A DNA stretch of 64,000 nt. It comes from Lachnospiraceae bacterium (lineage in GTDB: Bacteria; Bacillota; Clostridia; Lachnospirales; Lachnospiraceae). The DNA lies in assembly GCA_015057825.1 (NCBI GenBank), contig SVDN01000002.1, positions 16,044 to 80,043 of the forward strand, read 5' to 3'. This document shows positions 1 through 64,000 of this stretch, one piece after another. Under the pieces are notes generated by a model, which was given only the letters and a program-made list of their open reading frames with translations, had not been told where the DNA came from and ran no database searches. The translations under genes were made by a program, and so were the position numbers. The first letter of the stretch is position 1; each line of letters begins with the position of its first letter.

Positions 1-915
1 CTTCAGTTACTTATCCAGTTACCTGTACTCTGGGCAGTATATTTGATTATCAGAAATATACCTTCATATGTAACAAAATTACAGGATTTATATCTCATTA
101 TTTATAATGGATTAACAACAAAAAATATAGATTTTATCTTAAGCAGAACCGTTAAAGCAGATAAAATAGCAGATTTATCGGATACAGACAGAATGCATAC
201 AGCTATTAATAATATGGCTGTTTTAAATGACAATCAATGGGAAGTTGTTGGAAAAGCTTTTGAAAACAACGGCGGCAGTCACGAAGTATTTACCGATACT
301 TTGAATCAGATTCATTCAGCAAATACATTCCTTGGAATGGATATGTCTCAATCAGCATGGTCTCTTATGAAAGCCGGAGTTATTTTTGCGGTAGCTCTTC
401 CTATTATTTCAGCTGTGGTTCAGTTCTTGAGTATGAGACTTTCAATGGCAAGAACACAGAAGCTTAAATCCGTTACACAGCAGGTTACCGCAAACCAGGC
501 AGATCCAATGCAGTCGTCAATGAAATCAATGAATTTCATTATGCCTATCTTCTCACTTTGGATTGGTTTTACTCTTCCATCCGGTGTTGCGCTTTATTGG
601 GCAATAGGTAGTGTGGTTCAGGTTATAATCCAGATTCTTGTTAACAGACATATGGATAAAATCGGACTTGATGCTATTATTAAGAAGAATCAGGAAAAAG
701 CTGAAAAGAAGAGAAAGAAAAAGAAAAATTACATTTCAGCGCAAACAGTTGCTCAAAATGCTCAGTTTAATACCAAAAAGCTTTCAAACGCAAATGCTCA
801 GGTTAAAAAAGCAAATGAAGCAGCAGATTCACGCGCCGGCAAAAAATTCAAAGAAGGCAGCCTTGCAGCTAAGGCAAATCTTGTAAATGAATTTAATGAA
901 AAGGGTAAAAAATAA
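1..915 (+). CDS. yidC: Membrane protein insertase YidC/SpoIIIJ family, 5' end outside window
   Basis: Frame 1 is open from base 1 (LQLLIQLPVLWAVY precedes tracked ORF 43..915). Hydrophobic segments (PIFSLWIGFTLPSGVALYWAIGSVV) and a lysine-rich tail. Lies upstream of jag-mnmE-mnmG. Confidence 0.8.
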   Translation, partial: LQLLIQLPVLWAVYLIIRNIPSYVTKLQDLYLIIYNGLTTKNIDFILSRTVKADKIADLSDTDRMHTAINNMAVLNDNQWEVVGKAFENNGGSHEVFTDTLNQIHSANTFLGMDMSQSAWSLMKAGVIFAVALPIISAVVQFLSMRLSMARTQKLKSVTQQVTANQADPMQSSMKSMNFIMPIFSLWIGFTLPSGVALYWAIGSVVQVIIQILVNRHMDKIGLDAIIKKNQEKAEKKRKKKKNYISAQTVAQNAQFNTKKLSNANAQVKKANEAADSRAGKKFKEGSLAAKANLVNEFNEKGKK

Positions 916-921
916 AAGGAG

Positions 922-1557
922 ATGAAAAGCATGGAGTTTAAAGAATTTACAGGTAAAACTGTAGATGATGCTATTACCGAAGCACTCATCAATTTAGAAA
1001 CAACCAGCGATAAAATAGAATACGAAGTCATTGAAAAAGGTAGTTCGGGTCTTTTGGGTATGTTTAACAAACCTGCAAAAATCAGAGCAAGAAAGAAAGC
1101 TTCAATGACAGACAATGTAAGAAAATTTATTGAAGATGTACTTTCATCTATGGGAATCAGCGCAGAGCTTGATATTAAATTTGATGAAATAGAAAAGTCT
1201 CTTGAAATAAACATGGAAGGTCCGGAAATGGGACTTCTCATCGGTAAAAGAGGACAAACACTTGATTCTTTACAGTATCTTGTAAGCTTGGTAGCAAACA
1301 AAGAATCCGAAGATTATATCAGAGTTAAGCTTGATACCGAAAATTACAGAGAAAGAAGAAAGAAAACTCTTGAAAACCTCGCTAAGAACATTGCATTCAA
1401 GGTTAAGAGAACAAAGAGATATGTTGCTTTAGAGCCAATGAATCCATATGAAAGAAGAATTATTCATTCATATCTTCAGAATGACAAATATGTTACAACA
1501 AGAAGCGAAGGTGAAGAACCTTACAGAAAAGTTATCATCAGCTTAAAGAAAAACTAG
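922..1557 (+). CDS. jag: Jag/KhpB RNA-binding protein (KH + R3H domains)
   Basis: C-terminal R3H-like LEPMNPYERRIIHSYLQ. Conserved position after yidC. The ATG at 931 has better AGGAG spacing and may be the true start. Confidence 0.85.
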   Translation: MKSMEFKEFTGKTVDDAITEALINLETTSDKIEYEVIEKGSSGLLGMFNKPAKIRARKKASMTDNVRKFIEDVLSSMGISAELDIKFDEIEKSLEINMEGPEMGLLIGKRGQTLDSLQYLVSLVANKESEDYIRVKLDTENYRERRKKTLENLAKNIAFKVKRTKRYVALEPMNPYERRIIHSYLQNDKYVTTRSEGEEPYRKVIISLKKN

Positions 1558-1564
1558 TTTTAAG

Positions 1565-1594
1565 ATACCTTGGACATTTGTTCAAGGTATTTTA
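1565..1594 (+). terminator. Hairpin after jag (ATACCTTG...CAAGGTAT + short T run)
   Basis: 8-bp perfect stem read directly, followed by TTT. Confidence 0.45.
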
Positions 1595-1671
1595 ATTAAC
1601 TTGACTTTGTAATAAATGGTTGTTAAAGTGTATGAGATATAAGTTGATTATTATGGTTAATGGTGATTTAA

Positions 1672-3051
1672 ATGGATAATACATCTACAATTGCAGCTAT
1701 ATCCACGGCTCTTAGCAATTCCGGTATAGGAATTGTAAGAATCAGCGGTGAAGATGCATTTGAAATTGCAAATAAAATATTCAAACCTTTTAATGAGACT
1801 CAAAAATTCACGGATTTTAAAAGTCATACCGTTCATTATGGCTTTGTTCATGATGGTGATAAAACAATTGATGAGTGCCTGGCCCTTTTTATGAGAGGAC
1901 CTCATACTTATACGAGAGAAGACGTAGTGGAAATAGACTGCCACGGCGGCGTTTTGGTTGTTAAAAAAATACTTGAAACGGTTTTAAAAGCGGGAGCAAG
2001 ACCGGCAGAACCGGGAGAATTCACAAAAAGAGCCTTTTTAAACGGACGAATTGATTTGTCTCAAGCGGAAGCGGTAATGGATATTATAAATGCCGAAAAT
2101 TCCTATGCCCTTGATTCTTCCGTAAAACAACTAAAAGGAGCGGTTTCCGATTCAATAAAAGAAATAAGAGCTATTTTGATTAACAGAATTGCTTATATTG
2201 AATCTGCCTTGGACGATCCGGAACATTACAGTTTGGAAGGATTTCCAAAGGAGTTGGCAGCGGATGTTAAATCCTCAAAAGAAAAAATAAGCGGACTGCT
2301 TTCAACGGCAGATAACGGAAGAATCATAAAAGAAGGAATAAAAACCGTTATTCTTGGCAAACCAAATGTGGGTAAGTCTTCTTTACTTAACAATCTCTTG
2401 GGAGAAGAAAGAGCTATAGTTACGGATATTGCCGGTACAACCAGAGATGCTTTGGAGGAGACCCTTAAACTTAATGATGTTTTGTTAAACATTATTGATA
2501 CAGCCGGAATCAGAAATACGGATGATTTGGTAGAAAAAATCGGTGTCGAAAAAGCCAAAGCTTATGCAGATGAAGCTGATTTGATTATTTTTGTCGTGGA
2601 TTCATCCAAACCTCTGGATGAAAACGATGCGGACATAATCAACATTGTAAAAGATAAAAAAGTAATAAGTCTTCTAAATAAGAGCGATCTTGAAAGTGTT
2701 GTTAACAAAGAAGACTTGGAAAGATTGCTTGATGGCCCGGTTATTAATATTTCAGCCTTGGAAAATACGGGTATTGAGGAATTAAGCAATGAAATTAAAA
2801 AGATGTTTTATGAGAATAAAATATCTTACAATAATCAAATATATATTACGAATGCAAGACATAAAGCCTTGTTATCCGATTCTTTGGAAAGTTTGAGATT
2901 GGTTGAAAAAAGTATTGAAGATAATATGCCGGAAGACTTCTTTTCAATCGACCTTATGAATGCATATGAATCTTTGGGTCTTATTATAGGTGAGGCCGTT
3001 GAAGACGATTTGGTTGAAGAAATATTCAGTAAGTTTTGTATGGGAAAATAA
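1672..3051 (+). CDS. mnmE: tRNA modification GTPase MnmE
   Basis: G-domain motifs GKPNVGKSS, DTAGIR, NKSD. C-terminal FCMGK (CxGK) tail. 459 aa, typical length. Confidence 0.95.
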   Translation: MDNTSTIAAISTALSNSGIGIVRISGEDAFEIANKIFKPFNETQKFTDFKSHTVHYGFVHDGDKTIDECLALFMRGPHTYTREDVVEIDCHGGVLVVKKILETVLKAGARPAEPGEFTKRAFLNGRIDLSQAEAVMDIINAENSYALDSSVKQLKGAVSDSIKEIRAILINRIAYIESALDDPEHYSLEGFPKELAADVKSSKEKISGLLSTADNGRIIKEGIKTVILGKPNVGKSSLLNNLLGEERAIVTDIAGTTRDALEETLKLNDVLLNIIDTAGIRNTDDLVEKIGVEKAKAYADEADLIIFVVDSSKPLDENDADIINIVKDKKVISLLNKSDLESVVNKEDLERLLDGPVINISALENTGIEELSNEIKKMFYENKISYNNQIYITNARHKALLSDSLESLRLVEKSIEDNMPEDFFSIDLMNAYESLGLIIGEAVEDDLVEEIFSKFCMGK

Positions 3052-3070
3052 TTTCCCGAAAGGATAGAAA

Positions 3071-4954
3071 ATGCCATATTTAGAAGAAAATTACGATATA
3101 GTGGTTGTTGGTGCCGGACATGCCGGATGTGAGGCTGCTTTGGCCTGTGCCAGAATGGGTCTTAATACGATAATGTTTACTGTCAGCATTGACAGTGTTG
3201 CTTTGATGCCTTGTAATCCGAATATAGGTGGAAGTTCAAAAGGTCATTTGGTAAGGGAAATCGATGCACTTGGCGGCGAAATGGCAAAAAACATCGATAA
3301 AACCTTTATTCAGTCAAAGATGCTTAATCTTTCAAAAGGCCCTGCGGTACATTCTCTACGTGCGCAAGCCGACAAACAAGATTACAGTCGAGAAATGAGA
3401 AAGACTTTGGAAAATACCGAAAATCTTACCCTCAGACAGGGAGAGGTTTCCGAACTTATTATTGAAAATAATATTGTTAAAGGAGTTAAAACTTTCTCAG
3501 GTGCCAGATATTTTGCAAAGGCTGTCGTTTTATGCACCGGAACATATCTTAAAGCAAGATGTATTTACGGTGATGTAAGCAATCCGACGGGACCGAACGG
3601 ATTACAGGCGGCAAATCATCTTACAGATTCCTTGATAAATAATGATGTTGAGATGTTTAGGTTTAAAACCGGAACTCCGGCCCGTGTAGATAAAAGGTCT
3701 ATTGATTTTTCAAAAATGGAAGAGCAAAAAGGTGATGAAAGAATCGTACCTTTCTCGTTTACAACAAATCCGAATGATATCCAAAAAGAACAGGTTTCAT
3801 GTTGGCTTACTTATACAAATGAAGAAACTCACAAAATAATAAGAGAAAATATTAACAGATCACCTTTATTTTCCGGAATGATAGAAGGAACCGGTCCGAG
3901 ATATTGTCCTTCAATCGAAGATAAAGTTGTAAAATTCGCAGAGAAGAACAGACATCATGTTTTTATCGAGCCTGAAGGAAATTATACAAATGAAATGTAT
4001 CTTGGGGGTATGTCATCATCTCTTCCTGAAGATGTTCAATATGCAATGTATAAAACCGTTCCGGGACTTGAAAATGTTAAAATAGTAAGAAACGCATATG
4101 CCATTGAATATGATTGCATTAATCCGAGACAGTTAAAGGCTACGCTGGAGTTTAAAAATATTGAAGGCTTATTCAGTGCGGGCCAATTTAACGGCAGTTC
4201 GGGTTATGAGGAAGCGGCGGCGCAAGGTATCATAGCCGGCATTAATGCATCAAGATTTGTTCAGGGAAAGGATCAAATAATAATAGACAGATCACAAGGA
4301 TATATCGGTGTGTTAATAGATGACTTGGTAACAAAAGAAAACAAAGAACCATATCGAATGATGACAAGTCGTGCCGAATACAGACTTTTGCTCAGACAGG
4401 ATAATGCGGATTTGAGATTAAGCGCAATCGGTCACGAAGTGGGTCTCATTGATGATGACAGATATAATTATGTTGTCGAAAAAGAACGCCTTATAAACGA
4501 AGAAATCGAAAGATTGGAAAGTATAAGCGTCGGCGCATCAAAAGAAGTTCAGGATATTTTGAAAAAATGTGGAAGTGCTCCTCTGGGAACAGCCGTAACA
4601 TTGGCAGAACTGATAAGACGTCCGGAATTAAATTATGACTTGATATCCGAGCTTGATCCGGACAGAAAAGAACTTCCGGCAGACGTTATCGAACAGGTAA
4701 ATATAAATATCAAATACGAAGGATATATCAAGAGACAGAAAAAACAGGTAGAATCCTTTAAAAAAATCGAGAGTAAAAAACTTCCTCTTGATATCGATTA
4801 TAATACTATTTCGGGTCTTCGTCTCGAAGCGCAGCAAAAACTTAATTTGTTTAAGCCTGCATCCATTGGCCAAGCATCCCGTATAAGCGGTGTCACACCT
4901 GCTGATGTATCGGTACTTTTAATCTATTTGGAGTCAAGAAAGGAAAAAGCATAG
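3071..4954 (+). CDS. mnmG: tRNA uridine 5-carboxymethylaminomethyl modification enzyme MnmG (GidA)
   Basis: N-terminal FAD motif [15 protein letters not shown]. 627 aa. Follows mnmE. Confidence 0.95.
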
Positions 4955-4956
4955 AA

Positions 4957-5673
4957 TTGAAATACAATTTGGATAGTTTTAAAAAAGGATGCGAAGCTCT
5001 TGATTTAAAATTAACGGATAAGCAATATGAAAATTTTATAAGATACTATGAAATGCTTATAGAAAAAAATAAAGTAATGAACCTTACTGCCATTACCGAT
5101 TTTGATGAAGTGTTCAATAAACACTTTTTGGACAGCCTTGCTATCAATAAGGTATATGATATAAGTAAAGTTCAAAGCTTGATTGATATCGGAAGCGGGG
5201 CAGGATTTCCGGGTCTTCCCATTAAGATTGCTTTTCCTCATATAAGAGTTGTGTTACTTGATTCTTTAAATAAAAGAATTGATTTTCTTAAAACTGTTAT
5301 TGATGAACTTGGCCTTACAAATATAGAATGTGTTCATGGAAGGGCAGAAGATTTTGCTCGTGATGAATCATTCAGAGAAAAATTTGATTTGTCTCTATCA
5401 AGGGCTGTTGCCAACTTAAGAGTTTTACTTGAATATGATGTTCCTTTTGTAAAAGTCGGAGGGAATTTTGTTTCATATAAGGCAGCGGATGTGCAAGCGG
5501 AAATCGAAGAGAGTAAAAACGCCATGAATGAAATGGGCGTATCTTTGATTGAAAAAGAATTGTTGATTCCCGGAACGGAGTTAAAGAGGAAATTCTTGAT
5601 ATTTAATAAGACTAAGAACACAAATGAAAAGTATCCCAGAAAAGCGGGTGTACCACAGAAAAAACCTTTGTAA
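4957..5673 (+). CDS. rsmG: 16S rRNA (guanine527-N7)-methyltransferase RsmG
   Basis: SAM-binding DIGSGAGFPGLPIKI. TTG start. Conserved order mnmG-rsmG. Confidence 0.9.
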   Translation: MKYNLDSFKKGCEALDLKLTDKQYENFIRYYEMLIEKNKVMNLTAITDFDEVFNKHFLDSLAINKVYDISKVQSLIDIGSGAGFPGLPIKIAFPHIRVVLLDSLNKRIDFLKTVIDELGLTNIECVHGRAEDFARDESFREKFDLSLSRAVANLRVLLEYDVPFVKVGGNFVSYKAADVQAEIEESKNAMNEMGVSLIEKELLIPGTELKRKFLIFNKTKNTNEKYPRKAGVPQKKPL

Positions 5674-5706
5674 TTTAAATCTAAAATTCTGAGTATAAAA
5701 AAAGAA

Positions 5707-5722
5707 TGTTTCACGTGAAACA
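5707..5722. promoter_or_regulatory. parS: parS site (ParB/Spo0J binding), embedded in a bidirectional terminator-like hairpin
   Basis: Exact TGTTTCACGTGAAACA, matching the Firmicute parS consensus TGTTNCACGTGAAACA. Flanked by A and T runs (aaaaaagaa...ttcttttttt). Confidence 0.8.
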
Positions 5723-5744
5723 TTCTTTTTTTGCTTTTGATATT

Positions 5745-6515
5745 TTATAATAAATCTTTAATTTCCTCGGCAAGATGATACATACTTTCGTAATCATCGA
5801 TGGTAGCTGTATCAACCGTTAATTCGCTGATGGTTTTGGTTGTTGTTGTGTTTAAAAATCCTGCAATCTTGCTTGCGAGAAAATATTTACCATCTTTGGC
5901 AAAAGGTAATCCGGTAAGGAGACAATACATGTTGTAAGCAAAAGTTCCGTATACCGGAATGAATATTGCTTTTCTTAATATATCTCTGAGCCTTGAAATG
6001 TTTTTAACGCCGATTTCTTTTTTATAATCAGGCTCAACCAAAACAAGTTTTTTAAAGTTAGCTTCTTCCAATGTAGATGCCATCATAGTAATGGCTGCGG
6101 AAGTTTTTAAAGAAACAACAACACAAGATTCTTTAATAACATCTTTAATAAAGTCGTTAATCAATTGAACATAAAGATAATTGGTATATATAATAGGAGG
6201 TCTTTCGGAAACTCCGCAACCTATTAAATCTATATTGTAGACTGTATAATTTTTTTCCAACTCATCTTGTAAGTCTTTAAGTGAATCGGATGATTGATCG
6301 TGAAGCAAATCATGTATCAATAAAATAGGCATGCCGGAACCGGACTTGGAATATGATATATCACCATGTTTCCATTTGTAAGTTTTTTCCGGCAATTTTA
6401 ACTTGCTTTTAAACCTGTATTCCAGAAAAAGATTAATACCACCAAATAAAACGATTGTAAATATAAAGAATTTAATTAATTTTTTTAATGCTCTCATTGC
6501 TCTTCTCCTTAGCAA
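5745..6515 (-). CDS. Membrane-anchored protein, weak alpha/beta-hydrolase-fold resemblance
   Basis: N-terminal TM helix (FIFTIVLFGGINLF), then PILLIHDLLHD. No clean GxSxG nucleophile elbow seen. Confidence 0.45.
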   Translation of the reverse strand: MLRRRAMRALKKLIKFFIFTIVLFGGINLFLEYRFKSKLKLPEKTYKWKHGDISYSKSGSGMPILLIHDLLHDQSSDSLKDLQDELEKNYTVYNIDLIGCGVSERPPIIYTNYLYVQLINDFIKDVIKESCVVVSLKTSAAITMMASTLEEANFKKLVLVEPDYKKEIGVKNISRLRDILRKAIFIPVYGTFAYNMYCLLTGLPFAKDGKYFLASKIAGFLNTTTTKTISELTVDTATIDDYESMYHLAEEIKDLL

Positions 6516-6651
6516 ATTCTTTAATTAATTATATATCATAGGAAAAAAATAGTAAAGTGAACTTTAAAATGTTCATTATATAAATTCCAATTTTAAATTT
6601 TTCGTGGTATAATCTTTTCTAGACATGAACGAGAAAGTTTTGGAGGTTTAA

Positions 6652-7293
6652 ATGAAAGTCAATTTGGCAACAGCCTTTGTTCAGCCAATCACTCTATTCG
6701 GCTTGGAATGTATGTTTTCCGACATGCCGAATTATCAGCTCGTCAAGGAAGTATATCGTTTTGAGGAACTTGTAGATTTGTCAAAATCCACGGAAGTAGA
6801 TGTCATTATCGTTGATGTGGACGGTATGGATGTTGAAATGGTGGAAGCGGCTCGCAAACTTAAGAGTGATGCAAGAAAGGCCAGGATTCTTTTCTTTGCT
6901 TCAAATAAAAGTATAGATCAGCTTACCTGGATTTTGGACTATGGTATTGAAGGTTATTTATTAAAGGCATCAGAATTAATACAGATAAAGAAAGCAATCG
7001 ATACGCTTTATAATAACGGAAATCACATCGAGCCGTCACTTATACCGGCGTTAAACAAAGCTTTACTTGATCGCTCGAAACAGCAAAGCGCAGTCAGAAA
7101 TCTCACCAGAAGAGAAATGGAAGTGCTTAAGCTTGTTGCGCTCGGAAGCTTCAATAAAGAAATTGCGGATCGTTTAAATATCAGCGAGAGAACAGTTAAA
7201 AATCACGTCTCAAACATATTTAAAAAGATAAAAGTATCCGATAGAACGCAGGCAGCTGTTTTTGCAATCAAAAATGGAATAATAAACATATAA
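6652..7293 (+). CDS. LuxR/FixJ-family response-regulator-like transcription factor
   Basis: Receiver-like N-terminus (VDVIIVDVDGMD). C-terminal LuxR HTH LTRREMEVLKLVALGSFNKEIADRLNISERTVKNHVSNIFKKI. Confidence 0.8.
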   Translation: MKVNLATAFVQPITLFGLECMFSDMPNYQLVKEVYRFEELVDLSKSTEVDVIIVDVDGMDVEMVEAARKLKSDARKARILFFASNKSIDQLTWILDYGIEGYLLKASELIQIKKAIDTLYNNGNHIEPSLIPALNKALLDRSKQQSAVRNLTRREMEVLKLVALGSFNKEIADRLNISERTVKNHVSNIFKKIKVSDRTQAAVFAIKNGIINI

Positions 7294-7309
7294 TGTTTCA
7301 CGTGAAACA
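7294..7309. promoter_or_regulatory. parS: parS site immediately upstream of parA
   Basis: Second exact TGTTTCACGTGAAACA, 17 bp before the parA start. Confidence 0.8.
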
Positions 7310-7326
7310 TTTCAGAAAGGGAATAG

Positions 7327-8130
7327 ATGAGTAGAATAATAGCAGTGGCCAATCAGAAAGGCGGGGTTGGCAAAACGACAACAGCAATCAATTTAGCAGC
7401 GTGCCTGGGTGAAAAAGGCAGATCTGTTCTTATGATAGATGCCGATCCACAGGGAAATGCAACAAGCGGATTGGGACTTAACAAAAACGACTTGGAAAAT
7501 ACAGTTTACGATTTATTCATCAGCGACAAATCCGCGGAAGAATGTATCGTGAAGGACGTAATTAAAAATGTAGACGTATTGGCCTCCAACGTAAATCTTG
7601 CGGGAGCGGAGTTGGAGCTCATCGGATATGAAAAAAGAGAGTTTATATTAAAAGAAAAAATAGAAGAAATAAAAGACAACTACGAATATATTATTATTGA
7701 CTGCCCACCGTCCTTAAACGTATTAACGGTTAACGCCATGGTGGCGGCAACTTCGGTGCTGGTACCTATTCAATGCGAGTATTACGCGCTTGAGGGACTC
7801 AGTCAGTTGGTACACACAATCAATTTGGTAAAACAAAGAATCAATCCGAAGTTGGATATCGAAGGCGTTGTTTTTACAATGTACGATGCAAGAACAAATC
7901 TTTCCTTGGAAGTGGTTGAAAACGTAAAAAACAATCTTAAGCAAAATATTTACAAAACAATCATTCCGAGAAATGTAAAACTTGCGGAAGCGCCAAGTCA
8001 CGGATTACCTATATGCAGTTACGATCCGAAATCGGCGGGGGCGGAGAGTTACAGATTACTTGCCGAAGAAGTTATTAACAAGGCAGAACTTATAGAAGTA
8101 AAAGAAATCAAGGAAAGGAAAAGAAAATAA
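7327..8130 (+). CDS. parA: Chromosome partitioning ATPase ParA/Soj
   Basis: Deviant Walker A NQKGGVGKTTTAINLA. DCPPSL. 267 aa. Overlaps the parB start. Confidence 0.95.
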   Translation: MSRIIAVANQKGGVGKTTTAINLAACLGEKGRSVLMIDADPQGNATSGLGLNKNDLENTVYDLFISDKSAEECIVKDVIKNVDVLASNVNLAGAELELIGYEKREFILKEKIEEIKDNYEYIIIDCPPSLNVLTVNAMVAATSVLVPIQCEYYALEGLSQLVHTINLVKQRINPKLDIEGVVFTMYDARTNLSLEVVENVKNNLKQNIYKTIIPRNVKLAEAPSHGLPICSYDPKSAGAESYRLLAEEVINKAELIEVKEIKERKRK

Positions 8131-9017
8131 TGGCAAAAGCGAAAAAAAGCGGTCTCGGAAAAGGTCTTGATTCTCTTATCCCTGACTCTTTGGGAATAGA
8201 ACACAGTGCGGAAGTTAAACATGAGCCAATCATGATTAAAATAATAGAAATAGAACCAAATAAAAGCCAGCCAAGAAGAGAGTTCGATGAAGAAGAACTC
8301 GAAAAACTTGCGGACTCCATCACACAGCATGGAATCATTCAACCGATTCTGGTTCAAAAAAGAGATGACTATTATGAAATAATTGCCGGCGAGCGCAGAT
8401 GGCGTGCGGCTAAAAAAATCGGACTCAAAGAAGTCCCTGCATTAGTCAGAGAATATTCGGAACAAGAGCTTTATGAAATTGCTCTCATTGAAAATCTTCA
8501 AAGAAAGGATCTTAATCCGATTGAAGAAGCCCAGGCATACAAGCATCTTATTGATGAATACAATTTAACGCAGGAAGAAGTTGCAAAGCGTGTTTCAAAA
8601 AGTCGTGCAAATATTACAAACATGCTCAGACTTTTAAAACTCAGCGATGAAGTGCAAGAACTTGTTTCCGGTGGAAAAATCTCCTACGGACATGCAAGAG
8701 CTTTGCTTGGTATTTCGGATAAGAAAACACAGGCAGATCTTGCAAAAAGAATTGTGGATAAGCAATTAAGCGTTAGAGAAACAGAGCAACTTGCAAAGAA
8801 AGTTGTGGATGAAAAGAAAAAGAACAAGCCTAAGAAAAAAGCGGAAAAAAGTTTTGTATATAAAGATATTGAAGAGAAAATCACGGAACGCATGGGTACC
8901 AAGGTTGTTATTAACGAAAAAGAACCGGGCAAAGGCAAACTTGAGATTGAATATTATTCAGCCGAGGAACTTGAACGTATTTATGATTTACTCATGAGCG
9001 TATCACAAACTTTATAA
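8130..9017 (+). CDS. parB: Chromosome partitioning protein ParB/Spo0J
   Basis: ParB box IIAGERRWRAA. HTH region LTQEEVAKRVSKSRANITN. IENLQRKDLNPIEEA. Confidence 0.95.
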   Translation: MAKAKKSGLGKGLDSLIPDSLGIEHSAEVKHEPIMIKIIEIEPNKSQPRREFDEEELEKLADSITQHGIIQPILVQKRDDYYEIIAGERRWRAAKKIGLKEVPALVREYSEQELYEIALIENLQRKDLNPIEEAQAYKHLIDEYNLTQEEVAKRVSKSRANITNMLRLLKLSDEVQELVSGGKISYGHARALLGISDKKTQADLAKRIVDKQLSVRETEQLAKKVVDEKKKNKPKKKAEKSFVYKDIEEKITERMGTKVVINEKEPGKGKLEIEYYSAEELERIYDLLMSVSQTL

Positions 9018-9028
9018 GGAGATTTTAA

Positions 9029-9538
9029 ATGGAAAGTCAGATTTTATCAGCTATCGGATTGGATTCAATCGATCCGGCAATATGGATTATAGGTCTTCTT
9101 GCTCTTGTAATCGTTTTGCTTATAGTTATTATAGTTGCATTCGGAAAAATCAAAAAAGTCAATGCAAGATGCGATAATCTTTTGAGAGGTAAGACCGGGG
9201 AAAGTTTAGAGGGAATATTAACAAAACGTTTTGATATAATCGATAAACTTGAAGAAGAAGATGCCGTTAAAACATCTTCCATAGATACAATCAACAAAAA
9301 GCTTATCGGATCATTTCAGAAATACGGAATCAGAAAATATGATGCATTCAGTGAAATGGGCGGAAAATTAAGCTTTGCCCTTTGTCTTTTAAATGAAAAA
9401 GATTGTGGTTTTATAATCAATGCAATGCATAGCAGGGAAGGAAGCTATACCTATATTAAAGAAATAAAAAACGGAGTGTCACAAATTGCACTCAGTGAGG
9501 AAGAGGAAAAGGCATTAAGCAGAGCTCTTTCAATGTAA
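9029..9538 (+). CDS. Small membrane-anchored protein, DUF4446-like (from memory of the gene usually following parB in Clostridia)
   Basis: N-terminal TM helix, 169 aa, conserved position after parB. Family assignment not verified. Confidence 0.5.
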   Translation: MESQILSAIGLDSIDPAIWIIGLLALVIVLLIVIIVAFGKIKKVNARCDNLLRGKTGESLEGILTKRFDIIDKLEEEDAVKTSSIDTINKKLIGSFQKYGIRKYDAFSEMGGKLSFALCLLNEKDCGFIINAMHSREGSYTYIKEIKNGVSQIALSEEEEKALSRALSM

Positions 9539-9559
9539 AATAAATAATGAGGAAGAAGT

Positions 9560-10615
9560 ATGAATTGTAAGAAAACAACAGAACTTCAAGGCAATGAATA
9601 TTTAACAAAACAAGTAATAAGCAGCAGTGGGGAACTGCTTATGTCAGAAGGTACGGTTCTAAAACCCGAGTATATTAAGAAACTTATACAACACGGCATA
9701 GAATATGTAATTGTTGAAGAAAACTATGAAAAGAAGCGCAAAGCGAAGGAGATGCGTATACATTTTGAGAAGGATATCAAGGCAAATGTGCAGGATATCT
9801 TGGAACAGCATGTGTACGGAAATGCAAAAGAATTGTCACAGCTTTGCAATGTTGCGCAAGAATTAATGGATGATGTCATTCAAGATGATAATTTGGCCGC
9901 GGAAATAGCTGAGATTAAAGAGCATTCCGCCGACATATATTCACATTCCTTAAATGTTAGTTTTTTAGCTACGCTTCTTGCTTCAAAAGCGGGATACGAT
10001 AAACAGACCGTTAAGGAAGTTGCAACGGGAGCTCTTTTGCACGATGTTGGACTTCGTTACGTAACGGCGGATTATACAAGTGTGGAATTAACCGATGAAA
10101 AATCAAAGGATGCCGCAGAAATTCGTCAGCACGTAATATTCGGTTATGAAGTACTTGAAAAAGAAAAATGGCTTTCGGATCTTGCAAAAGAAATTGTTCT
10201 TTGCCATCACGAAAGGTTGGACGGTAAAGGATTTCCGTTTAAATATGAAGGAGCCCAAGTAAGAAAAACAACACAAATAGTTGTGGTTTGCGATTTATTT
10301 GATAGATTGATATGCGGTATGGGTTGCAAGAAAAGGTCCAAAGGTCAGGCGGCAAAGGAAATAGAAGAAGGAATCGGAACAATTTGCGAAGAAGATATAA
10401 TCAATCTTTTCTTTAATTTTATTGCCATTTATCCTGTGGGTTGCGAAGTTAAGTTAAGCAGCGGCGAAAGAGCGGTTGTTCAAAGGCAAAACCCGGGCGA
10501 AGCAAAATATCCGGTTTTGATGGTAAGAACAGACAATAAAGGAAAAGCTGTTAATCCATACAGCATGGATTTAAGAGATAATAAAAATATTAAAATAGAA
10601 GAACTTATAGGTTAG
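9560..10615 (+). CDS. HD-GYP domain protein (putative c-di-GMP phosphodiesterase)
   Basis: HD motif LLHDVG and HHERLDGKGFP (HD-GYP signature). Confidence 0.8.
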   Translation: MNCKKTTELQGNEYLTKQVISSSGELLMSEGTVLKPEYIKKLIQHGIEYVIVEENYEKKRKAKEMRIHFEKDIKANVQDILEQHVYGNAKELSQLCNVAQELMDDVIQDDNLAAEIAEIKEHSADIYSHSLNVSFLATLLASKAGYDKQTVKEVATGALLHDVGLRYVTADYTSVELTDEKSKDAAEIRQHVIFGYEVLEKEKWLSDLAKEIVLCHHERLDGKGFPFKYEGAQVRKTTQIVVVCDLFDRLICGMGCKKRSKGQAAKEIEEGIGTICEEDIINLFFNFIAIYPVGCEVKLSSGERAVVQRQNPGEAKYPVLMVRTDNKGKAVNPYSMDLRDNKNIKIEELIG

Positions 10616-10629
10616 CGGAGGAATAAAAA

Positions 10630-11919
10630 ATGTTAGACATCAAGCTTTTAAGAAACAATTTTGAGGAGGTTGAGAAAGCCCTTTCCACAAGAAACGAGGA
10701 CTTTGATCTTTCAAAATTTAAAGATTTAGATGAGAAAAGAAGAAACTTGCTTGGAGAAGTCGAAAAACTTAAAAGTGAGCAGAATGCAGCATCAAAGCAG
10801 ATTCCTGTAATGAAAAAAGAAGGAAAAGACACAAGCGCTTTGATGGAAGAAATGAAAGTTTTAGCCGGAAAAATCAAGGAACTTGACGCAAAAGTTTCGG
10901 AAGCGGATGAAGAATTAAATGCTTATATGCTTACAATTCCAAACATTCCTCATCCATCTGTTCCTGAAGGAAAAACAGACGAAGACAATGTTGAAATCCG
11001 TAAATGGTCAGAGCCTACAAAATTTGACTTTGAACCAAAGGCGCATTGGGATTTGGGTGCGGAACTCGGCATATTGGATCCTGAAACAGCAGCAAAAATA
11101 AGCGGTTCAAGATTTACCGTATACAGAGGTTTGGGCGCAAGACTCGAGCGTGCAATCGGAAACTTTTTCCTTGATTTGCACACATCAAAACATGGATATA
11201 CAGAAGTTTTCCCACCTTTCATGGTTACAAGAGAAAGTATGACGGGTACGGGTCAGCTTCCTAAATTCGAAGAAGATGCATACAAAGTTTACGGCGACGG
11301 AAAAGAATATTTCCTTGTTCCGACAGCGGAAGTTCCTGTTACAAATATGTACAGAGATCAGATTTTGGATGGATCGAAGCTTCCTATAAAACATTGCGCA
11401 TACACAGCATGTTTCCGTGCGGAAGCAGGTTCGGCAGGACGTGATACCAGAGGCCTTATTCGTCAGCATCAGTTCAACAAGGTTGAGCTTGTTAAGTTTA
11501 CAAAACCTGAAGATTCTTATGAAGAACTTGAAAAGCTTACAAAAGATGCGGAAGAAGTGCTTCAATATTTGGGCCTTCCGTACAGAGTTGTAAAAATCTG
11601 CATCGGCGATCTTGGATTTACGGCTGCAATGAAATACGATATCGAAGTTTGGATGCCAAGCTACGGCAGATATGTTGAGATATCAAGCTGCAGTAACTTT
11701 GAAAGTTTCCAGGCACGTCGTGCTAATATTAAATACAAAGATAATGCAAGTGATAAAGCACAGTTTGTTCATACACTTAACGGAAGCGGTGTTGCTATCG
11801 GCAGAACCACAGCCGCTATTATGGAAAATTATCAGCAGGCTGACGGAAGCATTCTTATTCCGGAAGTTCTTCATAAGTATATGAATGGTGTTACAAAGAT
11901 TGAAAAACAGGAGATCTAA
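10630..11919 (+). CDS. serS: Seryl-tRNA synthetase
   Basis: N-terminal coiled coil [14 protein letters not shown]. Class II motifs [21 protein letters not shown] and [18 protein letters not shown]. Confidence 0.95.
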
Positions 11920-12818
11920 TGCATAACTATTTAAGAGCCATTGGTTTTAGTGAATATTTAACTAAATCAAGAGTTGATACTTTGCTGAATATGGTTATTG
12001 AAAGCCCATATGTTACCCAAAGAATCAACAGCGTTGGTGAGGAATCACTTATCGAAATCAGAAGAGAGTTCGGTGAGGGTTTTGGCCTTATGGTACACGG
12101 AGTGGCAAAAAAAGACCAGAAAATCGAGGTTGAATACTACTTCCCATACATAACGGGCAAAAGTTCTCAGGAAAATAAAGAGATTTTGATTGAAAAACAT
12201 ATATCAAAAACCTCTTTTGCCGGAGCATGTGATGATTATCGTGTAGGCGTTTCTTTGGTTTTTTATTTGCAAAATGCCATGGAGTATATAGACTCTTTGG
12301 TACATGAAAGGTTTAAAAAAGGCCCTTATGATGTTAAGTTTTCGGCACTGTCCACTTCGGGAACCATTCTTTTCCCGATTCAAAAGACTCAGGTGCAGAT
12401 AAACAATGCAAAGAAAGACCTTCGTAATCGTCAAAATCTTATGGCCGCCGCAAAAGAAGGAGATACGGAAGCTATAGAAACTCTTACTTTGGACGAGCTT
12501 GATACGGTATCAAAAATATCAAGGCGAATATTAAAAGAGGACGTATTTACCATTGTGGAATCCACATTTATGCCTTATGGAGTGGAATGTGATTTATACA
12601 GTGTTATAGGAGAAATCGTAAACATTTCCAAGCAAAAGAACGATTTAACCGATGAAGAAGTCTATATTCTGACATTGGACTGCAATTCTTTAATTTTCGA
12701 TGTTGGAATAAATGCCAAAGATTTGCTTGGAGAACCGAGAATCGGCAGACGATTTAAGGGTCCGATTTGGCTTCAGGGATACGTTGATTTCGAGAAACGA
12801 AGGAATAAAAACAAGTAG
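11919..12818 (+). CDS. Conserved hypothetical protein
   Basis: 299-aa ORF, start overlaps the serS stop (TAATG). No motif recognised. Confidence 0.5.
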   Translation: MHNYLRAIGFSEYLTKSRVDTLLNMVIESPYVTQRINSVGEESLIEIRREFGEGFGLMVHGVAKKDQKIEVEYYFPYITGKSSQENKEILIEKHISKTSFAGACDDYRVGVSLVFYLQNAMEYIDSLVHERFKKGPYDVKFSALSTSGTILFPIQKTQVQINNAKKDLRNRQNLMAAAKEGDTEAIETLTLDELDTVSKISRRILKEDVFTIVESTFMPYGVECDLYSVIGEIVNISKQKNDLTDEEVYILTLDCNSLIFDVGINAKDLLGEPRIGRRFKGPIWLQGYVDFEKRRNKNK

Positions 12819-12821
12819 GAA

Positions 12822-12855
12822 AAAGCACAGTTATATGATATAATAGCTGTGCTTT
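12822..12855 (+). terminator. Intrinsic terminator-like hairpin
   Basis: 9-bp stem AAAGCACAG...CTGTGCTTT followed by a T-rich tail. Confidence 0.55.
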
Positions 12856-12858
12856 ATT

Positions 12859-12930
12859 GTTCCCTTAGTTTAACGGATAAAACAAATGCCTCCTAAGCAT
12901 TAGCTGTGGGTTCGATTCCCGCAGGGAACG
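12859..12930 (+). tRNA. tRNA-Arg (anticodon CCT)
   Basis: Hand-folded cloverleaf. Acceptor GTTCCCT/AGGGAAC, anticodon arm AATGC-CTCCTAA-GCATT, T arm GTGGG-TTCGATT-CCCGC. 72 nt, no encoded CCA. Confidence 0.85.
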
Positions 12931-12953
12931 TATATATCGCATTTATGCGAAAA

Positions 12954-12982
12954 AGAAAGAGCTCCGACGGAGTTCTTTCTTT
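12954..12982 (+). terminator. Terminator-like hairpin after tRNA-Arg
   Basis: AGAAAGAGCTCCG...CGGAGTTCTTTCT (one G-T pair) then TT. Confidence 0.55.
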
Positions 12983-13001
12983 GATTAATTAATATTTAGG
13001 C

Positions 13002-13053
13002 ATAAAAAATGCGCCTCCAGGGGCTCGAACCCTGCACACCCTGATTAAGAGTC
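13002..13053. repeat. attL: att direct repeat (left): duplicated 3' 44 nt of tRNA-Lys plus 8 nt
   Basis: ataaaaaatgcgcctccaggggctcgaaccctgcacaccctgattaagagtc is identical to 57412..57463. The tRNA 5' half is absent here. Confidence 0.85.
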
Positions 13054-13101
13054 GTTTTGATAGGCTCTATAAACCCCATAAATAAAACGTTTTTTGAAAA
13101 A

Positions 13102-13122
13102 TTGACGAGTATCTGACGAAAT
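13102..13122. repeat. TTGACGA-type repeats (candidate integrase/Xis arm-type sites), left end
   Basis: ttgacgagtatctgacgaaat. Near-identical 21-mer at 57259..57279. Confidence 0.5.
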
Positions 13123-13144
13123 AATTATATAATAATAGTGACTA

Positions 13145-14254
13145 TTACAGCTGATTTACACTTTGTTTTTCAGCATTGAAAATTTGATTTAATTTACTTT
13201 GTGTCTGCTCACGTTCTTCGTCTAAATGGCTATATACTTCTAAAACCATTTTTGTATCTGCGTGTCCCAAGAGCTTGGCTGTTTCCTTAATACTTACACC
13301 GCCGTAGTAAAGTAAGCAACAATAGTTGTGACGTAATATATGAGGTGTGATATCAGTTAAAATAAGATGTTCATTTCCGCCCATTGCAGCATTAACCTTT
13401 TTTATAATATTAGTCTGAAGAACTCTAAAAGCACTTTTTGTTATAATACTGCCGTCAGCGCAGGTAAATAGATACAATCCCTTATTCTTTTTTAAATATA
13501 GCTTTAAGACTTCTTGTAAAGCTTCCGGCATTGGAACACTTCTATTACCGGCTTTACTTTTTGGATCTTTTAAAATTGCATCATTTCCAACATAAGTTAT
13601 TGCTTTGTTAACAGTTAAAAGTCCGGTTTTAAAATTAATATCCTTACGTGTAAGAGCTAACGCTTCTCCTCTTCTTAATCCGCAGTAATAAAGTATCAAA
13701 ATAAAGGCTTTTTCTCTTTCTGTAAAATCTGCAGACAGTATAGCAGCTGTTTCTTCTTTGGTTAATGCGCGCTTTTTTGATTCTTTTTTCTTTGGCTTAT
13801 CGATACCTTTACAAACGTTTCGTGATAAGATTTCTTCTTCGCAGCCAAATTCTAAAATTTGCTTTATCGTTAAAACAATGATTTCGCAGGTTCGTTGTTT
13901 CGCATAGTTTTCATTAACCAGGTTTTGAATATCTGACTTTTGAACATCTTTTAATTTTAGCATTCCCAGGCTTGGAAGTAGATAATTGTTAACGGCAGAT
14001 TGGTACATATCATATGTTTTTGGTGACTTATTAGCCTTAAACAACTTCAGCCATCGATTTGCATAGTCTCCAAATAAAACATCTGAGCTTCTGAGATAAG
14101 ATGTTTTATTTAAAAGAACCTCGGCTTTTTTTCGTTCAAGCTCATTTTTGGATTTAGCATAAAGATGCTTATATATTTTTTTGCCTTTTTTATCATAGCC
14201 GATAAAAACAGCTGTTTCATACCTTCCGTCTTTTCGTTTAGAATAATGCGGCAT
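13145..14254 (-). CDS. int: Tyrosine-type site-specific integrase
   Basis: C-terminal catalytic region HILRHNYCCLLYYGG...LLGHADTKMVLEVYSH (HxxR, H, Y). LRRGEALAL arginine box. Adjacent to the att repeat. Confidence 0.9.
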   Translation of the reverse strand: MPHYSKRKDGRYETAVFIGYDKKGKKIYKHLYAKSKNELERKKAEVLLNKTSYLRSSDVLFGDYANRWLKLFKANKSPKTYDMYQSAVNNYLLPSLGMLKLKDVQKSDIQNLVNENYAKQRTCEIIVLTIKQILEFGCEEEILSRNVCKGIDKPKKKESKKRALTKEETAAILSADFTEREKAFILILYYCGLRRGEALALTRKDINFKTGLLTVNKAITYVGNDAILKDPKSKAGNRSVPMPEALQEVLKLYLKKNKGLYLFTCADGSIITKSAFRVLQTNIIKKVNAAMGGNEHLILTDITPHILRHNYCCLLYYGGVSIKETAKLLGHADTKMVLEVYSHLDEEREQTQSKLNQIFNAEKQSVNQL

Positions 14255-14265
14255 TTTTAATTCCT

Positions 14266-15708
14266 CTACAGTGTTTTATGTTTTTTTTTAAGAGTTTTTA
14301 CAGTTGATAGTTTTTCTATATGCTTGTCTGCCTTAAAATAATCATATAAGATGTCATCTTGATTTGTAACAATGACCGGATTATTGGCACTATCACGTTG
14401 TAAAGAAGTTTCACCGGGATGAATAATGTATTTAGATTTTATTTCAGCATCCGGATATATTTCATTAATAGCTTTCTCGACTTTCCCGTTTAAAATAGAC
14501 CAATTTTTGTTATATGTGCTTACATTAGGATCCAGCTTACATTCAAACAGATATATTTGTTTTTTCAAAGAATCATCATTCTGAACAATTGCAATATCAA
14601 TCTCAAAGTTTTCGGCAAGGCTGGATTCAATAAAATAAATGTTGTCTATTGGAAGCTTTGAATAATACATATCAACCATACAATTTGCTTCGTAGAGCAG
14701 TCCTTTAAGGGACGAATCCTCGAAATCTGCAAAAATAGTTTTTAAAAATTGATATGTAATTGCCGGATTAACAATGTAAGTTTTATAATCTTGCTCCAGG
14801 GAATAATCGGCTAACTTATTTTCTCTTTGAAAGAAGTTCGGTACTTTGATTATAACACCGGCTTGATTTAAAATGTTTGCAACCAAATCCACTTCTGAGG
14901 GATTAACAAATGTATAATCAGGATCTATATTTAGACGATCAAGAGCAGCTATTGATTCCTGCGATAAATTGTAAAATTTTATCTTTGTGTCAACAATACT
15001 GCGAATTGCTCGGTAGAAAACAGTGTAAATTAAAGTGCCAATTTTATTTTCATCAACCAAAGAAGATGAACTTTTTACATAGGCACGCAAATTATTTACA
15101 ATTGAGTTGTCAATATAGCTTTTCATGCTGTCAGCATTGTTTACAACATAATCTTCAAAAATACCACCTTCAGTGAGGAATTTCTCACAGTTGTTTTTGT
15201 TTGGTTCTTTGTTAAAGATCCTGCAATATTCCGAAAATGACATATGATTGGTTTGAATGGTTGTTGTACGGTGGATGAGCTCGCCGCCTTTTAACGCTTC
15301 AATACATAAAGATTCTGTGCCGGTAATAATAACTTTTTTACCTTGTTTTGTAAGTGTATCTAAATATGCGTCAAGGATGTTTCGACCTTCGTTATCTATC
15401 CAACTGTATTCATCAATACAAATTATATGCTCTTTTACTCGATTCAAAAGATTTATTATTTCTTCCGGGTTAACCGCAAGGTTTGATTTTTCAATAATAA
15501 TATATACAGCATCTCTATCTTTTATTGATTGAAGGATACCTACACTTTTCCCGGTTCCTCTAAGGCCACTAATTAAAAGAACTTTTTGAAGAGGTGATTC
15601 AATGTATTTTTCTACATCAAAAACAAAATCGCGCTTTATCCATTGGTTGGATATGCCCTGAGATATCAAATATTCATTGTAATTATCTTTGTTAACAATC
15701 GTATACAT
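14266..15708 (-). CDS. AAA_14/DUF4143-type ATPase (COG1373-like) with C-terminal nuclease-like fold
   Basis: Walker A GLRGTGKS. Walker B IICIDEYSWI. MSFSEY motif typical of the family. C-terminal EIDIAIV...LFECK resembles a PD-(D/E)xK element. Confidence 0.7.
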   Translation of the reverse strand: MYTIVNKDNYNEYLISQGISNQWIKRDFVFDVEKYIESPLQKVLLISGLRGTGKSVGILQSIKDRDAVYIIIEKSNLAVNPEEIINLLNRVKEHIICIDEYSWIDNEGRNILDAYLDTLTKQGKKVIITGTESLCIEALKGGELIHRTTTIQTNHMSFSEYCRIFNKEPNKNNCEKFLTEGGIFEDYVVNNADSMKSYIDNSIVNNLRAYVKSSSSLVDENKIGTLIYTVFYRAIRSIVDTKIKFYNLSQESIAALDRLNIDPDYTFVNPSEVDLVANILNQAGVIIKVPNFFQRENKLADYSLEQDYKTYIVNPAITYQFLKTIFADFEDSSLKGLLYEANCMVDMYYSKLPIDNIYFIESSLAENFEIDIAIVQNDDSLKKQIYLFECKLDPNVSTYNKNWSILNGKVEKAINEIYPDAEIKSKYIIHPGETSLQRDSANNPVIVTNQDDILYDYFKADKHIEKLSTVKTLKKKHKTL

Positions 15709-15725
15709 TATAATCCCCCACTTCT

Positions 15726-16421
15726 TTAAAGAGATTTATTCTTCTTTAGGTTATTCGCTTTTGTTGTTCCTTCAAGGCAATTTTCAAAACACCAACTTGT
15801 AAGAAGATCTAAATCGTCGTCTTCGTAGTATTTTACAAGTAGTTCTTTAAAGATTCCGTCCTTTTCTACAGCTACATTAAATAAACCTTTGCCGTTTTCT
15901 ATTAGAATTTTATTAATAGCAAATGAACCAATTCGTTTATTTCCGTCTTTAAAAGGTTGTGTTTTCATAAGCCAAAGTCCGGTTTTAATAGCACGCTCTG
16001 TAATGCAAGGAATATTTGCCTTGTTTAACAGTTCAGAATGTATTAAATCTGCATTTGGCAAAGTTGGGCGCCATGAAGTACCGCTTATAATTACATCTTC
16101 TGTCCTTAGTTTTCCAAGATAAGAGTAAGGAACATCAAATCTGGCTACTATTTCATGTAATTCTTCTAAAAAGACTAAATCAAGTGGCTTGTTAAGATTA
16201 TTTAAAAGGTATTCCCAGCCGTCCTTAAGGCAACACACTTTATTAATTTCTGTTGGAGTCAAAGAAGCAACATTTATATTGTTAATAATATCTGTAGTTT
16301 GTGCAAATGTAACGGCAATTCCTTCAAGGTTAGCGGCCTTATAAACCGCATCAACAAGAGTTCTTTTTGCACAAAAAATGTTTTCTTCTTGTGTCATATC
16401 ATATATGTCGTTAAAAACCAT
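15726..16421 (-). CDS. Fic/Doc-fold protein with degenerate active-site motif
   Basis: QPFKDGNKRIGSFAIN aligns to Doc HxFxDxNKR / Fic HPFxxGNGR, but the catalytic His is Gln. Confidence 0.65.
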   Translation of the reverse strand: MVFNDIYDMTQEENIFCAKRTLVDAVYKAANLEGIAVTFAQTTDIINNINVASLTPTEINKVCCLKDGWEYLLNNLNKPLDLVFLEELHEIVARFDVPYSYLGKLRTEDVIISGTSWRPTLPNADLIHSELLNKANIPCITERAIKTGLWLMKTQPFKDGNKRIGSFAINKILIENGKGLFNVAVEKDGIFKELLVKYYEDDDLDLLTSWCFENCLEGTTKANNLKKNKSL

Positions 16422-16521
16422 TTAAATCACCTTTATTCTAAAGCTTTTTTATCTATTCCTTTATCTCCCATATTTATTATGTAGGCATTGCCTAAAAATA
16501 AAGTGTAAGGAAGTGAAAAAT

Positions 16522-16620
16522 ATGAATTATAAGGAATTGATAATTGAGTTAATCAATTCAGTAGAGCTTTCTGAAGAAGTTCTTAAAATGATATATCGTT
16601 TTATAGTTAAGTTGATATAG
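16522..16620 (+). CDS. Possible 32-aa small ORF (MNYKELIIELINSVELSEEVLKMIYRFIVKLI)
   Basis: Good RBS AAGGAAGTGA 6 nt upstream. Convergent with the XRE gene. No homology recognised. Confidence 0.2.
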   Translation: MNYKELIIELINSVELSEEVLKMIYRFIVKLI

Positions 16621-16651
16621 CATTTATATTATTAGAAAATGCAGCAGTAGT

Positions 16652-17080
16652 TTATTCTTCTGTTGCATTTTCTTTTTCTAATCGTTTTTTTCTTTCAGCA
16701 AGGGCTTTTTGAATTGATGGCAGTGCTGCAACCTTTGTAGAGAATTCAAACATGACAGCCCACTCTTCCATTGTTGTACACGCAAGCAATTCAATTATTT
16801 CTTGTTTGTATTTGAACTCCTGGTCTTTTAAGAGCTCAGTCATGAAGTCTGTAATTATTTCGCTTCTGTCACGCGTGATAAACATTTCGCCCTCGCCGGT
16901 TCGAAGCCAATCTTCATTTACATTAAATTTGGTGCAAATGAGAGAAATTGCTGTGTTGATAGGAACGCGTCTTCCTTTTTCGTAGTTAGCAATTGTAGCT
17001 CTTTGAGCCCCAATTGCGTTTGCAAATTCTTCTTGTGTTAACTTAAGTGTTTTTCTTAATATTTTAATTCGTTCATTCAT
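16652..17080 (-). CDS. XRE-family HTH repressor (ImmR/CI-like)
   Basis: HTH LKLTQEEFANAIGAQRATIANYEKGRRVP at the N-terminus. Location in the int-proximal regulatory module. Confidence 0.8.
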   Translation of the reverse strand: MNERIKILRKTLKLTQEEFANAIGAQRATIANYEKGRRVPINTAISLICTKFNVNEDWLRTGEGEMFITRDRSEIITDFMTELLKDQEFKYKQEIIELLACTTMEEWAVMFEFSTKVAALPSIQKALAERKKRLEKENATEE

Positions 17081-17097
17081 TACTAAAAATTCACATT

Positions 17098-17386
17098 CTA
17101 TCTTTTTCTATGATTGGTTTTGGTAATAGTAGTTTGGATGTTTTTCTTGTTGTCATATTTATGTACAGACTTATAACTATCTATTTTTTTATATTTTTCA
17201 GGATTAAGATTTTTTTGTAAATCTCGCATTTCTTCAAGATAACGTTGTTTATCTTTTATTACGAACCTATTCAGATAACGCATTATATAAACAACAGCTT
17301 TTGGTGTAATTGTTGTCTCCAATCATACTTGAAATAATTACATTAGTATCAATTACAGCAAATGCCTGAACAATTAAATCACTCAT
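17098..17386 (-). pseudogene. PIN-domain toxin gene, apparently frameshifted
   Basis: MSDLIVQAFAVIDTNVIISSMIG (PIN N-terminal D-T-N motif) starts at 17386 and stops after 39 codons. The remainder continues in another frame as tracked ORF 17098..17322. Confidence 0.35.
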
Positions 17387-17573
17387 TGTTAATCCTCATT
17401 TCTGCACGTACTTCTTCAATTGTTTGGTCTATCTCTTTTATAGATAACAATCGCTCGTGTGTTTTTAAAAAATCTTTTCTGGCTGCGTCATCTAATGCAC
17501 GTATATCACATTTTTGATTTGTTTGGTGTATTCTTCTAACTTCTTCAAATAGCTCCCTAATGTTTTCTTCCAT
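17379..17573 (-). CDS. Small antitoxin-like protein upstream of the PIN remnant
   Basis: 64 aa. Stop overlaps the PIN start (ATGAGTGA). First gene after the leftward promoter. Confidence 0.4.
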   Translation of the reverse strand: MEENIRELFEEVRRIHQTNQKCDIRALDDAARKDFLKTHERLLSIKEIDQTIEEVRAEMRINNE

Positions 17574-17633
17574 GGTACCAACTCCTTAGGCTTGGTGTTA
17601 TATACGCGTAGTTTTAATATAGCTTTTACTTTG

Positions 17634-17662
17634 ATTTTAAACATTGAAACAGAGGATGTCAA
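17634..17662 (-). promoter_or_regulatory. Leftward sigma-A-type promoter (TTGACA-17-TAAAAT)
   Basis: On the minus strand, TTGACA at 17662-17657, 17-bp spacer, TAAAAT at 17639-17634. Confidence 0.55.
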
Positions 17663-17668
17663 TAAAAA

Positions 17669-17731
17669 GTTTCTTTGAAACATAAACGCTTGACAAAAGG
17701 TTTCGACGAATATTATAATTGTTTCAAAGAA
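17669..17731. promoter_or_regulatory. Operator-like GTTTC-N3-GAA(AC) repeats in the divergent promoter region
   Basis: gtttctttgaaac (17669-17681, palindrome), gtttcgacgaa (17700-17710), gtttcaaagaa (17721-17731). Confidence 0.45.
17690..17719 (+). promoter_or_regulatory. Rightward sigma-A-type promoter (TTGACA-18-TATAAT)
   Basis: TTGACA 17690-17695, TATAAT 17714-17719. Confidence 0.6.
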
Positions 17732-17748
17732 TACAAGGAGTGTTGTTT

Positions 17749-17940
17749 ATGAATCATATAGTACATGGAATTGATCTAAGCGAAGAAAGCGTATTAAGAA
17801 CAATTGCAGAAGTTCTACCGGAAACAACGCTGGTAGAAAGAGCGCTAATTAAAGGTTTGGGAGACGGAATGCGAATTGCTAAAAGAACACCACTGCCGAA
17901 AGAAAGTCCTCAAACCAAAGAAGAATCAACGGAAAACTAG
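17749..17940 (+). CDS. Hypothetical small protein (63 aa)
   Basis: ATG 17749 preceded by AGGAG at 9 nt. First gene of the rightward operon. Confidence 0.4.
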   Translation: MNHIVHGIDLSEESVLRTIAEVLPETTLVERALIKGLGDGMRIAKRTPLPKESPQTKEESTEN

Positions 17941-18041
17941 CGCGCTACGCGCGCGATGTTATTCTACGAATAACATAACGTTGTAATTCTTGACAGAATT
18001 ACAACTATATAAAAAAAGTATTAGGAAAGGAGAGCGAAGCG

Positions 18042-18230
18042 ATGCAGCAAGAAGTATATAGCCTCGCCGAAATGGCTAAATTAGGCTACTCAAAACCACT
18101 ATTATTAGAGCTTATTAAAGAAGATAAAGACAGAGAGTTTTCGTGGAGAGCATCACCTGCAAAAACGTCAAAATGGCTTATTCACCGCGAAAAATTTGAA
18201 AGTTACCTAAAACGAGTATCTAATCATTAA
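18042..18230 (+). CDS. Excisionase/MerR-like small HTH protein (Xis candidate 1)
   Basis: 62 aa. YSLAEMAKLGYSKPLLLELIK...KWLIHREKFESYL fits the excisionase-family HTH pattern. Confidence 0.5.
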   Translation: MQQEVYSLAEMAKLGYSKPLLLELIKEDKDREFSWRASPAKTSKWLIHREKFESYLKRVSNH

Positions 18231-18252
18231 TAATTTAGAGAGGGGGATATTA

Positions 18253-18447
18253 ATGACATATCCAAAGCCTGTAATGTCTGTCAGCGAAATGGCTAAACTT
18301 GGGTTTTCAAAGGATTTTTTGTATCAGGCGATTAACTCACGTTGGGGATCCACATTCTCAAGAAAAACCAGCTCAGCTAAGAATGCAAAAATCTATATAG
18401 ATACCGAAAAATTTAACAAATTGTATGAAAGAGGCGTCTTTGAATAA
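18253..18447 (+). CDS. Excisionase/MerR-like small HTH protein (Xis candidate 2, paralog)
   Basis: 64 aa. MSVSEMAKLGFSKDFLYQAI...IYIDTEKFNKLY parallels the preceding ORF. Confidence 0.5.
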   Translation: MTYPKPVMSVSEMAKLGFSKDFLYQAINSRWGSTFSRKTSSAKNAKIYIDTEKFNKLYERGVFE

Positions 18448-18480
18448 GGCGCAAAATCTTAGAGAAAGAAGGTAAATAAC

Positions 18481-19410
18481 ATGGAAAACAAAACACCTAG
18501 AATCATTGTGGGAGTCGATCACGGATTTAAAAACATCAAAACCGCGCATACACTTTTCCCTGCGGCAATCTCAGAAATAAAAACAAAACCGGAAAATCTT
18601 GAAGACATTTTGGAATACGATGGTAAGTTATATTCGCTTAACGGAGAACAAGTTTATTTTGTTGATACGCAAGACAAGACACAAACAGAGGATTATTATC
18701 TTTTAACGCTTGCGGCAATTGCAAAAGAAATGAAAGCAAGAAACCTTACCAAAGCAAATATACTTCTTGCAGTTGGTTTGCCTTTTAAATGGTTTGATAA
18801 ACAGAAAGATAACTTTAAAAACTATCTTATGAAAAATTCGGAAGTTGTTTTTAAGTTCGAGGGAAAACGATATGTAATTAGCCTTGAAGCATGCAAAGTT
18901 TTCGTACAAGGTCATTCTGCTATCGCGCCGAATATTAGCAAATACGCAGAGGGTCATTGTGTATTGGTAGATATTGGCGGCGGAACAATGGTTGTTCTCC
19001 CGATGTTTAAAGGAAAACCGCTTATTGAAGAATGCATGATTGATACCAAAGCATCTCTCCATCTTTATACAATGATTAAGCAACGCATAGAATCTGAATT
19101 TTACAACGAAATCAGCGATTACGACATTACAGAAGCTATCAATAGCGGTAAGCAATCAACAAATGACGAATACTTAAACATTATCCAGGAAGAGCTTGAA
19201 AAGTACTCAGAATACGTTTTCCGTCGCCTTAAAGAATTTCGTATTAACCTCGAAAGAACACCGGTTGTTTTTATGGGTGGCGGTTCAATGATTATTAAGA
19301 ATTTCGGTAGTTATAATGCCAACAAGACAAGCTTTGTTCTTGATCTTAATGCGAATGCAAAAGGATATGAATATATTATGCAGCAGATGCTGAAAAGAAA
19401 GAGGGGATAA
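18481..19410 (+). CDS. parM: ParM/StbA-type actin-like segregation ATPase
   Basis: Actin-fold phosphate motifs IVGVDHGFKNIK, VLVDIGGGTM, VVFMGGGS. 309 aa. Confidence 0.75.
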   Translation: MENKTPRIIVGVDHGFKNIKTAHTLFPAAISEIKTKPENLEDILEYDGKLYSLNGEQVYFVDTQDKTQTEDYYLLTLAAIAKEMKARNLTKANILLAVGLPFKWFDKQKDNFKNYLMKNSEVVFKFEGKRYVISLEACKVFVQGHSAIAPNISKYAEGHCVLVDIGGGTMVVLPMFKGKPLIEECMIDTKASLHLYTMIKQRIESEFYNEISDYDITEAINSGKQSTNDEYLNIIQEELEKYSEYVFRRLKEFRINLERTPVVFMGGGSMIIKNFGSYNANKTSFVLDLNANAKGYEYIMQQMLKRKRG

Positions 19411-19413
19411 TCT

Positions 19414-19737
19414 ATGAACGTAATATTCAGAGTTAACGAGGAAAAACATCCATTAATAGCGCAAATGCTTTCAAATCCTCAAACAGTTGGTTTTGATAGG
19501 AAAACGGATTTGATTATGGCAGCGCTCTATAAACTAGCTGATAAAGATAGGCTGGTTGAAAAACCCGAAGAAAAAATGCCAAAAGAAAAGGACAAAGCTC
19601 CAAAACCCTCAGTAAATAAAAAGCAAAAAAAGATAATTGAAGAAACAATTGAAGATGAAGAAAACTCAGTTCTTGAAGATCCGCTTGATGAAGAAGTAGA
19701 AAACATAAGTCTCTTTGATGAAATATATGGAAGTTAA
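19414..19737 (+). CDS. Possible ParR-like adaptor (RHH-like N-terminus, acidic tail)
   Basis: Position immediately after parM. N-terminal beta-strand-like VIFRVNEEKHPLIAQML. Acidic C-terminus. Confidence 0.35.
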   Translation: MNVIFRVNEEKHPLIAQMLSNPQTVGFDRKTDLIMAALYKLADKDRLVEKPEEKMPKEKDKAPKPSVNKKQKKIIEETIEDEENSVLEDPLDEEVENISLFDEIYGS

Positions 19738-19750
19738 TAACTGTAACCTT

Positions 19751-19879
19751 ATATCTCGGTGGCGGAATAGGTAGACGCAGGACCCCCTTACCTTTGCCGT
19801 AAGGGTCACGCAAAGAACGGCATGTAAGGTGCAAATCCTTACCCGAGATATTTAAAGGGTTCGATTCCCTTAGGCTTCT
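19751..19879 (+). ncRNA. tRNA-like structured element (98-nt tRNA-like unit plus a separate T-arm/acceptor fragment)
   Basis: ATCTCGG/CCGAGAT closing helix, Leu-type D arm TGGCGGAATAGGTAGACGC and two 6-7-bp hairpins with 7-nt loops. A perfect T arm follows: AAGGG-TTCGATT-CCCTT. Confidence 0.35.
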
Positions 19880-19910
19880 TTAAACACAATGAAAGGATGG
19901 ATTTATCAGC

Positions 19911-20855
19911 ATGGAAAACGTAAAAATTAGAGTTACTGATGAAGAAATAGCCTTTGCAAAATCTATTTCCTTAACCGGTCTTGCGCGTTCTTATGGTCTT
20001 ACGCCTGTAAGAGTAGGGCATTACTACTCGCTTAAAGAATTCGATTCAATAAGAATATATGAAGATAAAACATATTCTCGCTTTTCTGACCATACGGGTG
20101 GCTCACAGATAGATTTTGTTATGAAAATTTTGGAACCGGGACTTTCATTTACAGAAGCAGTAAAAAAGATTTGTGATTTAAATTTTCACGAACCACTTCA
20201 ACAAACAACTCTTGAAAAATCAGAACATATAAAGCAAACAATAAACTTTGTTCCGCCACAGCCGGCCGATGATTATAAACGGCTGTATGGATACTTGATA
20301 AAAAAAAGACACTTATCTAAGCGTGTAGTAGATAAATTTGTTTATTCCGGAAAAATTTATGAGACAGCAGAATACCACAATATAGCGTTTTGTTCTAAAG
20401 CATCGGATGGTAGTGTAAAGCACATAGCCTTAAAGGGTACGTCATCTTATAACGGCAAGAGTTTTAGAGGAGATGCTGAAGGTTCAGATAAAAGCTATGG
20501 TTTTTCTGATGTTAATAAAAGCAGCAAAAAGCTTATTGTTTTTGAGGCGGCGATTGATCTTATGAGCTATATAGATATTTCAAACGATTATACTTCCAAC
20601 AAGCTTGCAATGAATGGCTGTGCAGATAATCCGCTTGAAACGTTTTTAAGGGATTATGACGGCATTGAGGAAATTGTATTTGCTCTTGATATGGATAAGC
20701 CGGGAATTACGGCAGCAAACGAGCTTTCAGAAAAATATTCAGCCCTTGGATATAAAGCTTCTATTTTAGAGGTTCCGGGTGGCGCAAAAGACTGGAATGA
20801 ATATTTGACACTTATTGACAATAACAAGCAACTGAAGAAAGGTAAGTCGCTTTAG
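19911..20855 (+). CDS. DUF3991 + Toprim domain protein (conjugative primase-like)
   Basis: Toprim Glu LIVFEAAIDLMSY and DxD FALDMDKPG. N-terminal pattern typical of DUF3991 proteins of Gram-positive conjugative elements. Confidence 0.7.
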   Translation: MENVKIRVTDEEIAFAKSISLTGLARSYGLTPVRVGHYYSLKEFDSIRIYEDKTYSRFSDHTGGSQIDFVMKILEPGLSFTEAVKKICDLNFHEPLQQTTLEKSEHIKQTINFVPPQPADDYKRLYGYLIKKRHLSKRVVDKFVYSGKIYETAEYHNIAFCSKASDGSVKHIALKGTSSYNGKSFRGDAEGSDKSYGFSDVNKSSKKLIVFEAAIDLMSYIDISNDYTSNKLAMNGCADNPLETFLRDYDGIEEIVFALDMDKPGITAANELSEKYSALGYKASILEVPGGAKDWNEYLTLIDNNKQLKKGKSL

Positions 20856-20870
20856 GGCGAGTGATGGCAA

Positions 20871-21134
20871 TTGAGAGAACACAGCAATGATTTAGTATTA
20901 ATTGCGCGCAATATAAATTCAGCAAGATTACAGCAAGATATTACACCGGTTGTTCTAGAAGAAAAATGTGGTGTAACAATGAGCACCATATATCGAATAG
21001 AAAGAAACGAACAAGAAATAAGCTTAAAAACTTTATTAAGTCTTGCGGTTGCTCTTAATATGACACCTGAAGAAGTGTTTAAGGGGACTTCCTTGGATGT
21101 TAATAATCAAGACATAAGCATTTTTAAGAAGTAG
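20871..21134 (+). CDS. XRE-family HTH protein
   Basis: VLEEKCGVTMSTIYRIERNEQEISLKTLLSLAVAL. TTG start, start uncertain. Confidence 0.55.
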   Translation: MREHSNDLVLIARNINSARLQQDITPVVLEEKCGVTMSTIYRIERNEQEISLKTLLSLAVALNMTPEEVFKGTSLDVNNQDISIFKK

Positions 21135-21145
21135 GAGAGACATCA

Positions 21146-21367
21146 ATGATACAAAGTAAAACAGTGCCAAAGGAAAGAGCAGCACAGGAGAACTACTGCC
21201 ACATAAAATGCAATGAGTTAAATGTAGAAATATGTGACTTAAATAATCCATTAATAACAGATATATTAAATGAATTTGCGGATTTAAATAATCCATTAGG
21301 ATATAGTGATGAAGTATATTACCAGGGCATTAGCGATGCAATGGCTGTGGTTAAAAAATATTTATAA
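21146..21367 (+). CDS. Hypothetical protein (73 aa)
   Basis: ORF with AGGAGAGA RBS region. No motif recognised. Confidence 0.35.
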   Translation: MIQSKTVPKERAAQENYCHIKCNELNVEICDLNNPLITDILNEFADLNNPLGYSDEVYYQGISDAMAVVKKYL

Positions 21368-21394
21368 CTAAATTTAAACCGGGGGAAAATCAAC

Positions 21395-22525
21395 ATGAAT
21401 TTTGAATACTATTACAGCGAAGAATCGTCCCAATTTAAGCATTTATGCATACCTATGGATTTGTTTGATTCGCCTTATTTTGAGCATTTATCAAACGATG
21501 CAAGACTACTGTATAGCATTATGTTAGATAGAGTTAGCTTATCTAGAAAGAATGGGTGGGTCGATGATCAGGGAAGAGTATTTATCTACCTAACACTTGA
21601 AGAGGCATGCAAGAAAATAAAAGTAGGTTCTACTAAATGCGTAAAGATATTTGCCGAGCTTGATTCCGAAAAAGGAGTAGGATTGATAGAAAGAAAAAAA
21701 CAAGGTCAAGGAAGACCAACAAAATTATATGTTAAAAACTTCTGCAAAGTACTTTCTAAACTTGACGATAATTCTTCTGATTGCGAAAGTCTAAAAGGTG
21801 ACAAACCGGATGATGAATCTACTTTTGATACTGTAGAAGGCAGTAATAATCATAGATATTCCAGACTTACAAAAAATGAAAGTCTAAACTTTCAGAAAAA
21901 AAATCCCCCTAAATGCGAAAGTCTAGACTTACAAGAGAATCTCAGACTTTCGGAAAATGAAAGTCTAAACTTTCAATATGCGAAAGCAAACCATACTGAT
22001 ATTAACCATACTGAGTTATATAATTCAATCAATCAATCAAGTAATAATAATATATATATAAGCGAGCAGGAAGATGATCAATTGATTGACGAAAGGCAGG
22101 TTGATGAAACGCAAAGAATAATAAAAGCCAACATTGAGTATGACGATTATATGTCTGTTGCAACAATTAAAAACAAAGAGCTTTTCGATGATTTATATCG
22201 CATTATGGTTGATATTGTTTGTTTTAACCGGAAAAGCTTTACAGCAAGTGGTTGCGAAATACCGGCCAAACTTCTTCGTGCAAAATTTTTAAAGCTTAAA
22301 CGCCAAAATCTCGAATATGTAATTGAGAACTTGAACAGCGTAACTACAAAAATAACAAATATTTACTCATACCTGGTGGCGGCGTTATATTCCAGCGACA
22401 CAGCGATAAATGCTTATTGGCATCAAATGGTCCAGCATGATCTTTATGGCGATAAAACACAGTCTTTAAGCAGCAGCTTAAGCGGCACAGAAGAGCCGTA
22501 TATTGAATATAATAAGCTTGAGTAA
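21395..22525 (+). CDS. repA: Replication initiator, RepA_N family
   Basis: N-terminal FKHLCIPMDLFDSPYFEHLSNDARLLYSIMLDRVSLS...GLIERKKQGQGRPTKLYV matches the RepA_N winged-helix region. Repeat-rich central region. Confidence 0.8.
   Translation: MNFEYYYSEESSQFKHLCIPMDLFDSPYFEHLSNDARLLYSIMLDRVSLSRKNGWVDDQGRVFIYLTLEEACKKIKVGSTKCVKIFAELDSEKGVGLIERKKQGQGRPTKLYVKNFCKVLSKLDDNSSDCESLKGDKPDDESTFDTVEGSNNHRYSRLTKNESLNFQKKNPPKCESLDLQENLRLSENESLNFQYAKANHTDINHTELYNSINQSSNNNIYISEQEDDQLIDERQVDETQRIIKANIEYDDYMSVATIKNKELFDDLYRIMVDIVCFNRKSFTASGCEIPAKLLRAKFLKLKRQNLEYVIENLNSVTTKITNIYSYLVAALYSSDTAINAYWHQMVQHDLYGDKTQSLSSSLSGTEEPYIEYNKLE
21783..21990. repeat. Direct/inverted GAAAGTCTA(A/G)AC repeats inside repA (candidate oriV iterons)
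   Basis: 22-bp perfect repeat aaaatgaaagtctaaactttca at 21873-21894 and 21954-21975. Further gcgaaagtcta copies at about 21783 and 21915. Confidence 0.5.
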
Positions 22526-22536
22526 GGGGTGTAACA

Positions 22537-22878
22537 ATGCGAAAAAAAATATACCCTGAAGTATTTAAGCTGCGCCTTAAGGAATCAGACCGTCAAAAGT
22601 TAAAAAAAGCCGCTGCTGAAATAGGGATTACTGAAAGTCAGTACATAAGGCTTTTGATAAATCAGCCGCATATTAAACGCCTGGATCAGCAAAGTTATGT
22701 TGCTATTAAACGTTTGGTAAATGAAATTAACAAGATAGGTGTTAATATCAACCAGATCGCCAAAAACAACAACTCTCAGCTTTATTCGGAAATCGATAAG
22801 CGCGAGTTGTTCAAATATTTGAAAAGGCAAGATGAGTATGTGTATGAGTTTTTAAGCAAACTAAGAATGGAAAAATAG
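22537..22878 (+). CDS. mobC: MobC-family relaxosome accessory protein
   Basis: RHH-like N-terminus and GVNINQIAKNNN (MobC NxNQiA motif). Confidence 0.75.
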   Translation: MRKKIYPEVFKLRLKESDRQKLKKAAAEIGITESQYIRLLINQPHIKRLDQQSYVAIKRLVNEINKIGVNINQIAKNNNSQLYSEIDKRELFKYLKRQDEYVYEFLSKLRMEK

Positions 22879-22894
22879 AAAGCGAGGAGTAATT

Positions 22895-23461
22895 ATGAAG
22901 AAAATATTAGATGCCTGCTGTGGGAGCAGGATGTTCTGGTTTGATAAGAACAATCCCGATGTTATCTTTGCTGACAACAGAGAATTAGAAACTACTCTAT
23001 GTGATGGCAGAAAACTCGTTATTAAGCCAGATGAAAAGATTGATTTTAGGAATATGCCTTACCCGGATAATAGTTTCAAACTCGTGGTTTTTGATCCACC
23101 ACATCTTATCCGTGCAGGAGAAACTAGTTGGCTGCGTGCAAAATATGGAGTGCTTCCTAAAGATTGGTCAACATATATAAATCAAGGAATGCATGAATGT
23201 ATGAGGGTTCTCGAACGCGATGGGATTCTCATTTTTAAGTGGAACGAAGACCAGATTAAAACAAGTGAGATTTTGGCCAACATTGATTTTAAGCCGCTTT
23301 TCGGAGACAAGCGCTCCAAAACTCATTGGATGTGCTTCATGAAAAGTGCATCGGAATGTAATTTGACCACACCCAAAAAAGTAAATGTATTATGTGAGGA
23401 AGTCAAGGAAAGGAGTAATAAGGGGCATGAAACAAAGGCTCGGTATAAAAATAAAATTTAA
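22895..23461 (+). CDS. Orphan DNA methyltransferase-like protein (SAM-dependent, DPPH motif)
   Basis: Motif I-like ILDACCGSRMF and motif IV-like VVFDPPH. No adjacent restriction endonuclease. Confidence 0.6.
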   Translation: MKKILDACCGSRMFWFDKNNPDVIFADNRELETTLCDGRKLVIKPDEKIDFRNMPYPDNSFKLVVFDPPHLIRAGETSWLRAKYGVLPKDWSTYINQGMHECMRVLERDGILIFKWNEDQIKTSEILANIDFKPLFGDKRSKTHWMCFMKSASECNLTTPKKVNVLCEEVKERSNKGHETKARYKNKI

Positions 23462-23681
23462 CCCTAAAAATATATACGGCGAAGAGCCTTGTTGTTGTCA
23501 GAAGGGATATCTAACAAAGTTTACCTGGAGCACAGTTTATTGTTTTATATGCAATCTATTTTGTTTAAGAAAAAGATTAAAAGTAAACTCCTTTTGTAAA
23601 GAGCACGGATGGGCAAAAACTTGTACGACTTGTAATCAGTATGGAACATATAATAATCCGAGAAACGGGAAAATTAGGTAG
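23427..23681 (+). CDS. Possible Cys-rich small protein (84 aa)
   Basis: ORF overlapping the methyltransferase 3' end. 10 Cys including CCC and CxxC-like pairs. Weak RBS. Confidence 0.25.
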   Translation: MKQRLGIKIKFNPKNIYGEEPCCCQKGYLTKFTWSTVYCFICNLFCLRKRLKVNSFCKEHGWAKTCTTCNQYGTYNNPRNGKIR

Positions 23682-23744
23682 TTTTAATATTTGTAAATAT
23701 CTAATATAATATTTAATAACAAGTAATTAACGGAAGGGAAAAAA

Positions 23745-24524
23745 ATGTTAAGTTCAAAAGAAATAAGTTTAAGCATTAAGCAACAGCTTTTAGAAGATTT
23801 CAGAATTAACAACAGAAAAGGACTTTATGCAATAACTCAAAAAATAATGGCATATAATTCAAACAAAATTGAAGGAAGTACACTAACATCCGAGCAGACA
23901 GCGTCCTTATTCGATACAGGAACACTTGTATCTAATGGTGTTGAGGTATATAAAGCAAAAGACATTGAAGAAATGAATGGACACTTTAAGATGTTTAACG
24001 AAATGCTAAAAAAAATTGATGATCCTTTAACAGAAGAATTAATTATGTCGTTTCATTATCAGCTTAAAAATGGTGTTTTTGAAGATATGGCCAACGGATA
24101 CCCGATTGGAGCATATAAAAACAAGGCAAATATCGTATCTGATATTATAACGGTACCACCTGAAGATGTGCCTATGCAAATGAAGAAATTAATTGATAAT
24201 TATAATAATTCAGAGAAGAAACTAATAGACATTATAGAATTTCATGCAAAATATGAGAGTATTCATCCGTTTCAAGATGGCAATGGCAGGACCGGAAGAA
24301 TGATTATGTTTAAACAATGTATCAACAGTGGAGAAATACCAATTATTATTCAAGATGAAACGAAGAGTGTTTATTATAATGCTCTTCATCGGGCACAGGT
24401 TGATAAAGACTATAGTCTGTTATTAGATTATTGTAAAGAGTGTCAAGATTTGTATTTGGAAAGAATAAAAGTATTTGTTGATAATAGTATAATCAATAAT
24501 AAACCAAAACTAAAAAAAAAATAA
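23745..24524 (+). CDS. fic: Fic-domain protein (AMPylase-type), class with N-terminal inhibitory motif
   Basis: Canonical HPFQDGNGRTGR. N-terminal SNKIEG fits the (S/T)xxxE(G/N) inhibitory helix. Confidence 0.9.
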   Translation: MLSSKEISLSIKQQLLEDFRINNRKGLYAITQKIMAYNSNKIEGSTLTSEQTASLFDTGTLVSNGVEVYKAKDIEEMNGHFKMFNEMLKKIDDPLTEELIMSFHYQLKNGVFEDMANGYPIGAYKNKANIVSDIITVPPEDVPMQMKKLIDNYNNSEKKLIDIIEFHAKYESIHPFQDGNGRTGRMIMFKQCINSGEIPIIIQDETKSVYYNALHRAQVDKDYSLLLDYCKECQDLYLERIKVFVDNSIINNKPKLKKK

Positions 24525-24561
24525 GCCCAAGAGAATGTAGTTTAGAATAAAGGTAAATATT

Positions 24562-25698
24562 ATGAGCAGTATATATTTATTGATGAATAAAGACAATCCG
24601 ATAATTGAGTTTTCGCTGGAAAGCGGAATGTTGGATTATGTTTGCAAAGAAACAAACCGTTATAAAGATAATCTTCCGTGCTGGTTAAATGATATTGATG
24701 CATGGGTAGAATCAAGAAATTATGCAAAGCACAAAGAGCATTTCAAAAAATGGCTTAAAGAGTGGGGAATAGATAATAAGAAGGGCTTTATTGAAATAAC
24801 ACATGCATTGGGCTTAAATGATACATTATGGATAAAAGGAAAATCATCAAAGCTTACATGGGAAGAAGTAAATTTATATAATAATGAGTTTACTGACGTA
24901 GCTGAAAAAACGGCTTTTGAAACAGGACTTGCAGGCCTTAAACTTTCTTCATCTTCTCCGGAGATAACAGCGGAAGGAAGCTTTGAGAAGTGTTGGAAAA
25001 AACAACAAGATAACATTTATATATACAAAAAAGGATCTAGCGGATTTGCCAACGCCGGCTTAGAACCTTATTCTGAATTTTATGCATCTCAAATTGCAAA
25101 GACTTTTGATAAGAAAGCAGTTCAATATGATTTAGAAATGTATAAGGGCAGCCTGTGTACAAGGTGTGGAATGTTCACGTCTGAAGATGTAGGGTTTGTT
25201 CCTTTTTATAAGTATCATATTGGTGAAAATACTACAATGCAAAAAGTGTTTGAAGCATGTAAAGAGTTAGGATATGAAGCAGAATTTAGAAAAATGATAG
25301 TATTTGATTCTATTATTTTTAATCCGGATCGCCACACCGGAAACTTCGGATATCTAATTGATAATGAGACGTTCGAAATAAAAGCGTTCTCGCCACTATT
25401 TGATTATAACTACAGCCTTTTATGCAGAGCTATGTCAGATGATTTTGAAAATATCGAAGCTTATTTAGACACACAGGGGCATAAACTTGGCGGTTCTTAT
25501 GAATATGTGGCAAAAGCCTTTATGAGTGCTGAGTGTGAAGATATAATTGAAAGCCTGGGAACAATAAGATTTCAAAGACACAATAAATACAATCTTGAGG
25601 AAAAAAGGTTGGAGACGCTTGAAAGAATTTTAAACAAGCAAGCCAAAAGCCTTATAAAAAGAAATAATTATAGTAATAAAAAAGGAAAAAGATTATAA
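24562..25698 (+). CDS. HipA-like Ser/Thr kinase family protein
   Basis: Catalytic-loop-like IIFNPDRHTGNFGYL and downstream PLFDYNYSL (HipA_C pattern). Confidence 0.7.
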   Translation: MSSIYLLMNKDNPIIEFSLESGMLDYVCKETNRYKDNLPCWLNDIDAWVESRNYAKHKEHFKKWLKEWGIDNKKGFIEITHALGLNDTLWIKGKSSKLTWEEVNLYNNEFTDVAEKTAFETGLAGLKLSSSSPEITAEGSFEKCWKKQQDNIYIYKKGSSGFANAGLEPYSEFYASQIAKTFDKKAVQYDLEMYKGSLCTRCGMFTSEDVGFVPFYKYHIGENTTMQKVFEACKELGYEAEFRKMIVFDSIIFNPDRHTGNFGYLIDNETFEIKAFSPLFDYNYSLLCRAMSDDFENIEAYLDTQGHKLGGSYEYVAKAFMSAECEDIIESLGTIRFQRHNKYNLEEKRLETLERILNKQAKSLIKRNNYSNKKGKRL

Positions 25699-25747
25699 AA
25701 ATATTGTCGCGCGCGCAATTTACCTTTATGTTGTAATACTTTAAAAT
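25697..25747 (+). promoter_or_regulatory. Conserved ICE promoter module copy 1
   Basis: aaaaatATTGTCGCGCGCGCAATTTACC. TTGTCG at 25704. -35-like TTTACC. -10 TAAAAT at 25742, 32 bp after TTGTCG. Confidence 0.55.
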
Positions 25748-25752
25748 ATTAT

Positions 25753-25882
25753 TATCAATATAAACAGCACGAAAACAAAACTCACAATTTTAGTTGCTTA
25801 AACAATATGTAACTTGTAGGAGTTTATATTGATACTTTTTTCTCTAAGAGGAAGGCGGGTTTTTCCACCGCCTTCTTTTTTT
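25753..25882 (+). ncRNA. ORF-less transcription unit: long hairpin + intrinsic terminator (candidate sRNA or oriT)
   Basis: 13-bp inverted repeat TATCAATATAAAC (25753-65) / GTTTATATTGATA (25822-34) then T6. Second hairpin GAAGGCGG...CCGCCTTC + T7 (25851-25882). No RBS-preceded ORF. Confidence 0.4.
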
Positions 25883-25890
25883 GATTGCAG

Positions 25891-25945
25891 AAATAAAAAT
25901 ACTGTCGCGCACGCAATCCTTAAGAATGCTGATAATTGGTATAAT
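25891..25945 (+). promoter_or_regulatory. Conserved ICE promoter module copy 2 (relaxase promoter)
   Basis: aaataaaaataCTGTCGCGCACGCAATCC. Extended -10 TGgTATAAT (25937-25945), hexamer 32 bp after CTGTCG. Confidence 0.6.
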
Positions 25946-25971
25946 TATAGTTGGGAAAGGCTGGTGTTTAT

Positions 25972-27342
25972 ATGGCAATAACAAAGATTTCATACTGTAA
26001 AATGTCAAAGAATGGTTTTCATGATCATCTTAACAAATTAATAGAATATATTAAAAATCCCGGCAAAACAGAAGAATGCAAATATGTGAATAGCTTTAAC
26101 TGTACCACGACAAATACGTTAAGAGAAATGGTTGCAACACAAAAATCATATGATAAGGAATTTGGAAGAGATGGCTATCAAATTATTATTTCGTTTTCTG
26201 AAGAAGAGAATGTCACGCCGGAAACAGCATTTGAAATAATAAACGAATTTGCGGAAAAGTACTTAGCAGAGAACCACGAAATAATAACAGCTTGTCACGT
26301 TGATAAAAAACATGTTCATGGGCATATAGTCTTTAATTCTGTACGCTTCACAGATGGCTTGAAATTCAGATACAACAATGGAGATTGGGAAAAGTATATG
26401 CAACCTTTAGTTGATAAACTTTGTTTGGAGCACGGCTTAGAGCCTCTTAAATATAAAAAGTTTAACAAAGATAAGTTAACCAATTATAAAGAATATATTA
26501 GAGAAATAGTAGATGCAGCTATTGAACAGTCAAATAGCTTTGAGAGCTTTTTAGAGGCATTAACAGCAGCCGGGTTTAGAATCAAATATGGTAAACACCT
26601 TGCGGTTAAATGTGATGGGATGGAGCGTTATAGAAGGCTATATTCATTAGGTGTGGGATATTCGGAAGCAGCTATAAAGGAAAGAATTGCTATGAAGTTT
26701 AGAGGAGTTGATAAAACACGGCTTAAAGCACCGGGAAAGAGCATAGTAAGCATTTCGTTTGGTGAAAGGAATTATAAAAGATATAAGCAGATGACATATT
26801 ATGAAAAAATACATTTTAGAAGGATGTTAAGTCTCCATGTTATTAAAAGAAGGACGCCTTCCTGGATCCAAAGCGAAGAACAAAAAGAACTAAAAAAAGA
26901 AATGATCGAGCTGGACGTAATAAGAAAGTATGGGATATCAAATTTAGCTTCTTTAATTGCGGCCAAAGCAAGATTGGAAGAAGAAATATTTAAACACCCG
27001 GTAACAGATCCGATGTTTGAAGAAAATATTAAACCGTATGTTCCGGCAATTAATGATTATAAAAAAATGATTAAGGCTGAAACTAAGGCGCTTCTTTTCT
27101 TAAACGGAGATAAAAACTATGAAAAAGAATATCTTTTATATTTAGATCTAAAAAACAAATTTGAGTCACACGGAATATCCGATTCTGAAGTAAAGCAACT
27201 TAAATCGATGAACGATGATTATTATAAACTGAAAAGAAAAAATAGCTATCAGAAGAAATTAGAGTTGTCTGCGGTAAACAGGTTAATAAAAAAGGAAATC
27301 ATTAGAAGCAAAATGAAGAAAGATTTAACTTTAAGGTTGTAA
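25972..27342 (+). CDS. Relaxase, MobA/VirD2 (relaxase/mobilisation nuclease domain) family
   Basis: Histidine triad region HVDKKHVHGHIVFNSV. N-terminal KISYCK...YIKNPGKT typical of this family. ATG 25972 after GGAAAGG. Confidence 0.85.
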   Translation: MAITKISYCKMSKNGFHDHLNKLIEYIKNPGKTEECKYVNSFNCTTTNTLREMVATQKSYDKEFGRDGYQIIISFSEEENVTPETAFEIINEFAEKYLAENHEIITACHVDKKHVHGHIVFNSVRFTDGLKFRYNNGDWEKYMQPLVDKLCLEHGLEPLKYKKFNKDKLTNYKEYIREIVDAAIEQSNSFESFLEALTAAGFRIKYGKHLAVKCDGMERYRRLYSLGVGYSEAAIKERIAMKFRGVDKTRLKAPGKSIVSISFGERNYKRYKQMTYYEKIHFRRMLSLHVIKRRTPSWIQSEEQKELKKEMIELDVIRKYGISNLASLIAAKARLEEEIFKHPVTDPMFEENIKPYVPAINDYKKMIKAETKALLFLNGDKNYEKEYLLYLDLKNKFESHGISDSEVKQLKSMNDDYYKLKRKNSYQKKLELSAVNRLIKKEIIRSKMKKDLTLRL

Positions 27343-27345
27343 ATT

Positions 27346-28089
27346 TGTATATACAAAGCAAAAAAGACTTGTATATACAGAAAAATGCAGTAATAGTGCG
27401 TCGTTCAAGAGTTGTATATACGAAAGTGTATATACAAATGCGCCGGAAACAGGCTTTGTATATACAAAAACGTATATACAAAAATCGGGATTAAGCTTTG
27501 TATATACAAAAATGTATATACAAACTATAAAGCAAAAATTTGTATATACAAATGTGTATATACAAGAAAAGGCAGTGAAATTGCGCCTTGTAGCGGTCTG
27601 TATATACAGTTGGAAAATAATGGTGTATATACAAATTGAATTTGTATATACATAGGTTTAACAAAGTGTATATACAAAAAAACGCAGTAAAAATGCAAAG
27701 TACAGCAGTTTGTATATACAAAACCAGCTGAAATGTATATACGTTTTAGCGAAACAGGGGTCTTAGGGGAATTTTCCCCTAACAAGATGTATCTGTGGGT
27801 ACAGATGCGTATCTTGCAATACGAATAAAAAAGAAAAAAGCTGACAGCTATGGGAAAAAATAATTTGTATATACAAATATGTATATACAAAAGTGTATAT
27901 ACAAGCGAAAAACGTATATACAAATGTGCATATACGAACACTTGTTGTATATACAAAATGCATTTGTTAAAAATGTATATACAGGCTCAAAGCCTGTTAT
28001 TTCAAGGAATAGGGCACTTGTATATACAAATCTAAAAACAAAAAAATGTATATACAAAAACGTATATACAACATATGTTTGTATATACA
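27346..28089. repeat. Array of 27 TGTATATACA palindromes in two blocks (16 + 11) flanking a 120-bp core
   Basis: Counted by eye: 21 exact, 6 near copies. Eight pairs have exact 14-bp start-to-start spacing. No credible ORF. Confidence 0.9.
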
Positions 28090-28244
28090 ATAAAAATAAT
28101 CCAGGCTGTTTAAGCCCGGAGAAACCCCAGTCCGTAGACACAATCAATATCGAACGAGATTTATAGAAAACCGAACGATATATTGACAAAACCATACGAT
28201 TATAATATTATGAAATTAGAAGAATACAGAAAGGAGAAATGAGT

Positions 28245-28460
28245 ATGTCTATTACGGCCACAGAATTAAAGAGTAATTTAGGTAAGTATTTGCTGCTTGC
28301 AGAAACAGAAGATATTTATATCACAAAAAATGGAAAAGTCGTCGCAAAATTATCAAATCCTCACCAGGATCGTGTCGATATTGCAAAATCTCTTTTCGGG
28401 GTAATACCAAATGATATAACGCTGGATGAGGCGCGGGAAGAGAGGTTGAATAAAATTTGA
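28245..28460 (+). CDS. Phd/YefM-family antitoxin
   Basis: SITATELKSNLGKYLLLAETEDIYITKNGKVVAKL. Overlaps the PIN gene start. Confidence 0.8.
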   Translation: MSITATELKSNLGKYLLLAETEDIYITKNGKVVAKLSNPHQDRVDIAKSLFGVIPNDITLDEAREERLNKI

Positions 28461-28867
28461 GAGCTTTGCTTGATACTTGTATTATAATTGATGCTTTGCA
28501 ATCACGCGATCCGTTTTCAAATGATGCACAGGCGATATTTATGAGCGCTGCGAACAAGCAATTTGAAGGATATATAGCAGCAAAGTCAGTGGCAGACATT
28601 TATTATATTACGCATCGGAACACACACAACGATGAGGAAACCAGGAAGATATTAAATAAAATTTTCGCACTGTTTGGCATATTAGATACAACATCGCTTG
28701 ATTGTCGAAAAGCAGTTTCTTCGGAAATGAAAGATTATGAAGATGCAATCATGGCAGAAACCGCAATGCGCACTGAAATGGATTGTATTGTTACAAGAAA
28801 TATAAAAGATTTTAAAAATGCATCAATAAAAATTTTAAGTCCTACAGAGTTTATAAAGATGATATAG
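28457..28867 (+). CDS. vapC: PIN-domain toxin (VapC-like)
   Basis: N-terminal LLDTCIIIDAL (PIN Asp) and later acidic residues (DYEDAIMAETA). TTG start overlapping the antitoxin stop. Confidence 0.8.
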   Translation: MRALLDTCIIIDALQSRDPFSNDAQAIFMSAANKQFEGYIAAKSVADIYYITHRNTHNDEETRKILNKIFALFGILDTTSLDCRKAVSSEMKDYEDAIMAETAMRTEMDCIVTRNIKDFKNASIKILSPTEFIKMI

Positions 28868-28876
28868 AACAAATTT

Positions 28877-28901
28877 AAGCAGCTGACAAGGCTGCTTTTT
28901 C
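28877..28901 (+). terminator. Intrinsic terminator after vapC
   Basis: AAGCAGC-tgacaag-GCTGCTT followed by TTT. Confidence 0.6.
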
Positions 28902-28907
28902 TATGCC

Positions 28908-28964
28908 AAAAATAAAAATATTGTCGCGCGCGCACACCTTAGAAAATACAGCCTGCTTTATAAT
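28908..28964 (+). promoter_or_regulatory. Conserved ICE promoter module copy 3
   Basis: aaaaataaaaataTTGTCGCGCGCGCACACCTTAG. TATAAT at 28959, 32 bp after TTGTCG (28921). Confidence 0.6.
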
Positions 28965-29025
28965 TAATATATCGAAGGTACCACGATATATATCACTCAA
29001 ATTTATAAAGAAAGAAGGATGATTA

Positions 29026-30006
29026 ATGACAGCAAAACAGTTGGCAGAAATGATAAAGGAAGAAATTGGAAATTATATTGATTTAGGAGCTTACGGAGTT
29101 GGAGAAGTAACAATCCATGAGGTGATGAAAAACAACGAAAAACTTACAGGAATAGCCTTCAAGCCGAAAACAAATGATATAGCGCCTTCTATTTACGCAG
29201 ATTATTTTGTTGATTCTTTTGAAAACAGTGAAAAAGGTAAGCAAGAATTATTTGAAAAAATTCAAAATATTCTTAAGGATAGTTTCAACATAAAAGAAAA
29301 TCAAGTTTTGTTCTCCGGTATTTCAAATGTAGCAGAAGAGTGTTTTACACAGGAATACTTTGAAAAAAATTTAAGATTATGTGTTATGAGCACTGAAACG
29401 AACAAAGAGTATCTTTCAGAAATTCCACATAAGAATTTTTCGGATATGAGCTTATATTACAAGATTATGGTTGGAAAAGAAGCATCTATCACGGTAAGAA
29501 ACGAGCACCTTAAATATGTGGGAATAGACGAAAGACAGCTTCATGCTCTTGCCGTAAAGTCACAAAAGGAAAATGTTTCATATGAAGTAAGAGATATGAA
29601 AGAGATAATTAAAGGAATTTTTGAGAAAAAGGGTTTTGAGGTTGATGAATACTTTATTGAAACAATACCTTCCAACCTTAAAGTTATATCAAACAAGGAA
29701 ATGCTCTTCGGCGCAGCTTGTATATATGATGATGATCTTATGTCAAAAGCAGTAAAAGACATGGGTGAAAACCAGGCATTTGTGCTTCCTTCAAGTGTTC
29801 ACGAGATTATTCTTGCTCCTTATAATGAAGCAGAAATTGAACGTTTTCATCAGATGGTTTGCGATGTCAATGCTACAGAAGTAGCTCCGATGGATAGGCT
29901 TACTGATAACGTTTATATGTATGATGCAAACAGAAAAGAACTTATTCAGTTAACAGGTCTTAATAACAGCAATACGCTTAAAAACAAAAATTCACATAGT
30001 ATGTAA
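29026..30006 (+). CDS. Conserved ICE protein, DUF5688-like (from memory)
   Basis: 326 aa. VLPSSVHEIILAP and DRLTDNVYMYD resemble a family common in Firmicute ICEs. Not verified. Confidence 0.45.
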   Translation: MTAKQLAEMIKEEIGNYIDLGAYGVGEVTIHEVMKNNEKLTGIAFKPKTNDIAPSIYADYFVDSFENSEKGKQELFEKIQNILKDSFNIKENQVLFSGISNVAEECFTQEYFEKNLRLCVMSTETNKEYLSEIPHKNFSDMSLYYKIMVGKEASITVRNEHLKYVGIDERQLHALAVKSQKENVSYEVRDMKEIIKGIFEKKGFEVDEYFIETIPSNLKVISNKEMLFGAACIYDDDLMSKAVKDMGENQAFVLPSSVHEIILAPYNEAEIERFHQMVCDVNATEVAPMDRLTDNVYMYDANRKELIQLTGLNNSNTLKNKNSHSM

Positions 30007-30021
30007 GAATTAACACAGGTT

Positions 30022-30046
30022 AAGGGCAGCCTTACAGGTTGCCCTT
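30022..30046 (+). terminator. Terminator-like hairpin
   Basis: AAGGGCA...TGCCCTT stem after the stop at 30006. Confidence 0.5.
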
Positions 30047-30058
30047 CTTGTATTTAGT

Positions 30059-30116
30059 AAAAAAATAAAATATTGTCGCGCGCGCAATTTACTTTTGCAA
30101 AATGCGCTAATACAAT
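30059..30116 (+). promoter_or_regulatory. Conserved ICE promoter module copy 4 (T4SS operon)
   Basis: aaaaaaataaaataTTGTCGCGCGCGCAATTTACT. TACAAT at 30111, 32 bp after TTGTCG (30073). Confidence 0.6.
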
Positions 30117-30147
30117 TTTATAAGAATAACAAAAGGAGAGTGATTTT

Positions 30148-31095
30148 TTGGGAAGTAGCAAGACAGAAGTAACACTGGAACAAGTAAAAAAATATATTGT
30201 TGCAAAAGAGTTTTCAGAAGAAGAAGCCAGGGCTGTAAATGACTTAGAAGCCGGCCCTGTACAAAAATATATATACGCAATAGCTATTCGACAATTTGGA
30301 TTAGAGTCTGAAAAGACATACTTAATAAAAAACAATCTTTATTTGGAAGACAAGGTTGTTAATGAAATTTTTTTAGCATTTCAAAAGAAAGTTGATGCAG
30401 AAGATGTTGAAAAAGTAATAAACGAATTTGGAGCAGATATTAAGCCGCATTATATTACTAAGCTTTATAATCCCAAAGTGAATGAAAAGCCGGAAGACAA
30501 ATTCTTTAATCAAGTTATGGATGAAGCTGAGAAACAAAATGAAACAGATACAGAAACTCAAAGCAATGATTTGTTAACCAAAGAAGATACTTTATATGAA
30601 GCAGAGACTAAACCGGATTTATCAGAAGAACAGGCGGAAAAAGGCAAAGAAACACAACCGGAAGATGTAAAAACAGAAGAATCTTCAATCAAGGAAGATG
30701 AGAAAGAGAAGACGAATCAGAATCTTTCTCTTTATGAAAAAGAAGAAATGAATCCGGTTGATCAAAAACTAAAGAGGCTGCTGGAATCAAACGAAGAAAT
30801 AAAAAAGAAAATAGATAGTATTAATCTTGAAATAAGGCAGCTTCAAACACAATTGTCTAATGTAGCTAATAATAAGAGAAGAAAGATATCGGTATTTACA
30901 AAAGAAGAGTCGATTTCTAAAGAATCTCTTTTATCTTATGTAATTAGAAGGCATTACAACCCAAAAGTCTTAGATCTTCTAAATAAGCAGTTTAATTCCG
31001 GAGCGAAACCGGAGCAATTAAAAGAAATACTTGATAATGAAGAAGATGAAGAAAAGTTGTTAGCTCTATTAAAAATGACATTATCCCAAAAATAA
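30148..31095 (+). CDS. Acidic coiled-coil hypothetical protein
   Basis: TTG start 8 nt after AGGAGAG. Glu/Lys-rich low-complexity centre. Confidence 0.4.
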   Translation: MGSSKTEVTLEQVKKYIVAKEFSEEEARAVNDLEAGPVQKYIYAIAIRQFGLESEKTYLIKNNLYLEDKVVNEIFLAFQKKVDAEDVEKVINEFGADIKPHYITKLYNPKVNEKPEDKFFNQVMDEAEKQNETDTETQSNDLLTKEDTLYEAETKPDLSEEQAEKGKETQPEDVKTEESSIKEDEKEKTNQNLSLYEKEEMNPVDQKLKRLLESNEEIKKKIDSINLEIRQLQTQLSNVANNKRRKISVFTKEESISKESLLSYVIRRHYNPKVLDLLNKQFNSGAKPEQLKEILDNEEDEEKLLALLKMTLSQK

Positions 31096-31110
31096 AAGGA
31101 GAGTGAAAAC

Positions 31111-32655
31111 ATGCAGGAAGTAGTGGAAATAGTGAGAGTAATGATGGATGGAATTGCGATGCCATTTAAACTTGTAGGTGGAATAACAACTCATTCTATA
31201 GAGATTATCCAGGCTTTTATGAAACAGTTAAAATTCATGGACGAAAGAAGAGAAGCAAACCTTACAAATCAGACAAAAGGAATAACTTCTTTTTATAACC
31301 TAAAAACAAGAAGTAATGGGCAAATTACAATACTAAATATTCCAAAGGAAATGGTAGAAGATGGCAAGCCGGATTTAACAGGAAGCACGCTTGATAGATA
31401 TGCTAAAAATAATGGTGTGCTTTGTTCGGTGTTATATGATTTTAATACAGACGATGATTTTAAACAGATTGCCATAGATTCAAACGATGCAGGAATGTGG
31501 AGACCTTTTATTGCAGAATGTACAAATAGGTTTCATGAAAAAAACCGTGCCGTATCTGAACAAACAAAAATAAAAGCAGATCAATTATATAAAAAGGCTG
31601 CGGAAAGTAAGGAGCGCGCAGCGTTTTATTATGAAAGAGGTGATAAAGAAAAAGCTGTAGCATTTGATAAAGAAGCAAGTGAATACACAGCTGCAGCCGA
31701 TGAATTAAATGCTTTAAGCAAAGCCCAAGCTGATCAGGAGACAAAAGTTGAAATAGATATTGAAGACTATTATAAAAACTCTGAAGGCGGAGCTGTAAAT
31801 ATAGATAATAACTTGAAAGAAGTAGAAGCCGGATTACCGCAACATGGGGAAATATCCATAGAAGAGGCAATGAAACTTGACACAGTTGAAAGTAATAATC
31901 CGGGAGATGTTGTTTATATTTATGATCCATTAAATCCAAATAACTATATCAAGGGTACATGTTCCGAAGCTAAAAATCCGATAACGGATAGAACATATAA
32001 CAAAATGGATTATGAGTCGGTTGAAAAATCTTTTTCACCGGATGGATCCGTAAACGTAAAATCAAAAGGATTTGTATCTGATGAAAGAGATTCCTTTGAT
32101 TGGGAAGCAAAAAGAGAAGCTTTTTTACATACAGCAGGATTTAAGCCGGAAGAAAAAGTGGTAGTTGAAAAATCCGAAGATGTTTTATCAAAGAAGCAGG
32201 AAATCTTTGAAGAAACAAAAAAAAACAAAATGAATGAATCATTAAGAGATATTATGCCGAAGGATAATGTTATTGACTTTGCAAAAGCAGCCCATAAAAA
32301 CGACATGGACAACATAACAACTAAAATAGAGTTCGATAATGCGTGTGTCGTAGGACAAGATGCTTTGAGCATTGAGGTAGTTACAGATATAAATAAAGAT
32401 TCATACGAAACAATGAAGTTGCCACGCAGTTCGATTAATGAGCCGGGTGTCTATAGAATGTTTGGAAATGAGTTTTTGGAAAAAACAAAATATGATGCAG
32501 AAGGTAAAGTGATGCAAGTTGAACAAAAGAATTTTTCAATCGAAGAATCTAAACAGCAACTTGAAAGAACACGTAGCCTATTAAAAGAACAAATAGAACG
32601 AGTTGCAGCAAAGATGAAGGAGAAAAATAATATTGGAAAAACAAAGAAATTATAA
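31111..32655 (+). CDS. PcfB/DUF3801-like protein preceding the coupling protein
   Basis: N-terminal region and position immediately upstream of VirD4, as for pCF10 PcfB (from memory). Long extra C-terminal region. Confidence 0.4.
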   Translation: MQEVVEIVRVMMDGIAMPFKLVGGITTHSIEIIQAFMKQLKFMDERREANLTNQTKGITSFYNLKTRSNGQITILNIPKEMVEDGKPDLTGSTLDRYAKNNGVLCSVLYDFNTDDDFKQIAIDSNDAGMWRPFIAECTNRFHEKNRAVSEQTKIKADQLYKKAAESKERAAFYYERGDKEKAVAFDKEASEYTAAADELNALSKAQADQETKVEIDIEDYYKNSEGGAVNIDNNLKEVEAGLPQHGEISIEEAMKLDTVESNNPGDVVYIYDPLNPNNYIKGTCSEAKNPITDRTYNKMDYESVEKSFSPDGSVNVKSKGFVSDERDSFDWEAKREAFLHTAGFKPEEKVVVEKSEDVLSKKQEIFEETKKNKMNESLRDIMPKDNVIDFAKAAHKNDMDNITTKIEFDNACVVGQDALSIEVVTDINKDSYETMKLPRSSINEPGVYRMFGNEFLEKTKYDAEGKVMQVEQKNFSIEESKQQLERTRSLLKEQIERVAAKMKEKNNIGKTKKL

Positions 32656-34837
32656 AAGGTATTTAATTATATGGCTTGTTTTCTTAGGCTTTTTTCTTTT
32701 AATCGGATGGAAATTGGGAGCTTCAATGCACGAGGGATTAGGTTTAAGGAGTTGGGGTGACTCGGTGACAGCCTGGGCAAAGACATTACCGGCAGGGTTG
32801 ATACCTCATGCCGATGAGTTTAATGGAAGGTACACTGCTCTTGGATTAATACTTATGTTTATGGTCTGGGCATTTATGGTTGCTGTTGGAATGTGGAATT
32901 GGGGAAACTATATGCCCGGTAAGGAGTATGGTTCGGCAAAATGGGAAGATCCTAAGAATTTAACAAAAAAATATGCAGATAAAAAGGCAGAAAATATATT
33001 AAAAGGGATTAAACATCCTTTTAATACGCATAATAGGATAGTATCTCAAAACTTAAGAGTTTCATTGGAATCGGCGTTATCAAACAATCATACACTAGTT
33101 ATTGGTGGATCCGGAAGAAGAAAATCAACCGGATATGTTCTTGCAAATCTTTTGTCGCTATTGGATTGTTCATCAATTACTACGGATCCAAAAGGTGAAT
33201 GTTTAAGAATGGCCGGACCTGTACAAAGAGCATTTGGTCATACTGTTAAAGCTTTAATGCTAAGAAATGCAAAAGACCTTAAAAAAAGTGCTCATTATAA
33301 TCCTTTTATTTACATAGAATCTGAAGAAGATTGCGTTGAGCTTGCAGAGATTTTTATGAAATCAACAGAATCACAAAAACAGTCATCTGCAGACCCTTAT
33401 TGGGTAGAAGCCGCCGGCTATTTACTTCAGTCCTTCTTTTTATATGTATGGAAGTATTCGGAAAAGAAGACAATGCGTTCGGTTTGCGATCTATTAAACG
33501 ATTTAAAGATTGAGGATGATCCAAACACCGGTGGCAGAAAAATAAGTCCAACAGAGAAGAAGTTTCATGAGCTGCCGGATCAAAAAGATAGTTGCGTGAC
33601 TGCATTTGACAAGGCGGTGCAAGGTCCGACGGATACTATTAACTCTGTTGTGGCGGTACTTAATTCTCGAATGAAGTATTTAAATATGGATTCAACATTA
33701 GAGATATTTGACGATGATGATATTGCTATTCATGAGTTGGGTTGCGGCGTTGACTTTGATGGTAAAACAATAACGGACTTGTATCTTGTTATTAACGATC
33801 AAATCACTGTTAATCCATACAAATTTATTGTAAGTATGCTATATATGCAGCTGACAAAAGTTTTATATCGATATGCGGATACCTATTATGGCGGTAAATT
33901 ACCGATATCGGTTCAATATATGATGGACGAATGGGCAAACGTTGAGACAGGTGCAGGTTTTGTAAACGACCTTACAACAATGCGCTCAAGAGGAATGTTT
34001 GTATCGGTTATTTTGCAGTCTTTAACTCAGGCAAAGACAAAGCTTAAAGATGAATGGGAAACGCTTATGGGTAACTGTGCAACAATAATTTATTTGGGCG
34101 GAAATGAACCGACAACCAACAAATATTTTTCAGAGGATATCTTGGGTGAACAAACAATAGACAAAAAATCAAGCGGTGAAAGTCTAGGGTCTCATGGCTC
34201 TACATCTCACAATTATGACAGGCTTGGCAGGAAACTCAGAACTCCGGCTGAAGTACGAAAACTTTCAAAAAAGAAATGTCTGGTAATCCTTGAAGGCGAA
34301 GATCCGGTTATTGATTATAAGTACAATTTATTTTCTCATCCTTTAATTGGATATTCCGGATATAAACAAAAACCTTATGATTATGATGCCTCCAAGGAAA
34401 GGAATTTGGAAATGTCAAATTTTAAACTTCTAAATGACGCCTCTTTGAAGGCATATAGTGGTATAGCTACAGAGCAGGGAAAAGATATCGTCTATACAAT
34501 TGATGTTAATGATCTTTTGGCATTAACGCCGGAACAGGTAAGTAAATTTAATAAAGAATTACCAAATCTATATGATGATGAGATACTCCAGGAAAACAGG
34601 GAAAGAATTCAGACCCTTATAAAAAAGAAAAAGGAAACAACGGTTGATATTTCATCGTTAACCAAAGAACAAACCATTACAATTATTAAGCTCAAACACG
34701 ATGATTATTCGCCAAAACTGATTAATGCACTCTTCCCGCTTGTTGAAAACAATTGGTCTTTTGAAAAGATTTCGGAATTATTTAATTCATCATTTGATGC
34801 GGATGAGGCTACAGAATATGTAGCAAATTTAGTTTAA
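32633..34837 (+). CDS. virD4: Type IV coupling protein (VirD4/TraG/PcfC family)
   Basis: Two N-terminal TM helices. Walker A-like VIGGSGRRKSTG. Walker B-like YMMDEWANV. 734 aa. Confidence 0.85.
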   Translation: MEKQRNYKRYLIIWLVFLGFFLLIGWKLGASMHEGLGLRSWGDSVTAWAKTLPAGLIPHADEFNGRYTALGLILMFMVWAFMVAVGMWNWGNYMPGKEYGSAKWEDPKNLTKKYADKKAENILKGIKHPFNTHNRIVSQNLRVSLESALSNNHTLVIGGSGRRKSTGYVLANLLSLLDCSSITTDPKGECLRMAGPVQRAFGHTVKALMLRNAKDLKKSAHYNPFIYIESEEDCVELAEIFMKSTESQKQSSADPYWVEAAGYLLQSFFLYVWKYSEKKTMRSVCDLLNDLKIEDDPNTGGRKISPTEKKFHELPDQKDSCVTAFDKAVQGPTDTINSVVAVLNSRMKYLNMDSTLEIFDDDDIAIHELGCGVDFDGKTITDLYLVINDQITVNPYKFIVSMLYMQLTKVLYRYADTYYGGKLPISVQYMMDEWANVETGAGFVNDLTTMRSRGMFVSVILQSLTQAKTKLKDEWETLMGNCATIIYLGGNEPTTNKYFSEDILGEQTIDKKSSGESLGSHGSTSHNYDRLGRKLRTPAEVRKLSKKKCLVILEGEDPVIDYKYNLFSHPLIGYSGYKQKPYDYDASKERNLEMSNFKLLNDASLKAYSGIATEQGKDIVYTIDVNDLLALTPEQVSKFNKELPNLYDDEILQENRERIQTLIKKKKETTVDISSLTKEQTITIIKLKHDDYSPKLINALFPLVENNWSFEKISELFNSSFDADEATEYVANLV

Positions 34838-34857
34838 CAAAAAGGAGATATAACAAA

Positions 34858-35175
34858 ATGAAAAATGAAAAGAAGAAACTAATGATAACAACAGCTGTAA
34901 CGGCAATGACAGCGCTGGCAAATACTTCTCAGGTTTTTGCAGCAGATAACGGGTTAATTAATCAAGTATTAGAACCTCTTGTTTTATTAAAAACGTTAAT
35001 CTTTGCGGGGTTAGCTGTAGTTGGCGGTATTATTTTTGCGTGGAATGCTTTCCATTTCGCCGGAGCGCTAAAAGAGAAGGATCAAATAGGTATTTCATCT
35101 AATCTTTTAGGCATGCTTGGAGGCGGAATAATGGCCGGCATTGGAGCGGTCGTATCGTTTTTAGGCATTGGTTAA
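34858..35175 (+). CDS. Small membrane protein, VirB2/TrbC-like or Maff2-family
   Basis: Signal peptide ...TSQVFA/AD and two hydrophobic helices. Position between VirD4 and a VirB6-like gene. Confidence 0.5.
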   Translation: MKNEKKKLMITTAVTAMTALANTSQVFAADNGLINQVLEPLVLLKTLIFAGLAVVGGIIFAWNAFHFAGALKEKDQIGISSNLLGMLGGGIMAGIGAVVSFLGIG

Positions 35176-35189
35176 AGAGGTGAAGATTT

Positions 35190-36134
35190 ATGTTGTTAGG
35201 TGGATTAGGAAATATGGGACAGTCGATAATGGAAGCATTTGGCTTTTCTGGAGATTGGCAAAGAGTTACGTGGATATCTAATGTTATAAACGGAAATAAT
35301 ATTTTTAATCAGCTGGTTAAATATGCTAAAGATCTTTTAACTACAAATCCTGCAAACTGGAAGACGGATGCATGGAACTTTGTCAGTGGTCTAAATGCTG
35401 CGATGGTAGCGGTTGGGTCCGGGTTAGTTGTTTTTTTCTTTTTATATGGCTTTTTTACCTCTAGTATTGATGCAAAGAATGAGCTAAAGATTCAAAATAT
35501 GATAAAAATGCTTATTAAGCTTGTATTAGTTAATGGAGTTGTCGTTTTTAATATGTACATAATAACGGCAATAATGAAGTCAATAATGGCTATTATTGAG
35601 TTTATACCAACGCAGTTGACCGGGACTACAAGTGATGCTCTAATATCAAATTCTACAGTAATATATGACGACTTGTTTGTCCGAGCAATTGAATCAGACA
35701 GTAATTTTTTTGACACAATACTGGGTAGCATAATTACTTTTCTATATCTAATTGTTATGGCGGCAGCCGGGGTTATTATATTGTATTACGCTTTCACAAG
35801 GTTTCTAAAACTTTATAGCATAATTCCTTTTGGAGCAATTGCGCTTGCTACGTTAGCAAGTGATAACAAGGATATATCAATAACCGGAGTCTCATATTTC
35901 AAATATGTTATAGCAACGTGCTTAGAGGGTGGCGTGATGTTAATAGCCATATGCTTGTTTCCTTATATCATGGCGGCAGGGGATTCAGATCCATTCCTTT
36001 CCGTTGTTGAAGGAACAACAGCAACGACACCTCTTATTTTAGTATTTACGTTAAAATATATCATTTTAGCTGTTTTATGTATTGGAGCTGTTAAAGGAGC
36101 TATGACATTGATTAACAAGGCTTTTGGAATCTAG
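35190..36134 (+). CDS. Polytopic membrane protein, VirB6-like (CD1112-type)
   Basis: At least 6 hydrophobic helices. Position in the T4SS operon. Confidence 0.55.
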   Translation: MLLGGLGNMGQSIMEAFGFSGDWQRVTWISNVINGNNIFNQLVKYAKDLLTTNPANWKTDAWNFVSGLNAAMVAVGSGLVVFFFLYGFFTSSIDAKNELKIQNMIKMLIKLVLVNGVVVFNMYIITAIMKSIMAIIEFIPTQLTGTTSDALISNSTVIYDDLFVRAIESDSNFFDTILGSIITFLYLIVMAAAGVIILYYAFTRFLKLYSIIPFGAIALATLASDNKDISITGVSYFKYVIATCLEGGVMLIAICLFPYIMAAGDSDPFLSVVEGTTATTPLILVFTLKYIILAVLCIGAVKGAMTLINKAFGI

Positions 36135-36147
36135 GGGGGGTGATTAT

Positions 36148-36597
36148 ATGTCATTGAGGTTTGATATATCAAAAAATGTTGATGATTATAAAAGTGCAAT
36201 TGCGCTGGGATTGGGTGCGGCAGAAATCGCTGCGGGTATAATTTCAGTTTCAATAGGCGTATTTATAATTTTGCTTTTGTATTTCTTAATTGGTATCCAT
36301 ATTGTTGTAGCAGTATATATGGGAATGCCGGTGATAATAGCGCTGTGTTTTTTAACAATTAGAAAAAAACATGGAAAAACTTTTTTTCAAAGGCTAATTG
36401 CCGGAGAATTAATCGGGCATAAAAGAACAACATGCAAGTATGCATCTAGCGAATCTTTGGATGCAATAAAGGCTGTTCGGGAAAATAGATTAAAAAAGGA
36501 AAAGGAACTTGCAAATGTATTACCGGAAGATGCAACAAATATCCAAATAATAAAAGCTGCGCTCAAAGAAACATTTAGGATAAAGAGAAAGGATTAG
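36148..36597 (+). CDS. PrgI-family protein (VirB3-like)
   Basis: Two adjacent TM helices. Immediately upstream of VirB4. ATG 36148 after GGGGGGTGA. Confidence 0.55.
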   Translation: MSLRFDISKNVDDYKSAIALGLGAAEIAAGIISVSIGVFIILLLYFLIGIHIVVAVYMGMPVIIALCFLTIRKKHGKTFFQRLIAGELIGHKRTTCKYASSESLDAIKAVRENRLKKEKELANVLPEDATNIQIIKAALKETFRIKRKD

Positions 36598-36603
36598 AAT
36601 AAA

Positions 36604-38958
36604 ATGGGAATCATTAAAAATAACGTAAAAGAGCAAATTAAACCAAATGATTTTTTGGTGTCTATGCCAAAAAGTGCGCAACAAACTCTTGAAATTAAGA
36701 GAGTGGGTCCGGGTGGAATTTTTGAACATAATGCCGGTATATATTCAAAAACATATCTATTTAAAGATATTAACTATGAAATGTTTTCGGATGAAGAAAA
36801 AGGAGATGTTTTAAGTCCATACATAAGTTTTTTGTCGTCTTTAACAGCACGCACGAAAATTACTATCGTTAATAGGAAGTTAAACAGCCAAGAAGTTGAC
36901 GAGCACACATTATATCCACTTAAAAATGATGGATATGATGAAATTAGAAATATGTGTAATCAACATATTCGAACCAAACAAGCAGAGGGGAATGAAGGGC
37001 TTGAGCAAAAAAAGTATATTACGTTTACTACAGAACGTCCGGATTATAACGCTGCAAAGAGTCACCTTAATACAATAGAAGCGGGGTTAAGGCGTGATTT
37101 TATGGCGCTGGAAGCAGAGGTAAGAGCTCTTTCAAGTGACGAAAGACTTGAGCTTCTTTATGATTTTTATAATCCTGATGAAGAAAAGAGATATCTATTA
37201 AGTATTGATGAATACATTAAGAATAATCGCGACTTTAAAAACGATATTGTTCCTGTAAAAGGAATAGAATTTAATGATGAATATGTGAAAATTGGTGACA
37301 ACTATAAAAAAGCTGCGTTTATATCCTTTTTTCCAAGCTCGCTAACAGATTTGTTTTTTCAAGAATTATGCAACTATAGAGCAAACGCTATTATAACTGT
37401 CGATATAATACCAATTGATAAGCATGATGCACTTGATTTATTGGAAGATAAATATTTAGAGGTCGAAAAAAAAATAGAAAAACAGCAGGAAACAAGGAAT
37501 CGAAGAAAAAATTTTACGAGTGATATTTCAAAAAAGGTTCAGGATGAAAAAAAGGCCATCTTGGATGAAATCGATCAGATAAATATTAAGAATCAAAATT
37601 TCTTTTATGGGGGAATAACAATAGTTATAAGCGCCACCGGAAAAGAAGAAATGGAGCATACTTTTAAAGAACTGAGAGATTTATGTGATAGGCATCGATG
37701 CAAACTTAGCTGCTATTACGGTGCACAGGAACAGCGCGCGGCTATGAATACAGCGTTACCTCTAGGAGTAATGCAGGTCGATTATTTAAGAAGCTTTTTA
37801 ACCAGTGATATTGCAGCGTTTCAACCTTTTCATGCTCAAGATATAAAAGAAAAAAAAGAATTTTGTGTTGTTGGTATAAACCAAATCAGCAAAAGAATTA
37901 TTTCTATCAACCAAAAGGTGTTAGTAAATGGTAATGGTTTTGTTTTTGGTGTTTCCGGTGCCGGAAAGTCGTCTTTTATAAAATGGTATATAACATCGTT
38001 ATTAGTAAATACTGATGATGATATCATCATTTTCGATCCCAAAAATGAGTACCATGTAATTACAGATATGTTTGATGGAACAAATATCATTTTTTCAAAT
38101 AGAAAAGACAATCGTCTTAATCCTTGGGAAGTTGATTTAGAGGAGCTTAGAAACGGCAACACTTCCAAGATAATTACGGATAAGTATGAGCTTATGATGG
38201 CAATAGCAGAGAATGCATACAGAGGGTCGATTGATCAGATTCAGGATTCGATCCTGTCACGTTGCATAAAGAAGGTGTATGAGGATTTGGCAAATTCCGA
38301 CGATGATAGGCAGATTATTTGGAATGATATATACGAAGAGCTGAAAATGCAGCCTGAGCCTGAAGCAGAAAAATTGGTTTCTTCTTTTGAGCTTTTTGTA
38401 ACCGGTATTTTAAATAAATTTAATGCTGAAACAAACGTTGATATGACTAACCGCTTAATTGTTTATGGCATCGATGATTTAGGTGAACGTCTTGAAAATA
38501 TTACAATGGTAATAATTTTGGAGCATATGTCACAACAAGTTATGAAAAATTTTAAGGCGGGTAAGGCAACAAGGTTAGTGGTTGACGAATTTCAAGAATT
38601 TTTAAATAAGCCATTTACGGCAGATTACATGGAAAAATGTTATGCTAAATTTAGATCTTATGGTGGGTTTGTTTTGGGAATCACTCAAAACATTGTCAAT
38701 TTGCTAAAAATGTACTCGTTTAGTACCATGCTTTCAAATTCTGAATTTGAAATTATTCTTAAACAATCTGAGATGGATGCCGGAGAAATATGTAATTACA
38801 TACACGGATTTACGCCGGCAATGATGAAATATTGTTTTAATTGTCCACCTGGAACAGGAATAATAAGATACGGAAATTATATAGCGCCATTTGACAATGT
38901 AATGTCGGAATCAAACCCATTATATAATGTATTCGACACAAATATGTGGCATAAATAA
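36604..38958 (+). CDS. virB4: VirB4-family conjugal transfer ATPase
   Basis: Walker A FGVSGAGKSSF, Walker B RLVVDEFQEF. 784 aa. Confidence 0.9.
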   Translation: MGIIKNNVKEQIKPNDFLVSMPKSAQQTLEIKRVGPGGIFEHNAGIYSKTYLFKDINYEMFSDEEKGDVLSPYISFLSSLTARTKITIVNRKLNSQEVDEHTLYPLKNDGYDEIRNMCNQHIRTKQAEGNEGLEQKKYITFTTERPDYNAAKSHLNTIEAGLRRDFMALEAEVRALSSDERLELLYDFYNPDEEKRYLLSIDEYIKNNRDFKNDIVPVKGIEFNDEYVKIGDNYKKAAFISFFPSSLTDLFFQELCNYRANAIITVDIIPIDKHDALDLLEDKYLEVEKKIEKQQETRNRRKNFTSDISKKVQDEKKAILDEIDQINIKNQNFFYGGITIVISATGKEEMEHTFKELRDLCDRHRCKLSCYYGAQEQRAAMNTALPLGVMQVDYLRSFLTSDIAAFQPFHAQDIKEKKEFCVVGINQISKRIISINQKVLVNGNGFVFGVSGAGKSSFIKWYITSLLVNTDDDIIIFDPKNEYHVITDMFDGTNIIFSNRKDNRLNPWEVDLEELRNGNTSKIITDKYELMMAIAENAYRGSIDQIQDSILSRCIKKVYEDLANSDDDRQIIWNDIYEELKMQPEPEAEKLVSSFELFVTGILNKFNAETNVDMTNRLIVYGIDDLGERLENITMVIILEHMSQQVMKNFKAGKATRLVVDEFQEFLNKPFTADYMEKCYAKFRSYGGFVLGITQNIVNLLKMYSFSTMLSNSEFEIILKQSEMDAGEICNYIHGFTPAMMKYCFNCPPGTGIIRYGNYIAPFDNVMSESNPLYNVFDTNMWHK

Positions 38959-38969
38959 TAGGGGTAAAT

Positions 38970-40835
38970 ATGCAGGAAGCAAGAGGAAAATACAGCGGTT
39001 TTCTAAGTGATAAGATATATTCTGATAGTGATGAAAATATTGTAAAAAACAAAGATAAAGACCTATTTGAAAAGATTAAGGAAGCACGTGAAGAAACACG
39101 TTTTAAAGGGAGTCGTGAAAATAAGAAGACAAAAGAGTTAGATGTATTTGAAACAGGTAGAGATGCAGCCTATAAAAATGCTATTAATTCCGAAAAAATA
39201 AGGATGTCAAAAGATGCAGCGAAAAAAACTTTTGATAAGATTAAATCGGAAACCAAAGAGGCTGTAAATAATGTTAAGTCAAGTGCCAAAGTGCCGATAA
39301 TGCAAACTTTTGGAACGATTAAGACAGATGCCCAGGCGGCGACAAAAGATGCAAAAAATAGTTTTTCACAAGCCAGTAATAGTCAAAAGGATTCATTTAT
39401 TAAAAATGAAAACATGGAAAAGCTAGCCGGCAGCGCCACCGGAAAAGTTGTTACTAAGTCTATTAAGGCAGTAAAGCGAATGGCAGATGTTGCAAAGTCT
39501 TTGGTTAAAGGGATATTAATAGCGATTTTCCCACCAATTGCAATAGTGTTTTTAATAATAGGGTTAATATTCTTGACGGTAATTATTATCGTTATTTCTA
39601 TCATTGGATATGAAATGTCAAACTTATTCATTCAAAGTCCGATTAATCAGGCGCTTATTTGGGAATATATGTCAGTTGAGTATAAGTATTTTAACAAACA
39701 TGGCTATTTGGACATAGAACTTGATGAAGGGGAGTATATCTTTAACGATAATATAGGCGATGCGCTGTTAATATATTTAAGTAAGTTCCCGGAAATGAAA
39801 GATGCTGAGGAAATATCCGAGTCGGCAAGACAAACTATGAATGATATTATTGAGCAGATGATAGTTGTTAGCAATAATGATATTGAAGGGAAAAGCATCT
39901 CTTTTCACACTATGTCGGCAGAAGAGTATATAGAAACATATGGGTTGTCGCCTGTAGAAATGGACAATTACAATGCATTTAAGGGAGAGAACTTTAGAGG
40001 TTCTTTAATTAACAATCCGGAAGCAGTAGGACAGGCTGTCGCAAATTATGCAATTGCCTGCGTTGGTAAACCATATAGCGGTGAAAAAAGAATGATGACC
40101 GGTTACTATGATTGTTCATCCTTGGTATTTAAAGCGTATGGTTCCCAAGGTTATGTTATTCCTTCGTTGGAATGCCAGCAAGCAAAATATTGCGAAAAGT
40201 ATGGTGAAGTTGTAACAAGCGCGTCTGATATGATGCCGGGAGACCTTATTTTTTATAAGGATCCCGATAATACAGAGTGTTATGAAGGGATAGGGCATGT
40301 TGGAATATACATAGGTAACGGTGAAATGGTGGAAGCAGCCGGAGAAAAACAAGGGGTAATAAGACATGGCATTTATTATGGAAATGCAGTAATGGTAGCA
40401 AGACCCTATAAAACAGCGATGCTTTCAATGCCATTGGATAACTACAATTATATTTCTACATATTATGGTTGGCGAGAATGGGATCAAAGTTTTCATGCCG
40501 GAATGGATTTTGCGGTAGCGGAAGGAACTCCAATAAGAGCAGCGGCTTCGGGAACGGTTTTATATTCTCTTTATACGTCTGATGCCGGAAATTTTATTGT
40601 AATAGATCATGGAAATGGATATTATAGTGAATATATGCACGCATCCGAACGCTATGTGAAACGTGGAGATTATGTTGGTCGAGGTGATGTAATTGCTACG
40701 GTTGGATCCACCGGATATTCAACAGGACCGCACTTACATTTCGGACTTGTAAAAAGTAACACAGGATATACCACAGATGCACGAATTGATCCGGCGCCAT
40801 ATTTAGGCATAAAAAATCCGAATAATGATAGTTAA
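38970..40835 (+). CDS. Bifunctional cell-wall hydrolase (NlpC/P60 + M23 peptidase), VirB1-like
   Basis: TM anchor. NlpC/P60 catalytic YYDCSSLVFKAY and IGHVGIYIG. M23 motifs FHAGMDFA and GPHLHF. Confidence 0.85.
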   Translation: MQEARGKYSGFLSDKIYSDSDENIVKNKDKDLFEKIKEAREETRFKGSRENKKTKELDVFETGRDAAYKNAINSEKIRMSKDAAKKTFDKIKSETKEAVNNVKSSAKVPIMQTFGTIKTDAQAATKDAKNSFSQASNSQKDSFIKNENMEKLAGSATGKVVTKSIKAVKRMADVAKSLVKGILIAIFPPIAIVFLIIGLIFLTVIIIVISIIGYEMSNLFIQSPINQALIWEYMSVEYKYFNKHGYLDIELDEGEYIFNDNIGDALLIYLSKFPEMKDAEEISESARQTMNDIIEQMIVVSNNDIEGKSISFHTMSAEEYIETYGLSPVEMDNYNAFKGENFRGSLINNPEAVGQAVANYAIACVGKPYSGEKRMMTGYYDCSSLVFKAYGSQGYVIPSLECQQAKYCEKYGEVVTSASDMMPGDLIFYKDPDNTECYEGIGHVGIYIGNGEMVEAAGEKQGVIRHGIYYGNAVMVARPYKTAMLSMPLDNYNYISTYYGWREWDQSFHAGMDFAVAEGTPIRAAASGTVLYSLYTSDAGNFIVIDHGNGYYSEYMHASERYVKRGDYVGRGDVIATVGSTGYSTGPHLHFGLVKSNTGYTTDARIDPAPYLGIKNPNNDS

Positions 40836-40848
40836 AACCAAACTTGTG

Positions 40849-40857
40849 TGATAGAAT
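40849..40857 (+). promoter_or_regulatory. Extended -10 (TGaTAGAAT) upstream of the small toxin-like ORF
   Basis: Read directly. Would place the TSS near 40864, at the start of the 5' fold-back repeat. Confidence 0.35.
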
Positions 40858-40918
40858 ACATAAGAGTTACCAAAAAGTGGTAAGTGGTTAGCCTTTCATT
40901 CGAAAGGTGGTGATGCTT

Positions 40919-41008
40919 ATGGAAATAGAAAGTCTTCTAACAGTTTTGGGTTATACCATTACTGTTTTTGCCTTTGGTATTGCCATAGGTAAACACATAA
41001 AAAAATAA
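40919..41008 (+). CDS. Type I toxin-like hydrophobic peptide (29 aa, MEIESLLTVLGYTITVFAFGIAIGKHIKK)
   Basis: Strong RBS AGGTGGTGA partly sequestered in hairpin CCTTTC-attc-GAAAGG. Single TM helix plus a basic tail. Flanked by long-range complementary segments. Confidence 0.45.
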   Translation: MEIESLLTVLGYTITVFAFGIAIGKHIKK

Positions 41009-41260
41009 CCACGCACCGACCAAAGTTTGTGATTATTTTTATTAATTAACATTTACTTTGAAAGGCTACCACTTACTAGGTAACTCTTTTTATATTTATA
41101 TGATAAATCATTATTATTTGATTGTCAATTTTTAACACAAAAAAGCCCGAGGCTTATTGGCATTGCTCGGGTCAAAAATCATGATATAAATACAAAAACA
41201 TATATTTGCTTTACAAATTTAAAAAAATGCTTTACAAATACAAAATAATGTGTTAAAGTT

Positions 41261-41270
41261 TGTATATACA
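41261..41270. promoter_or_regulatory. Solitary TGTATATACA (TTTGTATATACAAAA) site upstream of the orf-dinJ-like operon
   Basis: The only copy of the array motif seen outside 27346-28089. Lies 18 bp before the ATG at 41288. Confidence 0.5.
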
Positions 41271-41287
41271 AAAGGAGAGTGATATAT

Positions 41288-41545
41288 ATGGTACAAGTTA
41301 TTTATCGTTACAAAAAATTGAGATTTGCAGATGAATTTGCAATCATGTACAAAGCTGTCAGAGGAATAAGATTGGAAGATGACATTGCAAATGTTATTGA
41401 CAGATCTTATTCAAGCAAAGCAGAATATGTCAGATCAACATCGGAAGAAATTGTAAAAAGAATTTCTGACGAGTTGTTTTTGCCGGCCGTAATTTTTAAG
41501 AAAAAATATGGCTTGGAAGAAAGCTTTTTACAGAAAGCAGTATAA
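41288..41545 (+). CDS. Hypothetical protein (85 aa)
   Basis: ATG 8 nt after AGGAGAG. No motif recognised. Confidence 0.4.
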   Translation: MVQVIYRYKKLRFADEFAIMYKAVRGIRLEDDIANVIDRSYSSKAEYVRSTSEEIVKRISDELFLPAVIFKKKYGLEESFLQKAV

Positions 41546-41562
41546 AGAAAGGATGTGATTAT

Positions 41563-41802
41563 ATGGCATCGATTAATGTAAGAGTTGATGACAAGATAAA
41601 AGAAAAGGCGGAAGCAGCGCTTAATGAAATGGGGCTTAACATTTCTTCCGCTATTACAATGTATCTTGCAAAAATTGGAAATGAAGGAAGAATTCCTTTT
41701 GAAATCGAAACGATTGATGCAAAAAGAAACCGCGAGGAGCAGGCCCGGCGTTTCAACGCTTATGCGGAAGCGATTGGTAAGTTACAAAAACCGAATGAAT
41801 AA
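41563..41802 (+). CDS. RelB/DinJ-family RHH protein (orphan antitoxin-like)
   Basis: MASINVRVDDKIKEKAEAALNEMGLNISSAITMYL matches the DinJ/RelB N-terminal RHH. No RelE/YafQ-like gene follows. Confidence 0.7.
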   Translation: MASINVRVDDKIKEKAEAALNEMGLNISSAITMYLAKIGNEGRIPFEIETIDAKRNREEQARRFNAYAEAIGKLQKPNE

Positions 41803-41810
41803 GATAAATT

Positions 41811-41841
41811 AGTCACACTCTTTTTTGGGTGTGACTTTTTG
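41811..41841 (+). terminator. Intrinsic terminator
   Basis: AGTCACAC...GTGTGACT + TTTT. Confidence 0.65.
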
Positions 41842-41850
41842 CTTTTTGGA

Positions 41851-41908
41851 AAAAAATAAAAATATTGTCGCGCGCGCAATTTACTTTTGTATATTGTGCA
41901 AATAAAAT
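41851..41908 (+). promoter_or_regulatory. Conserved ICE promoter module copy 5
   Basis: aaaaaataaaaataTTGTCGCGCGCGCAATTTACT. TAAAAT at 41903, 32 bp after TTGTCG (41865). Confidence 0.6.
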
Positions 41909-41936
41909 GATAACAGATGCAAAGGAGAAAAAAGTT

Positions 41937-42170
41937 ATGATAATCAATTATAAAGGAAGGCAATTAGACTTTGATGAAGAGTTTTTAAAGATTTATAAAG
42001 AATTTACATTTAAAAACTTGGAAGAAGATATCAATTATGCGTTAAAGAATATGGAAATTGATAATCTTTCAGAAAAAGAAATAGTAAACGCATTGAAAAA
42101 AGAAGTTATCGGACAGATTGAACTACTAGATTGTCCGATACAGGAGTTTATTAAAAAGAGAGAAATATAA
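41937..42170 (+). CDS. Hypothetical protein (77 aa)
   Basis: ATG 7 nt after AAAGGAGA. The tracked longer ORF start lies inside the promoter module. Confidence 0.4.
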   Translation: MIINYKGRQLDFDEEFLKIYKEFTFKNLEEDINYALKNMEIDNLSEKEIVNALKKEVIGQIELLDCPIQEFIKKREI

Positions 42171-42171
42171 A

Positions 42172-42606
42172 GTGGAAAAATTTCAACAATATGGAATTAC
42201 AGTAAGCTTTGATATTCCGAACAAAGATATTTACAAAGATATAGAAGCAGGCTTAAAACTTATAAACGATAGTATAAAAGGGAAAATACCCGACGGTGAG
42301 ATTTTTGTTTATGCGGTGTCATGTAAAGAAAATATATTAGCTTGTTATGCAACATCCAGCGAAGTAGAATTTGCGATTATTGAAAAAGGGGTTGTAACAC
42401 AGAACTGTTCAATGTTACAGTTTGAAAACATAACACTGGAAGATTACGAAACACTAGCATATAGGTTTGAAAATATAATAAATCGCTTTAATAAAACCGG
42501 AAAAAATGAGTCTTTGCAAAACCTAAAAAAGGCGTTTATAGAATACAAAGGGATAAAAGCACAAAAAATATCACAACCGGTAAAAAAGAGGCCCAAAAGA
42601 TTATAA
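42172..42606 (+). CDS. Hypothetical protein (144 aa)
   Basis: GTG start adjacent to the preceding stop. No motif recognised. Confidence 0.35.
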   Translation: MEKFQQYGITVSFDIPNKDIYKDIEAGLKLINDSIKGKIPDGEIFVYAVSCKENILACYATSSEVEFAIIEKGVVTQNCSMLQFENITLEDYETLAYRFENIINRFNKTGKNESLQNLKKAFIEYKGIKAQKISQPVKKRPKRL

Positions 42607-42619
42607 GGAGAAAAAAGTT

Positions 42620-43648
42620 ATGAAAAAAGATAATTTAAACGAACAAAAGGACAACATGAAAGAAAAATCTACATTAAGACAAAAGCTGGATAAGATAGAC
42701 GAGTTTTTCTTTAAAAAGCATTTTAAATTGACATCAGTAATAATTGCTGCCATGTTTGCTGCGGTAATTATTGTGCTTGCTTACGGAAAATATGTTAACA
42801 ACAATATTCTTGAGGAAGAAAAAGTCCAGGGAATAATCGATGCGCGTGTACCACAGGAAGAAGGAGATCGTACCAGCAAACAGATAGTACACGGAACAAT
42901 TGAAGATACAGAAACCGGGCAGAAGATCACAACAAAAGACGGTCGTGTTTATTTAATTGAAAACGGCGCATTTTATCAGCTTGAAGCGGATGGCAGCAAA
43001 ACAAAGCTCACAAACGATTTAAGCCTGGTAACTGTATATGATGATAAAGGAGATAAAAACACCGTAGTTGACGGAAGACTTGTTGCAGAAGTAAAGGCTG
43101 AAGAAGAAACCACTACACCGGCTGCAGTACCTGCAGAACAAACAGTTGGTGAGGCAGTAGTTGCTCCGGAAGAACAGCAGGTAGATATCGGGGAAGATGT
43201 CGGAGTAACACAGCCGCCACAAACAGATCTTCCGTGGATCTATCCTTATCCGACACAGACTGGATATTATAAAAATGATGAAGTTGGATGGGCAAAAAAC
43301 GTGCCGCATGGAAACAATGTTGGATTTACAGCAGAGCAAATTGCAAGAATGGATGAGCTGGCATGGGCAGTAGCAACAAATGCAATTGATGAAGATGAGT
43401 TTGATGCACAAGTTGCAGCGCTTTTTGGTAAGGGCGAGCTAGCACCGGGCTTATGGGATGTTCAAACGAGTATATGGAGACCTGTCAAATTAACAGTAAC
43501 GGAAGTTCAAGAAAAAATTGCAACACAAGGATATTATTATGATTATGGGTATAACGAGGAGCAACCGGGATACGTGAAAGCAATAGTTTATTATGATGCT
43601 GGTACAGATACGGCATACCTTACGTTAGTTTCAGATTGGGGAGAATAA
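42620..43648 (+). CDS. Membrane-anchored extracellular protein
   Basis: Single TM (LTSVIIAAMFAAVIIVLAY), acidic/Pro-Thr linker, aromatic-rich C-terminal domain. Confidence 0.45.
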   Translation: MKKDNLNEQKDNMKEKSTLRQKLDKIDEFFFKKHFKLTSVIIAAMFAAVIIVLAYGKYVNNNILEEEKVQGIIDARVPQEEGDRTSKQIVHGTIEDTETGQKITTKDGRVYLIENGAFYQLEADGSKTKLTNDLSLVTVYDDKGDKNTVVDGRLVAEVKAEEETTTPAAVPAEQTVGEAVVAPEEQQVDIGEDVGVTQPPQTDLPWIYPYPTQTGYYKNDEVGWAKNVPHGNNVGFTAEQIARMDELAWAVATNAIDEDEFDAQVAALFGKGELAPGLWDVQTSIWRPVKLTVTEVQEKIATQGYYYDYGYNEEQPGYVKAIVYYDAGTDTAYLTLVSDWGE

Positions 43649-43652
43649 AACA

Positions 43653-45626
43653 ATGCTTATGGTTATAAAAGAATTGTCAAAATTTAAGGCTTTGATTGTT
43701 ATAGTTATGTTTTTTGCTGTCATTTTTGCCTTGCCGAGTGTAAAAACATATGCAGCACCGGGGTGGTATGCGGAAAATGCCTATGCCTATGATACAAAAG
43801 GAAATATAGCTATTCCGTCAAGTGCAAGTAAAGGTGGAACAGCTGCCACAAGGTTTGCAACTGTAGGATATAGAATTACTTTTGGAAGTTATAACCAGTA
43901 TTATGTGGATTTAGCAAAAAATAAGTATTATACAATGTATGGTGGATTACAAACACCTGAAATAACGGTAGCTGCAAGCCGCCAAGGAGTAACAGAAATT
44001 GCATATGCAGAAGAAGGAAATACTGCATTTAGCTTGTTCCTCGTTGATTATAGTACATTTCTTCGTGCCGTTGTCGGCAAATATGGTGCCGGATCTGATG
44101 CATATAATTATATTTCTGCACCTACAAGTGGAACAAGAACAGTAAGACTTTATCTTGATCCGATAATGACAAGTGCTCATATATCTGATTACGGCCAAAG
44201 TGTATGGCTTGCAAGTGGTCAAGCTCATGTTGATAGCAGATATCAGATTGCCTGGGATACCGGTAATTATTATGGCACAAGAGATGGAATGCTTTATTAT
44301 TGGGGAACATTAACAGGTAATTACAGTAATCAAGATATTTATTATTCATATGGCAAATACGTTGATATTTATATAGACTCAGGGACTCAGAAGTATACGC
44401 AAACAACTTATCATCAGAAAAAAAGTGCACAGACAGGTAAATATCTAAGCGCGTTTAAAACCGTCAAGGAAGATATTCAATATGGAGCAAGATACACTCC
44501 GGCATATACAACAGTTCCAACCGGCTATGTAAAAGGTGGCATAACCGCTGCATATGATGTAACAGGTGCACATACAAACTATGCTTACTACAACCCTATA
44601 AGCTATACGGTTAATTATCAGCCAAATGGTGCAACCGGTGGCTCCATGAACTATTCAACCTATTGGTATGACTGGTCTCAGCCTTTGAGTAAAAACCAAT
44701 ATGAAAGAAAGTATACGGTAAACTTTGATGGATCACTTGGAGAAGTTGAAACCGATAGTTTGACTGCTGTATATGATTTTAATGGTTGGAATCTAAGAAC
44801 AGACGGAAAAGGTCAAAGCTTTACGGACGGACAAAATATATTAAATTTGACTTCAACCAATAATGCAAAGATAGATATGTATGCACAGTGGACGCCAAAC
44901 GGAATAACACTTCCTAAGGCAGCAAGGGAAGGTGGTTATGAATTTCTTGGATGGTCAACTTCAAACGAAAAAACTGTTATCTATGACAAGGAAACAGAAG
45001 AGCTGCCAACATTAAAAGAAGGCGATTACTACATTCCAACAAAGAATGAAACATTGTACGCCGTATACTATGCTATACCGCCAACGGTATGGGCTCCGGA
45101 GAAAGAGCTTGATTATGGCGATGAAATGACAGAGTATTGGCTTTTATACGATTCAACCGCTGAAGACGCAACCGGAAAGGATATATCGGAAGATGTATTT
45201 ATTTCTGATTTAGGCGGCTTGCAGCTTAATATATATAATCCTTACAAATATTATGATGTAGAATATTGTGCCGTTGCTCCAAACGGTGCAAAAGGCTATT
45301 ATACGGCGAAAATAAGGGTGACATACAGATATGTACGCTACATATCGGCAGAATATATAGATACCCTGGAGCCGGATAGTAAATGGTTGACTGATCCTAA
45401 GCTTTATGCAGAACTTGTTGACTGCTTAAATACGGAAAGAGATCCGGTGCAGATTTGGGAGTTTTCAAATGAAGATAGGTTAAACATACAAAGATACATG
45501 ACAACACACGCACCTTCGAGAGAAGCCATTGATTGGTTTTTGGAAAACTACTCAGACAGAAAAGTTTATGAAGATTTAGGACAGGCTTATTTTAACGGAG
45601 TGAAAGGAAGTGAACTTGGATATTGA
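43653..45626 (+). CDS. Secreted surface protein with Listeria-Bacteroides-type repeat (adhesin candidate)
   Basis: Signal peptide ending VKTYA/AP. YTVNYQPNGATGG...FNGWN...MYAQW and GYEFLGWSTS...LYAVY fit the InlB-B/Flg_new repeat pattern. Confidence 0.55.
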   Translation: MLMVIKELSKFKALIVIVMFFAVIFALPSVKTYAAPGWYAENAYAYDTKGNIAIPSSASKGGTAATRFATVGYRITFGSYNQYYVDLAKNKYYTMYGGLQTPEITVAASRQGVTEIAYAEEGNTAFSLFLVDYSTFLRAVVGKYGAGSDAYNYISAPTSGTRTVRLYLDPIMTSAHISDYGQSVWLASGQAHVDSRYQIAWDTGNYYGTRDGMLYYWGTLTGNYSNQDIYYSYGKYVDIYIDSGTQKYTQTTYHQKKSAQTGKYLSAFKTVKEDIQYGARYTPAYTTVPTGYVKGGITAAYDVTGAHTNYAYYNPISYTVNYQPNGATGGSMNYSTYWYDWSQPLSKNQYERKYTVNFDGSLGEVETDSLTAVYDFNGWNLRTDGKGQSFTDGQNILNLTSTNNAKIDMYAQWTPNGITLPKAAREGGYEFLGWSTSNEKTVIYDKETEELPTLKEGDYYIPTKNETLYAVYYAIPPTVWAPEKELDYGDEMTEYWLLYDSTAEDATGKDISEDVFISDLGGLQLNIYNPYKYYDVEYCAVAPNGAKGYYTAKIRVTYRYVRYISAEYIDTLEPDSKWLTDPKLYAELVDCLNTERDPVQIWEFSNEDRLNIQRYMTTHAPSREAIDWFLENYSDRKVYEDLGQAYFNGVKGSELGY

Positions 45627-46057
45627 TGAACAAAGTTATACTGATAGGAAGACTTACGAGAGATCCTGATGTTAGATATACATCAGGGGAAGACGGTGTA
45701 TGCGTAGCACGTTTTTCTTTAGCTGTAGATCGCAGATATAAAAAAGATGGAGATGCACAGACAGCAGATTTTCCGTCTTGTGTTGCATTTAGAAAGACCG
45801 GCGAATTTATCGAAAAATACGCGAAAAAGGGAACAAAGCTCTGCATTGAAGGTCGTCTGCAGACCGGTTCTTATACGAATAAGGACGGTGTTAAAGTATA
45901 CACAACAGATGTTGTGGTTGAAAACTGCGAGTTTGCGGAAAGTAAAGTTGCAGCAGGTGGTAGCAGTGAGGAAGGTGCGCCGGAGCCAACTGTAGATTCG
46001 GATGGTTTTATGAATATACCGGATGGATTAGACGACGAAGGCTTGCCTTTTAACTAA
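45623..46057 (+). CDS. ssb: Single-stranded DNA-binding protein
   Basis: MNKVILIGRLTRDPDVRYT OB-fold N-terminus. Acidic tail DDEGLPFN. Confidence 0.9.
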   Translation: MMNKVILIGRLTRDPDVRYTSGEDGVCVARFSLAVDRRYKKDGDAQTADFPSCVAFRKTGEFIEKYAKKGTKLCIEGRLQTGSYTNKDGVKVYTTDVVVENCEFAESKVAAGGSSEEGAPEPTVDSDGFMNIPDGLDDEGLPFN

Positions 46058-46068
46058 GAGGTGAAAAA

Positions 46069-46443
46069 ATGCGTGCAGCACTAATGGGAATATGTTTTAT
46101 ATTTATCTTTGGCTTTAGCACCATAACACAGTGCGTAATAACGGATGTGGCTACCAGGTGTGATGAAGTTAAAATGACTTTTGACGATTCCGTAAGAGAC
46201 ACGATGCAAGCCATGCTTTGCACAAAAGCTTACTCTATAGACGAAATCGATGATTTCATGGCGGATTTTATCGAAACATTTATGTTTGAAAATAGTGCAA
46301 ACAGTAAGTTTAAAATTGAAGTTAGCAGCATCGATGCCGAGGCCGGCATTGCCAATGTACAGGTATCATCTTATTTTAAAGTAGCAAGTGGCAAATGGAA
46401 ACAAATTACTGTTGAAAATGCGGTTGTATTTAACCAATGGTAA
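46069..46443 (+). CDS. Small protein with N-terminal hydrophobic segment (pseudopilin-like?)
   Basis: MRAALMGICFIFIFGFSTI then a soluble domain. Located just upstream of the Tad-type ATPase. Confidence 0.35.
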   Translation: MRAALMGICFIFIFGFSTITQCVITDVATRCDEVKMTFDDSVRDTMQAMLCTKAYSIDEIDDFMADFIETFMFENSANSKFKIEVSSIDAEAGIANVQVSSYFKVASGKWKQITVENAVVFNQW

Positions 46444-46462
46444 ACAGAAAGGAAGTGAAAAA

Positions 46463-46651
46463 ATGGGACACTTATTTCATCAGTTCAGAGGTGTGTTTAT
46501 CGCTGTAATAATTGCAATTATCATTTTGGTCATGGCGTTAGCAGTTGGTGCTTGGTTCAAGAGTAATACCACAAAGCAGCTTAACAGCTTTGATGCTATT
46601 ATTGATGAGCAAATGCAAGAAGTTAATGCGTACAAAGAAACAGGAGAATAG
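46463..46651 (+). CDS. Small single-TM protein (62 aa)
   Basis: ATG after AAAGGAAGTGA. FRGVFIAVIIAIIILVMALAVGAWF. Confidence 0.35.
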   Translation: MGHLFHQFRGVFIAVIIAIIILVMALAVGAWFKSNTTKQLNSFDAIIDEQMQEVNAYKETGE

Positions 46652-46654
46652 GAA

Positions 46655-47689
46655 ATGACAAATATATTGGAAAATTTAGATCTATCCGAAATCGAAGAGT
46701 TTCTTGAAGACGAAAACGTAACAGACATTGATTGGAATGGCGAAGATCTGTGGACAGACAACATTGTGCTTGGCCGGGTAAAACAAGAAAAGAAGTTAAG
46801 CGCTGAGTTTGTTGAAGGGCTTACAACCAAAATAGGCAATTCGCAGAATAAAACCTTAAATAAGCATAATCCGGTTCTGGAAGCAGAATCGGATACTTTA
46901 AGGTTTTCCATACTTCATGAAGAAATTACAGGCGGCCTTAGAAGCGTTTCAATAAGAAAAACGCCGGCAACAATGAGACTTTCAAAAGAAATGCTTATTG
47001 AAACAGGGTATATAACAGAGCCGCTTTTTAATTTTTTTGAAAATGCAATAAAAGCGCATTGCACTATTGTTATATGTGGTCTTCCGGCAGTTGGAAAAAC
47101 AGAATTTTTAAAGCTTCTTACCAATACTATACCGCCTTATGAGAGGGTAATAACAATAGAAGATAGGAAGGAAATCCATTACAAGCAGATTAATCCGGGA
47201 AAGGATTGTGTAGAGGTAAAGATAAGTCCAACACTTGATTTTCCTTCTGCTATATCGTTTGCATTGAGCCATAATGCCAAGTGGACTATTCTTTCCGAAG
47301 CAAGAGGTGCTGAGGTAGAATATCTTATGAATAATCTTTCTTCCGGTACATTTTGCCTTACAACGCTACATACAAACGATGTAAGGAAGATCCCGGATAG
47401 GTTGGCTAATATGTTGCCGGGCGGTGAGGAACATACACGTTTTATAAATGACGTTTATGATTTTATTGATATTGGTGTTTTGATTACTTCAAAAATTCAA
47501 AACGGTAAAAGTATTACAAGACGTATCGAACAAGTCGGACTCTTTTCAAGAGAACACGGTCAAAACCAGGTTTCGATGATTTATGATGACAACAAATTTA
47601 TCGCGGAGAATTTATCGCCGGAGATCGTAAGAAAGTTTATGAAAGCCGGCATAAAAAACCCTTATGTTGCATCCAAAGGAGAAGATTAA
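46655..47689 (+). CDS. T2SS/T4P/T4SS-family secretion ATPase (CpaF/TadA/VirB11-like)
   Basis: Walker A ICGLPAVGKTEF. Walker B/Asp box TILSEARGAE. His box TTLHTN. 344 aa. Confidence 0.8.
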   Translation: MTNILENLDLSEIEEFLEDENVTDIDWNGEDLWTDNIVLGRVKQEKKLSAEFVEGLTTKIGNSQNKTLNKHNPVLEAESDTLRFSILHEEITGGLRSVSIRKTPATMRLSKEMLIETGYITEPLFNFFENAIKAHCTIVICGLPAVGKTEFLKLLTNTIPPYERVITIEDRKEIHYKQINPGKDCVEVKISPTLDFPSAISFALSHNAKWTILSEARGAEVEYLMNNLSSGTFCLTTLHTNDVRKIPDRLANMLPGGEEHTRFINDVYDFIDIGVLITSKIQNGKSITRRIEQVGLFSREHGQNQVSMIYDDNKFIAENLSPEIVRKFMKAGIKNPYVASKGED

Positions 47690-49164
47690 TGAATAAATTT
47701 ATTGCGAAGATTGAAAGTTTGGGTTATACGTTTTCGCCTGGAACACTTATATTAATTGCCGTAATAGTTGAGGCTTTTACAGTGGGAGTGTCTTTTCTTT
47801 ATTTGTTACACTTGCCATTTGCAATAGCTCTTATGGTTTTGGGAATATTGGTTGTTCCTTCGGTATATTACTCAAGAACCAGGTATAAATACGAAGAAAA
47901 TCGCTTTTCTGCGTTATGCACATATATGGAACAGATGTGTTATTCATTTCAGACTATGCCAAAAATTTACAATGCGTTAAAAGAAACATATACTATTTTA
48001 CCTTCCGGTGAAATGAAAGCAGCTGTTAGCGCCGCTATAAAGTATTTTGAAGTGGAAAACGGCACGTATGCTGATGCCTTGAACATCATTGAGTCACGTT
48101 TTTTGTGCAAAAAACTGGCTAAATTACATAGATTTTTTATAAAAATCGAAGAAGAGGGCGGCGATTATAAATACGCATTAGGACTACTGTTAACAGATAT
48201 ATTAAAGTGGCGTGAGCGTGTACAGCTTTACCAGCAGGAAAAGAAGACATTAAAGGTAGCTTATGTGCTTGCGATAATCTTTTCATCTATCGCATGCGCA
48301 TTTGCAACACTTCTTGCAGTTGTAGGAAAAAAAGAAGGAGATCTTCTTACGACATTCTTAGATATAACCGGTGTTCCGGTATATCAGATGATAGCCTTTG
48401 TATTTATAGCAGCGTGTATTATATCATTTTATTTTATAGAAAAACGATATACAAACAGTTGGATAGAGGATAAGAAATATACAAAGTATGAGCTTATTGA
48501 CTACGACATAAGTATTAATTATGACTATATATCCGATACACGGAAAATGCTAATTCCGGCGGTTGTAATAGCCGGCGGCTCAGTGATTTTATCATTACTT
48601 TTTACGCCACTATGTTTAATTGGTTTGATTCTGGCTATTCTATTAATTGCAACGCCAAGGATAAAATACCAGGGCGCAAGACAAAGAACTGTTTCGGAGC
48701 TTAAGGCGGCTTTTTCGGAGTGGCTTGTGGATCTTGAATTAAACTTACAATTTTATAATAACCACAAAGCAATTGAAAAGTCTTTGGATTCAGCCCCGGA
48801 AATTTTGAAAAAACCGATAAAACAACTAATATTGGATATTAATGATAACTTATCGGGAATAGAACCGTTTAATAACTTTCTTGGAGAGTTTGACATCGAA
48901 GAGGTTCGCTCATCGATGCGCATGGTCTATTCCATGAAAGATTTAAATTCGGAAAACACATCAGAACTTCTTTCAACGATTGTTGATAGGAACTATGTGC
49001 TTATGGATCAGACGGAAGCGGAAAAAAATAAAACGAAAATAAGCAATCTTAAAATGCTTATTTTAACGCCTGCAGGTTTTGGAATTTTTAAACTTTCCGC
49101 AGATTTAATGATCTTTGCTGCAACTTTCTTTAATGGAATGTCAGACGTTTCACAGTTTATGTAG
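47689..49164 (+). CDS. Polytopic membrane protein, possible TadB/TadC (GspF-type) platform
   Basis: Translationally coupled to the ATPase (TAATG). Alternating TM pairs and cytoplasmic helical regions. Family not verified. Confidence 0.4.
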   Translation: MNKFIAKIESLGYTFSPGTLILIAVIVEAFTVGVSFLYLLHLPFAIALMVLGILVVPSVYYSRTRYKYEENRFSALCTYMEQMCYSFQTMPKIYNALKETYTILPSGEMKAAVSAAIKYFEVENGTYADALNIIESRFLCKKLAKLHRFFIKIEEEGGDYKYALGLLLTDILKWRERVQLYQQEKKTLKVAYVLAIIFSSIACAFATLLAVVGKKEGDLLTTFLDITGVPVYQMIAFVFIAACIISFYFIEKRYTNSWIEDKKYTKYELIDYDISINYDYISDTRKMLIPAVVIAGGSVILSLLFTPLCLIGLILAILLIATPRIKYQGARQRTVSELKAAFSEWLVDLELNLQFYNNHKAIEKSLDSAPEILKKPIKQLILDINDNLSGIEPFNNFLGEFDIEEVRSSMRMVYSMKDLNSENTSELLSTIVDRNYVLMDQTEAEKNKTKISNLKMLILTPAGFGIFKLSADLMIFAATFFNGMSDVSQFM

Positions 49165-49173
49165 GGGGTTATT

Positions 49174-49269
49174 ATGCACAATTTATTTGAAGAGTTATCT
49201 GCGTTTATGTTTGTCCCGGTCATTGTTGCGGCAATCATTGTCTTTGCGAGAATAATGATGTCGGTATAG
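49174..49269 (+). CDS. 31-aa hydrophobic peptide (pilin-like candidate)
   Basis: MHNLFEELSAFMFVPVIVAAIIVFARIMMSV. RBS GGGGG 6 nt upstream. Confidence 0.3.
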   Translation: MHNLFEELSAFMFVPVIVAAIIVFARIMMSV

Positions 49270-49280
49270 AGAGGTAGTTT

Positions 49281-49418
49281 ATGTCATATTTATATGAACA
49301 CTTTAGCAAGTTTATAGTAACCATAATTGGCGCTGTAGGTGTAATAATCGGAGCCATAATAATTTATTTGAATTTGGATTCGATTTTAAGCTTCTTTACG
49401 AAAGGATTTTTAGGATAA
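49281..49418 (+). CDS. 45-aa hydrophobic peptide
   Basis: MSYLYEHFSKFIVTIIGAVGVIIGAIIIYL... RBS GAGAGG. Stop overlaps the next start (TAATG). Confidence 0.3.
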   Translation: MSYLYEHFSKFIVTIIGAVGVIIGAIIIYLNLDSILSFFTKGFLG

Positions 49419-49756
49419 TGAGAAACATAATTGAAGGATTTATTATTATTCTTTTTATTGGTTTTATTGCGTATGCATCTCTAGGTTTCATCAATATGAA
49501 TAACCAAACAGCAGATGCAAGGGGCTTTTTAGAGTCTGCAGTAACGGATATAGAAAGAAGCGGGTTTTCTGATACGGTAATAGGCGCCTGGCAAGATAAA
49601 GCACAAGATTGCGGATATGAGCTTGTAGCGTCTGATGCATCAACGACAATTATTGATAAAAAGAAACATTGTATTGAAATACAGCTTAAATATACAGCAA
49701 ACAATCCATTCTTTAGAATTAAGGAACAAAGCACGATTAAGGAATATGCGAGGTAG
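49418..49756 (+). CDS. N-terminally anchored small protein (pseudopilin-like)
   Basis: MRNIIEGFIIILFIGFIAYASLGF then a soluble domain. In the Tad-like cluster. Confidence 0.4.
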   Translation: MRNIIEGFIIILFIGFIAYASLGFINMNNQTADARGFLESAVTDIERSGFSDTVIGAWQDKAQDCGYELVASDASTTIIDKKKHCIEIQLKYTANNPFFRIKEQSTIKEYAR

Positions 49757-49759
49757 AAT

Positions 49760-50551
49760 ATGGGCAAGTTTATAAAAGAGTATAGTGCCGTTGCAGTCGC
49801 AGTTATTGTTTCAATATTTATATTGATAGCGGCAACCAACGCATCAAAGTCTGTTAGCAACGTATCTGAAAAACAGACGGCTGCGCTTGAAAACAATGCT
49901 GCGGCTTGGCAGGTTGGTGATTCTGCAGATTTTGAAACTGTAGGAGAACTTACAGACGTAGAACAAACACAGTTAGATGCAATGCAAGCCAAGTTGGATG
50001 CAATGCAAGAGCAAATAGATAACTTTGAAGGATTTGACTTGGATAAAGCTTATCCTATTGGTTCAATTTACATTACTATGTCTTCAGCAGATCCCGCAGA
50101 TCTTATGGGTGGAACCTGGGAAAGAATGGAAGACAGAGAGTTAATTGGAGCCGGTAATCTATATACTGTTGGAAGCGAGCAAGGTAGCAGCTCCGTTAAG
50201 TTGGCAGCTACGCAGATTCCTTCTTTATCGGTAAGTGGCAGTACCAATAGTGCCGGAGCACATACTCATGTTATTGGTATGGGACCTGCCAAATGGAATT
50301 ATGGCAGTCAAGCCTGGTATTCTGATACTGTAGGGCCACCAAACCAACTTTTTGCGCCATATGGATATGGTATGGGAAGTGGTGGTCCAACAACACACGC
50401 AGGTTATTATAACCAATCAAATGGTACAAGTACATATTCTTCCGGGACTCATACACACACAGTAACAGCAAAATATACAAACAACAATCAAACATCGGTC
50501 AGTGTAATGGATCCAACCATAGCAGTTTACATGTGGAAGCGTGTTGCCTAG
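49760..50551 (+). CDS. Membrane/pilin-anchored protein with phage tail-collar-like receptor-binding domain, copy 1
   Basis: N-terminus MGKFIKEYSAVAVAVIV (G-x4-EY + hydrophobic helix). C-terminal YPIGSIYITMSSADPADLMGGTWERMEDRELIG and HxH motifs (AHTHV, THTHT), as in Gram-positive phage tail fibre/collar proteins. Confidence 0.6.
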   Translation: MGKFIKEYSAVAVAVIVSIFILIAATNASKSVSNVSEKQTAALENNAAAWQVGDSADFETVGELTDVEQTQLDAMQAKLDAMQEQIDNFEGFDLDKAYPIGSIYITMSSADPADLMGGTWERMEDRELIGAGNLYTVGSEQGSSSVKLAATQIPSLSVSGSTNSAGAHTHVIGMGPAKWNYGSQAWYSDTVGPPNQLFAPYGYGMGSGGPTTHAGYYNQSNGTSTYSSGTHTHTVTAKYTNNNQTSVSVMDPTIAVYMWKRVA

Positions 50552-50635
50552 ATTATATAGTCGCTAGTTAAAAAAGAATGTAGTATTCTTGTTGATTCTT
50601 TAATATAATAAAAGAAAAAATATATTTTCGAAAGG
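49760..50635. repeat. Duplicated segment, copy 1 (gene + downstream 65 bp)
   Basis: Near-identical to 51098..51975. The first ~130 bp are more diverged, then only a few substitutions. The ~20 bp after each stop codon differ. Confidence 0.85.
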
Positions 50636-50649
50636 AACAAGATACAAAT

Positions 50650-50826
50650 ATGCTCGTAGAAAATACAAAAGAAAATAGGGAATTACAGGAAGCGGTAGCA
50701 ACGCTAGCAATTGAAGATATGTTTGTAGAGGAAGCATTTTTGAATGAATTAATGCAAGTTTCAGAAGGAAAAAAAACGACGGAAGAGCTTAGGAGAGAGG
50801 TTATTAAAAAGTATGCAAGACGTTAA
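50650..50826 (+). CDS. VbhA-like antitoxin of a class I Fic module (58 aa)
   Basis: MLVENTKENRELQEAVATLAIEDMF... has TLAIED, resembling the (S/T)xxxE(G/N) inhibitory motif. Overlaps the fic start by 14 nt. Confidence 0.5.
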   Translation: MLVENTKENRELQEAVATLAIEDMFVEEAFLNELMQVSEGKKTTEELRREVIKKYARR

Positions 50827-51097
50827 ATACTGTTATCCTAACTCAGATGTTTTAAAAAACAAGTTAAACATTAGAAACTCAGAAGATTTATATGAGGCAG
50901 AAAAAGAACTGACATTAATTCGAATAAAGGAGCTTCAAGCGCGTCCGCTGATGGGAAAATTTGACTTTCAGCATTTAAAAAATATCCATAAATATATATT
51001 TCAAGATTTATATGAATGGGCTGGTGAGGTCAGAACTGTTGAAATTGGAAAAGGCAATCTTTTTTGTACAACAGCATGTATAAACGAATACGCTAAA
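50813..51097 (+). pseudogene. 5' fragment of a class I fic (FicT/VbhT-like) gene, fused in frame to tail-collar copy 2
   Basis: YCYPNSDVLKNKLNIRN...IHKYIFQDLYEWAGEVRTVEIGKG is the Fic N-terminal region. The ORF never reaches an HPFxxGNGR motif. Confidence 0.6.
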
Positions 51098-51889
51098 ATG
51101 GGCAAGTTTATTAAAGAGTACAGTGCTGTTGCAGTCGCAGTTATTGTGGCAATAATAATATTGATAGCGGCAGGTAACGCATCAAACTCTGTTCGTAACT
51201 TATCTGAGAAGCAGACAGCAGCACTTGAAAAAAATGCTGCGGCTTGGCAGGTTGGGGATTCTGCAGATTTTGAAACTGTAGGAGAACTTACAGACGTAGA
51301 ACAAACACAGTTAGATGCAATGCAAGCCAAGTTGGATGCAATGCAAGAGCAAATAGATAACTTTGAAGGATTTGACTTGGATAAAGCTTATCCTATTGGT
51401 TCAATTTACATTACTATGTCTTCAGCAGATCCCGCAGATCTTATGGGTGGAACCTGGGAAAGAATGGAAGACAGAGAGTTAATTGGAGCCGGTAATCTAT
51501 ATACTGTTGGAAGCGAGCAAGGTAGCAGCTCCGTTAAGTTGGCAGCTACGCAGATTCCTTCTTTATCGGTAAGTGGCAGTACCAATAGTGCCGGAGCACA
51601 TACTCATGTTATTGGTATGGGACCTGCCAAATGGAATTATGGCAGTCAAGCCTGGTATTCTGATACTGTAGGGCCACCAAACCAACTTTTTGCGCCATAT
51701 GGATATGGTATGGGAAGTGGTGGTCCAACAACACACGCAGGTTATTATAACCAATCAAATGGTACAAGTACATATTCTTCCGGGACTCATACACATACAG
51801 TAACAGCAAAATATACAAACAACAATCAAACATCGGTCAGTGTTATGGATCCAACCATAGCAGTTTATATGTGGCAGCGTGTTGCCTAG
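51098..51889 (+). CDS. Tail-collar-like protein, copy 2 (may be translated alone or as a Fic-N fusion)
   Basis: Same 263-aa architecture as 49760..50551. The internal ATG 51098 aligns with the copy 1 start. Confidence 0.55.
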   Translation: MGKFIKEYSAVAVAVIVAIIILIAAGNASNSVRNLSEKQTAALEKNAAAWQVGDSADFETVGELTDVEQTQLDAMQAKLDAMQEQIDNFEGFDLDKAYPIGSIYITMSSADPADLMGGTWERMEDRELIGAGNLYTVGSEQGSSSVKLAATQIPSLSVSGSTNSAGAHTHVIGMGPAKWNYGSQAWYSDTVGPPNQLFAPYGYGMGSGGPTTHAGYYNQSNGTSTYSSGTHTHTVTAKYTNNNQTSVSVMDPTIAVYMWQRVA

Positions 51890-51975
51890 AAGTAGTTCAA
51901 CCGACATCTTAAAAAAGAATATAGTATTCTTGTTGATTCTTTAATATAATAAAAGATAAGATATATTTTCGAAAG
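51098..51975. repeat. Duplicated segment, copy 2
   Basis: See copy 1. Confidence 0.85.
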
Positions 51976-52056
51976 AAAGCGTGTCGATGTAATTACGAAA
52001 GAAGAAGCTTTGCGCATAATGCCAAAAACTATAGAAAGGGAAAAAGGTTCTTATAT

Positions 52057-52305
52057 ATGAACGAAAACACTAGAACAAGCAATGTCGAAGAAATGTTGCC
52101 TTCTTTTTTAAAAGAATCTATTGATAAGTTTGTAGAAGGAAAAATGAAAAGCGAAGCCGACAAAAGCTATATGCAGTTTGACTGTGATTATTGCGAGCTG
52201 CAAAGTGATATAAATGTTGCGGAAGTGGAAGGAATTATTTCATCGGAAGAAGCTTGGAATTTGAGAAAAAAATATTTAGGAATTAATAAGGGAACAATAG
52301 ATTGA
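52057..52305 (+). CDS. Hypothetical 82-aa protein coupled to a HipA-like gene
   Basis: Stop overlaps the next start (ATGA). Acidic. Confidence 0.45.
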   Translation: MNENTRTSNVEEMLPSFLKESIDKFVEGKMKSEADKSYMQFDCDYCELQSDINVAEVEGIISSEEAWNLRKKYLGINKGTID

Positions 52306-53216
52306 TGATTGATTTTTCAAAATGTGAACATAAAAATAAAACATATTCGGGTGCAAATGGTAGTAAGATTTCGGTTGTTTATGATAATGGGTTGTATATG
52401 CTTAAGTTTCCGTCAAGGGCACCAAGAAATGATGATATAAGCTATAGTAACAGCTGCTTCTCTGAATATCTAGGTTGCAAGATATTTAAGGAAATTGGTA
52501 TTCCTGTTCAAGACGTAGTTTTGGGAACATATACAACAAATAAAGGTAACGAGAAAATAGTTGTAGCTTGTAAGGATTTTGCCGTAAATGGCAAAGTATT
52601 ACAGGATTTCGGATCTTTAAAAAATCAAATTGTCGATTCTGAAAACAATGGATATGGAACGGAGCTAGAAGATATTAAGGAAACATTTGAGTTACAAACC
52701 ATTGTAGATCCTATAGAATTATCAAAAAGATTTTGGGATATGTTTATTGTTGATGCTTTAATTGGAAATTGGGATAGACATAACGGAAATTGGGGATTTC
52801 TTTACGACTCTATGGCTGACAAAAACGAGTTAGCACCTGTCTTTGATTGCGGAAGTAGTTTATATCCACAGTTGGATGAAGAAAAAATGAAGCATATCCT
52901 TGTGGATGGTAAGGAAATAAAAGCAAGAGTATATAATATCCCTACATCTGCAATAAGAATAAATAGCAAAAGAATTAACTATTATAATTTCATTCTTTCC
53001 GGAGAGGAAATGGGTTGTAATGATGCATTAAAACGTATTGTTCCTAATATTGATACAGACAAGATTTTTGATATTATTGACAATATGCCAATTATAGGTG
53101 ATGTACATAAAGATTTTTATAAGCAGATGTTAATACAAAGATATAATTTGATATTGGTAAAGTCGTATAAGAACTTAAACAAACTTTACAATATTAAGAA
53201 ACCAAAAAGATTATAG
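52302..53216 (+). CDS. HipA-like kinase family protein (short form)
   Basis: IGNWDRHNGNWGFLYD and LAPVFDCGSSL correspond to the HipA_C catalytic and Mg loops. Confidence 0.65.
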   Translation: MMIDFSKCEHKNKTYSGANGSKISVVYDNGLYMLKFPSRAPRNDDISYSNSCFSEYLGCKIFKEIGIPVQDVVLGTYTTNKGNEKIVVACKDFAVNGKVLQDFGSLKNQIVDSENNGYGTELEDIKETFELQTIVDPIELSKRFWDMFIVDALIGNWDRHNGNWGFLYDSMADKNELAPVFDCGSSLYPQLDEEKMKHILVDGKEIKARVYNIPTSAIRINSKRINYYNFILSGEEMGCNDALKRIVPNIDTDKIFDIIDNMPIIGDVHKDFYKQMLIQRYNLILVKSYKNLNKLYNIKKPKRL

Positions 53217-53220
53217 GTAT

Positions 53221-53565
53221 ATGGAAGAAAAGAAATTAAGTAAGAGACAAGAAAAAGTAAACGTTTTACAGCCTATATTATGTCCGTTTTGCGGCGGTTT
53301 GATTAGCATTACAGAATTATCATTTGGTTGTCAAAATTGCAATAGTTTTTTTGACAGATCCAAAAACGATGTTAGCCAGGTTTTAAACCGGGCCTTAACA
53401 GAAGAAGAAATTTCGGATCTATTCAGCATCAGGGGATTAAAGGTTGTAGTTGATAATTCACTTAAATATGAAGCATATAATTTTAAGGCAAATACACGTT
53501 TTGAGAATCCTGAGATAGAAACCATACCGCTAAAAAAACAAAAGCGAAGACACTTTAGATTTTAA
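53221..53565 (+). CDS. Zinc-ribbon protein
   Basis: CPFCGG...CQNC four-Cys ribbon. 114 aa. Confidence 0.45.
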   Translation: MEEKKLSKRQEKVNVLQPILCPFCGGLISITELSFGCQNCNSFFDRSKNDVSQVLNRALTEEEISDLFSIRGLKVVVDNSLKYEAYNFKANTRFENPEIETIPLKKQKRRHFRF

Positions 53566-53615
53566 AAAATATTGTCGCGCGCGCACACCTTAGTGCGTGC
53601 GTTTTTTTGTACAAT
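53564..53615 (+). promoter_or_regulatory. Conserved ICE promoter module copy 6
   Basis: aaaaaatATTGTCGCGCGCGCACACCTTAG. TACAAT at 53610, 32 bp after TTGTCG (53572). Confidence 0.6.
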
Positions 53616-53640
53616 TAAGGAAAAGAAAGGAAGTGAAATA

Positions 53641-54153
53641 ATGCCGGAAAATTTTATTGTATTACAAAACCCGGAAGATTTAGTTGACTGGGCAAACAAA
53701 GGAAGTGCAGCAAGCATATCTTTGGAAGAAGCACAAATCATGTTTGATTACGCAAAGAGTAAAGAATTGGATCTTGCGGTTAATACCTCAAATCAGTCTC
53801 TTTATTTAATCGACCAGGACGAGATTTATGCGACAAACTATGACGAAGTGGTGGATTATATGTGCCAGCTAAATTTTGACACATTAAACACTTTAAAAGA
53901 AAGTATGAGCACTGCTTCTGAAGAAGAAAAGATTCTTAACAACATGTTTTGGAAAACAAAAAATGGTATAACGCTTGCAGCTATTATAGAATCTAAACCG
54001 ATTGTAGTTTTTGAAGGCGAAATGGATGAGAAGATAAAGGAAAGTGCAAAAGAGCAAATAGAAGCATCTTACGTAACACAAAATATGCGCGAAGAGAGAA
54101 AGCGACAAGAAATTGAAAGAGAAGAAAATAAGAAAAGGAGTGCGAAACTATGA
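53641..54153 (+). CDS. Hypothetical protein (170 aa)
   Basis: ATG after AAAGGAAGTGA. The tracked longer start lies in the promoter module. Confidence 0.45.
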   Translation: MPENFIVLQNPEDLVDWANKGSAASISLEEAQIMFDYAKSKELDLAVNTSNQSLYLIDQDEIYATNYDEVVDYMCQLNFDTLNTLKESMSTASEEEKILNNMFWKTKNGITLAAIIESKPIVVFEGEMDEKIKESAKEQIEASYVTQNMREERKRQEIEREENKKRSAKL

Positions 54154-54260
54154 CAGATTTAGAAAGATTTGCGAAAAACCTGGGAGTTGATTTTACGGAG
54201 TGCGACTTGGATGAAGAGCCTGCAGAGGTTTTGGAGTATATTCCGGGCGGTGAAAACGAA
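54150..54260 (+). CDS. Possible 36-aa acidic peptide
   Basis: Overlapping start/stop with both neighbours (ATGA junctions). Confidence 0.25.
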
Positions 54261-54499
54261 TGAAAAATGAATATGAATTTATTTTAGAATCCGGAGAAAA
54301 GGTTGTTTTAACTCTTAAGGATATGGAAGAAATTTCGGAAAAATATAAAATCTGCAATATTGCGGAGTGGCTTAAAACATACAAAGATATTAATTCTCCA
54401 AAGAAAGCAATGGAAATTGCAGAAAAAATGAAGTCAATAATCAATAAATACAAAGTAACTCGTCAAATGGCTTATGAAGCAGCCAAGGCGATTAAATAG
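54260..54499 (+). CDS. Hypothetical protein (79 aa)
   Basis: Translationally coupled ORF. No motif. Confidence 0.4.
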   Translation: MKNEYEFILESGEKVVLTLKDMEEISEKYKICNIAEWLKTYKDINSPKKAMEIAEKMKSIINKYKVTRQMAYEAAKAIK

Positions 54500-54509
54500 G
54501 GGTGATATC

Positions 54510-55481
54510 ATGGCAAAACTTACAAAGACAAGGGAAGAAATTCTGAAATCCTTTAAAAATCTTCTATCGAATGATAACGCTGATCTAAAATGGCAACAGA
54601 CTTTTCGAGGGACAGGTCTTCCTTATAATGCTGTTACCGGAAAATCTTATAGGGGTACAAATCGAATCGTATTAAATATGCGTTGTTTTTTCAGGGGATG
54701 GAGCGACAATCGCTTTGTGACTTTTAACCAGGCAAAAAAAGCGGGATGGAAAATAAAAGCAGAATCTAAAGCAACACCGATAGAGTTTTGGCAGTGGTAT
54801 GACATAAAAGAAAAGAAATACTTGGATTACGAAGTTGTTCACCGCCTTATAAAAGAAGGAAGGGAAGAAAAAGATTTTAGATTATACGGAAATACATATT
54901 ATGTTTTTAATGCGTCACAGGTGGAAGGAATTCCAGAATTAAAGGTTGAAAATGAATTAGACGTTCCGGTAAATGAAGTCATTGACAAGCTTTCATTAAA
55001 TATGCACGTGCCTATTATCTATGATGAAAGAGGGCGTTGTTACTATAGCCCCCAAAAAGATGAAATACATTCGCCAAAAGTAGGCGACTTTATCGGTGAA
55101 CATGAGCTTAATTCAACACTTTTACATGAGCTTGCACATTCAACCGGACACCCAAGCCGCTTGAATAGAGATATTGTAAATGCGTTTGGAACAGCATCAT
55201 ATGCAAAAGAAGAGCTGCGTGCAGAGATTGCATCAGCAATTTTATCTTCTTATTTGCCAATGGAGTTTTCCGAAAAACATATGCAAAATCACAGCGCCTA
55301 TGTGTATAGTTGGATGCAGGCAATCGACAAAGATCCAAATGAGCTTTTTAGGGCTATTAATGATGCGGAAAGTATTTCAGATTATATGCTTGAAAAAGCA
55401 GAAATAAAAGAGCTTAAATTTGAAATTGCAGAAGTTAAAGAAACTACAAACACATTTAAGCCGAAGAAAAAAGCGATGTGA
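54510..55481 (+). CDS. ardC: ArdC-like antirestriction protein (ssDNA-binding N-domain + zincin metalloprotease)
   Basis: SYRGTNRIVL and FNQAKKAGWKIK (DUF1738-type N-domain). HELAHSTGH zinc motif. Confidence 0.8.
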   Translation: MAKLTKTREEILKSFKNLLSNDNADLKWQQTFRGTGLPYNAVTGKSYRGTNRIVLNMRCFFRGWSDNRFVTFNQAKKAGWKIKAESKATPIEFWQWYDIKEKKYLDYEVVHRLIKEGREEKDFRLYGNTYYVFNASQVEGIPELKVENELDVPVNEVIDKLSLNMHVPIIYDERGRCYYSPQKDEIHSPKVGDFIGEHELNSTLLHELAHSTGHPSRLNRDIVNAFGTASYAKEELRAEIASAILSSYLPMEFSEKHMQNHSAYVYSWMQAIDKDPNELFRAINDAESISDYMLEKAEIKELKFEIAEVKETTNTFKPKKKAM

Positions 55482-55494
55482 GGAAGTGATATAT

Positions 55495-56283
55495 ATGAAC
55501 AATGAAACGCGACTTAAGATTAAAAAAGCGATTGAAAATTATTATAATGTTGTTAATTACGATCAATCTTTTTTTAGCGGAGTATGTAAGATAAACACGG
55601 TTGATATTAAGAACATAGAAGAAAAGAATGACAGCTATGTTGTTGATGTTAAACATACTGTTGGACAGATTACTTATGATGCCAGGGGAATCGACATTGG
55701 TGGACCAAATGACTATAAAGAAACTATGGATTCCTATATCAAGCTTGATAAACAGTCTTTAGATATAATTGAAGATTACGAAAAATATGCTATAGAAATG
55801 GCCAAATGGAGACAAGAAAAATTTAAATATGATTTAGAGTATTCGTTAAACGAAAAGATAACACAATCTCCTTTTGATGATTTTACTGGCTGGTTGATTG
55901 TTTCTCCGGGAACATATCCTAGAGTGTGTAAAGATGATATAAATTTCGACAAAATAGAAGAAATACTAGAAGGTAATATTGAAGTTAGACGGTTTTTAAA
56001 GAATGATCCAGGAGTTGTTTTTTTGATGAATGCGGATAGGGAAGAAAAGGATTTTCTTAAAAATCGCGCGATAATTGATGATGATAACAACGTAAAAGAA
56101 GTTATTAAGGGAACCTTTATTATTGCATCAGCCGGAGAAGACGGCATTATTCATCCTCTAAGTAAAGAAAAATGTGAGGAATACAAAACAATGTTTTATT
56201 TCCCGGAAAGATTTTTTAAAGATGAAAAGCACAACATCATTGTTGATCCGTATAAGCCGGCATCAAACAAAAAAAGATTGTAG
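55495..56283 (+). CDS. Hypothetical protein (262 aa)
   Basis: ATG after GAGGAAGTGA. No motif recognised. Confidence 0.45.
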   Translation: MNNETRLKIKKAIENYYNVVNYDQSFFSGVCKINTVDIKNIEEKNDSYVVDVKHTVGQITYDARGIDIGGPNDYKETMDSYIKLDKQSLDIIEDYEKYAIEMAKWRQEKFKYDLEYSLNEKITQSPFDDFTGWLIVSPGTYPRVCKDDINFDKIEEILEGNIEVRRFLKNDPGVVFLMNADREEKDFLKNRAIIDDDNNVKEVIKGTFIIASAGEDGIIHPLSKEKCEEYKTMFYFPERFFKDEKHNIIVDPYKPASNKKRL

Positions 56284-56294
56284 GGGGATATTGA

Positions 56295-57044
56295 ATGGGT
56301 AAAAGATTATTTGTTGATATGGACGGCACGCTCGCAGAGTTTAAGCCTACTTCAAAATTGGAAGATCTTTATGAGAAAGGTTATTTTTTAAACCTGCAGC
56401 CATTGCCAAATGTGATTGATACAATCAAAAAAATCAAAGAAGAAAATCCGGATATTGAAGTATTTATTTTAAGCGCGGTTCTTACGGACAGTAAATATGC
56501 GCTGCAGGAAAAAAACGAATGGCTGGATAAGTATATACCGGAGATCGATGATGAGCATAGAATCTTTCCGCCCTGTGGAGAGGATAAAAGCAAATATATT
56601 GAAGGTGGCGTAACGATGGACGATTATCTTTTAGATGACTACACGTTTAACCTTAATAGCTGGGATCCACCGGGACATGGCATTAAGTTATTAAACGGTA
56701 TTAATTTTACTAAGAAGACTTGGGCTAAAAGCAGGGTGGACTTTGAAAGCGATAAACTAAAAGACAGTATTGTTTCTATTATCCGGGATGATGTTGTTAT
56801 TGTTGACATGGTTGAAAACATAGCCGAAAAACCTTCATTAAAAGAAGTTGTTTTCAGAGCAGAAAAAAGAGCGCAGCAAGAGTTTGCTCATGCGAAAGCT
56901 GTATATGATGGAAGTCAGGAATCAGATCTTAGACTCATGAGATATCAATATGTAGCTAACGCACTTAATGATATAGTCGTAAGCAGCCATTTAACAAATG
57001 AATATAACAGTTGGAAAAAGCAACAAAAAGCCAAAAGGAAGTAA
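56295..57044 (+). CDS. HAD-superfamily 5'(3')-deoxyribonucleotidase-like protein (NT5C type)
   Basis: N-terminal LFVDMDGTLAEF (DxDxT) and overall NT5C-like length. Confidence 0.6.
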   Translation: MGKRLFVDMDGTLAEFKPTSKLEDLYEKGYFLNLQPLPNVIDTIKKIKEENPDIEVFILSAVLTDSKYALQEKNEWLDKYIPEIDDEHRIFPPCGEDKSKYIEGGVTMDDYLLDDYTFNLNSWDPPGHGIKLLNGINFTKKTWAKSRVDFESDKLKDSIVSIIRDDVVIVDMVENIAEKPSLKEVVFRAEKRAQQEFAHAKAVYDGSQESDLRLMRYQYVANALNDIVVSSHLTNEYNSWKKQQKAKRK

Positions 57045-57050
57045 AAATAG

Positions 57051-57083
57051 AGAAACCCAGGCACTCGCAATGCCTGGGTTTCT
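57051..57083 (+). terminator. Terminator-like hairpin at the ICE right end
   Basis: AGAAACCCAGGCA...TGCCTGGGTTTCT, 13-bp stem. Confidence 0.6.
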
Positions 57084-57246
57084 TGTTGCTGTTAACATCT
57101 TATGTTATTATTTCTTTTGCCTAACCACATTATAACAAACAAAATTAATTTATCAAATATAGAATTTGATATAACATGTGAAAAAGTTTTTGGCCAAATA
57201 GCGGTTTTAAAAAGCAACGATTTTATCACGTTTTCAGCCACTGTTT

Positions 57247-57309
57247 TTGACGAATTTTTTGACGAGTATTTGACGAATTTTGAAGATAAATTCGTTTGAA
57301 TTTCGTCAA
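57247..57309. repeat. Cluster of TTGACGA(A/G)T repeats (candidate arm-type sites), right end
   Basis: ttgacgaat 57247, ttgacgagt 57259, ttgacgaat 57270 (direct), and inverted ttcgtcaa at 57302-57309. Confidence 0.5.
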
Positions 57310-57411
57310 ATTACGAACATTAGTTTCTGATACTTTCGGATACTTTCCAATACTTTTTGATAATAAAATATCCACTGTTTATGCGGCTTTGAGACCTGTA
57401 CAACAGTGGAT

Positions 57412-57463
57412 ATAAAAAATGCGCCTCCAGGGGCTCGAACCCTGCACACCCTGATTAAGAGTC
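57412..57463. repeat. attR: att direct repeat (right), overlapping the intact tRNA-Lys 3' part
   Basis: Identical 52-mer to 13002..13053. Confidence 0.85.
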
Positions 57464-57492
57464 AGGTGCTCTACCAAATGAGCTAGAGGCGC
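57420..57492 (-). tRNA. tRNA-Lys (anticodon CTT)
   Basis: Reverse complement folds as GCGCCTC-TA-GCTC..GAGC-A-CCTGA-CTCTTAA-TCAGG-GTGTG-CAGGG-TTCGAGC-CCCTG-GAGGCGC-A. 73 nt. Confidence 0.9.
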
Positions 57493-57635
57493 AAATCAAA
57501 TTAGCAAATGTTATTATATGATAAAGGGTCAAATAATGCAAGCACTTTTTTAGATTTTATGATATATTAATATTGTTAGACTTAATCTTAAAAATAATTC
57601 GGCAAAGGGCCGATTTTTATATTTCGGAGGAGAAA

Positions 57636-58871
57636 ATGTTTAAAAACAAATTGGATAAAAATCCAAAGTATTTTACGGTATGTTTTTATACCGTTATTAC
57701 GGTAATTATATGTGCGGTATTTTTGAAAATCCTATTTAACTGGGGCTCATTCAAATCCGGTGTATCGGCCGTTATTTCGGTTTTGGCTCCATTCTTGATA
57801 GGTATTTTTATTGCATACTTGTTTTATCCTCTGGTTATGCTCTTTAAAAAGAAAGTTTTTATGAGGGTTTTTCATGAAAAAGTTTCGTTGACATTGGGCA
57901 TTATAGTTACTTATGTGTTAATACTCGGTCTTTTGGCAATAATTATTGCATACATTATTCCGCAAATCGGTTCTTCTCTTATGGATTTGTACGGAAAGGT
58001 AACGTCGAATTACGACAGAGTGCCCGAGTTTTTTGATTGGTTGGGCGAGCAGTTCCCTAAGGTTGACTTTACGGGAATCAAAACCTGGATACAGGAAAAC
58101 ATCCCGACTCTTGTTGATAATTTAAGCAATTACATAACCGGCAGTATTTCGGACATTTTATCCGCATCCGTTACGGTTATTAAATGGATATTAAATGTAA
58201 TTATTGCGGTTATAGTATCTATATACTTTATTGTGGATAAAGACAGACTTCTTCGCGGATTCAGAAGACTTGTGTTTGCCATTCTCAAAAAAGAGCGCGG
58301 ATCAAAATTCATGAGCGTGGGCAAAAATTGTAACACAATATTCGGTAACTTTTTGTACGGAAAGATTATCGATTCCATAATAATCGGAATAATTTGCTTC
58401 TTTGCAATGTGGATTTTGGGTCTTCCTTTCTGCTTGCTTGTCAGTGTAATAGTGGGAATAACCAATATTATTCCGTATTTCGGACCTTTTATCGGTGCAA
58501 TACCCGGTGCGATTATTATACTTATGGTAGGTTGGCAGGAAATGCTTATATTTATCATATTGATTCTTTGTATTCAGCTTTTTGACGGCTATATTTTGGG
58601 ACCTAAGATTTTGGGTGACGGAACGGGTCTTCGTCCTCTTTGGGTAATTTTCGGTATTGTGGTCGGAGGCTATATTGCGGGGCCTATCGGTATGTTTCTT
58701 GGTGTACCTACGGTTGCGGTTATTGCATATCTTGTAAACTTAAAGACGGAAGAGTCCTTAAGGAAACAAGAAATCGAAAGTCTTACCAACGATAAAGACA
58801 GTCATAAGGTTGATAAATTCAACGTTAAGGATATGTTTAGAAAAAAGAATACAAAAAAAGAAGATAAATAG
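57636..58871 (+). CDS. AI-2E family transporter (PerM/UPF0118)
   Basis: Polytopic. Hallmark ITNIIPYFGPFIGAIPG. ATG 57636 after GGAGGAG (the tracked TTG 57573 is less likely). Confidence 0.75.
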   Translation: MFKNKLDKNPKYFTVCFYTVITVIICAVFLKILFNWGSFKSGVSAVISVLAPFLIGIFIAYLFYPLVMLFKKKVFMRVFHEKVSLTLGIIVTYVLILGLLAIIIAYIIPQIGSSLMDLYGKVTSNYDRVPEFFDWLGEQFPKVDFTGIKTWIQENIPTLVDNLSNYITGSISDILSASVTVIKWILNVIIAVIVSIYFIVDKDRLLRGFRRLVFAILKKERGSKFMSVGKNCNTIFGNFLYGKIIDSIIIGIICFFAMWILGLPFCLLVSVIVGITNIIPYFGPFIGAIPGAIIILMVGWQEMLIFIILILCIQLFDGYILGPKILGDGTGLRPLWVIFGIVVGGYIAGPIGMFLGVPTVAVIAYLVNLKTEESLRKQEIESLTNDKDSHKVDKFNVKDMFRKKNTKKEDK

Positions 58872-58879
58872 GATAAAGT

Positions 58880-59518
58880 ATGAGACTCAGAAATATAAAG
58901 GGCTCAAGGGAAATGATTGCCGACAGCCCTTACACAATAGATAATCCGGCGCAGTACAAAGGAAAATGGCATGAGTTTTTTGGAAACGATGCGCCAATCA
59001 GGATTGAAGTGGGAATGGGAAAAGGCAAGTTTATTTCAACACTTGCCATGCAAAATCCCGATATAAATTATATAGGAATCGAGAAATATTCCAGTGTTTT
59101 AATCAGAGCAATCGATAAAAGAATAGAAAACAACATCGAAAATCTTTACTTTTTGCGTTTCGATGCCGTAGATATATTGGATATATTTGACGTGGGAGAA
59201 ATAGATAGGATTTATCTTAATTTTTCGGATCCATGGCCAAAAGACAGACATGCCAAAAGAAGACTTACATCGAAGCAATACTTAAAAAAATACGATGTTA
59301 TATTAAAGAAAGACGGCATTGTGGAGTTCAAAACAGACAATGACGACCTTTTTTCTTTTTCTTTGGAAGAAGTGCCTCTTGCCGGTTGGGAGATAGTGGC
59401 TCAAACTTTTGATTTACACAAGACACCGGAGATGATGGAAGGAAACGTTATGACGGAGTACGAGGAAAAGTTCTCCGCCCTGGGAAATCCTATTCACAAA
59501 ATGATTATCAGAAGATAA
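58880..59518 (+). CDS. trmB: tRNA (guanine46-N7)-methyltransferase
   Basis: IEVGMGKGKFI SAM motif and NFSDPWPK. 212 aa. Confidence 0.9.
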   Translation: MRLRNIKGSREMIADSPYTIDNPAQYKGKWHEFFGNDAPIRIEVGMGKGKFISTLAMQNPDINYIGIEKYSSVLIRAIDKRIENNIENLYFLRFDAVDILDIFDVGEIDRIYLNFSDPWPKDRHAKRRLTSKQYLKKYDVILKKDGIVEFKTDNDDLFSFSLEEVPLAGWEIVAQTFDLHKTPEMMEGNVMTEYEEKFSALGNPIHKMIIRR

Positions 59519-59537
59519 TTCGATACGGAGAAATGAG

Positions 59538-60893
59538 ATGAAAAAACTAACGGCATTCTTGCTTTTATGTTTGATAGTATTTGCATCGGTTTTTGTTCCC
59601 GCAAAAGAAACAAAGGCGGAAGGCGCATGGCCTGAATGCGCTGATATTGTAGCGGAAGCGGGGATTTTGATTGATGCGGATTCAGGTGCGATTTTGTATG
59701 ATAAAAATGCGAACCAAAAAATGTATCCGGCCAGCATAACAAAGATAATTACGGCAATGGTGGCAATTGAAAAATGTTCTTTGGACGAAACCGTTACCTT
59801 TTCCGAGAAAGCGGTAACTTTGGAGCCGGGAGATGCAACATTGGGATTTGTTGCGGGAGAGCAAATTAGTTTAAGAGACTGTCTTTACGGCTTACTTTTA
59901 TATTCGGCCAATGAGTGTGCCAATGCCATTGCGGAGCATGTAGCCGGAAGTTACGATGAGTTTGCAAAGCTCATGAATGCCTACGCAAAAGAATGCGGGG
60001 CAATCAATACAAATTTTACAAATCCTTCGGGTTTGTTTGATGCCAACCATTATACAACTTGTTATGATATGGCGCAGATGTCAAATCATGCCCTTAAAAA
60101 TTCCACATATATCTCTATAGACGGCACTACAAGCTATACAATCGGAGCAACGAATAAGTCGTCAACGCCAAGGGAGATTTATCATCGTCATAAAATGCTT
60201 TTTTCAACAAATGAAGTATACTACGAGGGAGCAATCGGCGGAAAAACGGGCTATTTGGATGAAGCGGGCAGAACCCTCGTAACATTTGCAAGTAAAGAGG
60301 GAAAAACCTTAATAAGCGTGGTAATGAAATCCACAACGGAAGCAGTTTATTCAGACACGGCAACACTTTTGGATTACGGATTTAATAATTTCCATTCAAT
60401 AAAAGTAGCCGACAACGAAACCAAATTTTCCACGGAAGCTTCCGTCTTTGCGGGAAGCTTTGATTTGGCAAGGATAGATACCTCATCACTTGTTACGATT
60501 CCTTCAAGCATTGCATTTTCGGATTTAACCCTGGAATACAATATGGTGGAGGATGAGGATTATTTTGCCTTGTTAAAATATTATTACGGCTCCCATTATG
60601 TTGGAAGCGCAAAGCTTTCCATTGCAAAGTCTACCACAGAGTCGCCTTATGCACCGGCTCTTCCGATTGAAGAAAGCAGCATAGCGCTTCAACTTGAAGA
60701 CAATATATTCATAAATGTTAAGATTTTTGTTTTGATAATTGCCATTATTGTAGCCGTAATTGTTGCAATCTCGGTACTGAGGCGATTTGATATCGAATAT
60801 CATTTTATTGATTTCGACACTACAAGACTTAAGAAAAAAGTGAACAGATTTAAAGAAAGAAAATACAGAAACAGAAGTCGAAAAAGATTTTAA
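59538..60893 (+). CDS. D-alanyl-D-alanine carboxypeptidase (PBP5/6 class) with C-terminal TM
   Basis: Signal peptide. SxxK (PASITKIITA), SxN (YSANE), KTG (GGKTGY). Confidence 0.85.
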   Translation: MKKLTAFLLLCLIVFASVFVPAKETKAEGAWPECADIVAEAGILIDADSGAILYDKNANQKMYPASITKIITAMVAIEKCSLDETVTFSEKAVTLEPGDATLGFVAGEQISLRDCLYGLLLYSANECANAIAEHVAGSYDEFAKLMNAYAKECGAINTNFTNPSGLFDANHYTTCYDMAQMSNHALKNSTYISIDGTTSYTIGATNKSSTPREIYHRHKMLFSTNEVYYEGAIGGKTGYLDEAGRTLVTFASKEGKTLISVVMKSTTEAVYSDTATLLDYGFNNFHSIKVADNETKFSTEASVFAGSFDLARIDTSSLVTIPSSIAFSDLTLEYNMVEDEDYFALLKYYYGSHYVGSAKLSIAKSTTESPYAPALPIEESSIALQLEDNIFINVKIFVLIIAIIVAVIVAISVLRRFDIEYHFIDFDTTRLKKKVNRFKERKYRNRSRKRF

Positions 60894-60908
60894 AACAGAG
60901 CAGGGGAA

Positions 60909-61871
60909 TTAAGCCTCTGCTCTGTAATTTTTTGGAGAAGTCCCATATATTTCTTTGAAACTGTTATAAAAATAACTGCTGTTATTGTAGCCGATTTTCT
61001 CCATTATCTCGTCAATGGATAGGCTGCTGTCTTTTAAATAATAGCTTGCTTGTTGAAATTTTCTTGTTTTCAACAAATCCTTAAAATTTTTACCGGTGTA
61101 TTTTTTCAAAATACGGCTTAGCTGATATGTGGGCATTTTAAGCTTATTTGCGATTTCTTCCAATTGACCGTCTTTGTAATTGGTATCAATATATTGAAGA
61201 ACACTGAATATGATGTGTTGATCGAACTGGGCAGGATCGTCTTTTTTTAATGTCTCCGAATATTTGGAAAGATTCATAAACAAAAGGCCCATGGTGGTTT
61301 GGATGGTTGTGTTGATATTTGGGGTTTTGTTAAGAATCATCCAAATCATGTTTTCAATCAAATTACTGATGGGAAGAATGCCTTTCGTTTCAAAAAGAAG
61401 ATAACTTAAGCCCTCTGCCTTATCGGCGATTGAAGCAATCAAAAAATCGCGAAGAACGTTATCGTTTTCAAGCATTGCAATGGATTTGGTAAAAAACTCC
61501 GGCAGTATAATAAAGTTTACCGCAATATCATCCTTAGCGGAGGGAAGGATTTCATGTGAAACATTCTGGCTCAAAAACAAAATATCTCCCTCTTTTAGGG
61601 TAAGATTTATGTTGCCGTTTATAATATGCTTTGTTTTACCGCTGCACATATAAATCATTTCCATATAGTTATGACTGTGGCTTGGAAAGTGCACAAATCG
61701 GGTGTGGGGGCGAAACTGAATAAACTGTCCCTTTTCCAAAAGCTTTTTACTGTCAACGACAAAATCCTTTTCGTTTGTATAAAGACTTTGAGAAACGGAA
61801 GCTTTTCCCTTTAAATATTGTTCTTCTTCTTTTGTAATAGGTTTTAATTTGTCTAAAACTTCTTTGTTCAT
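60909..61871 (-). CDS. AraC-family regulator (cupin + HTH), likely rhamnose regulator
   Basis: N-terminal cupin region, C-terminal AraC HTH (IGYNNSSYFYNSFKEIYGTSPKNYR). Divergent from rhaB. ATG 61871 after GGGGA. Confidence 0.8.
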   Translation of the reverse strand: MNKEVLDKLKPITKEEEQYLKGKASVSQSLYTNEKDFVVDSKKLLEKGQFIQFRPHTRFVHFPSHSHNYMEMIYMCSGKTKHIINGNINLTLKEGDILFLSQNVSHEILPSAKDDIAVNFIILPEFFTKSIAMLENDNVLRDFLIASIADKAEGLSYLLFETKGILPISNLIENMIWMILNKTPNINTTIQTTMGLLFMNLSKYSETLKKDDPAQFDQHIIFSVLQYIDTNYKDGQLEEIANKLKMPTYQLSRILKKYTGKNFKDLLKTRKFQQASYYLKDSSLSIDEIMEKIGYNNSSYFYNSFKEIYGTSPKNYRAEA

Positions 61872-62075
61872 TTTAGTCCCCAATTAATTAATAAATGATT
61901 TTTGCTAATGACAAAACGGGTTAATACTAACTAAAATAATAATAAAACAAAAAACGAATAATTGCAAATAAGGTCCCTAAATTTTGCATATAAAGACCTT
62001 AAATGTCATATAAAAAAGGTTTATCTTTAGTCTAAGGAAAACATCGGACATATTACCACAAAGAAAGGCAAGCAT

Positions 62076-63482
62076 ATGAAAGACTATTATTTGGCCGTAG
62101 ATATCGGCGCATCCAGCGGCAGGCATATCATAGCGGAAGTTGATAACGGAATAATAAAAACAGAAGAAATATATCGTTTTGATAACCGTATGGATGTTGA
62201 AGGTGATGTAAAAACCTGGGATTACAAGTATCTTTTCAGAGAAATATTAAACGGATTGAAAAAATGCAAAGAAAAAGCTTGCGAACCTAAAATGATGGCT
62301 ATTGATACTTGGGGCGTTGACTATGTGCTTTTGGACGAGGCGGACCAAGTAATCGGAAAAAGCTATGCTTACAGAGACTTACGTACAAAGGGCATGGATA
62401 AAAAGCTTTATGAGACAATAAGCGAAAAAGACTTATATGCTCGCACGGGAATTCAAAAGCAGATATTCAACACAATATATCAGTTAATGGCAGATAAAGA
62501 AAAAGAGCCGGAAAGACTAACAAAAGCAAAAAGATTTTTAATGGCGCCGGAATATCTTACATTTTTACTTACGGGTGAAAAGATAAACGAATATACAAAT
62601 GCCACAACCACGCAGCTTGTAAATCCACAAACTTTTGATTGGGATTACGAGCTTATGGAATTGATCGGAATACCGACTGAAATCTTTAAAAAACCGGCAG
62701 AGCCCGGAACCGTTGTGGGAGGCTTTACAAAAACCGTAAAAGAAATAGTGGGATTTGACTGTCTTGTGGTTCTTCCGGCCAGTCATGACACGGCCTCGGC
62801 GGTTGTTGCGGTTCCCAGCATGAGAGAGCATCCGCTTTATATCAGTTCGGGAACATGGTCTTTAATGGGCAGTGAAATAAAAAAAGCGACATTGTCGGAC
62901 AAAGCAAGACTAAAAAATTTTACAAACGAAGGCGGATATGAGCACAGATTCAGATTCTTAAAAAATATAATGGGCCTTTGGATGATACAGCAGTTAAGGC
63001 ACGACTATAATGATGAATTCAGTTTTGCCGAGCTTTGTGAAATGGCGGAAGAAAACAAGGACTTCGAAACAAGAGTCGACGTAAACGACGAAAGCTTTTT
63101 AAGTCCCGCATCAATGGAAAAAGCATTGTTTGATTATTGTGAAAAGCATAATCTTAAAAAACCCGAAACTAAAGGGCAAATGGCGGCAATGGTTTATCAA
63201 AGCCTGGCAAAGTGTTATGGAGAGACGGTAAAAGAAATCGAAGCCGTATCGGAAGTGTTAATCGGAGAAATCAATGTTGTGGGCGGCGGTTCAAAAGCAG
63301 AGTATTTAAATAAGCTGACCGCAAACTACACAAAGAAAAAAGTTGTGGCCGGACCGGGTGAAGCCACCGCAATAGGCAATATAGGCGTGCAAATGATAGC
63401 CGACAAGAAGTTTGAGGATATATACGAATTAAGAAAAGCTATCGCAAAATCCTTTGAAATAAAGGAATATTTACCGGAATAA
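62076..63482 (+). CDS. rhaB: Rhamnulokinase
   Basis: FGGY kinase N-terminus YLAVDIGASSGRHI. 468 aa. Followed by rhaA. Confidence 0.85.
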   Translation: MKDYYLAVDIGASSGRHIIAEVDNGIIKTEEIYRFDNRMDVEGDVKTWDYKYLFREILNGLKKCKEKACEPKMMAIDTWGVDYVLLDEADQVIGKSYAYRDLRTKGMDKKLYETISEKDLYARTGIQKQIFNTIYQLMADKEKEPERLTKAKRFLMAPEYLTFLLTGEKINEYTNATTTQLVNPQTFDWDYELMELIGIPTEIFKKPAEPGTVVGGFTKTVKEIVGFDCLVVLPASHDTASAVVAVPSMREHPLYISSGTWSLMGSEIKKATLSDKARLKNFTNEGGYEHRFRFLKNIMGLWMIQQLRHDYNDEFSFAELCEMAEENKDFETRVDVNDESFLSPASMEKALFDYCEKHNLKKPETKGQMAAMVYQSLAKCYGETVKEIEAVSEVLIGEINVVGGGSKAEYLNKLTANYTKKKVVAGPGEATAIGNIGVQMIADKKFEDIYELRKAIAKSFEIKEYLPE

Positions 63483-63504
63483 AAAAGAAAGAAGAGGAAT
63501 AATA

Positions 63505-64000
63505 TGACTACAAAAGAAAGATATGATTCAGCCAAAGAACTCTATAAAGAAATCGGTGTGGATACCGATAAAGCAATCGAAAGCCTTAAAAACTACAAAA
63601 TTTCCATGCATTGTTGGCAAGGTGATGATGTAATGGGCTTTGACAACGACGGCCCTTTAACAGGCGGCATCCAAACAACGGGTAATTATCCGGGACGTGC
63701 AAGAACACCGGAAGAACTAATGGCGGATATTGATAAGGTATTATCATTGGTAGCCGGAAAACACAAAATTAACCTCCATGCTTGCTATGCAATTTTTGAA
63801 GACGGCAATCGTGCGGACAGGGACGCCATCAAACCGGAACATTTCAAAAAATGGGTGGAATTTGCAAAGGAAAGGGGTCTTGGTCTTGACTTTAATCCAA
63901 CATTCTTTTCACATAAAATGGTAAAAGACAATCTCACTCTTTCATCACCGGATGAGGAAGTGCGCAAATTCTGGATCAGACACGGACAGGCCTGCATAAA
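63505..64000 (+). CDS. rhaA: L-rhamnose isomerase, 3' end outside window
   Basis: MTTKERYDSAKELYKEIGVD...ISMHCWQGDDVMGFD matches the RhaA N-terminus. ORF is open to the window edge, so absent from the ORF track. Confidence 0.85.

Follow-up and report, generated by a model that had tools for sequence, protein, structure and literature searches.

The target gene, which closes a Tad-like operon carried by an ICE, encodes a modular pilin-like protein in which an N-terminal hydrophobic helix is followed by a coiled-coil helix and then, at the C-terminus, by a phage domain of the Gp10_C class. We put at about one half the probability that this protein is a modular minor pilin or tip adhesin of a leaderless Tad-like filament, analogous to IncI PilV, and the borrowed phage receptor-binding domain probably serves as a surface or filament-tip adhesin during conjugation. 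The features of the window, the 64-kb stretch of DNA that was analysed, are collected in Table 1.

Table 1. Features of the window that bear on the target gene (positions count from the first nucleotide of the window)
Feature	Position	Strand	Basis
Left att repeat	13002..13053		52-bp exact direct repeat, same as 57412-57463
Tyrosine integrase of the ICE	13145..14254	-	Pfam Phage_integrase 8e-24
Secreted surface protein, 657 aa, same gene string	43653..45626	+	Signal-peptide-like N-terminus
124-aa protein, N-terminal hydrophobic helix, conserved in related operons	46069..46443	+	Homologues
Pilin-like protein, 62 aa, MGHLFHQFRG then hydrophobic helix	46463..46651	+	Sequence, positional homologues
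Secretion ATPase, VirB11/TadA/FlaI clade, 344 aa	46655..47689	+	Pfam T2SSE 2.9e-13
Polytopic platform protein, 491 aa, distant PilC/GspF/TadBC-like, two-repeat	47689..49164	+	Fold, family, hhalign
Pilin-like ORF, 31 aa, MHNLFEELS then hydrophobic helix	49174..49269	+	N-terminal HMM, rank 2 of 1316
Pilin-like ORF, 45 aa, MSYLYEHFS then hydrophobic helix	49281..49418	+	N-terminal HMM, rank 1 of 1316
Pseudopilin-like protein, 112 aa, N-terminal hydrophobic helix	49418..49756	+	Homologues in related loci
Target gene (copy 1), 263-aa modular pilin-like protein with Gp10_C head	49760..50551	+	ORF and translation, Pfam
N-terminal assembly or anchor module, aa 1-27, MGKFIKEYS then hydrophobic helix	49760..49840	+	N-terminal HMM, AF2
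Helical, coiled-coil-like linker, aa 66-88	49955..50023	+	AF2 helix, pLDDT 72-93
Gp10_C domain, aa 94-263, phage baseplate/tail-fibre distal head	50039..50548	+	Pfam, PHROG, PDB profile, Foldseek
Hypervariable cassette between the two HxH motifs, aa 171-229, 174 nt	50271..50444	+	Comparison with L001/P0002, AF2
VbhA-like antitoxin gene ahead of truncated fic	50650..50826	+	Pfam VbhA 1.9e-3, below cut-off
Truncated fic gene, N-terminal 95 aa, fused to copy 2	50813..51097	+	Pfam Fic partial, profile positions 2-54 of 93
Copy 2 of the target gene	51098..51889	+	Alignment to copy 1; within ORF 50813-51889
Right att repeat, overlaps 3' end of tRNA-Lys(ctt)	57412..57463		52-bp direct repeat

The ATG at position 49,760 is the sole possible start, and the N-terminus quoted in the sequence-only reading of this DNA is real, because this ATG is preceded by an in-frame stop (TAG) two codons upstream and by a GAGG at a distance of 6 nt. 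The translation of the ORF is exactly the one quoted there, and the elements claimed for it are all present: the MGKFIKEY start with its hydrophobic stretch, the coiled-coil-like linker (DVEQTQLDAMQAKLDAMQEQIDNF, helical over residues 66-88 of the AF2 model), the C-domain sequence YPIGSIYITMSSADPADLMGGTWE and two HxH motifs (H168/H170 and H231/H233). E7-Y8 is followed by 17 hydrophobic residues, and the AF2 model (monomer pLDDT 71) places residues 8-50 in a helix. Homologues carry a helical stretch in the same place as the linker, ahead of the YPxGSIY motif.

The C-terminal domain is Gp10_C, the T4 baseplate/tail-fibre head, and its phage similarity lies well beyond chance. The Pfam model PF21939 scores 68.1 bits against a cut-off of 27 (E 1.9e-18) and aligns residues 94-262 with profile positions 2-139 of 139, while PHROG tail protein and tail fibre families match with E-values of 1e-17 to 1e-11. 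A profile built from 85 homologues finds T4 gp10 among PDB sequences (5hx2_G, E 6e-14; 2fkk, E 1.4e-13). With the predicted structure, Foldseek matches gp10 together with viral baseplate, fibre and collar proteins: the best PDB entries, at prob 1.0 and E 1.6e-4 to 1.8e-3, are the gp10 proteins from T4 and from a Klebsiella phage, with low TM-scores of 0.24-0.37 for a monomer model of pLDDT 71, and baseplate proteins in BFVD match the head fold at E 5e-10, proteins named 'tail collar' more weakly (E 6e-5 to 2.5e-3). The sequence-only reading had called this a tail fibre/collar-type domain; the tail-fibre and baseplate part of that assignment stands by family and by fold, whereas the Pfam Collar model (PF07484) gives no match to the target at E<=0.1.

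In common with the T4 gp10 C-domain (PF21939; 2FKK, 5HX2) the target has the frame YP(V/I)GSIY...GGTWE...HxH...P(Y)..VYMW(K)R and a helical, presumably trimeric stalk ahead of the head. Its two HxH motifs fall in nearly invariant columns of the family, and the head may be a homotrimer with metal held by these motifs, as in the Gp10_C class. Unlike gp10, the target stands outside a virion gene set, the phage shoulder or stalk is replaced by a 27-residue membrane or pilin-like start, and PSLSV stands where the family has the first of its three HxH motifs. The PSLSV/YTNNNQT sub-signature occurs in only 8 of 120 Gp10_C matches, those with pilin-like N-termini.

The N-terminal module is shared with the small proteins of the operon. 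In all related operons with readable downstream sequence, one to three ORFs of 31-58 residues directly follow the platform gene and a single ORF of 57-68 residues precedes the ATPase; these small proteins begin M-x-x-[IFL][IFLM]-[ED]-x-[YF]-G and continue into a hydrophobic helix, and longer proteins, of 132-163 residues, carry this start too. The small proteins of the window and the target likewise have M-x-x-φ-φ-(E/x)-x-(Y/F)-(G/S) at the extreme start followed by a hydrophobic helix, the target departing from the family by Lys in place of Glu/Asp at position 6 and Ser in place of Gly at position 9. An N-terminal HMM built from the pilin-like N-termini of other loci, with the window left out, was run against the 1316 ORFs of the window and ranked the 45- and 31-residue ORFs first and second, copy 2 third and the target fifth; the E-values are weak in absolute terms (0.02-0.3), and each of these four alignments begins at the Met of its ORF. 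The claimed link of the pilin-like N-terminus to the operon is supported by this shared start. The 62-residue protein directly upstream of the ATPase, a candidate major subunit, is the positional equivalent of conserved MHDIIEHYGK proteins; it has diverged and was not recovered by the HMM.

Judged by residue pattern, the shared N-terminus looks like a mature Flp pilin that lacks a leader. The sequence-only reading had instead taken G-x4-EY and the helix for a Flp/TadE prepilin processing signature, of which the E-Y followed by a helix holds. Flp_Fap (PF04964) and TadE (PF07811), however, gave no Pfam match to the target at E<=0.1 or to the small operon ORFs at E<=1, and Pfam as a whole returned nothing meaningful for the small ORFs and pseudopilin-like proteins. 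The glycine is not conserved either: in the 35 N-termini of the family taken from other loci, position 2 is occupied by H, K, N, D, Q or, rarely, G, and the motif starts at Met1 in 35 of 35, seemingly longer ORFs having an internal Met exactly at the motif start. With no A24/TadV peptidase candidate in the window, where only three polytopic proteins are found and none is peptidase-like, the proposed prepilin processing is not supported. That the target is nevertheless a true Flp-type prepilin, cut after Gly2 by a host TadV/A24 enzyme encoded elsewhere and polymerised by canonical Tad machinery, we regard as highly improbable. In its favour, M-G/KFIK-EY ahead of a hydrophobic helix is formally G/XXXXEY, the ATPase is related to CpaF/TadA and a peptidase could be encoded outside the 64 kb. 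The position of the motif at Met1 and the rarity of Gly2, the failure of Flp_Fap and TadE to match, and the lack of a polytopic peptidase in the window all speak against this, as does Peptidase_A24, which is not among the matches listed (25 of 36 families) for 84 flanking genes of nine related loci. A leader of two residues would also be far shorter than any known to us. We found no characterised precedent in the literature for a leaderless, peptidase-free class of pilins.

The description of the locus as the end of a Tad-like operon is upheld by the machinery encoded upstream, a T2SSE-family ATPase and a putative PilC-like platform, with the target as the last gene at a gap of 3 nt. Profile matches of the ATPase in the PDB are archaeal GspE, VirB11, CpaF and FlaI, and in NCBIfam VirB11 (1.7e-25) and the TadA-family conjugal-transfer-associated ATPase (1e-18), both below their cut-offs. 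Since its scores against VirB11/TrbB equal or exceed those against TadA/CpaF, the ATPase could belong to the T4SS. When genome contigs were searched with this protein, the one locus found was an irrelevant one of Bdellovibrionales, at 24% identity.

The platform gene, whose start overlaps the ATPase stop, belongs to a family of 767 clusters at 50% identity in an exhaustive profile search; a word-indexed search with the same protein found itself and one relative only. The AF2 model of the platform protein (pLDDT 93.6) has as its best Foldseek match the PilC model 3jc8_Ca (prob 0.99, but E 0.04 and TMq 0.28) and aligns with the PilC N-domain 2whn_B at a TMt of 0.68, and its two halves are homologous (hhalign 86.5%, E 4.6e-6). 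Pfam gave no match to the window protein, the platform profile found nothing meaningful among PDB sequences, and weak, sub-threshold T2SSF matches occur in 9 of 68 family members (best 1.5e-4). Neither Pfam nor NCBIfam has a pilin or platform model that matches the small proteins, the platform or the target above threshold, and NCBIfam returned nothing for the platform, the target and neighbouring genes.

In related loci, which were collected with a 10-sequence platform alignment, the ATPase and platform genes adjoin wherever the contig reaches far enough upstream (about 40 of 45). Eleven related loci have a homologue of the 112-residue protein, which has no Pfam family, downstream of the platform gene, and nine have one of the 124-residue protein (E 2e-8 to 2e-6). 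The 657-residue protein has a weak Listeria-Bacteroides repeat, and a homologue adjoins the related operon in L051. Gene spacing is tight from 42,172 to 50,551; promoter and terminator scans remained at background level. The related loci are mostly labelled human gut, and these labels, together with DUF3881, point to a host among Lachnospiraceae-like Clostridia. Their operons mostly lack T4SS genes within 8 kb, so that a dedicated conjugation role is not a property of the family, and two adjoin prophage tail and lysis genes. We found no description of such an operon in the searchable literature on Tad-like or pilus systems of Gram-positive conjugative elements.

Gp10_C recurs behind other N-termini. 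Bona fide type IV pilin N-termini (PF07963) precede the domain in four homologues (P0014, P0061, P0077, P0099), two of which (P0061, P0077) are orphan genes amid housekeeping genes and uninformative on machinery. A Flp-like N-terminus precedes it in P0050, whose gene adjoins a gene for a 260-residue protein read as CpaB-like and a weak match to the AAA_31 (TadZ-type) ATPase, and two other modular proteins with the same N-terminus as P0050 lie nearby. For one further homologue, P0011, the contig stops 367 nt upstream of the gene. Others, among them P0068, P0076, P0091 and P0092, have ordinary Sec signal peptides or TM anchors, and cells therefore use Gp10_C heads also without pilin parts. As the domain occurs behind Sec signal peptides and behind pilin N-termini of three kinds, Gp10_C should not automatically be read as 'phage'.

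The Sec- and TM-anchored homologues speak for a rival explanation, that the target is a plain surface lectin, anchored in the membrane by an N-terminal helix that stays uncleaved (type II, N-in, C-out). Seated as a trimer in the membrane of the donor, it would bind a cell-wall polymer, the donor's own or that of a partner in close contact, and would help to place the conjugation machinery or keep it at the wall with no filament involved. A single hydrophobic helix with a two-residue cytoplasmic stub, no leader and no peptidase candidate are what such an anchor would have, and copy 2 would keep the same topology with 95 cytoplasmic residues. The N-terminus, however, is not generic but fits, position by position, the start motif that the small proteins of the operon have, the gene holds the last position of the operon with its 3-nt gap, and the closest Gp10_C subtype is found on pilin-like N-termini only. 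Moreover, the roughly 65 residues from the membrane helix to the head are by estimate short for crossing a Gram-positive wall. We consider a plain anchor rather unlikely, and the minor-pilin reading is retained in what follows.

The carrying element is a delimited 44-kb ICE of a low-GC Gram-positive bacterium, with att repeats at tRNA-Lys. Beyond its integrase it encodes a relaxase, T4CP, PrgI, a VirB4-like ATPase and a cell-wall hydrolase, and the ICE context claimed earlier is supported. Besides the target domain no phage structural gene is found elsewhere in the ICE, and megablast of positions 43,000-53,000 against plasmid and phage collections returned nothing.

Copy 2, downstream of the target, arose as a derived duplication and is joined to a truncated fic gene. 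Its protein is 97% identical to that of copy 1; identity begins exactly at the ATG, the first ~150 nt have diverged and the remainder is nearly identical. Copy 2 lacks its own ribosome-binding site, its reading frame continuing that of the fic fragment (PHROG 12747, E 1.9e-26, aa 5-91). The fragment was rejected as a copy of the ICE's full-length fic at 23,745 (BLASTP E 0.57). Given this fusion, the missing start context and the single copy in a close relative, copy 2 is not supported as an independent paralogue.

Within copy 1 the sequence between the two HxH motifs is hypervariable. In the relative L001/P0002 the cassette is replaced by an unalignable 143-nt segment with flanks that are 94-98% identical, and in the AF2 model it corresponds to a low-pLDDT loop (residues 175-221). 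Such a swap is variation in the style of receptor binding, and variation of the loop cassette with the frame kept argues for selection.

These observations also weigh on whether the gene is a piece of prophage, decaying or selfish: either a tail-fibre gene recombined into the ICE that has no role in transfer, or a receptor-masking or superinfection-exclusion protein directed at phages with the same receptor. The 376 homologues of the target are mostly phage tail or baseplate proteins, and the local duplication and truncated fic indicate recent rearrangement. The related operons L018 and L023 adjoin prophage fibre, holin and amidase genes, and recombination between phage and operon is therefore plausible. 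The Gp10_C genes of these two loci were rejected as operon members; they lack hydrophobic N-termini and lie within the prophage fibre, holin and amidase block. Against a fragment in decay, the ORF is intact with a ribosome-binding site, a protein identical to the target is encoded on eight metagenome contigs from several samples, and the cassette varies with its frame preserved. The N-terminus, furthermore, is of the operon type and not a phage fibre shoulder, and the ICE holds no other phage structural gene. We consider a prophage fragment, in either version, improbable, and we return to the minor-pilin reading.

Several characterised systems resemble parts of this arrangement. As with IncI1/IncI2 PilV (R64, TP114), an accessory type IV filament would accompany the T4SS of a conjugative element, here seen as genes only, and a minor subunit combines a constant N-part with a variable C-terminal binding part. 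PilV adhesins set recipient range and stabilise mating pairs in liquid or gut (PMC9045228). PilV differs in being a leader-bearing type IVb prepilin of Gram-negative hosts, whereas the target is leaderless, Flp-like and in a Gram-positive host; PilV varies by a shufflon and the target by cassette exchange between strains, and the binding part of the target is a phage Gp10_C head.

A pilin helix with a grafted binding module is also found in modular and trimeric pilins such as S. sanguinis PilB/PilC, ETEC CofB and the 'Tips' of the Myxococcus Kil Tad system. Modular pilins are known, and a survey of them lists one pilin with tail-collar-superfamily domains (PMC8179133 and its Dataset S1); CofB is a homotrimer at the pilus tip with a trimeric lectin head (PMC6048534), and Tad pili may bear exchangeable minor-pilin tips (PMC12075869). 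Unlike the target, which consists of helix, linker and head only, these proteins include a globular pilin domain, carry class III signal peptides (IPR012902 or Flp type) and need a prepilin peptidase.

With Flp/Tad (type IVc) pili the operon shares very small subunits (31-68 residues in these operons), the ...E-Y-G and hydrophobic helix signature in its small proteins, a motor of the TadA/VirB11/FlaI clade, pseudopilin-like accessory proteins and a platform of two homologous halves, comparable to TadB plus TadC. It departs from them in that its subunits lack a leader peptide and a conserved cleavage Gly and the locus lacks an A24 peptidase, and by the missing Flp_Fap/TadE matches and sub-threshold T2SSF matches. 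CpaB- or TadZ-like genes were not seen in the target operon.

On this basis, we suggest that the ATPase and platform would polymerise the small proteins into a thin filament across the cell wall, which the target would enter through the N-terminal helix that it has in common with them, prepilin peptidase cleavage not being needed. The target would probably prime or cap the filament as a homotrimer, as CofB does in type IVb pili, and the trimeric phage head would thereby be exposed at the filament tip. The head might bind a surface glycan of potential recipients, wall teichoic acid or polysaccharide, and such binding could stabilise mating pairs for the VirB4/T4CP channel of the ICE. By analogy with IncI PilV (PMC9045228) we infer that the target may select recipients; it would then do for Gram-positive bacteria what PilV does on the thin pilus of IncI plasmids. 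A wider proposal is tentative and in our view doubtful: the ATPase-platform-small-protein operon may represent an undescribed branch of type IV filaments on mobile elements of gut Firmicutes, with leaderless Flp-like subunits and no prepilin peptidase, capped in the present case by a homotrimeric phage head whose loop cassette would set recipient range.

Little is understood of how Gram-positive donors find recipients and keep hold of them, and the known cases involve aggregation substances or no adhesin. In the searchable literature we found no mating-pair system of Gram-positive elements that relies on a pilus, as that of the IncI thin pilus does. The locus offers a concrete candidate, a putative small filament system on an ICE whose presumed terminal subunit bears a phage head and a strain-variable cassette. 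Even on a cautious reading it is of use for annotation, in that Gp10_C heads need not mean phage. If the proposal is true, phages and conjugative elements would draw on one common pool of receptor-binding modules, and the host range of the ICE in gut Firmicutes would be readable and re-engineerable through a cassette of 174 nt. There would also be a large family of leaderless Flp-like filaments with no above-threshold Pfam or NCBIfam models for its platform or small subunits, and the view that all type IV filaments require a prepilin peptidase would be challenged.

The target protein carries a phage baseplate-type head behind a pilin-like N-terminus. Its open reading frame is present with exactly the translation quoted in the sequence-only reading, and an in-frame stop two codons upstream together with a GAGG 6 nt before the ATG mark the MG preceding KFIKEY as the true N-terminus. 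Pfam PF21939 (Gp10_C, C-terminal domain of the T4 baseplate protein gp10) aligns over its full length with residues 94-262, scoring 68 bits where the threshold is 27, and PHROG points to tail protein, tail fibre and baseplate wedge families. In the PDB a profile of 85 homologues finds T4 gp10 (5hx2, 2fkk), a phage structural protein, a long tail fibre and a tail fibre protein. For the AlphaFold model (pLDDT 71 overall, 80-96 in the head core, below 50 in loop 175-221) the best PDB fold match is gp10, and BFVD gives viral baseplate and Gp10_C proteins at E 5e-10, proteins named "tail collar" matching more weakly. Since the Pfam, PHROG, PDB-profile and fold matches agree, the phage receptor-binding-type head proposed earlier is real; the family name is not, as Pfam Collar (PF07484) gives no match to the target at E<=0.1. 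In homologue P0002, on the closely related contig L001, the DNA is 94-98% identical to the window either side of a 143-nt segment between the HxH motifs that is unalignable with the corresponding cassette of the target (50271-50444), a low-confidence surface loop in the model.

Features of the element, the operon and its relatives (window coordinates unless a related locus, L0xx, is named)
Feature	Position	Strand	Remark
tRNA-Arg(cct)	12858-12931		just beyond left ICE end
Direct repeats, exact, 52 bp	13002-13053 and 57412-57463		bound ~44.4-kb ICE
Tyrosine integrase	13145-14254	-	within ICE
Large secreted surface protein	43653-45626
Small ORF, diverged family member	46463-46651		starts MGHLFHQFRG..
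ATPase, 344 aa	46655-47689		T2SSE family
Platform protein, 491 aa	47689-49164		next gene after ATPase
Small ORF	49174-49269		starts MHNLFEELS..
Small ORF	49281-49418		starts MSYLYEHFS..
Target ORF (copy 1)	49760-50551	+	translated
VbhA-like antitoxin gene and first 95 fic codons	50650-51097		between copies 1 and 2
Copy 2	51098-51889	+	in frame with fic fragment; DNA identity with copy 1
tRNA-Lys(ctt)	57419-57493	-
Large secreted surface proteins	L015/L018/L023 ~11000-16300
Large secreted surface protein	L040 12519-17354
Large secreted surface protein	L039 10607-13303
Large secreted surface protein	L051 2268-4154

The target closes a string of genes packed head to tail on the plus strand from 42172 to 50551, starting 3 nt after the stop of the preceding gene. 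Within this string the best relatives of the ATPase are archaeal GspE, VirB11, CpaF and FlaI, while the nearest NCBIfam models, VirB11 and "TadA family conjugal transfer-associated ATPase", both score far under their cut-offs. The 491-residue protein has no Pfam or NCBIfam family and falls, by exhaustive profile search, in a family that comprises 767 clusters at 50% identity, in which T2SSF is the most frequent match (9 of 68 members, all sub-threshold). Its model (pLDDT 93.6) has as top PDB match the PilC model of the type IVa pilus machine (probability 0.99; TMt 0.68 to the PilC N-terminal domain), and its halves are homologous to each other (hhalign 86.5%, E 4.6e-6), a two-half architecture being found in PilC/GspF, or TadB plus TadC. 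We take it as a probable, distant platform protein. In 45 related loci fetched through this protein, many of them with a human gut label, ATPase and platform genes lie side by side wherever the locus extends far enough upstream; exceptions are confined to a few contigs starting within the platform gene or shortly ahead of it. Downstream of the operon, L009 (9340-12091) has two additional ATPase copies, partial or diverged (E 2e-38 and 3e-26), which suggest a local duplication or a second system.

Wherever the downstream sequence of the related loci is readable, one to three ORFs of 31-58 residues follow the platform gene and one of 57-68 residues precedes the ATPase. All start M-x-x-[IFL][IFLM]-[ED]-x-[YF]-G and run on into a hydrophobic helix (for example MHDIIEHYGKVVVALAG, MKTIIEEYGNLILYVIAG, MKSFLEDYGLIIVAVIVV); ORFs that could extend further upstream have an internal Met at exactly the motif start, and some 132-163-residue proteins share this start. 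ATPase, PilC-like platform and leaderless Flp-like small proteins (window 46463-49756 and L008-L053) form an unannotated operon family, whose most conserved small protein (MHDIIEHYGK.., 57-68 residues, just upstream of the ATPase) is likely the major subunit. The target has its own version of the start, MGKFIKEYS. An HMM built on 35 N-termini from other loci only and run on all 1316 stop-to-stop window ORFs gives ranks 1 and 2 to the pair of small ORFs at 49174-49418, rank 3 to copy 2 and rank 5 to copy 1, each alignment beginning at the ORF's own Met. With so short a segment the E-values are modest (0.02-0.3); even so, chance would hardly bring rank, position and operon into agreement. The G-x4-EY motif noticed earlier had therefore caught a real signature, although its Gly is incidental, position 2 being mostly H, K, N, D or Q across the family.

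The assignment of this signature to Flp/TadE-type prepilins is not supported. The motif looks like the mature Flp pilin end (..IEYG then helix) without a leader, and the Flp_Fap and TadE models match neither target nor small ORFs. No polytopic protein suitable as an A24 peptidase lies within the window, and there is none among the 25 families listed of the 36 matched by 84 flanking genes of related loci. Protease candidates in those flanks, should the small proteins undergo any processing, are limited to two Rce1-like CAAX-type membrane proteases and one S26 signal peptidase. The main rival, that the target is a plain membrane-anchored trimeric lectin, sits poorly with the position-specific N-terminal motif, which speaks against a plain anchor; moreover, by our own estimate the short spacer (~65 residues) would keep the head of such a lectin inside the wall. 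The best-supported reading is that the target is a modular minor subunit.

Gp10_C heads recur on other pilin-like starts. Most of the 376 homologues found are phage proteins. Exceptions among the best 120 include four with a canonical type IV pilin start (KKGFTLIELLAVIV, PF07963) before Gp10_C (P0014, P0061, P0077, P0099), two with pseudopilin-like starts (P0011, P0065) and P0050 with a Flp-like start (KAEG/SVGTAIKLV). P0050 (L057 19-7650) adjoins a 260-residue protein, CpaB-like by our reading, and a weak match to an AAA_31 (TadZ-type) ATPase, and shares a Flp-like N-terminus (..TAIKVGT..) with a 685-residue DUF6133 protein and a 362-residue LRR_5 protein, a trio suggestive of alternative modular pilins. 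Eight of the best 120, all with pilin-like starts, share a head sub-signature in which PSLSV replaces the first HxH and YTNNNQT is present; one head subtype appears to circulate among pilin scaffolds. Five further homologues among the 120 (P0068, P0076, P0091, P0092, P0119) have ordinary Sec signal peptides and a coiled-coil stretch; they represent secreted, cellular forms of a domain that normally carries a phage annotation. The pilin-like and Sec starts together imply that cells use Gp10_C heads repeatedly. A published survey of modular pilins lists, without discussing it, one pilin with tail-collar-superfamily domains (PMC8179133).

The second copy is a derived duplicate. DNA identity between the copies opens precisely at the ATG and runs ~85 nt beyond the stop codon, the first ~150 nt being diverged and the remainder almost identical. 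Copy 2 lacks a Shine-Dalgarno sequence and continues in frame from the opening 95 codons of a fic gene (ORF 50813-51889), itself preceded by a VbhA-like antitoxin gene. L001 lacks the vbhA-fic' insert and its downstream sequence continues like that after copy 2, so that the single gene is the ancestral state and the duplication with its vbhA-fic' segment the derived one, and the toxin-antitoxin module was broken by the duplication or came with it. The two-copy arrangement is stable over several metagenome samples. An origin of the truncated fic from the fic gene at 23745 was rejected (BLASTP E 0.57). The ICE has two further Fic-domain and two HipA-like kinase genes (15726-16421 (-), 23745-24524 (+), 24562-25698 (+), 52302-53216 (+)), a toxin-type load unusual for a single element.

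The ICE context claimed at the outset is borne out: the element is cleanly delimited by its repeats, the right one overlying the 3' end of the tRNA-Lys gene that is its insertion site. Besides the integrase it encodes a MobA/VirD2 relaxase, ParM-like, Toprim and RepA_N proteins, SSB, ArdC and DUF3846, and the transfer genes T4CP, PrgI, a VirB4-like ATPase and an NlpC/P60+M23 hydrolase. Outside lie oriC-region housekeeping genes (mnmE, mnmG, parA, serS), AI-2E, TrmB and a PBP. Most related operons have no T4SS genes within 8 kb, and in two related loci (L018 1-6100, L023 1-3800) the operon lies directly downstream of a prophage block of tail fibre (Gp10_C, S74), holin and amidase. The putative filament system is a general mobile-element accessory, not strictly a conjugation device, and its operon is apparently carried by several kinds of mobile element. 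Other flanks hold PIF1 helicase, NT5C and RuvC genes. Large secreted surface proteins (628-1611 residues) accompany the operon in many loci and may be filament-associated adhesins; a homologue of the window's 657-residue protein lies next to the operon of L051 (E 4e-10).

We propose that ATPase and platform build a thin filament from the small proteins, and that the common N-terminal helix would bring the target into the filament, or to its start. The Gp10_C head is trimeric in phages, and with the coiled coil could make the target a homotrimeric cap. Such a cap would resemble CofB, the trimeric initiator and tip of type IVb pili (PMC6048534), and in Myxococcus Tad pili have exchangeable tips (PMC12075869). 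On the ICE the target may serve mating-pair formation and recipient choice, much as PilV does on IncI plasmids (PMC9045228). What is observed comprises the domain identities, the layout of the operon, the motif family, the ICE and the exchanged cassette; filament, tip position, trimer, ligand and transfer role are inferred. Gp10_C heads, modular pilins, Tad-like motors and ICEs are all known kinds; this combination, with an apparently leaderless, peptidase-free pilin-like family, was not found in Pfam, NCBIfam or the literature searched. The locus makes recipient recognition in Gram-positive conjugation concretely accessible, and its analysis exposes a large unannotated filament-like gene family.

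Follow-up and report, generated by a model that had tools for sequence, protein, structure and literature searches.

In the 64-kb window of Lachnospiraceae DNA analyzed here, codons 1-95 of a class I fic toxin gene run in frame into the second of two tandem copies of a gene for a putative membrane-anchored fiber protein, which we call P. We assign a probability of about 0.65 to the reading that this is a rearrangement scar, in which fic was connected to a second P allele by one non-homologous join and the two copies were then homogenized. The join left two tandem P genes 1338 nt apart, a truncated fic, and an orphan antitoxin gene, all within an integrated conjugative element (Table 1). The case is a well-documented rearrangement scar and not a new kind of system.

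Table 1. Coordinates of the features discussed, as positions in the 64-kb window.
Feature	Position	Strand	Remarks
Integrated conjugative element (44 kb)	13002..57463		52-nt direct repeat at 13002-13053 and 57412-57463
Tyrosine integrase	13145-14254	-	
T2SSE/VirB11/TadA-family secretion ATPase	46655..47689	+	Pfam T2SSE E=2.9e-13; NCBIfam VirB11/TadA-family matches below cut-off
491-aa polytopic membrane protein, divergent T2SSF-like platform	47689..49164	+	589 representative homologs
45-codon ORF, hydrophobic pilin-like N-terminus (MSYLYEHF...)	49281..49418	+	Uncalled in JGI contig; 46-aa gene at the same place in distant relative L037
112-aa gene upstream of P1, pilin-like N-terminus (MRNIIEGF + TM)	49418..49756	+	Ends ...TIKEYAR; 126-aa counterpart in L037
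Copy 1 (P1) CDS	49760..50551	+	263 aa, 792 nt; own Shine-Dalgarno (GAGG), SD duplex energy -7.8 kcal/mol
Homogenized central tract, 539 nt	49919..50457 (P1) = 51257-51795 (P2)	+	
Spacer I1, 70 nt	50568..50637	+	Repeated as I2; homology between units stops at ~50637 (junction J1)
Non-repeat block, 460 nt	50638..51097	+	Starts 12 nt before vbhA and runs to fic codon 95; missing in L002
VbhA-like antitoxin gene, 58 aa	50650..50826	+	Pfam VbhA E=0.002, below gathering score; 57-aa counterparts in L020, L021, L022
fic', first 95 codons of class I (FicT/VbhT-like) fic	50813..51097	+	No catalytic motif
Chimeric ORF Fic(1-95)::P2, 358 codons	50813..51889	+	Deposited as hypothetical protein MBE5968814.1
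Copy 2 (P2) CDS	51098..51889	+	263 codons, 792 nt; no Shine-Dalgarno before ATG
Spacer I2, 70 nt	51909..51978	+	Followed by flank also present in single-copy relative L002
82-aa gene + HipA_C-like kinase gene	52057..53216	+	Downstream neighbors of single-copy P in L002

Anatomy of the repeat

The two copies, P1 and P2, are direct tandem repeats that align without a single indel. They differ at 25 of 792 nt (96.8% identity overall), with 21 of the mismatches in nt 1-159 (87% identity), none in nt 160-698, and 4 in nt 699-792, and the identical run of 539 nt in the center was reached in 0 of 200,000 permutations. The encoded proteins differ by eight residue changes (S18A, F20I, T26G, K30N, S33R, V35L, N45K, and K260Q). 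Past the stop codons lie unrelated stretches of 16 nt in copy 1 and 19 nt in copy 2, and because homology then resumes in a 70-nt spacer (94% identity between I1 and I2), the repeat unit is the gene plus ~86 nt. The alignment confirms what the initial annotation had reported about the near-identity of segments 49760-50635 and 51098-51975 and the unrelated ~20 bp past each stop. Its statement that divergence is confined to the 5' anchor does not hold, since divergence also extends to the final 94 nt and to the spacer behind the gene. There are no promoter-like or terminator-like sites of note between the copies, and the region 46000-54500 contains no Rfam families, with a single sub-threshold chance match. 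RNA structure in the spacers is not significant (z-scores +0.5 and -1.6).

The truncated fic gene and its antitoxin

The small gene between the copies scores 18.6 bits against the Pfam VbhA profile (PF18495; cut-off 25.9, E=0.0019), and its ORF overlaps the fic' ATG at 50813 over 14 nt. Its inhibitory helix reads T17-L-A-I-E21-D22 as compared with the motif [S/T]xxxE[G/N], keeping the Ser/Thr and the Glu and carrying Asp at the last position. Two antitoxins encoded beside an intact fic (L020 and L021) read S-M-A-I-E-D or -E, and the TxxxED reading looks like a family variant. Intact modules found elsewhere (L020, L021, and L022) consist of a 57-aa gene overlapping a fic of 258-262 aa, the Pfam VbhA match being weak in L020.

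The truncated fic is well preserved as far as it goes. Its 95 residues match positions 10-99 of the NCBIfam VbhT model (E=1.6e-21) as well as E. coli Fic (E=1.3e-19), they are 58-79% identical to more than 100 Fic proteins (up to 79% to intact ones of 250-285 aa), and they retain 54 of the 55 columns that are invariant across 10 intact homologs. The catalytic motif HPFx[D/E]GNGRxxR is absent from the 358-aa ORF; in intact homologs it occurs as HPFREGNGR ~30 residues past residue 95. A tblastn search with six intact relatives as queries found no 3' remnant of fic anywhere in the window. The toxin is dead, with the catalytic two thirds of fic lost. What had been noted earlier about this block thus stands: a 58-codon VbhA-like gene lies between the copies (by a sub-threshold profile match and the overlap with the fic start), the first 95 fic codons run in frame into copy 2 without the catalytic region, and the antitoxin is left without its cognate toxin.

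Junction J2 (51097/51098) reads ...TTACINEYAK/MGKFIKEY, the slash marking a breakpoint exactly at the P2 ATG, where intact Fic homologs have ...CTTACIxxYA[K/E][S/T]VF. ACINEYAK is native Fic sequence, and the proposed crossover in microhomology between it and the end of the gene upstream of P1 (IKEYAR/INEYAK) is not supported. That similarity is weak, an equal score being found in 0.6% of random 25-mers, and a crossover within it was rejected because the in-register product would retain TAGAAT and the Shine-Dalgarno sequence, both of which are missing. That the join falls exactly on a start codon, and in frame, would not be expected of random joining and counts against the history proposed below; that an unrecovered parent offered 4-5 nt of microhomology, such as TAAAA, is guesswork. 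The Shine-Dalgarno duplex energy before the P2 ATG is -0.9 kcal/mol, as compared with -5.7 to -9.8 for neighboring genes. Because this ATG has no ribosome-binding site, we infer that the chimeric Fic(1-95)::P, started from the fic start codon, is the only route by which copy 2 could be translated, a product that the initial annotation had named as one of two alternatives.

A putative fiber with a phage-type tip in a conjugative element

P consists of an N-terminal anchor (MG/KFIKEY plus a transmembrane helix), a coiled coil, and a gp10_C receptor-binding-type domain. Both copies match Pfam Gp10_C (PF21939) with 68.1 bits (cut-off 27) over profile positions 2-139 of 139 (E=1.9e-18 for P1), a PDB profile search with P recovers the T4 gp10 C-domain (E=6.9e-14), and Foldseek on the AlphaFold model of P returns 2fkk and 5iv5 at probability 1.0, with low TM-scores for what is an elongated, medium-confidence model. 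P also shares ~30% identity with a protein of Lactobacillus delbrueckii phages named "putative antireceptor." The Collar profile (PF07484) was not matched, Gp10_C being the only profile reported for both copies at E<=0.01, and the earlier name "tail-collar-like" is best taken as a loose description of a related fiber-tip fold. Residues 171-230 form a hypervariable insert that is the same in P1 and P2 and replaced wholesale in L002.

The anchor, with its 20-residue hydrophobic helix, fits the pattern G/xxxxEY with Glu at +5; its leader is just "MG," and Pfam N_methyl (PF07963) was not matched. Four gp10_C homologs have canonical type IV pilin N-termini. From its domains and its gene neighborhood, we infer that P is an N-anchored, pilin-like trimeric fiber with a phage-type receptor-binding tip, forming part of a type IV filament-like set of genes in the conjugation region, and it probably mediates contact with recipient cells. 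The gene contexts of two distant gp10_C homologs (P0129 and P0179) are uninformative on conjugation.

The right copy of the 52-nt repeat that bounds the element lies inside tRNA-Lys(ctt) (57419-57493), and its other genes include relaxase, VirD4, VirB4, PrgI/VirB3, RepA_N, and Toprim. Several further toxin-type genes are also present in the element. Upstream of P1, the assignment of the polytopic membrane protein to the T2SSF-like platforms comes through its family, in which 8 of 38 aligned members match Pfam T2SSF (best E=3.2e-5), the protein in the window itself being unmatched. The small proteins of the filament cluster are near-leaderless (M-x-x-h-h-E), and an A24-type GxGD motif indicative of a prepilin peptidase was found in no ORF of the 64-kb window, though the host may encode such a peptidase elsewhere. 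According to a recent review, conjugative pili are not encoded by Gram-positive conjugative systems, and in the literature searches made here both the fusion and a filament module on a Gram-positive conjugative element were undescribed.

Divergence, probable gene conversion, and a proposed history

The ends of the two copies have diverged in a manner quite different from the center. Codons 1-53 have a dS of 0.44 and a dN/dS of 0.17, with 12.5 of 21 nucleotide differences being synonymous (NG86); codons 233-263 have a dS of 0.16, with dN/dS below 0.2 at the copy ends; and the center has 0 changes over 118 synonymous sites. On sequence grounds, the copy ends are old, selected alleles and not fresh drifting copies. 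The join would be much younger than this divergence, because fic' is undecayed.

The limits of the homogenized tract vary between samples: nt 159 of P2 is in the P1 state in JGI 3300023687, nt 699 of P2 is in the P1 state in SRR7030482, and in contig L036 an I2-type spacer and the 82-aa gene follow a 3' end and post-stop stretch of the P1 type. This variability points to gene conversion, which the initial annotation had suggested for the receptor-binding part and which is the best reading for the central tract of both copies. All of the data are short-read assemblies in which the 539-nt center is unphaseable, so that bubble merging may slightly overstate its identity and the loop may comprise one or more units. 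Polymorphisms common to both copies (50266/51604, 50354/51692, and 50365/51703) were set aside as proof of concerted evolution, since a short-read assembler will run a single consensus sequence through the two copies alike.

We propose that a class I FicTA-type module, the vbhA-like gene plus fic, lay downstream of one P allele, and that a single non-homologous join would have placed, just past codon 95 of fic, the start codon of another, diverged P allele, most likely derived from a related element or from a tandem or co-resident copy. Gene conversion would then have made identical the central 539 nt, which encode the coiled coil, the variable insert, and the larger part of the receptor-binding domain, with the outer copy ends retaining the old allelic divergence. 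P1, with its own ribosome-binding site, would be the working gene. The Fic piece of the chimera would lie on the cytoplasmic side of the anchor helix, given the N-in topology suggested by the lysines that precede the helix.

Distribution of the fusion

Junction J2 was found in contigs of at least 11 independent metagenome samples (JGI 3300023687, 3300021310, 3300021311, 3300021319, 3300019371, and 3300019373; ENA ERZ27247045, ERZ27247021, ERZ27247020, and ERZ27247007; Logan SRR7030482). The fusion architecture is confined to one nearly clonal set, in which two samples show 5 mismatches over 21 kb and the protein cluster has 4 members, and no second combination of Fic and gp10_C occurs among 591 matches in 5.8 billion sequences.

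A related element, L002, carries a single P followed directly by the 82-aa gene, with neither vbhA nor fic. The extra segment of the window relative to L002 comprises the P 3' end, the spacer, vbhA, fic', and the P 5' end. L002 is itself a mosaic, with a P1-like 5' end, a P2-like 3' end and flank, and a P1-type post-stop stretch; it may itself have arisen by a secondary pop-out and need not show the ancestral layout, and it leaves the order of the arrangements undecided. The earlier proposal, in which a duplication took the place of the catalytic core of a toxin module already there, accordingly finds no support in this relative.

Neither parent of the join was recovered, which weighs against the proposed history: the searches yielded no gene standing alone with a 5' end of the copy-2 type, and the intact fic genes that they did yield are at most 79% identical to fic'. 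Contigs with an identical 82-aa neighbor either have the same fused arrangement or start inside the repeat, and none has a stand-alone copy-2 allele. Protein-guided scans and a degenerate 50-nt DNA pattern gave no relatives of P in GTDB genome contigs or the JGI metagenome collection, the ATPase as a scan query had an unrelated Bdellovibrionales as its sole match, and PLSDB plasmids contained zero relatives of P.

Alternative explanations

A recent tandem duplication within one element, with the new copy landing in fic and its 5' anchor then diverging fast, is favored by copies that are tandem, direct, and so nearly identical, with 539 nt fully so. The 5' end, however, shows old divergence under purifying selection, the 3' end, post-stop stretch, and spacer have diverged too, and a plain duplication of P, spacer, vbhA, and fic' predicts an intact vbhA-fic after copy 2, where the flank of the single-copy relative is found instead. 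Because the ends combine old divergence (dS 0.44 and 0.16) with low dN/dS, the "recent duplication" of the initial annotation is unsupported, and we consider it decidedly unlikely. That the whole arrangement is an assembly artifact, whether as a contig that is mis-joined or chimeric or as a repeat of the assembler's own making, is barely credible: the sources are all short-read metagenome assemblies and many contigs break within the repeat, but J1 (50637/50638) and J2 are spanned in at least 11 samples by three different pipelines, contigs end where a real repeat breaks the de Bruijn graph (for example at 51397, the last distinguishing site + 141), and the graph loop fits a linear genome only by at least two passes through the shared center.

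More can be said for an old duplication within the lineage, in which the center evolves in concert and Fic(1-95)::P2 is a functional, selected second adhesin isoform, its cytoplasmic Fic stub serving as a long leader or as a handle for VbhA binding. The join is in frame and exactly on the start codon, the stub retains nearly all of its invariant positions, the P2 anchor region has a dN/dS of 0.17, an N-in topology would tolerate a cytoplasmic extension at the N-terminus, and homogenization would be expected to spare the edges of repeats undergoing conversion. The fic start also overlaps the end of the vbhA-like ORF, and start/stop overlaps commonly give translational coupling. Such a history would imply selection on the chimera, with the edges alone escaping conversion, yet the architecture occurs in one nearly clonal set with no second example among the 591 homologs, and a single-copy relative exists. 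An extension of 97 residues would moreover probably block pilin-like assembly, since the proteins of the cluster are near-leaderless and the window has no prepilin peptidase motif, and we regard this history as doubtful. Programmed adhesin variation, with copy 2 as a silent or alternative cassette comparable to pilE/pilS or the IncI PilV shufflon, would fit tandem copies of which the second has no translation signals of its own, conversion tract limits that differ among populations, and the wholesale swap of the variable insert in L002. It is nonetheless very improbable: the single extra copy carries the same variable insert and stores no diversity, the repeats are direct (the longest inverted pair in 47000-54500 being 30 nt with 70% complementarity), and no recombinase was found among the scanned neighboring ORFs. 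Likewise unlikely, taken as a whole, is the reading in which P1 and P2 are both tip adhesins of a type IV filament of a Gram-positive conjugative element and are kept as a pair on purpose. In it the chimera would be made from the start site of the toxin-antitoxin module and still be inserted or processed, and gene conversion would swap receptor-binding segments between the copies, providing a small and renewable repertoire of specificities for recipients.

Relation to known systems

FicTA-type modules belong to the typical cargo of conjugative elements (PMC5675462). The window resembles FicTA/VbhTA modules such as VbhT-VbhA of Bartonella pVbh and YeFicTA, in which a fic of ~260 codons is overlapped by a small antitoxin gene directly upstream, and the 95 N-terminal residues encoded by fic' are matched by both the VbhT and the E. 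coli Fic models. Unlike in those modules, the toxin is cut to residues 1-95 with HPFx[D/E]GNGRxxR gone, and the antitoxin has TxxxED in place of [S/T]xxxE[G/N] and scores below the gathering threshold of Pfam VbhA. Orphan antitoxins are known from pVbh itself, which carries four with a proposed "anti-addiction" role (PMC5675462). There too an intact antitoxin gene sits on a conjugative element without its cognate toxin, whereas in the window the origin of this state is visible as a toxin gene truncated by rearrangement. VbhT is a terminal reassortment fusion in which a FIC domain is joined to a BID domain (PMC5675462) and offers a parallel for a conjugative-element Fic gene fused to an unrelated segment by DNA rearrangement, but it has a complete FIC domain plus a C-terminal secretion signal, whereas the window has lost the FIC core and gained a complete membrane-anchored fiber as partner.

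The IncI plasmids R64 and TP114 encode type IV pili with PilV minor-pilin adhesins that are varied by a shufflon (PMC9045228, PMC12857230). The window shares with them a conjugative element with a T4SS and a type IV filament-like set, and a putative adhesin variable at its receptor-binding end. It differs in its Gram-positive host, in a tip of the phage gp10_C type, in varying by allelic or cassette replacement and direct-repeat gene conversion rather than Rci-driven inversion, and in that neither a classical N-methylation motif nor a prepilin peptidase could be found in the window. With the gp10_C receptor-binding proteins of phages (T4 gp10, PDB 2FKK; the LL-Ku, c5, and Ld3 antireceptors), P shares a match to Gp10_C over its C-terminal 170 residues, HxH motifs that flank the variable insert, and a coiled coil before the domain; unlike them, it lies outside a phage, in a conjugative transfer region, and has a pilin-like helix as anchor.

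Concerted evolution of tandem paralogs by gene conversion is a general phenomenon, and the window shows its identical core, diverged edges, and population-variable tract limits. The two units differ from the usual case in that they probably began as different alleles and not as identical copies, with a core that is unphaseable.

Implications

The scar is an example of how a toxin-antitoxin module of a mobile element can die by rearrangement, not point mutation, and leave an orphan antitoxin. It also exemplifies how illegitimate recombination between related elements can give rise to tandem adhesin genes and chimeric ORFs, with gene conversion then homogenizing the receptor-binding part. For annotation, MBE5968814.1 should not be taken for a new domain architecture or for a Fic protein. 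The case bears on the evolution of the recipient-recognition proteins of conjugative elements, and the surrounding gene set could matter more than the scar itself. It combines a fiber bearing a phage-type tip with pilin-like proteins that are near-leaderless, a T2SSF-like platform, and a secretion ATPase within a Lachnospiraceae conjugative element, a hint that Gram-positive bacteria of the gut and rumen may form mating pairs by means of filaments.

Repeat units and the truncated fic gene

The 263-aa fiber/adhesin gene, P, occurs as two copies, set 1338 nt apart, that align in register without indels; in the 460 nt between the repeat units lie a 58-codon ORF and the 5′ part of a 358-codon ORF that ends with copy 2. 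The initial annotation had described the copies, the ORFs, and the in-frame fusion, and all are present in the sequence. The 25 sites that differ between the copies are distributed as 21 in nt 1–159, none in nt 160–698, and 4 in nt 699–792; when 25 differences were placed at random 200,000 times, no trial gave a difference-free run as long as these central 539 nt. The proteins differ by S18A, F20I, T26G, K30N, S33R, V35L, N45K, and K260Q, and an example of the copy-2-type 5′ end is GATAGCGGCAGGTAACGCATCAAAC. The stretches following the stop codons (16 nt in copy 1, 19 nt in copy 2) are unrelated, and beyond them lies a 70-nt spacer with 94% identity between the units (50568–50637 versus 51909–51978). 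Homology of the left unit stops at approximately 50637, and that of the right unit starts precisely at the ATG, 51098.

Residues 1–95 of the 358-codon ORF resemble the N-terminal part of FicT/VbhT-type toxins, with matches to positions 10–99 of the NCBIfam VbhT model (E = 1.6e-21) and to the E. coli Fic model (E = 1.3e-19). A search of 5.8 billion proteins gave over 100 Fic proteins, mostly of 240 to 290 aa, that matched these residues at 58% to 79% identity and aligned to no other part of the ORF. In the alignment, intact Fic homologs continue ...GKGNLFCTTACI(x)(x)YA(K/E)(S/T)VF..., with HPFREGNGR about 30 residues further, while the 358-codon ORF changes to MGKFIKEY immediately past ...ACINEYAK. 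The DNA alignment concurs, and the breakpoint falls at 51097/51098, plus or minus one or two bases. Because intact homologs share the peptide region at the junction, which had initially been taken for possible microhomology, this peptide is native Fic sequence. No 3′ remnant of this fic gene was found across the window by tblastn with six intact Fic proteins as queries. In three intact relatives (L020, L021, and L022), a 57-aa gene overlaps the fic start in the same layout as in the window. The 58-aa protein matches Pfam VbhA with E = 0.002, below threshold, and has Thr-x3-Glu where the inhibitory helix motif is expected. Judged by sequence, the truncated Fic toxin is certainly inactive, and the vbhA-like antitoxin gene is intact and orphaned. 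The deposited annotation lists the chimera, MBE5968814.1, as a hypothetical protein and leaves both the antitoxin and the fic remnant unnamed.

Features of the repeat region, the filament-like gene set, and the boundaries of the host element
Feature	Position	Strand	Remark
Copy 1 of P	49760–50551		792 nt
58-codon vbhA-like ORF	50650–50826
358-codon ORF (fic stub fused to copy 2)	50813–51889
Copy 2 of P	51098–51889		792 nt
Filament-like gene set	46069–50551		in transfer region
Small ORF	46069–46443
Small ORF	46418–46651
T2SSE/VirB11/TadA-family ATPase	46655–47689
Platform	47689–49164		491-aa membrane protein, divergent T2SSF-like
Small ORF	49281–49418		45 codons
Small ORF	49418–49756
tRNA-Arg(cct)	12858–12931		just beyond left element end
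52-nt direct repeat, left	13002–13053		element boundary
Tyrosine integrase	13145–14254	−	left element end
52-nt direct repeat, right	57412–57463		element boundary
tRNA-Lys(ctt)	57419–57493	−	contains right copy of direct repeat; element insertion site

Reality of the junction

The exact 358-aa protein and a 41-nt sequence spanning the fic/P junction were found in contigs from 11 different samples, assembled by JGI, MEGAHIT (ENA), and Logan. The NCBI entry for this protein, MBE5968814.1, probably derives from the source assembly of the window itself. Numerous contigs terminate inside the repeat at the points where a de Bruijn graph fragments over a genuine repeat; one such end, 51397, lies k = 141 beyond the last distinguishing site. 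The assembly graph has a loop consisting of the 3′ end, spacer, vbhA, fic stub, and 5′ end, so that a linear genome must cross the shared center at least twice. The tandem arrangement is not an artifact; how many loop units there are and whether the two centers agree to the last base are details beyond the resolution of short-read assemblies.

Age and origin of the two copies

A recent duplication of P that replaced the catalytic core of fic had been proposed; the divergence of the copies, of which only the center is unchanged, does not support this reading. Nei–Gojobori estimates gave dS 0.44 and dN/dS 0.17 for codons 1–53 and dS 0.16 and dN/dS 0.08 for codons 233–263, with all 118 synonymous sites of codons 54–232 unchanged. 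The ends are therefore old alleles diverged under purifying selection, and the center is a recent tract common to both copies. Of 55 columns invariant across ten intact homologs, the fic stub retains 54; either the join postdates the divergence of the ends by a wide margin or selection acts on the stub.

A relative from another sample (L002; Logan SRR27107216) has a single P and lacks vbhA and fic, its gene order being the 112-aa gene, P (253 aa), spacer, and 82-aa gene. At the 21 differing sites of nt 1–159, it has the copy-1 state at 18, the copy-2 state at two, and a third base at one. Its 16-nt post-stop stretch is copy-1-like, and its four 3′ coding differences and flank are copy-2-like. 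By this pattern, the window carries a contiguous block of one type, from the center of copy 1 to the center of copy 2, within L002-type flanks. The most economical history that we infer is a single non-homologous join, by which the fic of one element would have been linked to the start of P of a related element, which could be a co-resident or tandemly integrated relative, with the center of the two copies homogenized afterward. Replacement of the catalytic core is thus recast as an illegitimate join between fic and a second adhesin allele, followed by gene conversion. Homogenization of tandem paralogs by gene conversion is textbook behavior. The main alternative is an old in-lineage duplication whose edges escaped conversion, in which case L002 could be a pop-out product; this is a possible account because neither parent was found in scans of GTDB contigs and JGI metagenomes, with a 50-nt DNA pattern, or in contigs with an identical 82-aa neighbor.

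Gene conversion of the center, already suggested by the initial annotation, would be part of the history of one join and later homogenization, and the limits of the identical tract vary between populations. JGI sample 3300023687 has the copy-1 base at copy-2 site 159, Logan SRR7030482 has it at copy-2 site 699, and in a third contig (L036; SRR7030480) the 3′ end and post-stop stretch are of copy-1 type and lead into a copy-2-type spacer and the 82-aa gene. In all three cases, copy 2 acquires the copy-1 state, and we read this variation as signs of ongoing exchange. Between-sample polymorphisms in the center are always paired across the copies (50266/51604, 50354/51692, and 50365/51703), through either concerted evolution or, more cautiously, one assembler consensus threaded through both copies; since short-read assemblers do this, the pairing was given no weight as evidence.

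P and the filament-like gene set

Both copies of P match Pfam Gp10_C over the full profile, and a 50-homolog profile retrieved the T4 gp10 C-terminal domain from the PDB (E = 6.9e-14). An AlphaFold model of medium confidence (pLDDT 66) has a long N-terminal helix (2–47), a second helix (66–90), which may form a coiled-coil stalk, and a beta domain whose insert (178–221) is of low confidence; Foldseek with this model again matched gp10. The closest phage relatives come from Lactobacillus delbrueckii phages, share approximately 30% identity, and carry the annotation “putative antireceptor.” The receptor-binding domain has a hypervariable insert (aa 171–230; 50270–50450) bounded by the conserved HTH motifs AGAHTH and G(T/A)HTHTV, in place of which L002 has unrelated sequence of different length (1762–1902). 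Such insert replacement is typical of receptor-binding modules. In four homologs of P, Gp10_C occurs together with a canonical type IV pilin N-terminus (PF07963). The deposited copy 1 (MBE5968813.1) has 242 aa and not 263, due to a later start codon with which most of the N-terminal anchor helix is lost.

Copy 1 closes a gene set that includes an ATPase and a platform protein. The platform family comprises 589 representative clusters, with Pfam T2SSF matched by 8 of 38 members, and several of the small proteins are pilin-like, with M-x(1-2)-h-h-E and a TM segment. A distant relative (L037) repeats the order ATPase, platform (30% identity), ~46 aa, ~120 aa, and next gene. The 45-codon ORF, uncalled in the JGI contig, has a strong Shine-Dalgarno match (−9.4 kcal/mol) and a hydrophobic core; given the 46-aa gene at the same place in L037, it is probably a real gene, and it is a candidate major filament subunit. 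From these features taken together, we read P as the adhesin of the element's type IV filament-like apparatus, probably serving recipient-cell contact. Among functional analogs, PilV, the thin-pilus adhesin of IncI plasmids (PMC9045228), comes closest; according to a recent review, Gram-positive conjugation systems encode no conjugative pili (PMC12857230).

Expression of copy 2

Throughout the operon-like run, every gene is preceded by a Shine-Dalgarno sequence that pairs with the anti-Shine-Dalgarno sequence (duplexes of −5.7 to −9.8 kcal/mol); the value at the copy 2 ATG is −0.9 kcal/mol, and the median over all ATGs of the window is −2.8. Between genes of the run, no promoter-like or terminator-like site was found. 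Lacking its own ribosome-binding site, copy 2 could be made only as the Fic(1–95)::P chimera, with translation beginning at the ATG of fic, where this gene and the end of the antitoxin gene overlap. Lysines ahead of the anchor helix suggest an N-in topology, which would leave the N-terminal extension in the cytoplasm and make the chimera topologically possible. The small neighboring proteins begin M-x(1-2)-h-h-E with a leader nearly absent (MSYLYEHF in the 45-aa ORF, MRNIIEGF in the 112-aa protein, MGKFIKEY in P; MEELIEQY and MRSVLEAS in L037), and the window yielded no prepilin-peptidase motif; the 97-residue extension may therefore block normal assembly of the chimera.

Host element

The window, from a Lachnospiraceae bacterium, encodes proteins identical to NCBI MAG entries MBE5968760–MBE5968827, with close relatives named Parasporobacterium sp. 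The rearrangement resides on an integrated conjugative element of about 44.4 kb, whose transfer genes include RepA_N, Toprim, MobA/VirD2 relaxase, VirD4, VirB4, PrgI/VirB3, NlpC/P60-M23 hydrolase, SSB, and ArdC. Toxin-type genes are plentiful on the element (15726–16421, minus strand; 23745–25698; 28457–28867; 41563–41802; 52057–53216), the last of these positions being an 82-aa gene and HipA_C kinase directly 3′ of copy 2. At the other positions are an intact, distant Fic protein (Pfam Fic, E = 1.3e-17) adjoining a HipA-like kinase, a second Fic/DOC protein, encoded on the minus strand, a PIN protein, and a RelB-like gene. The window starts with mnmE and mnmG (1672–4954), usual neighbors of the chromosomal replication origin, placing the insertion ~10–55 kb from genes that usually flank it.

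Standing among known systems

Conjugative plasmids commonly carry FicTA modules and orphan antitoxins, and rearrangements are known to have fused Fic toxins to other segments (PMC5675462). Among 591 homologs, the chimera of a Fic N-terminal stub and a gp10_C fiber is unique, and its occurrence is confined to a single, nearly clonal element. The best classification is a rearrangement specific to this lineage, real and well resolved, of modest general interest.
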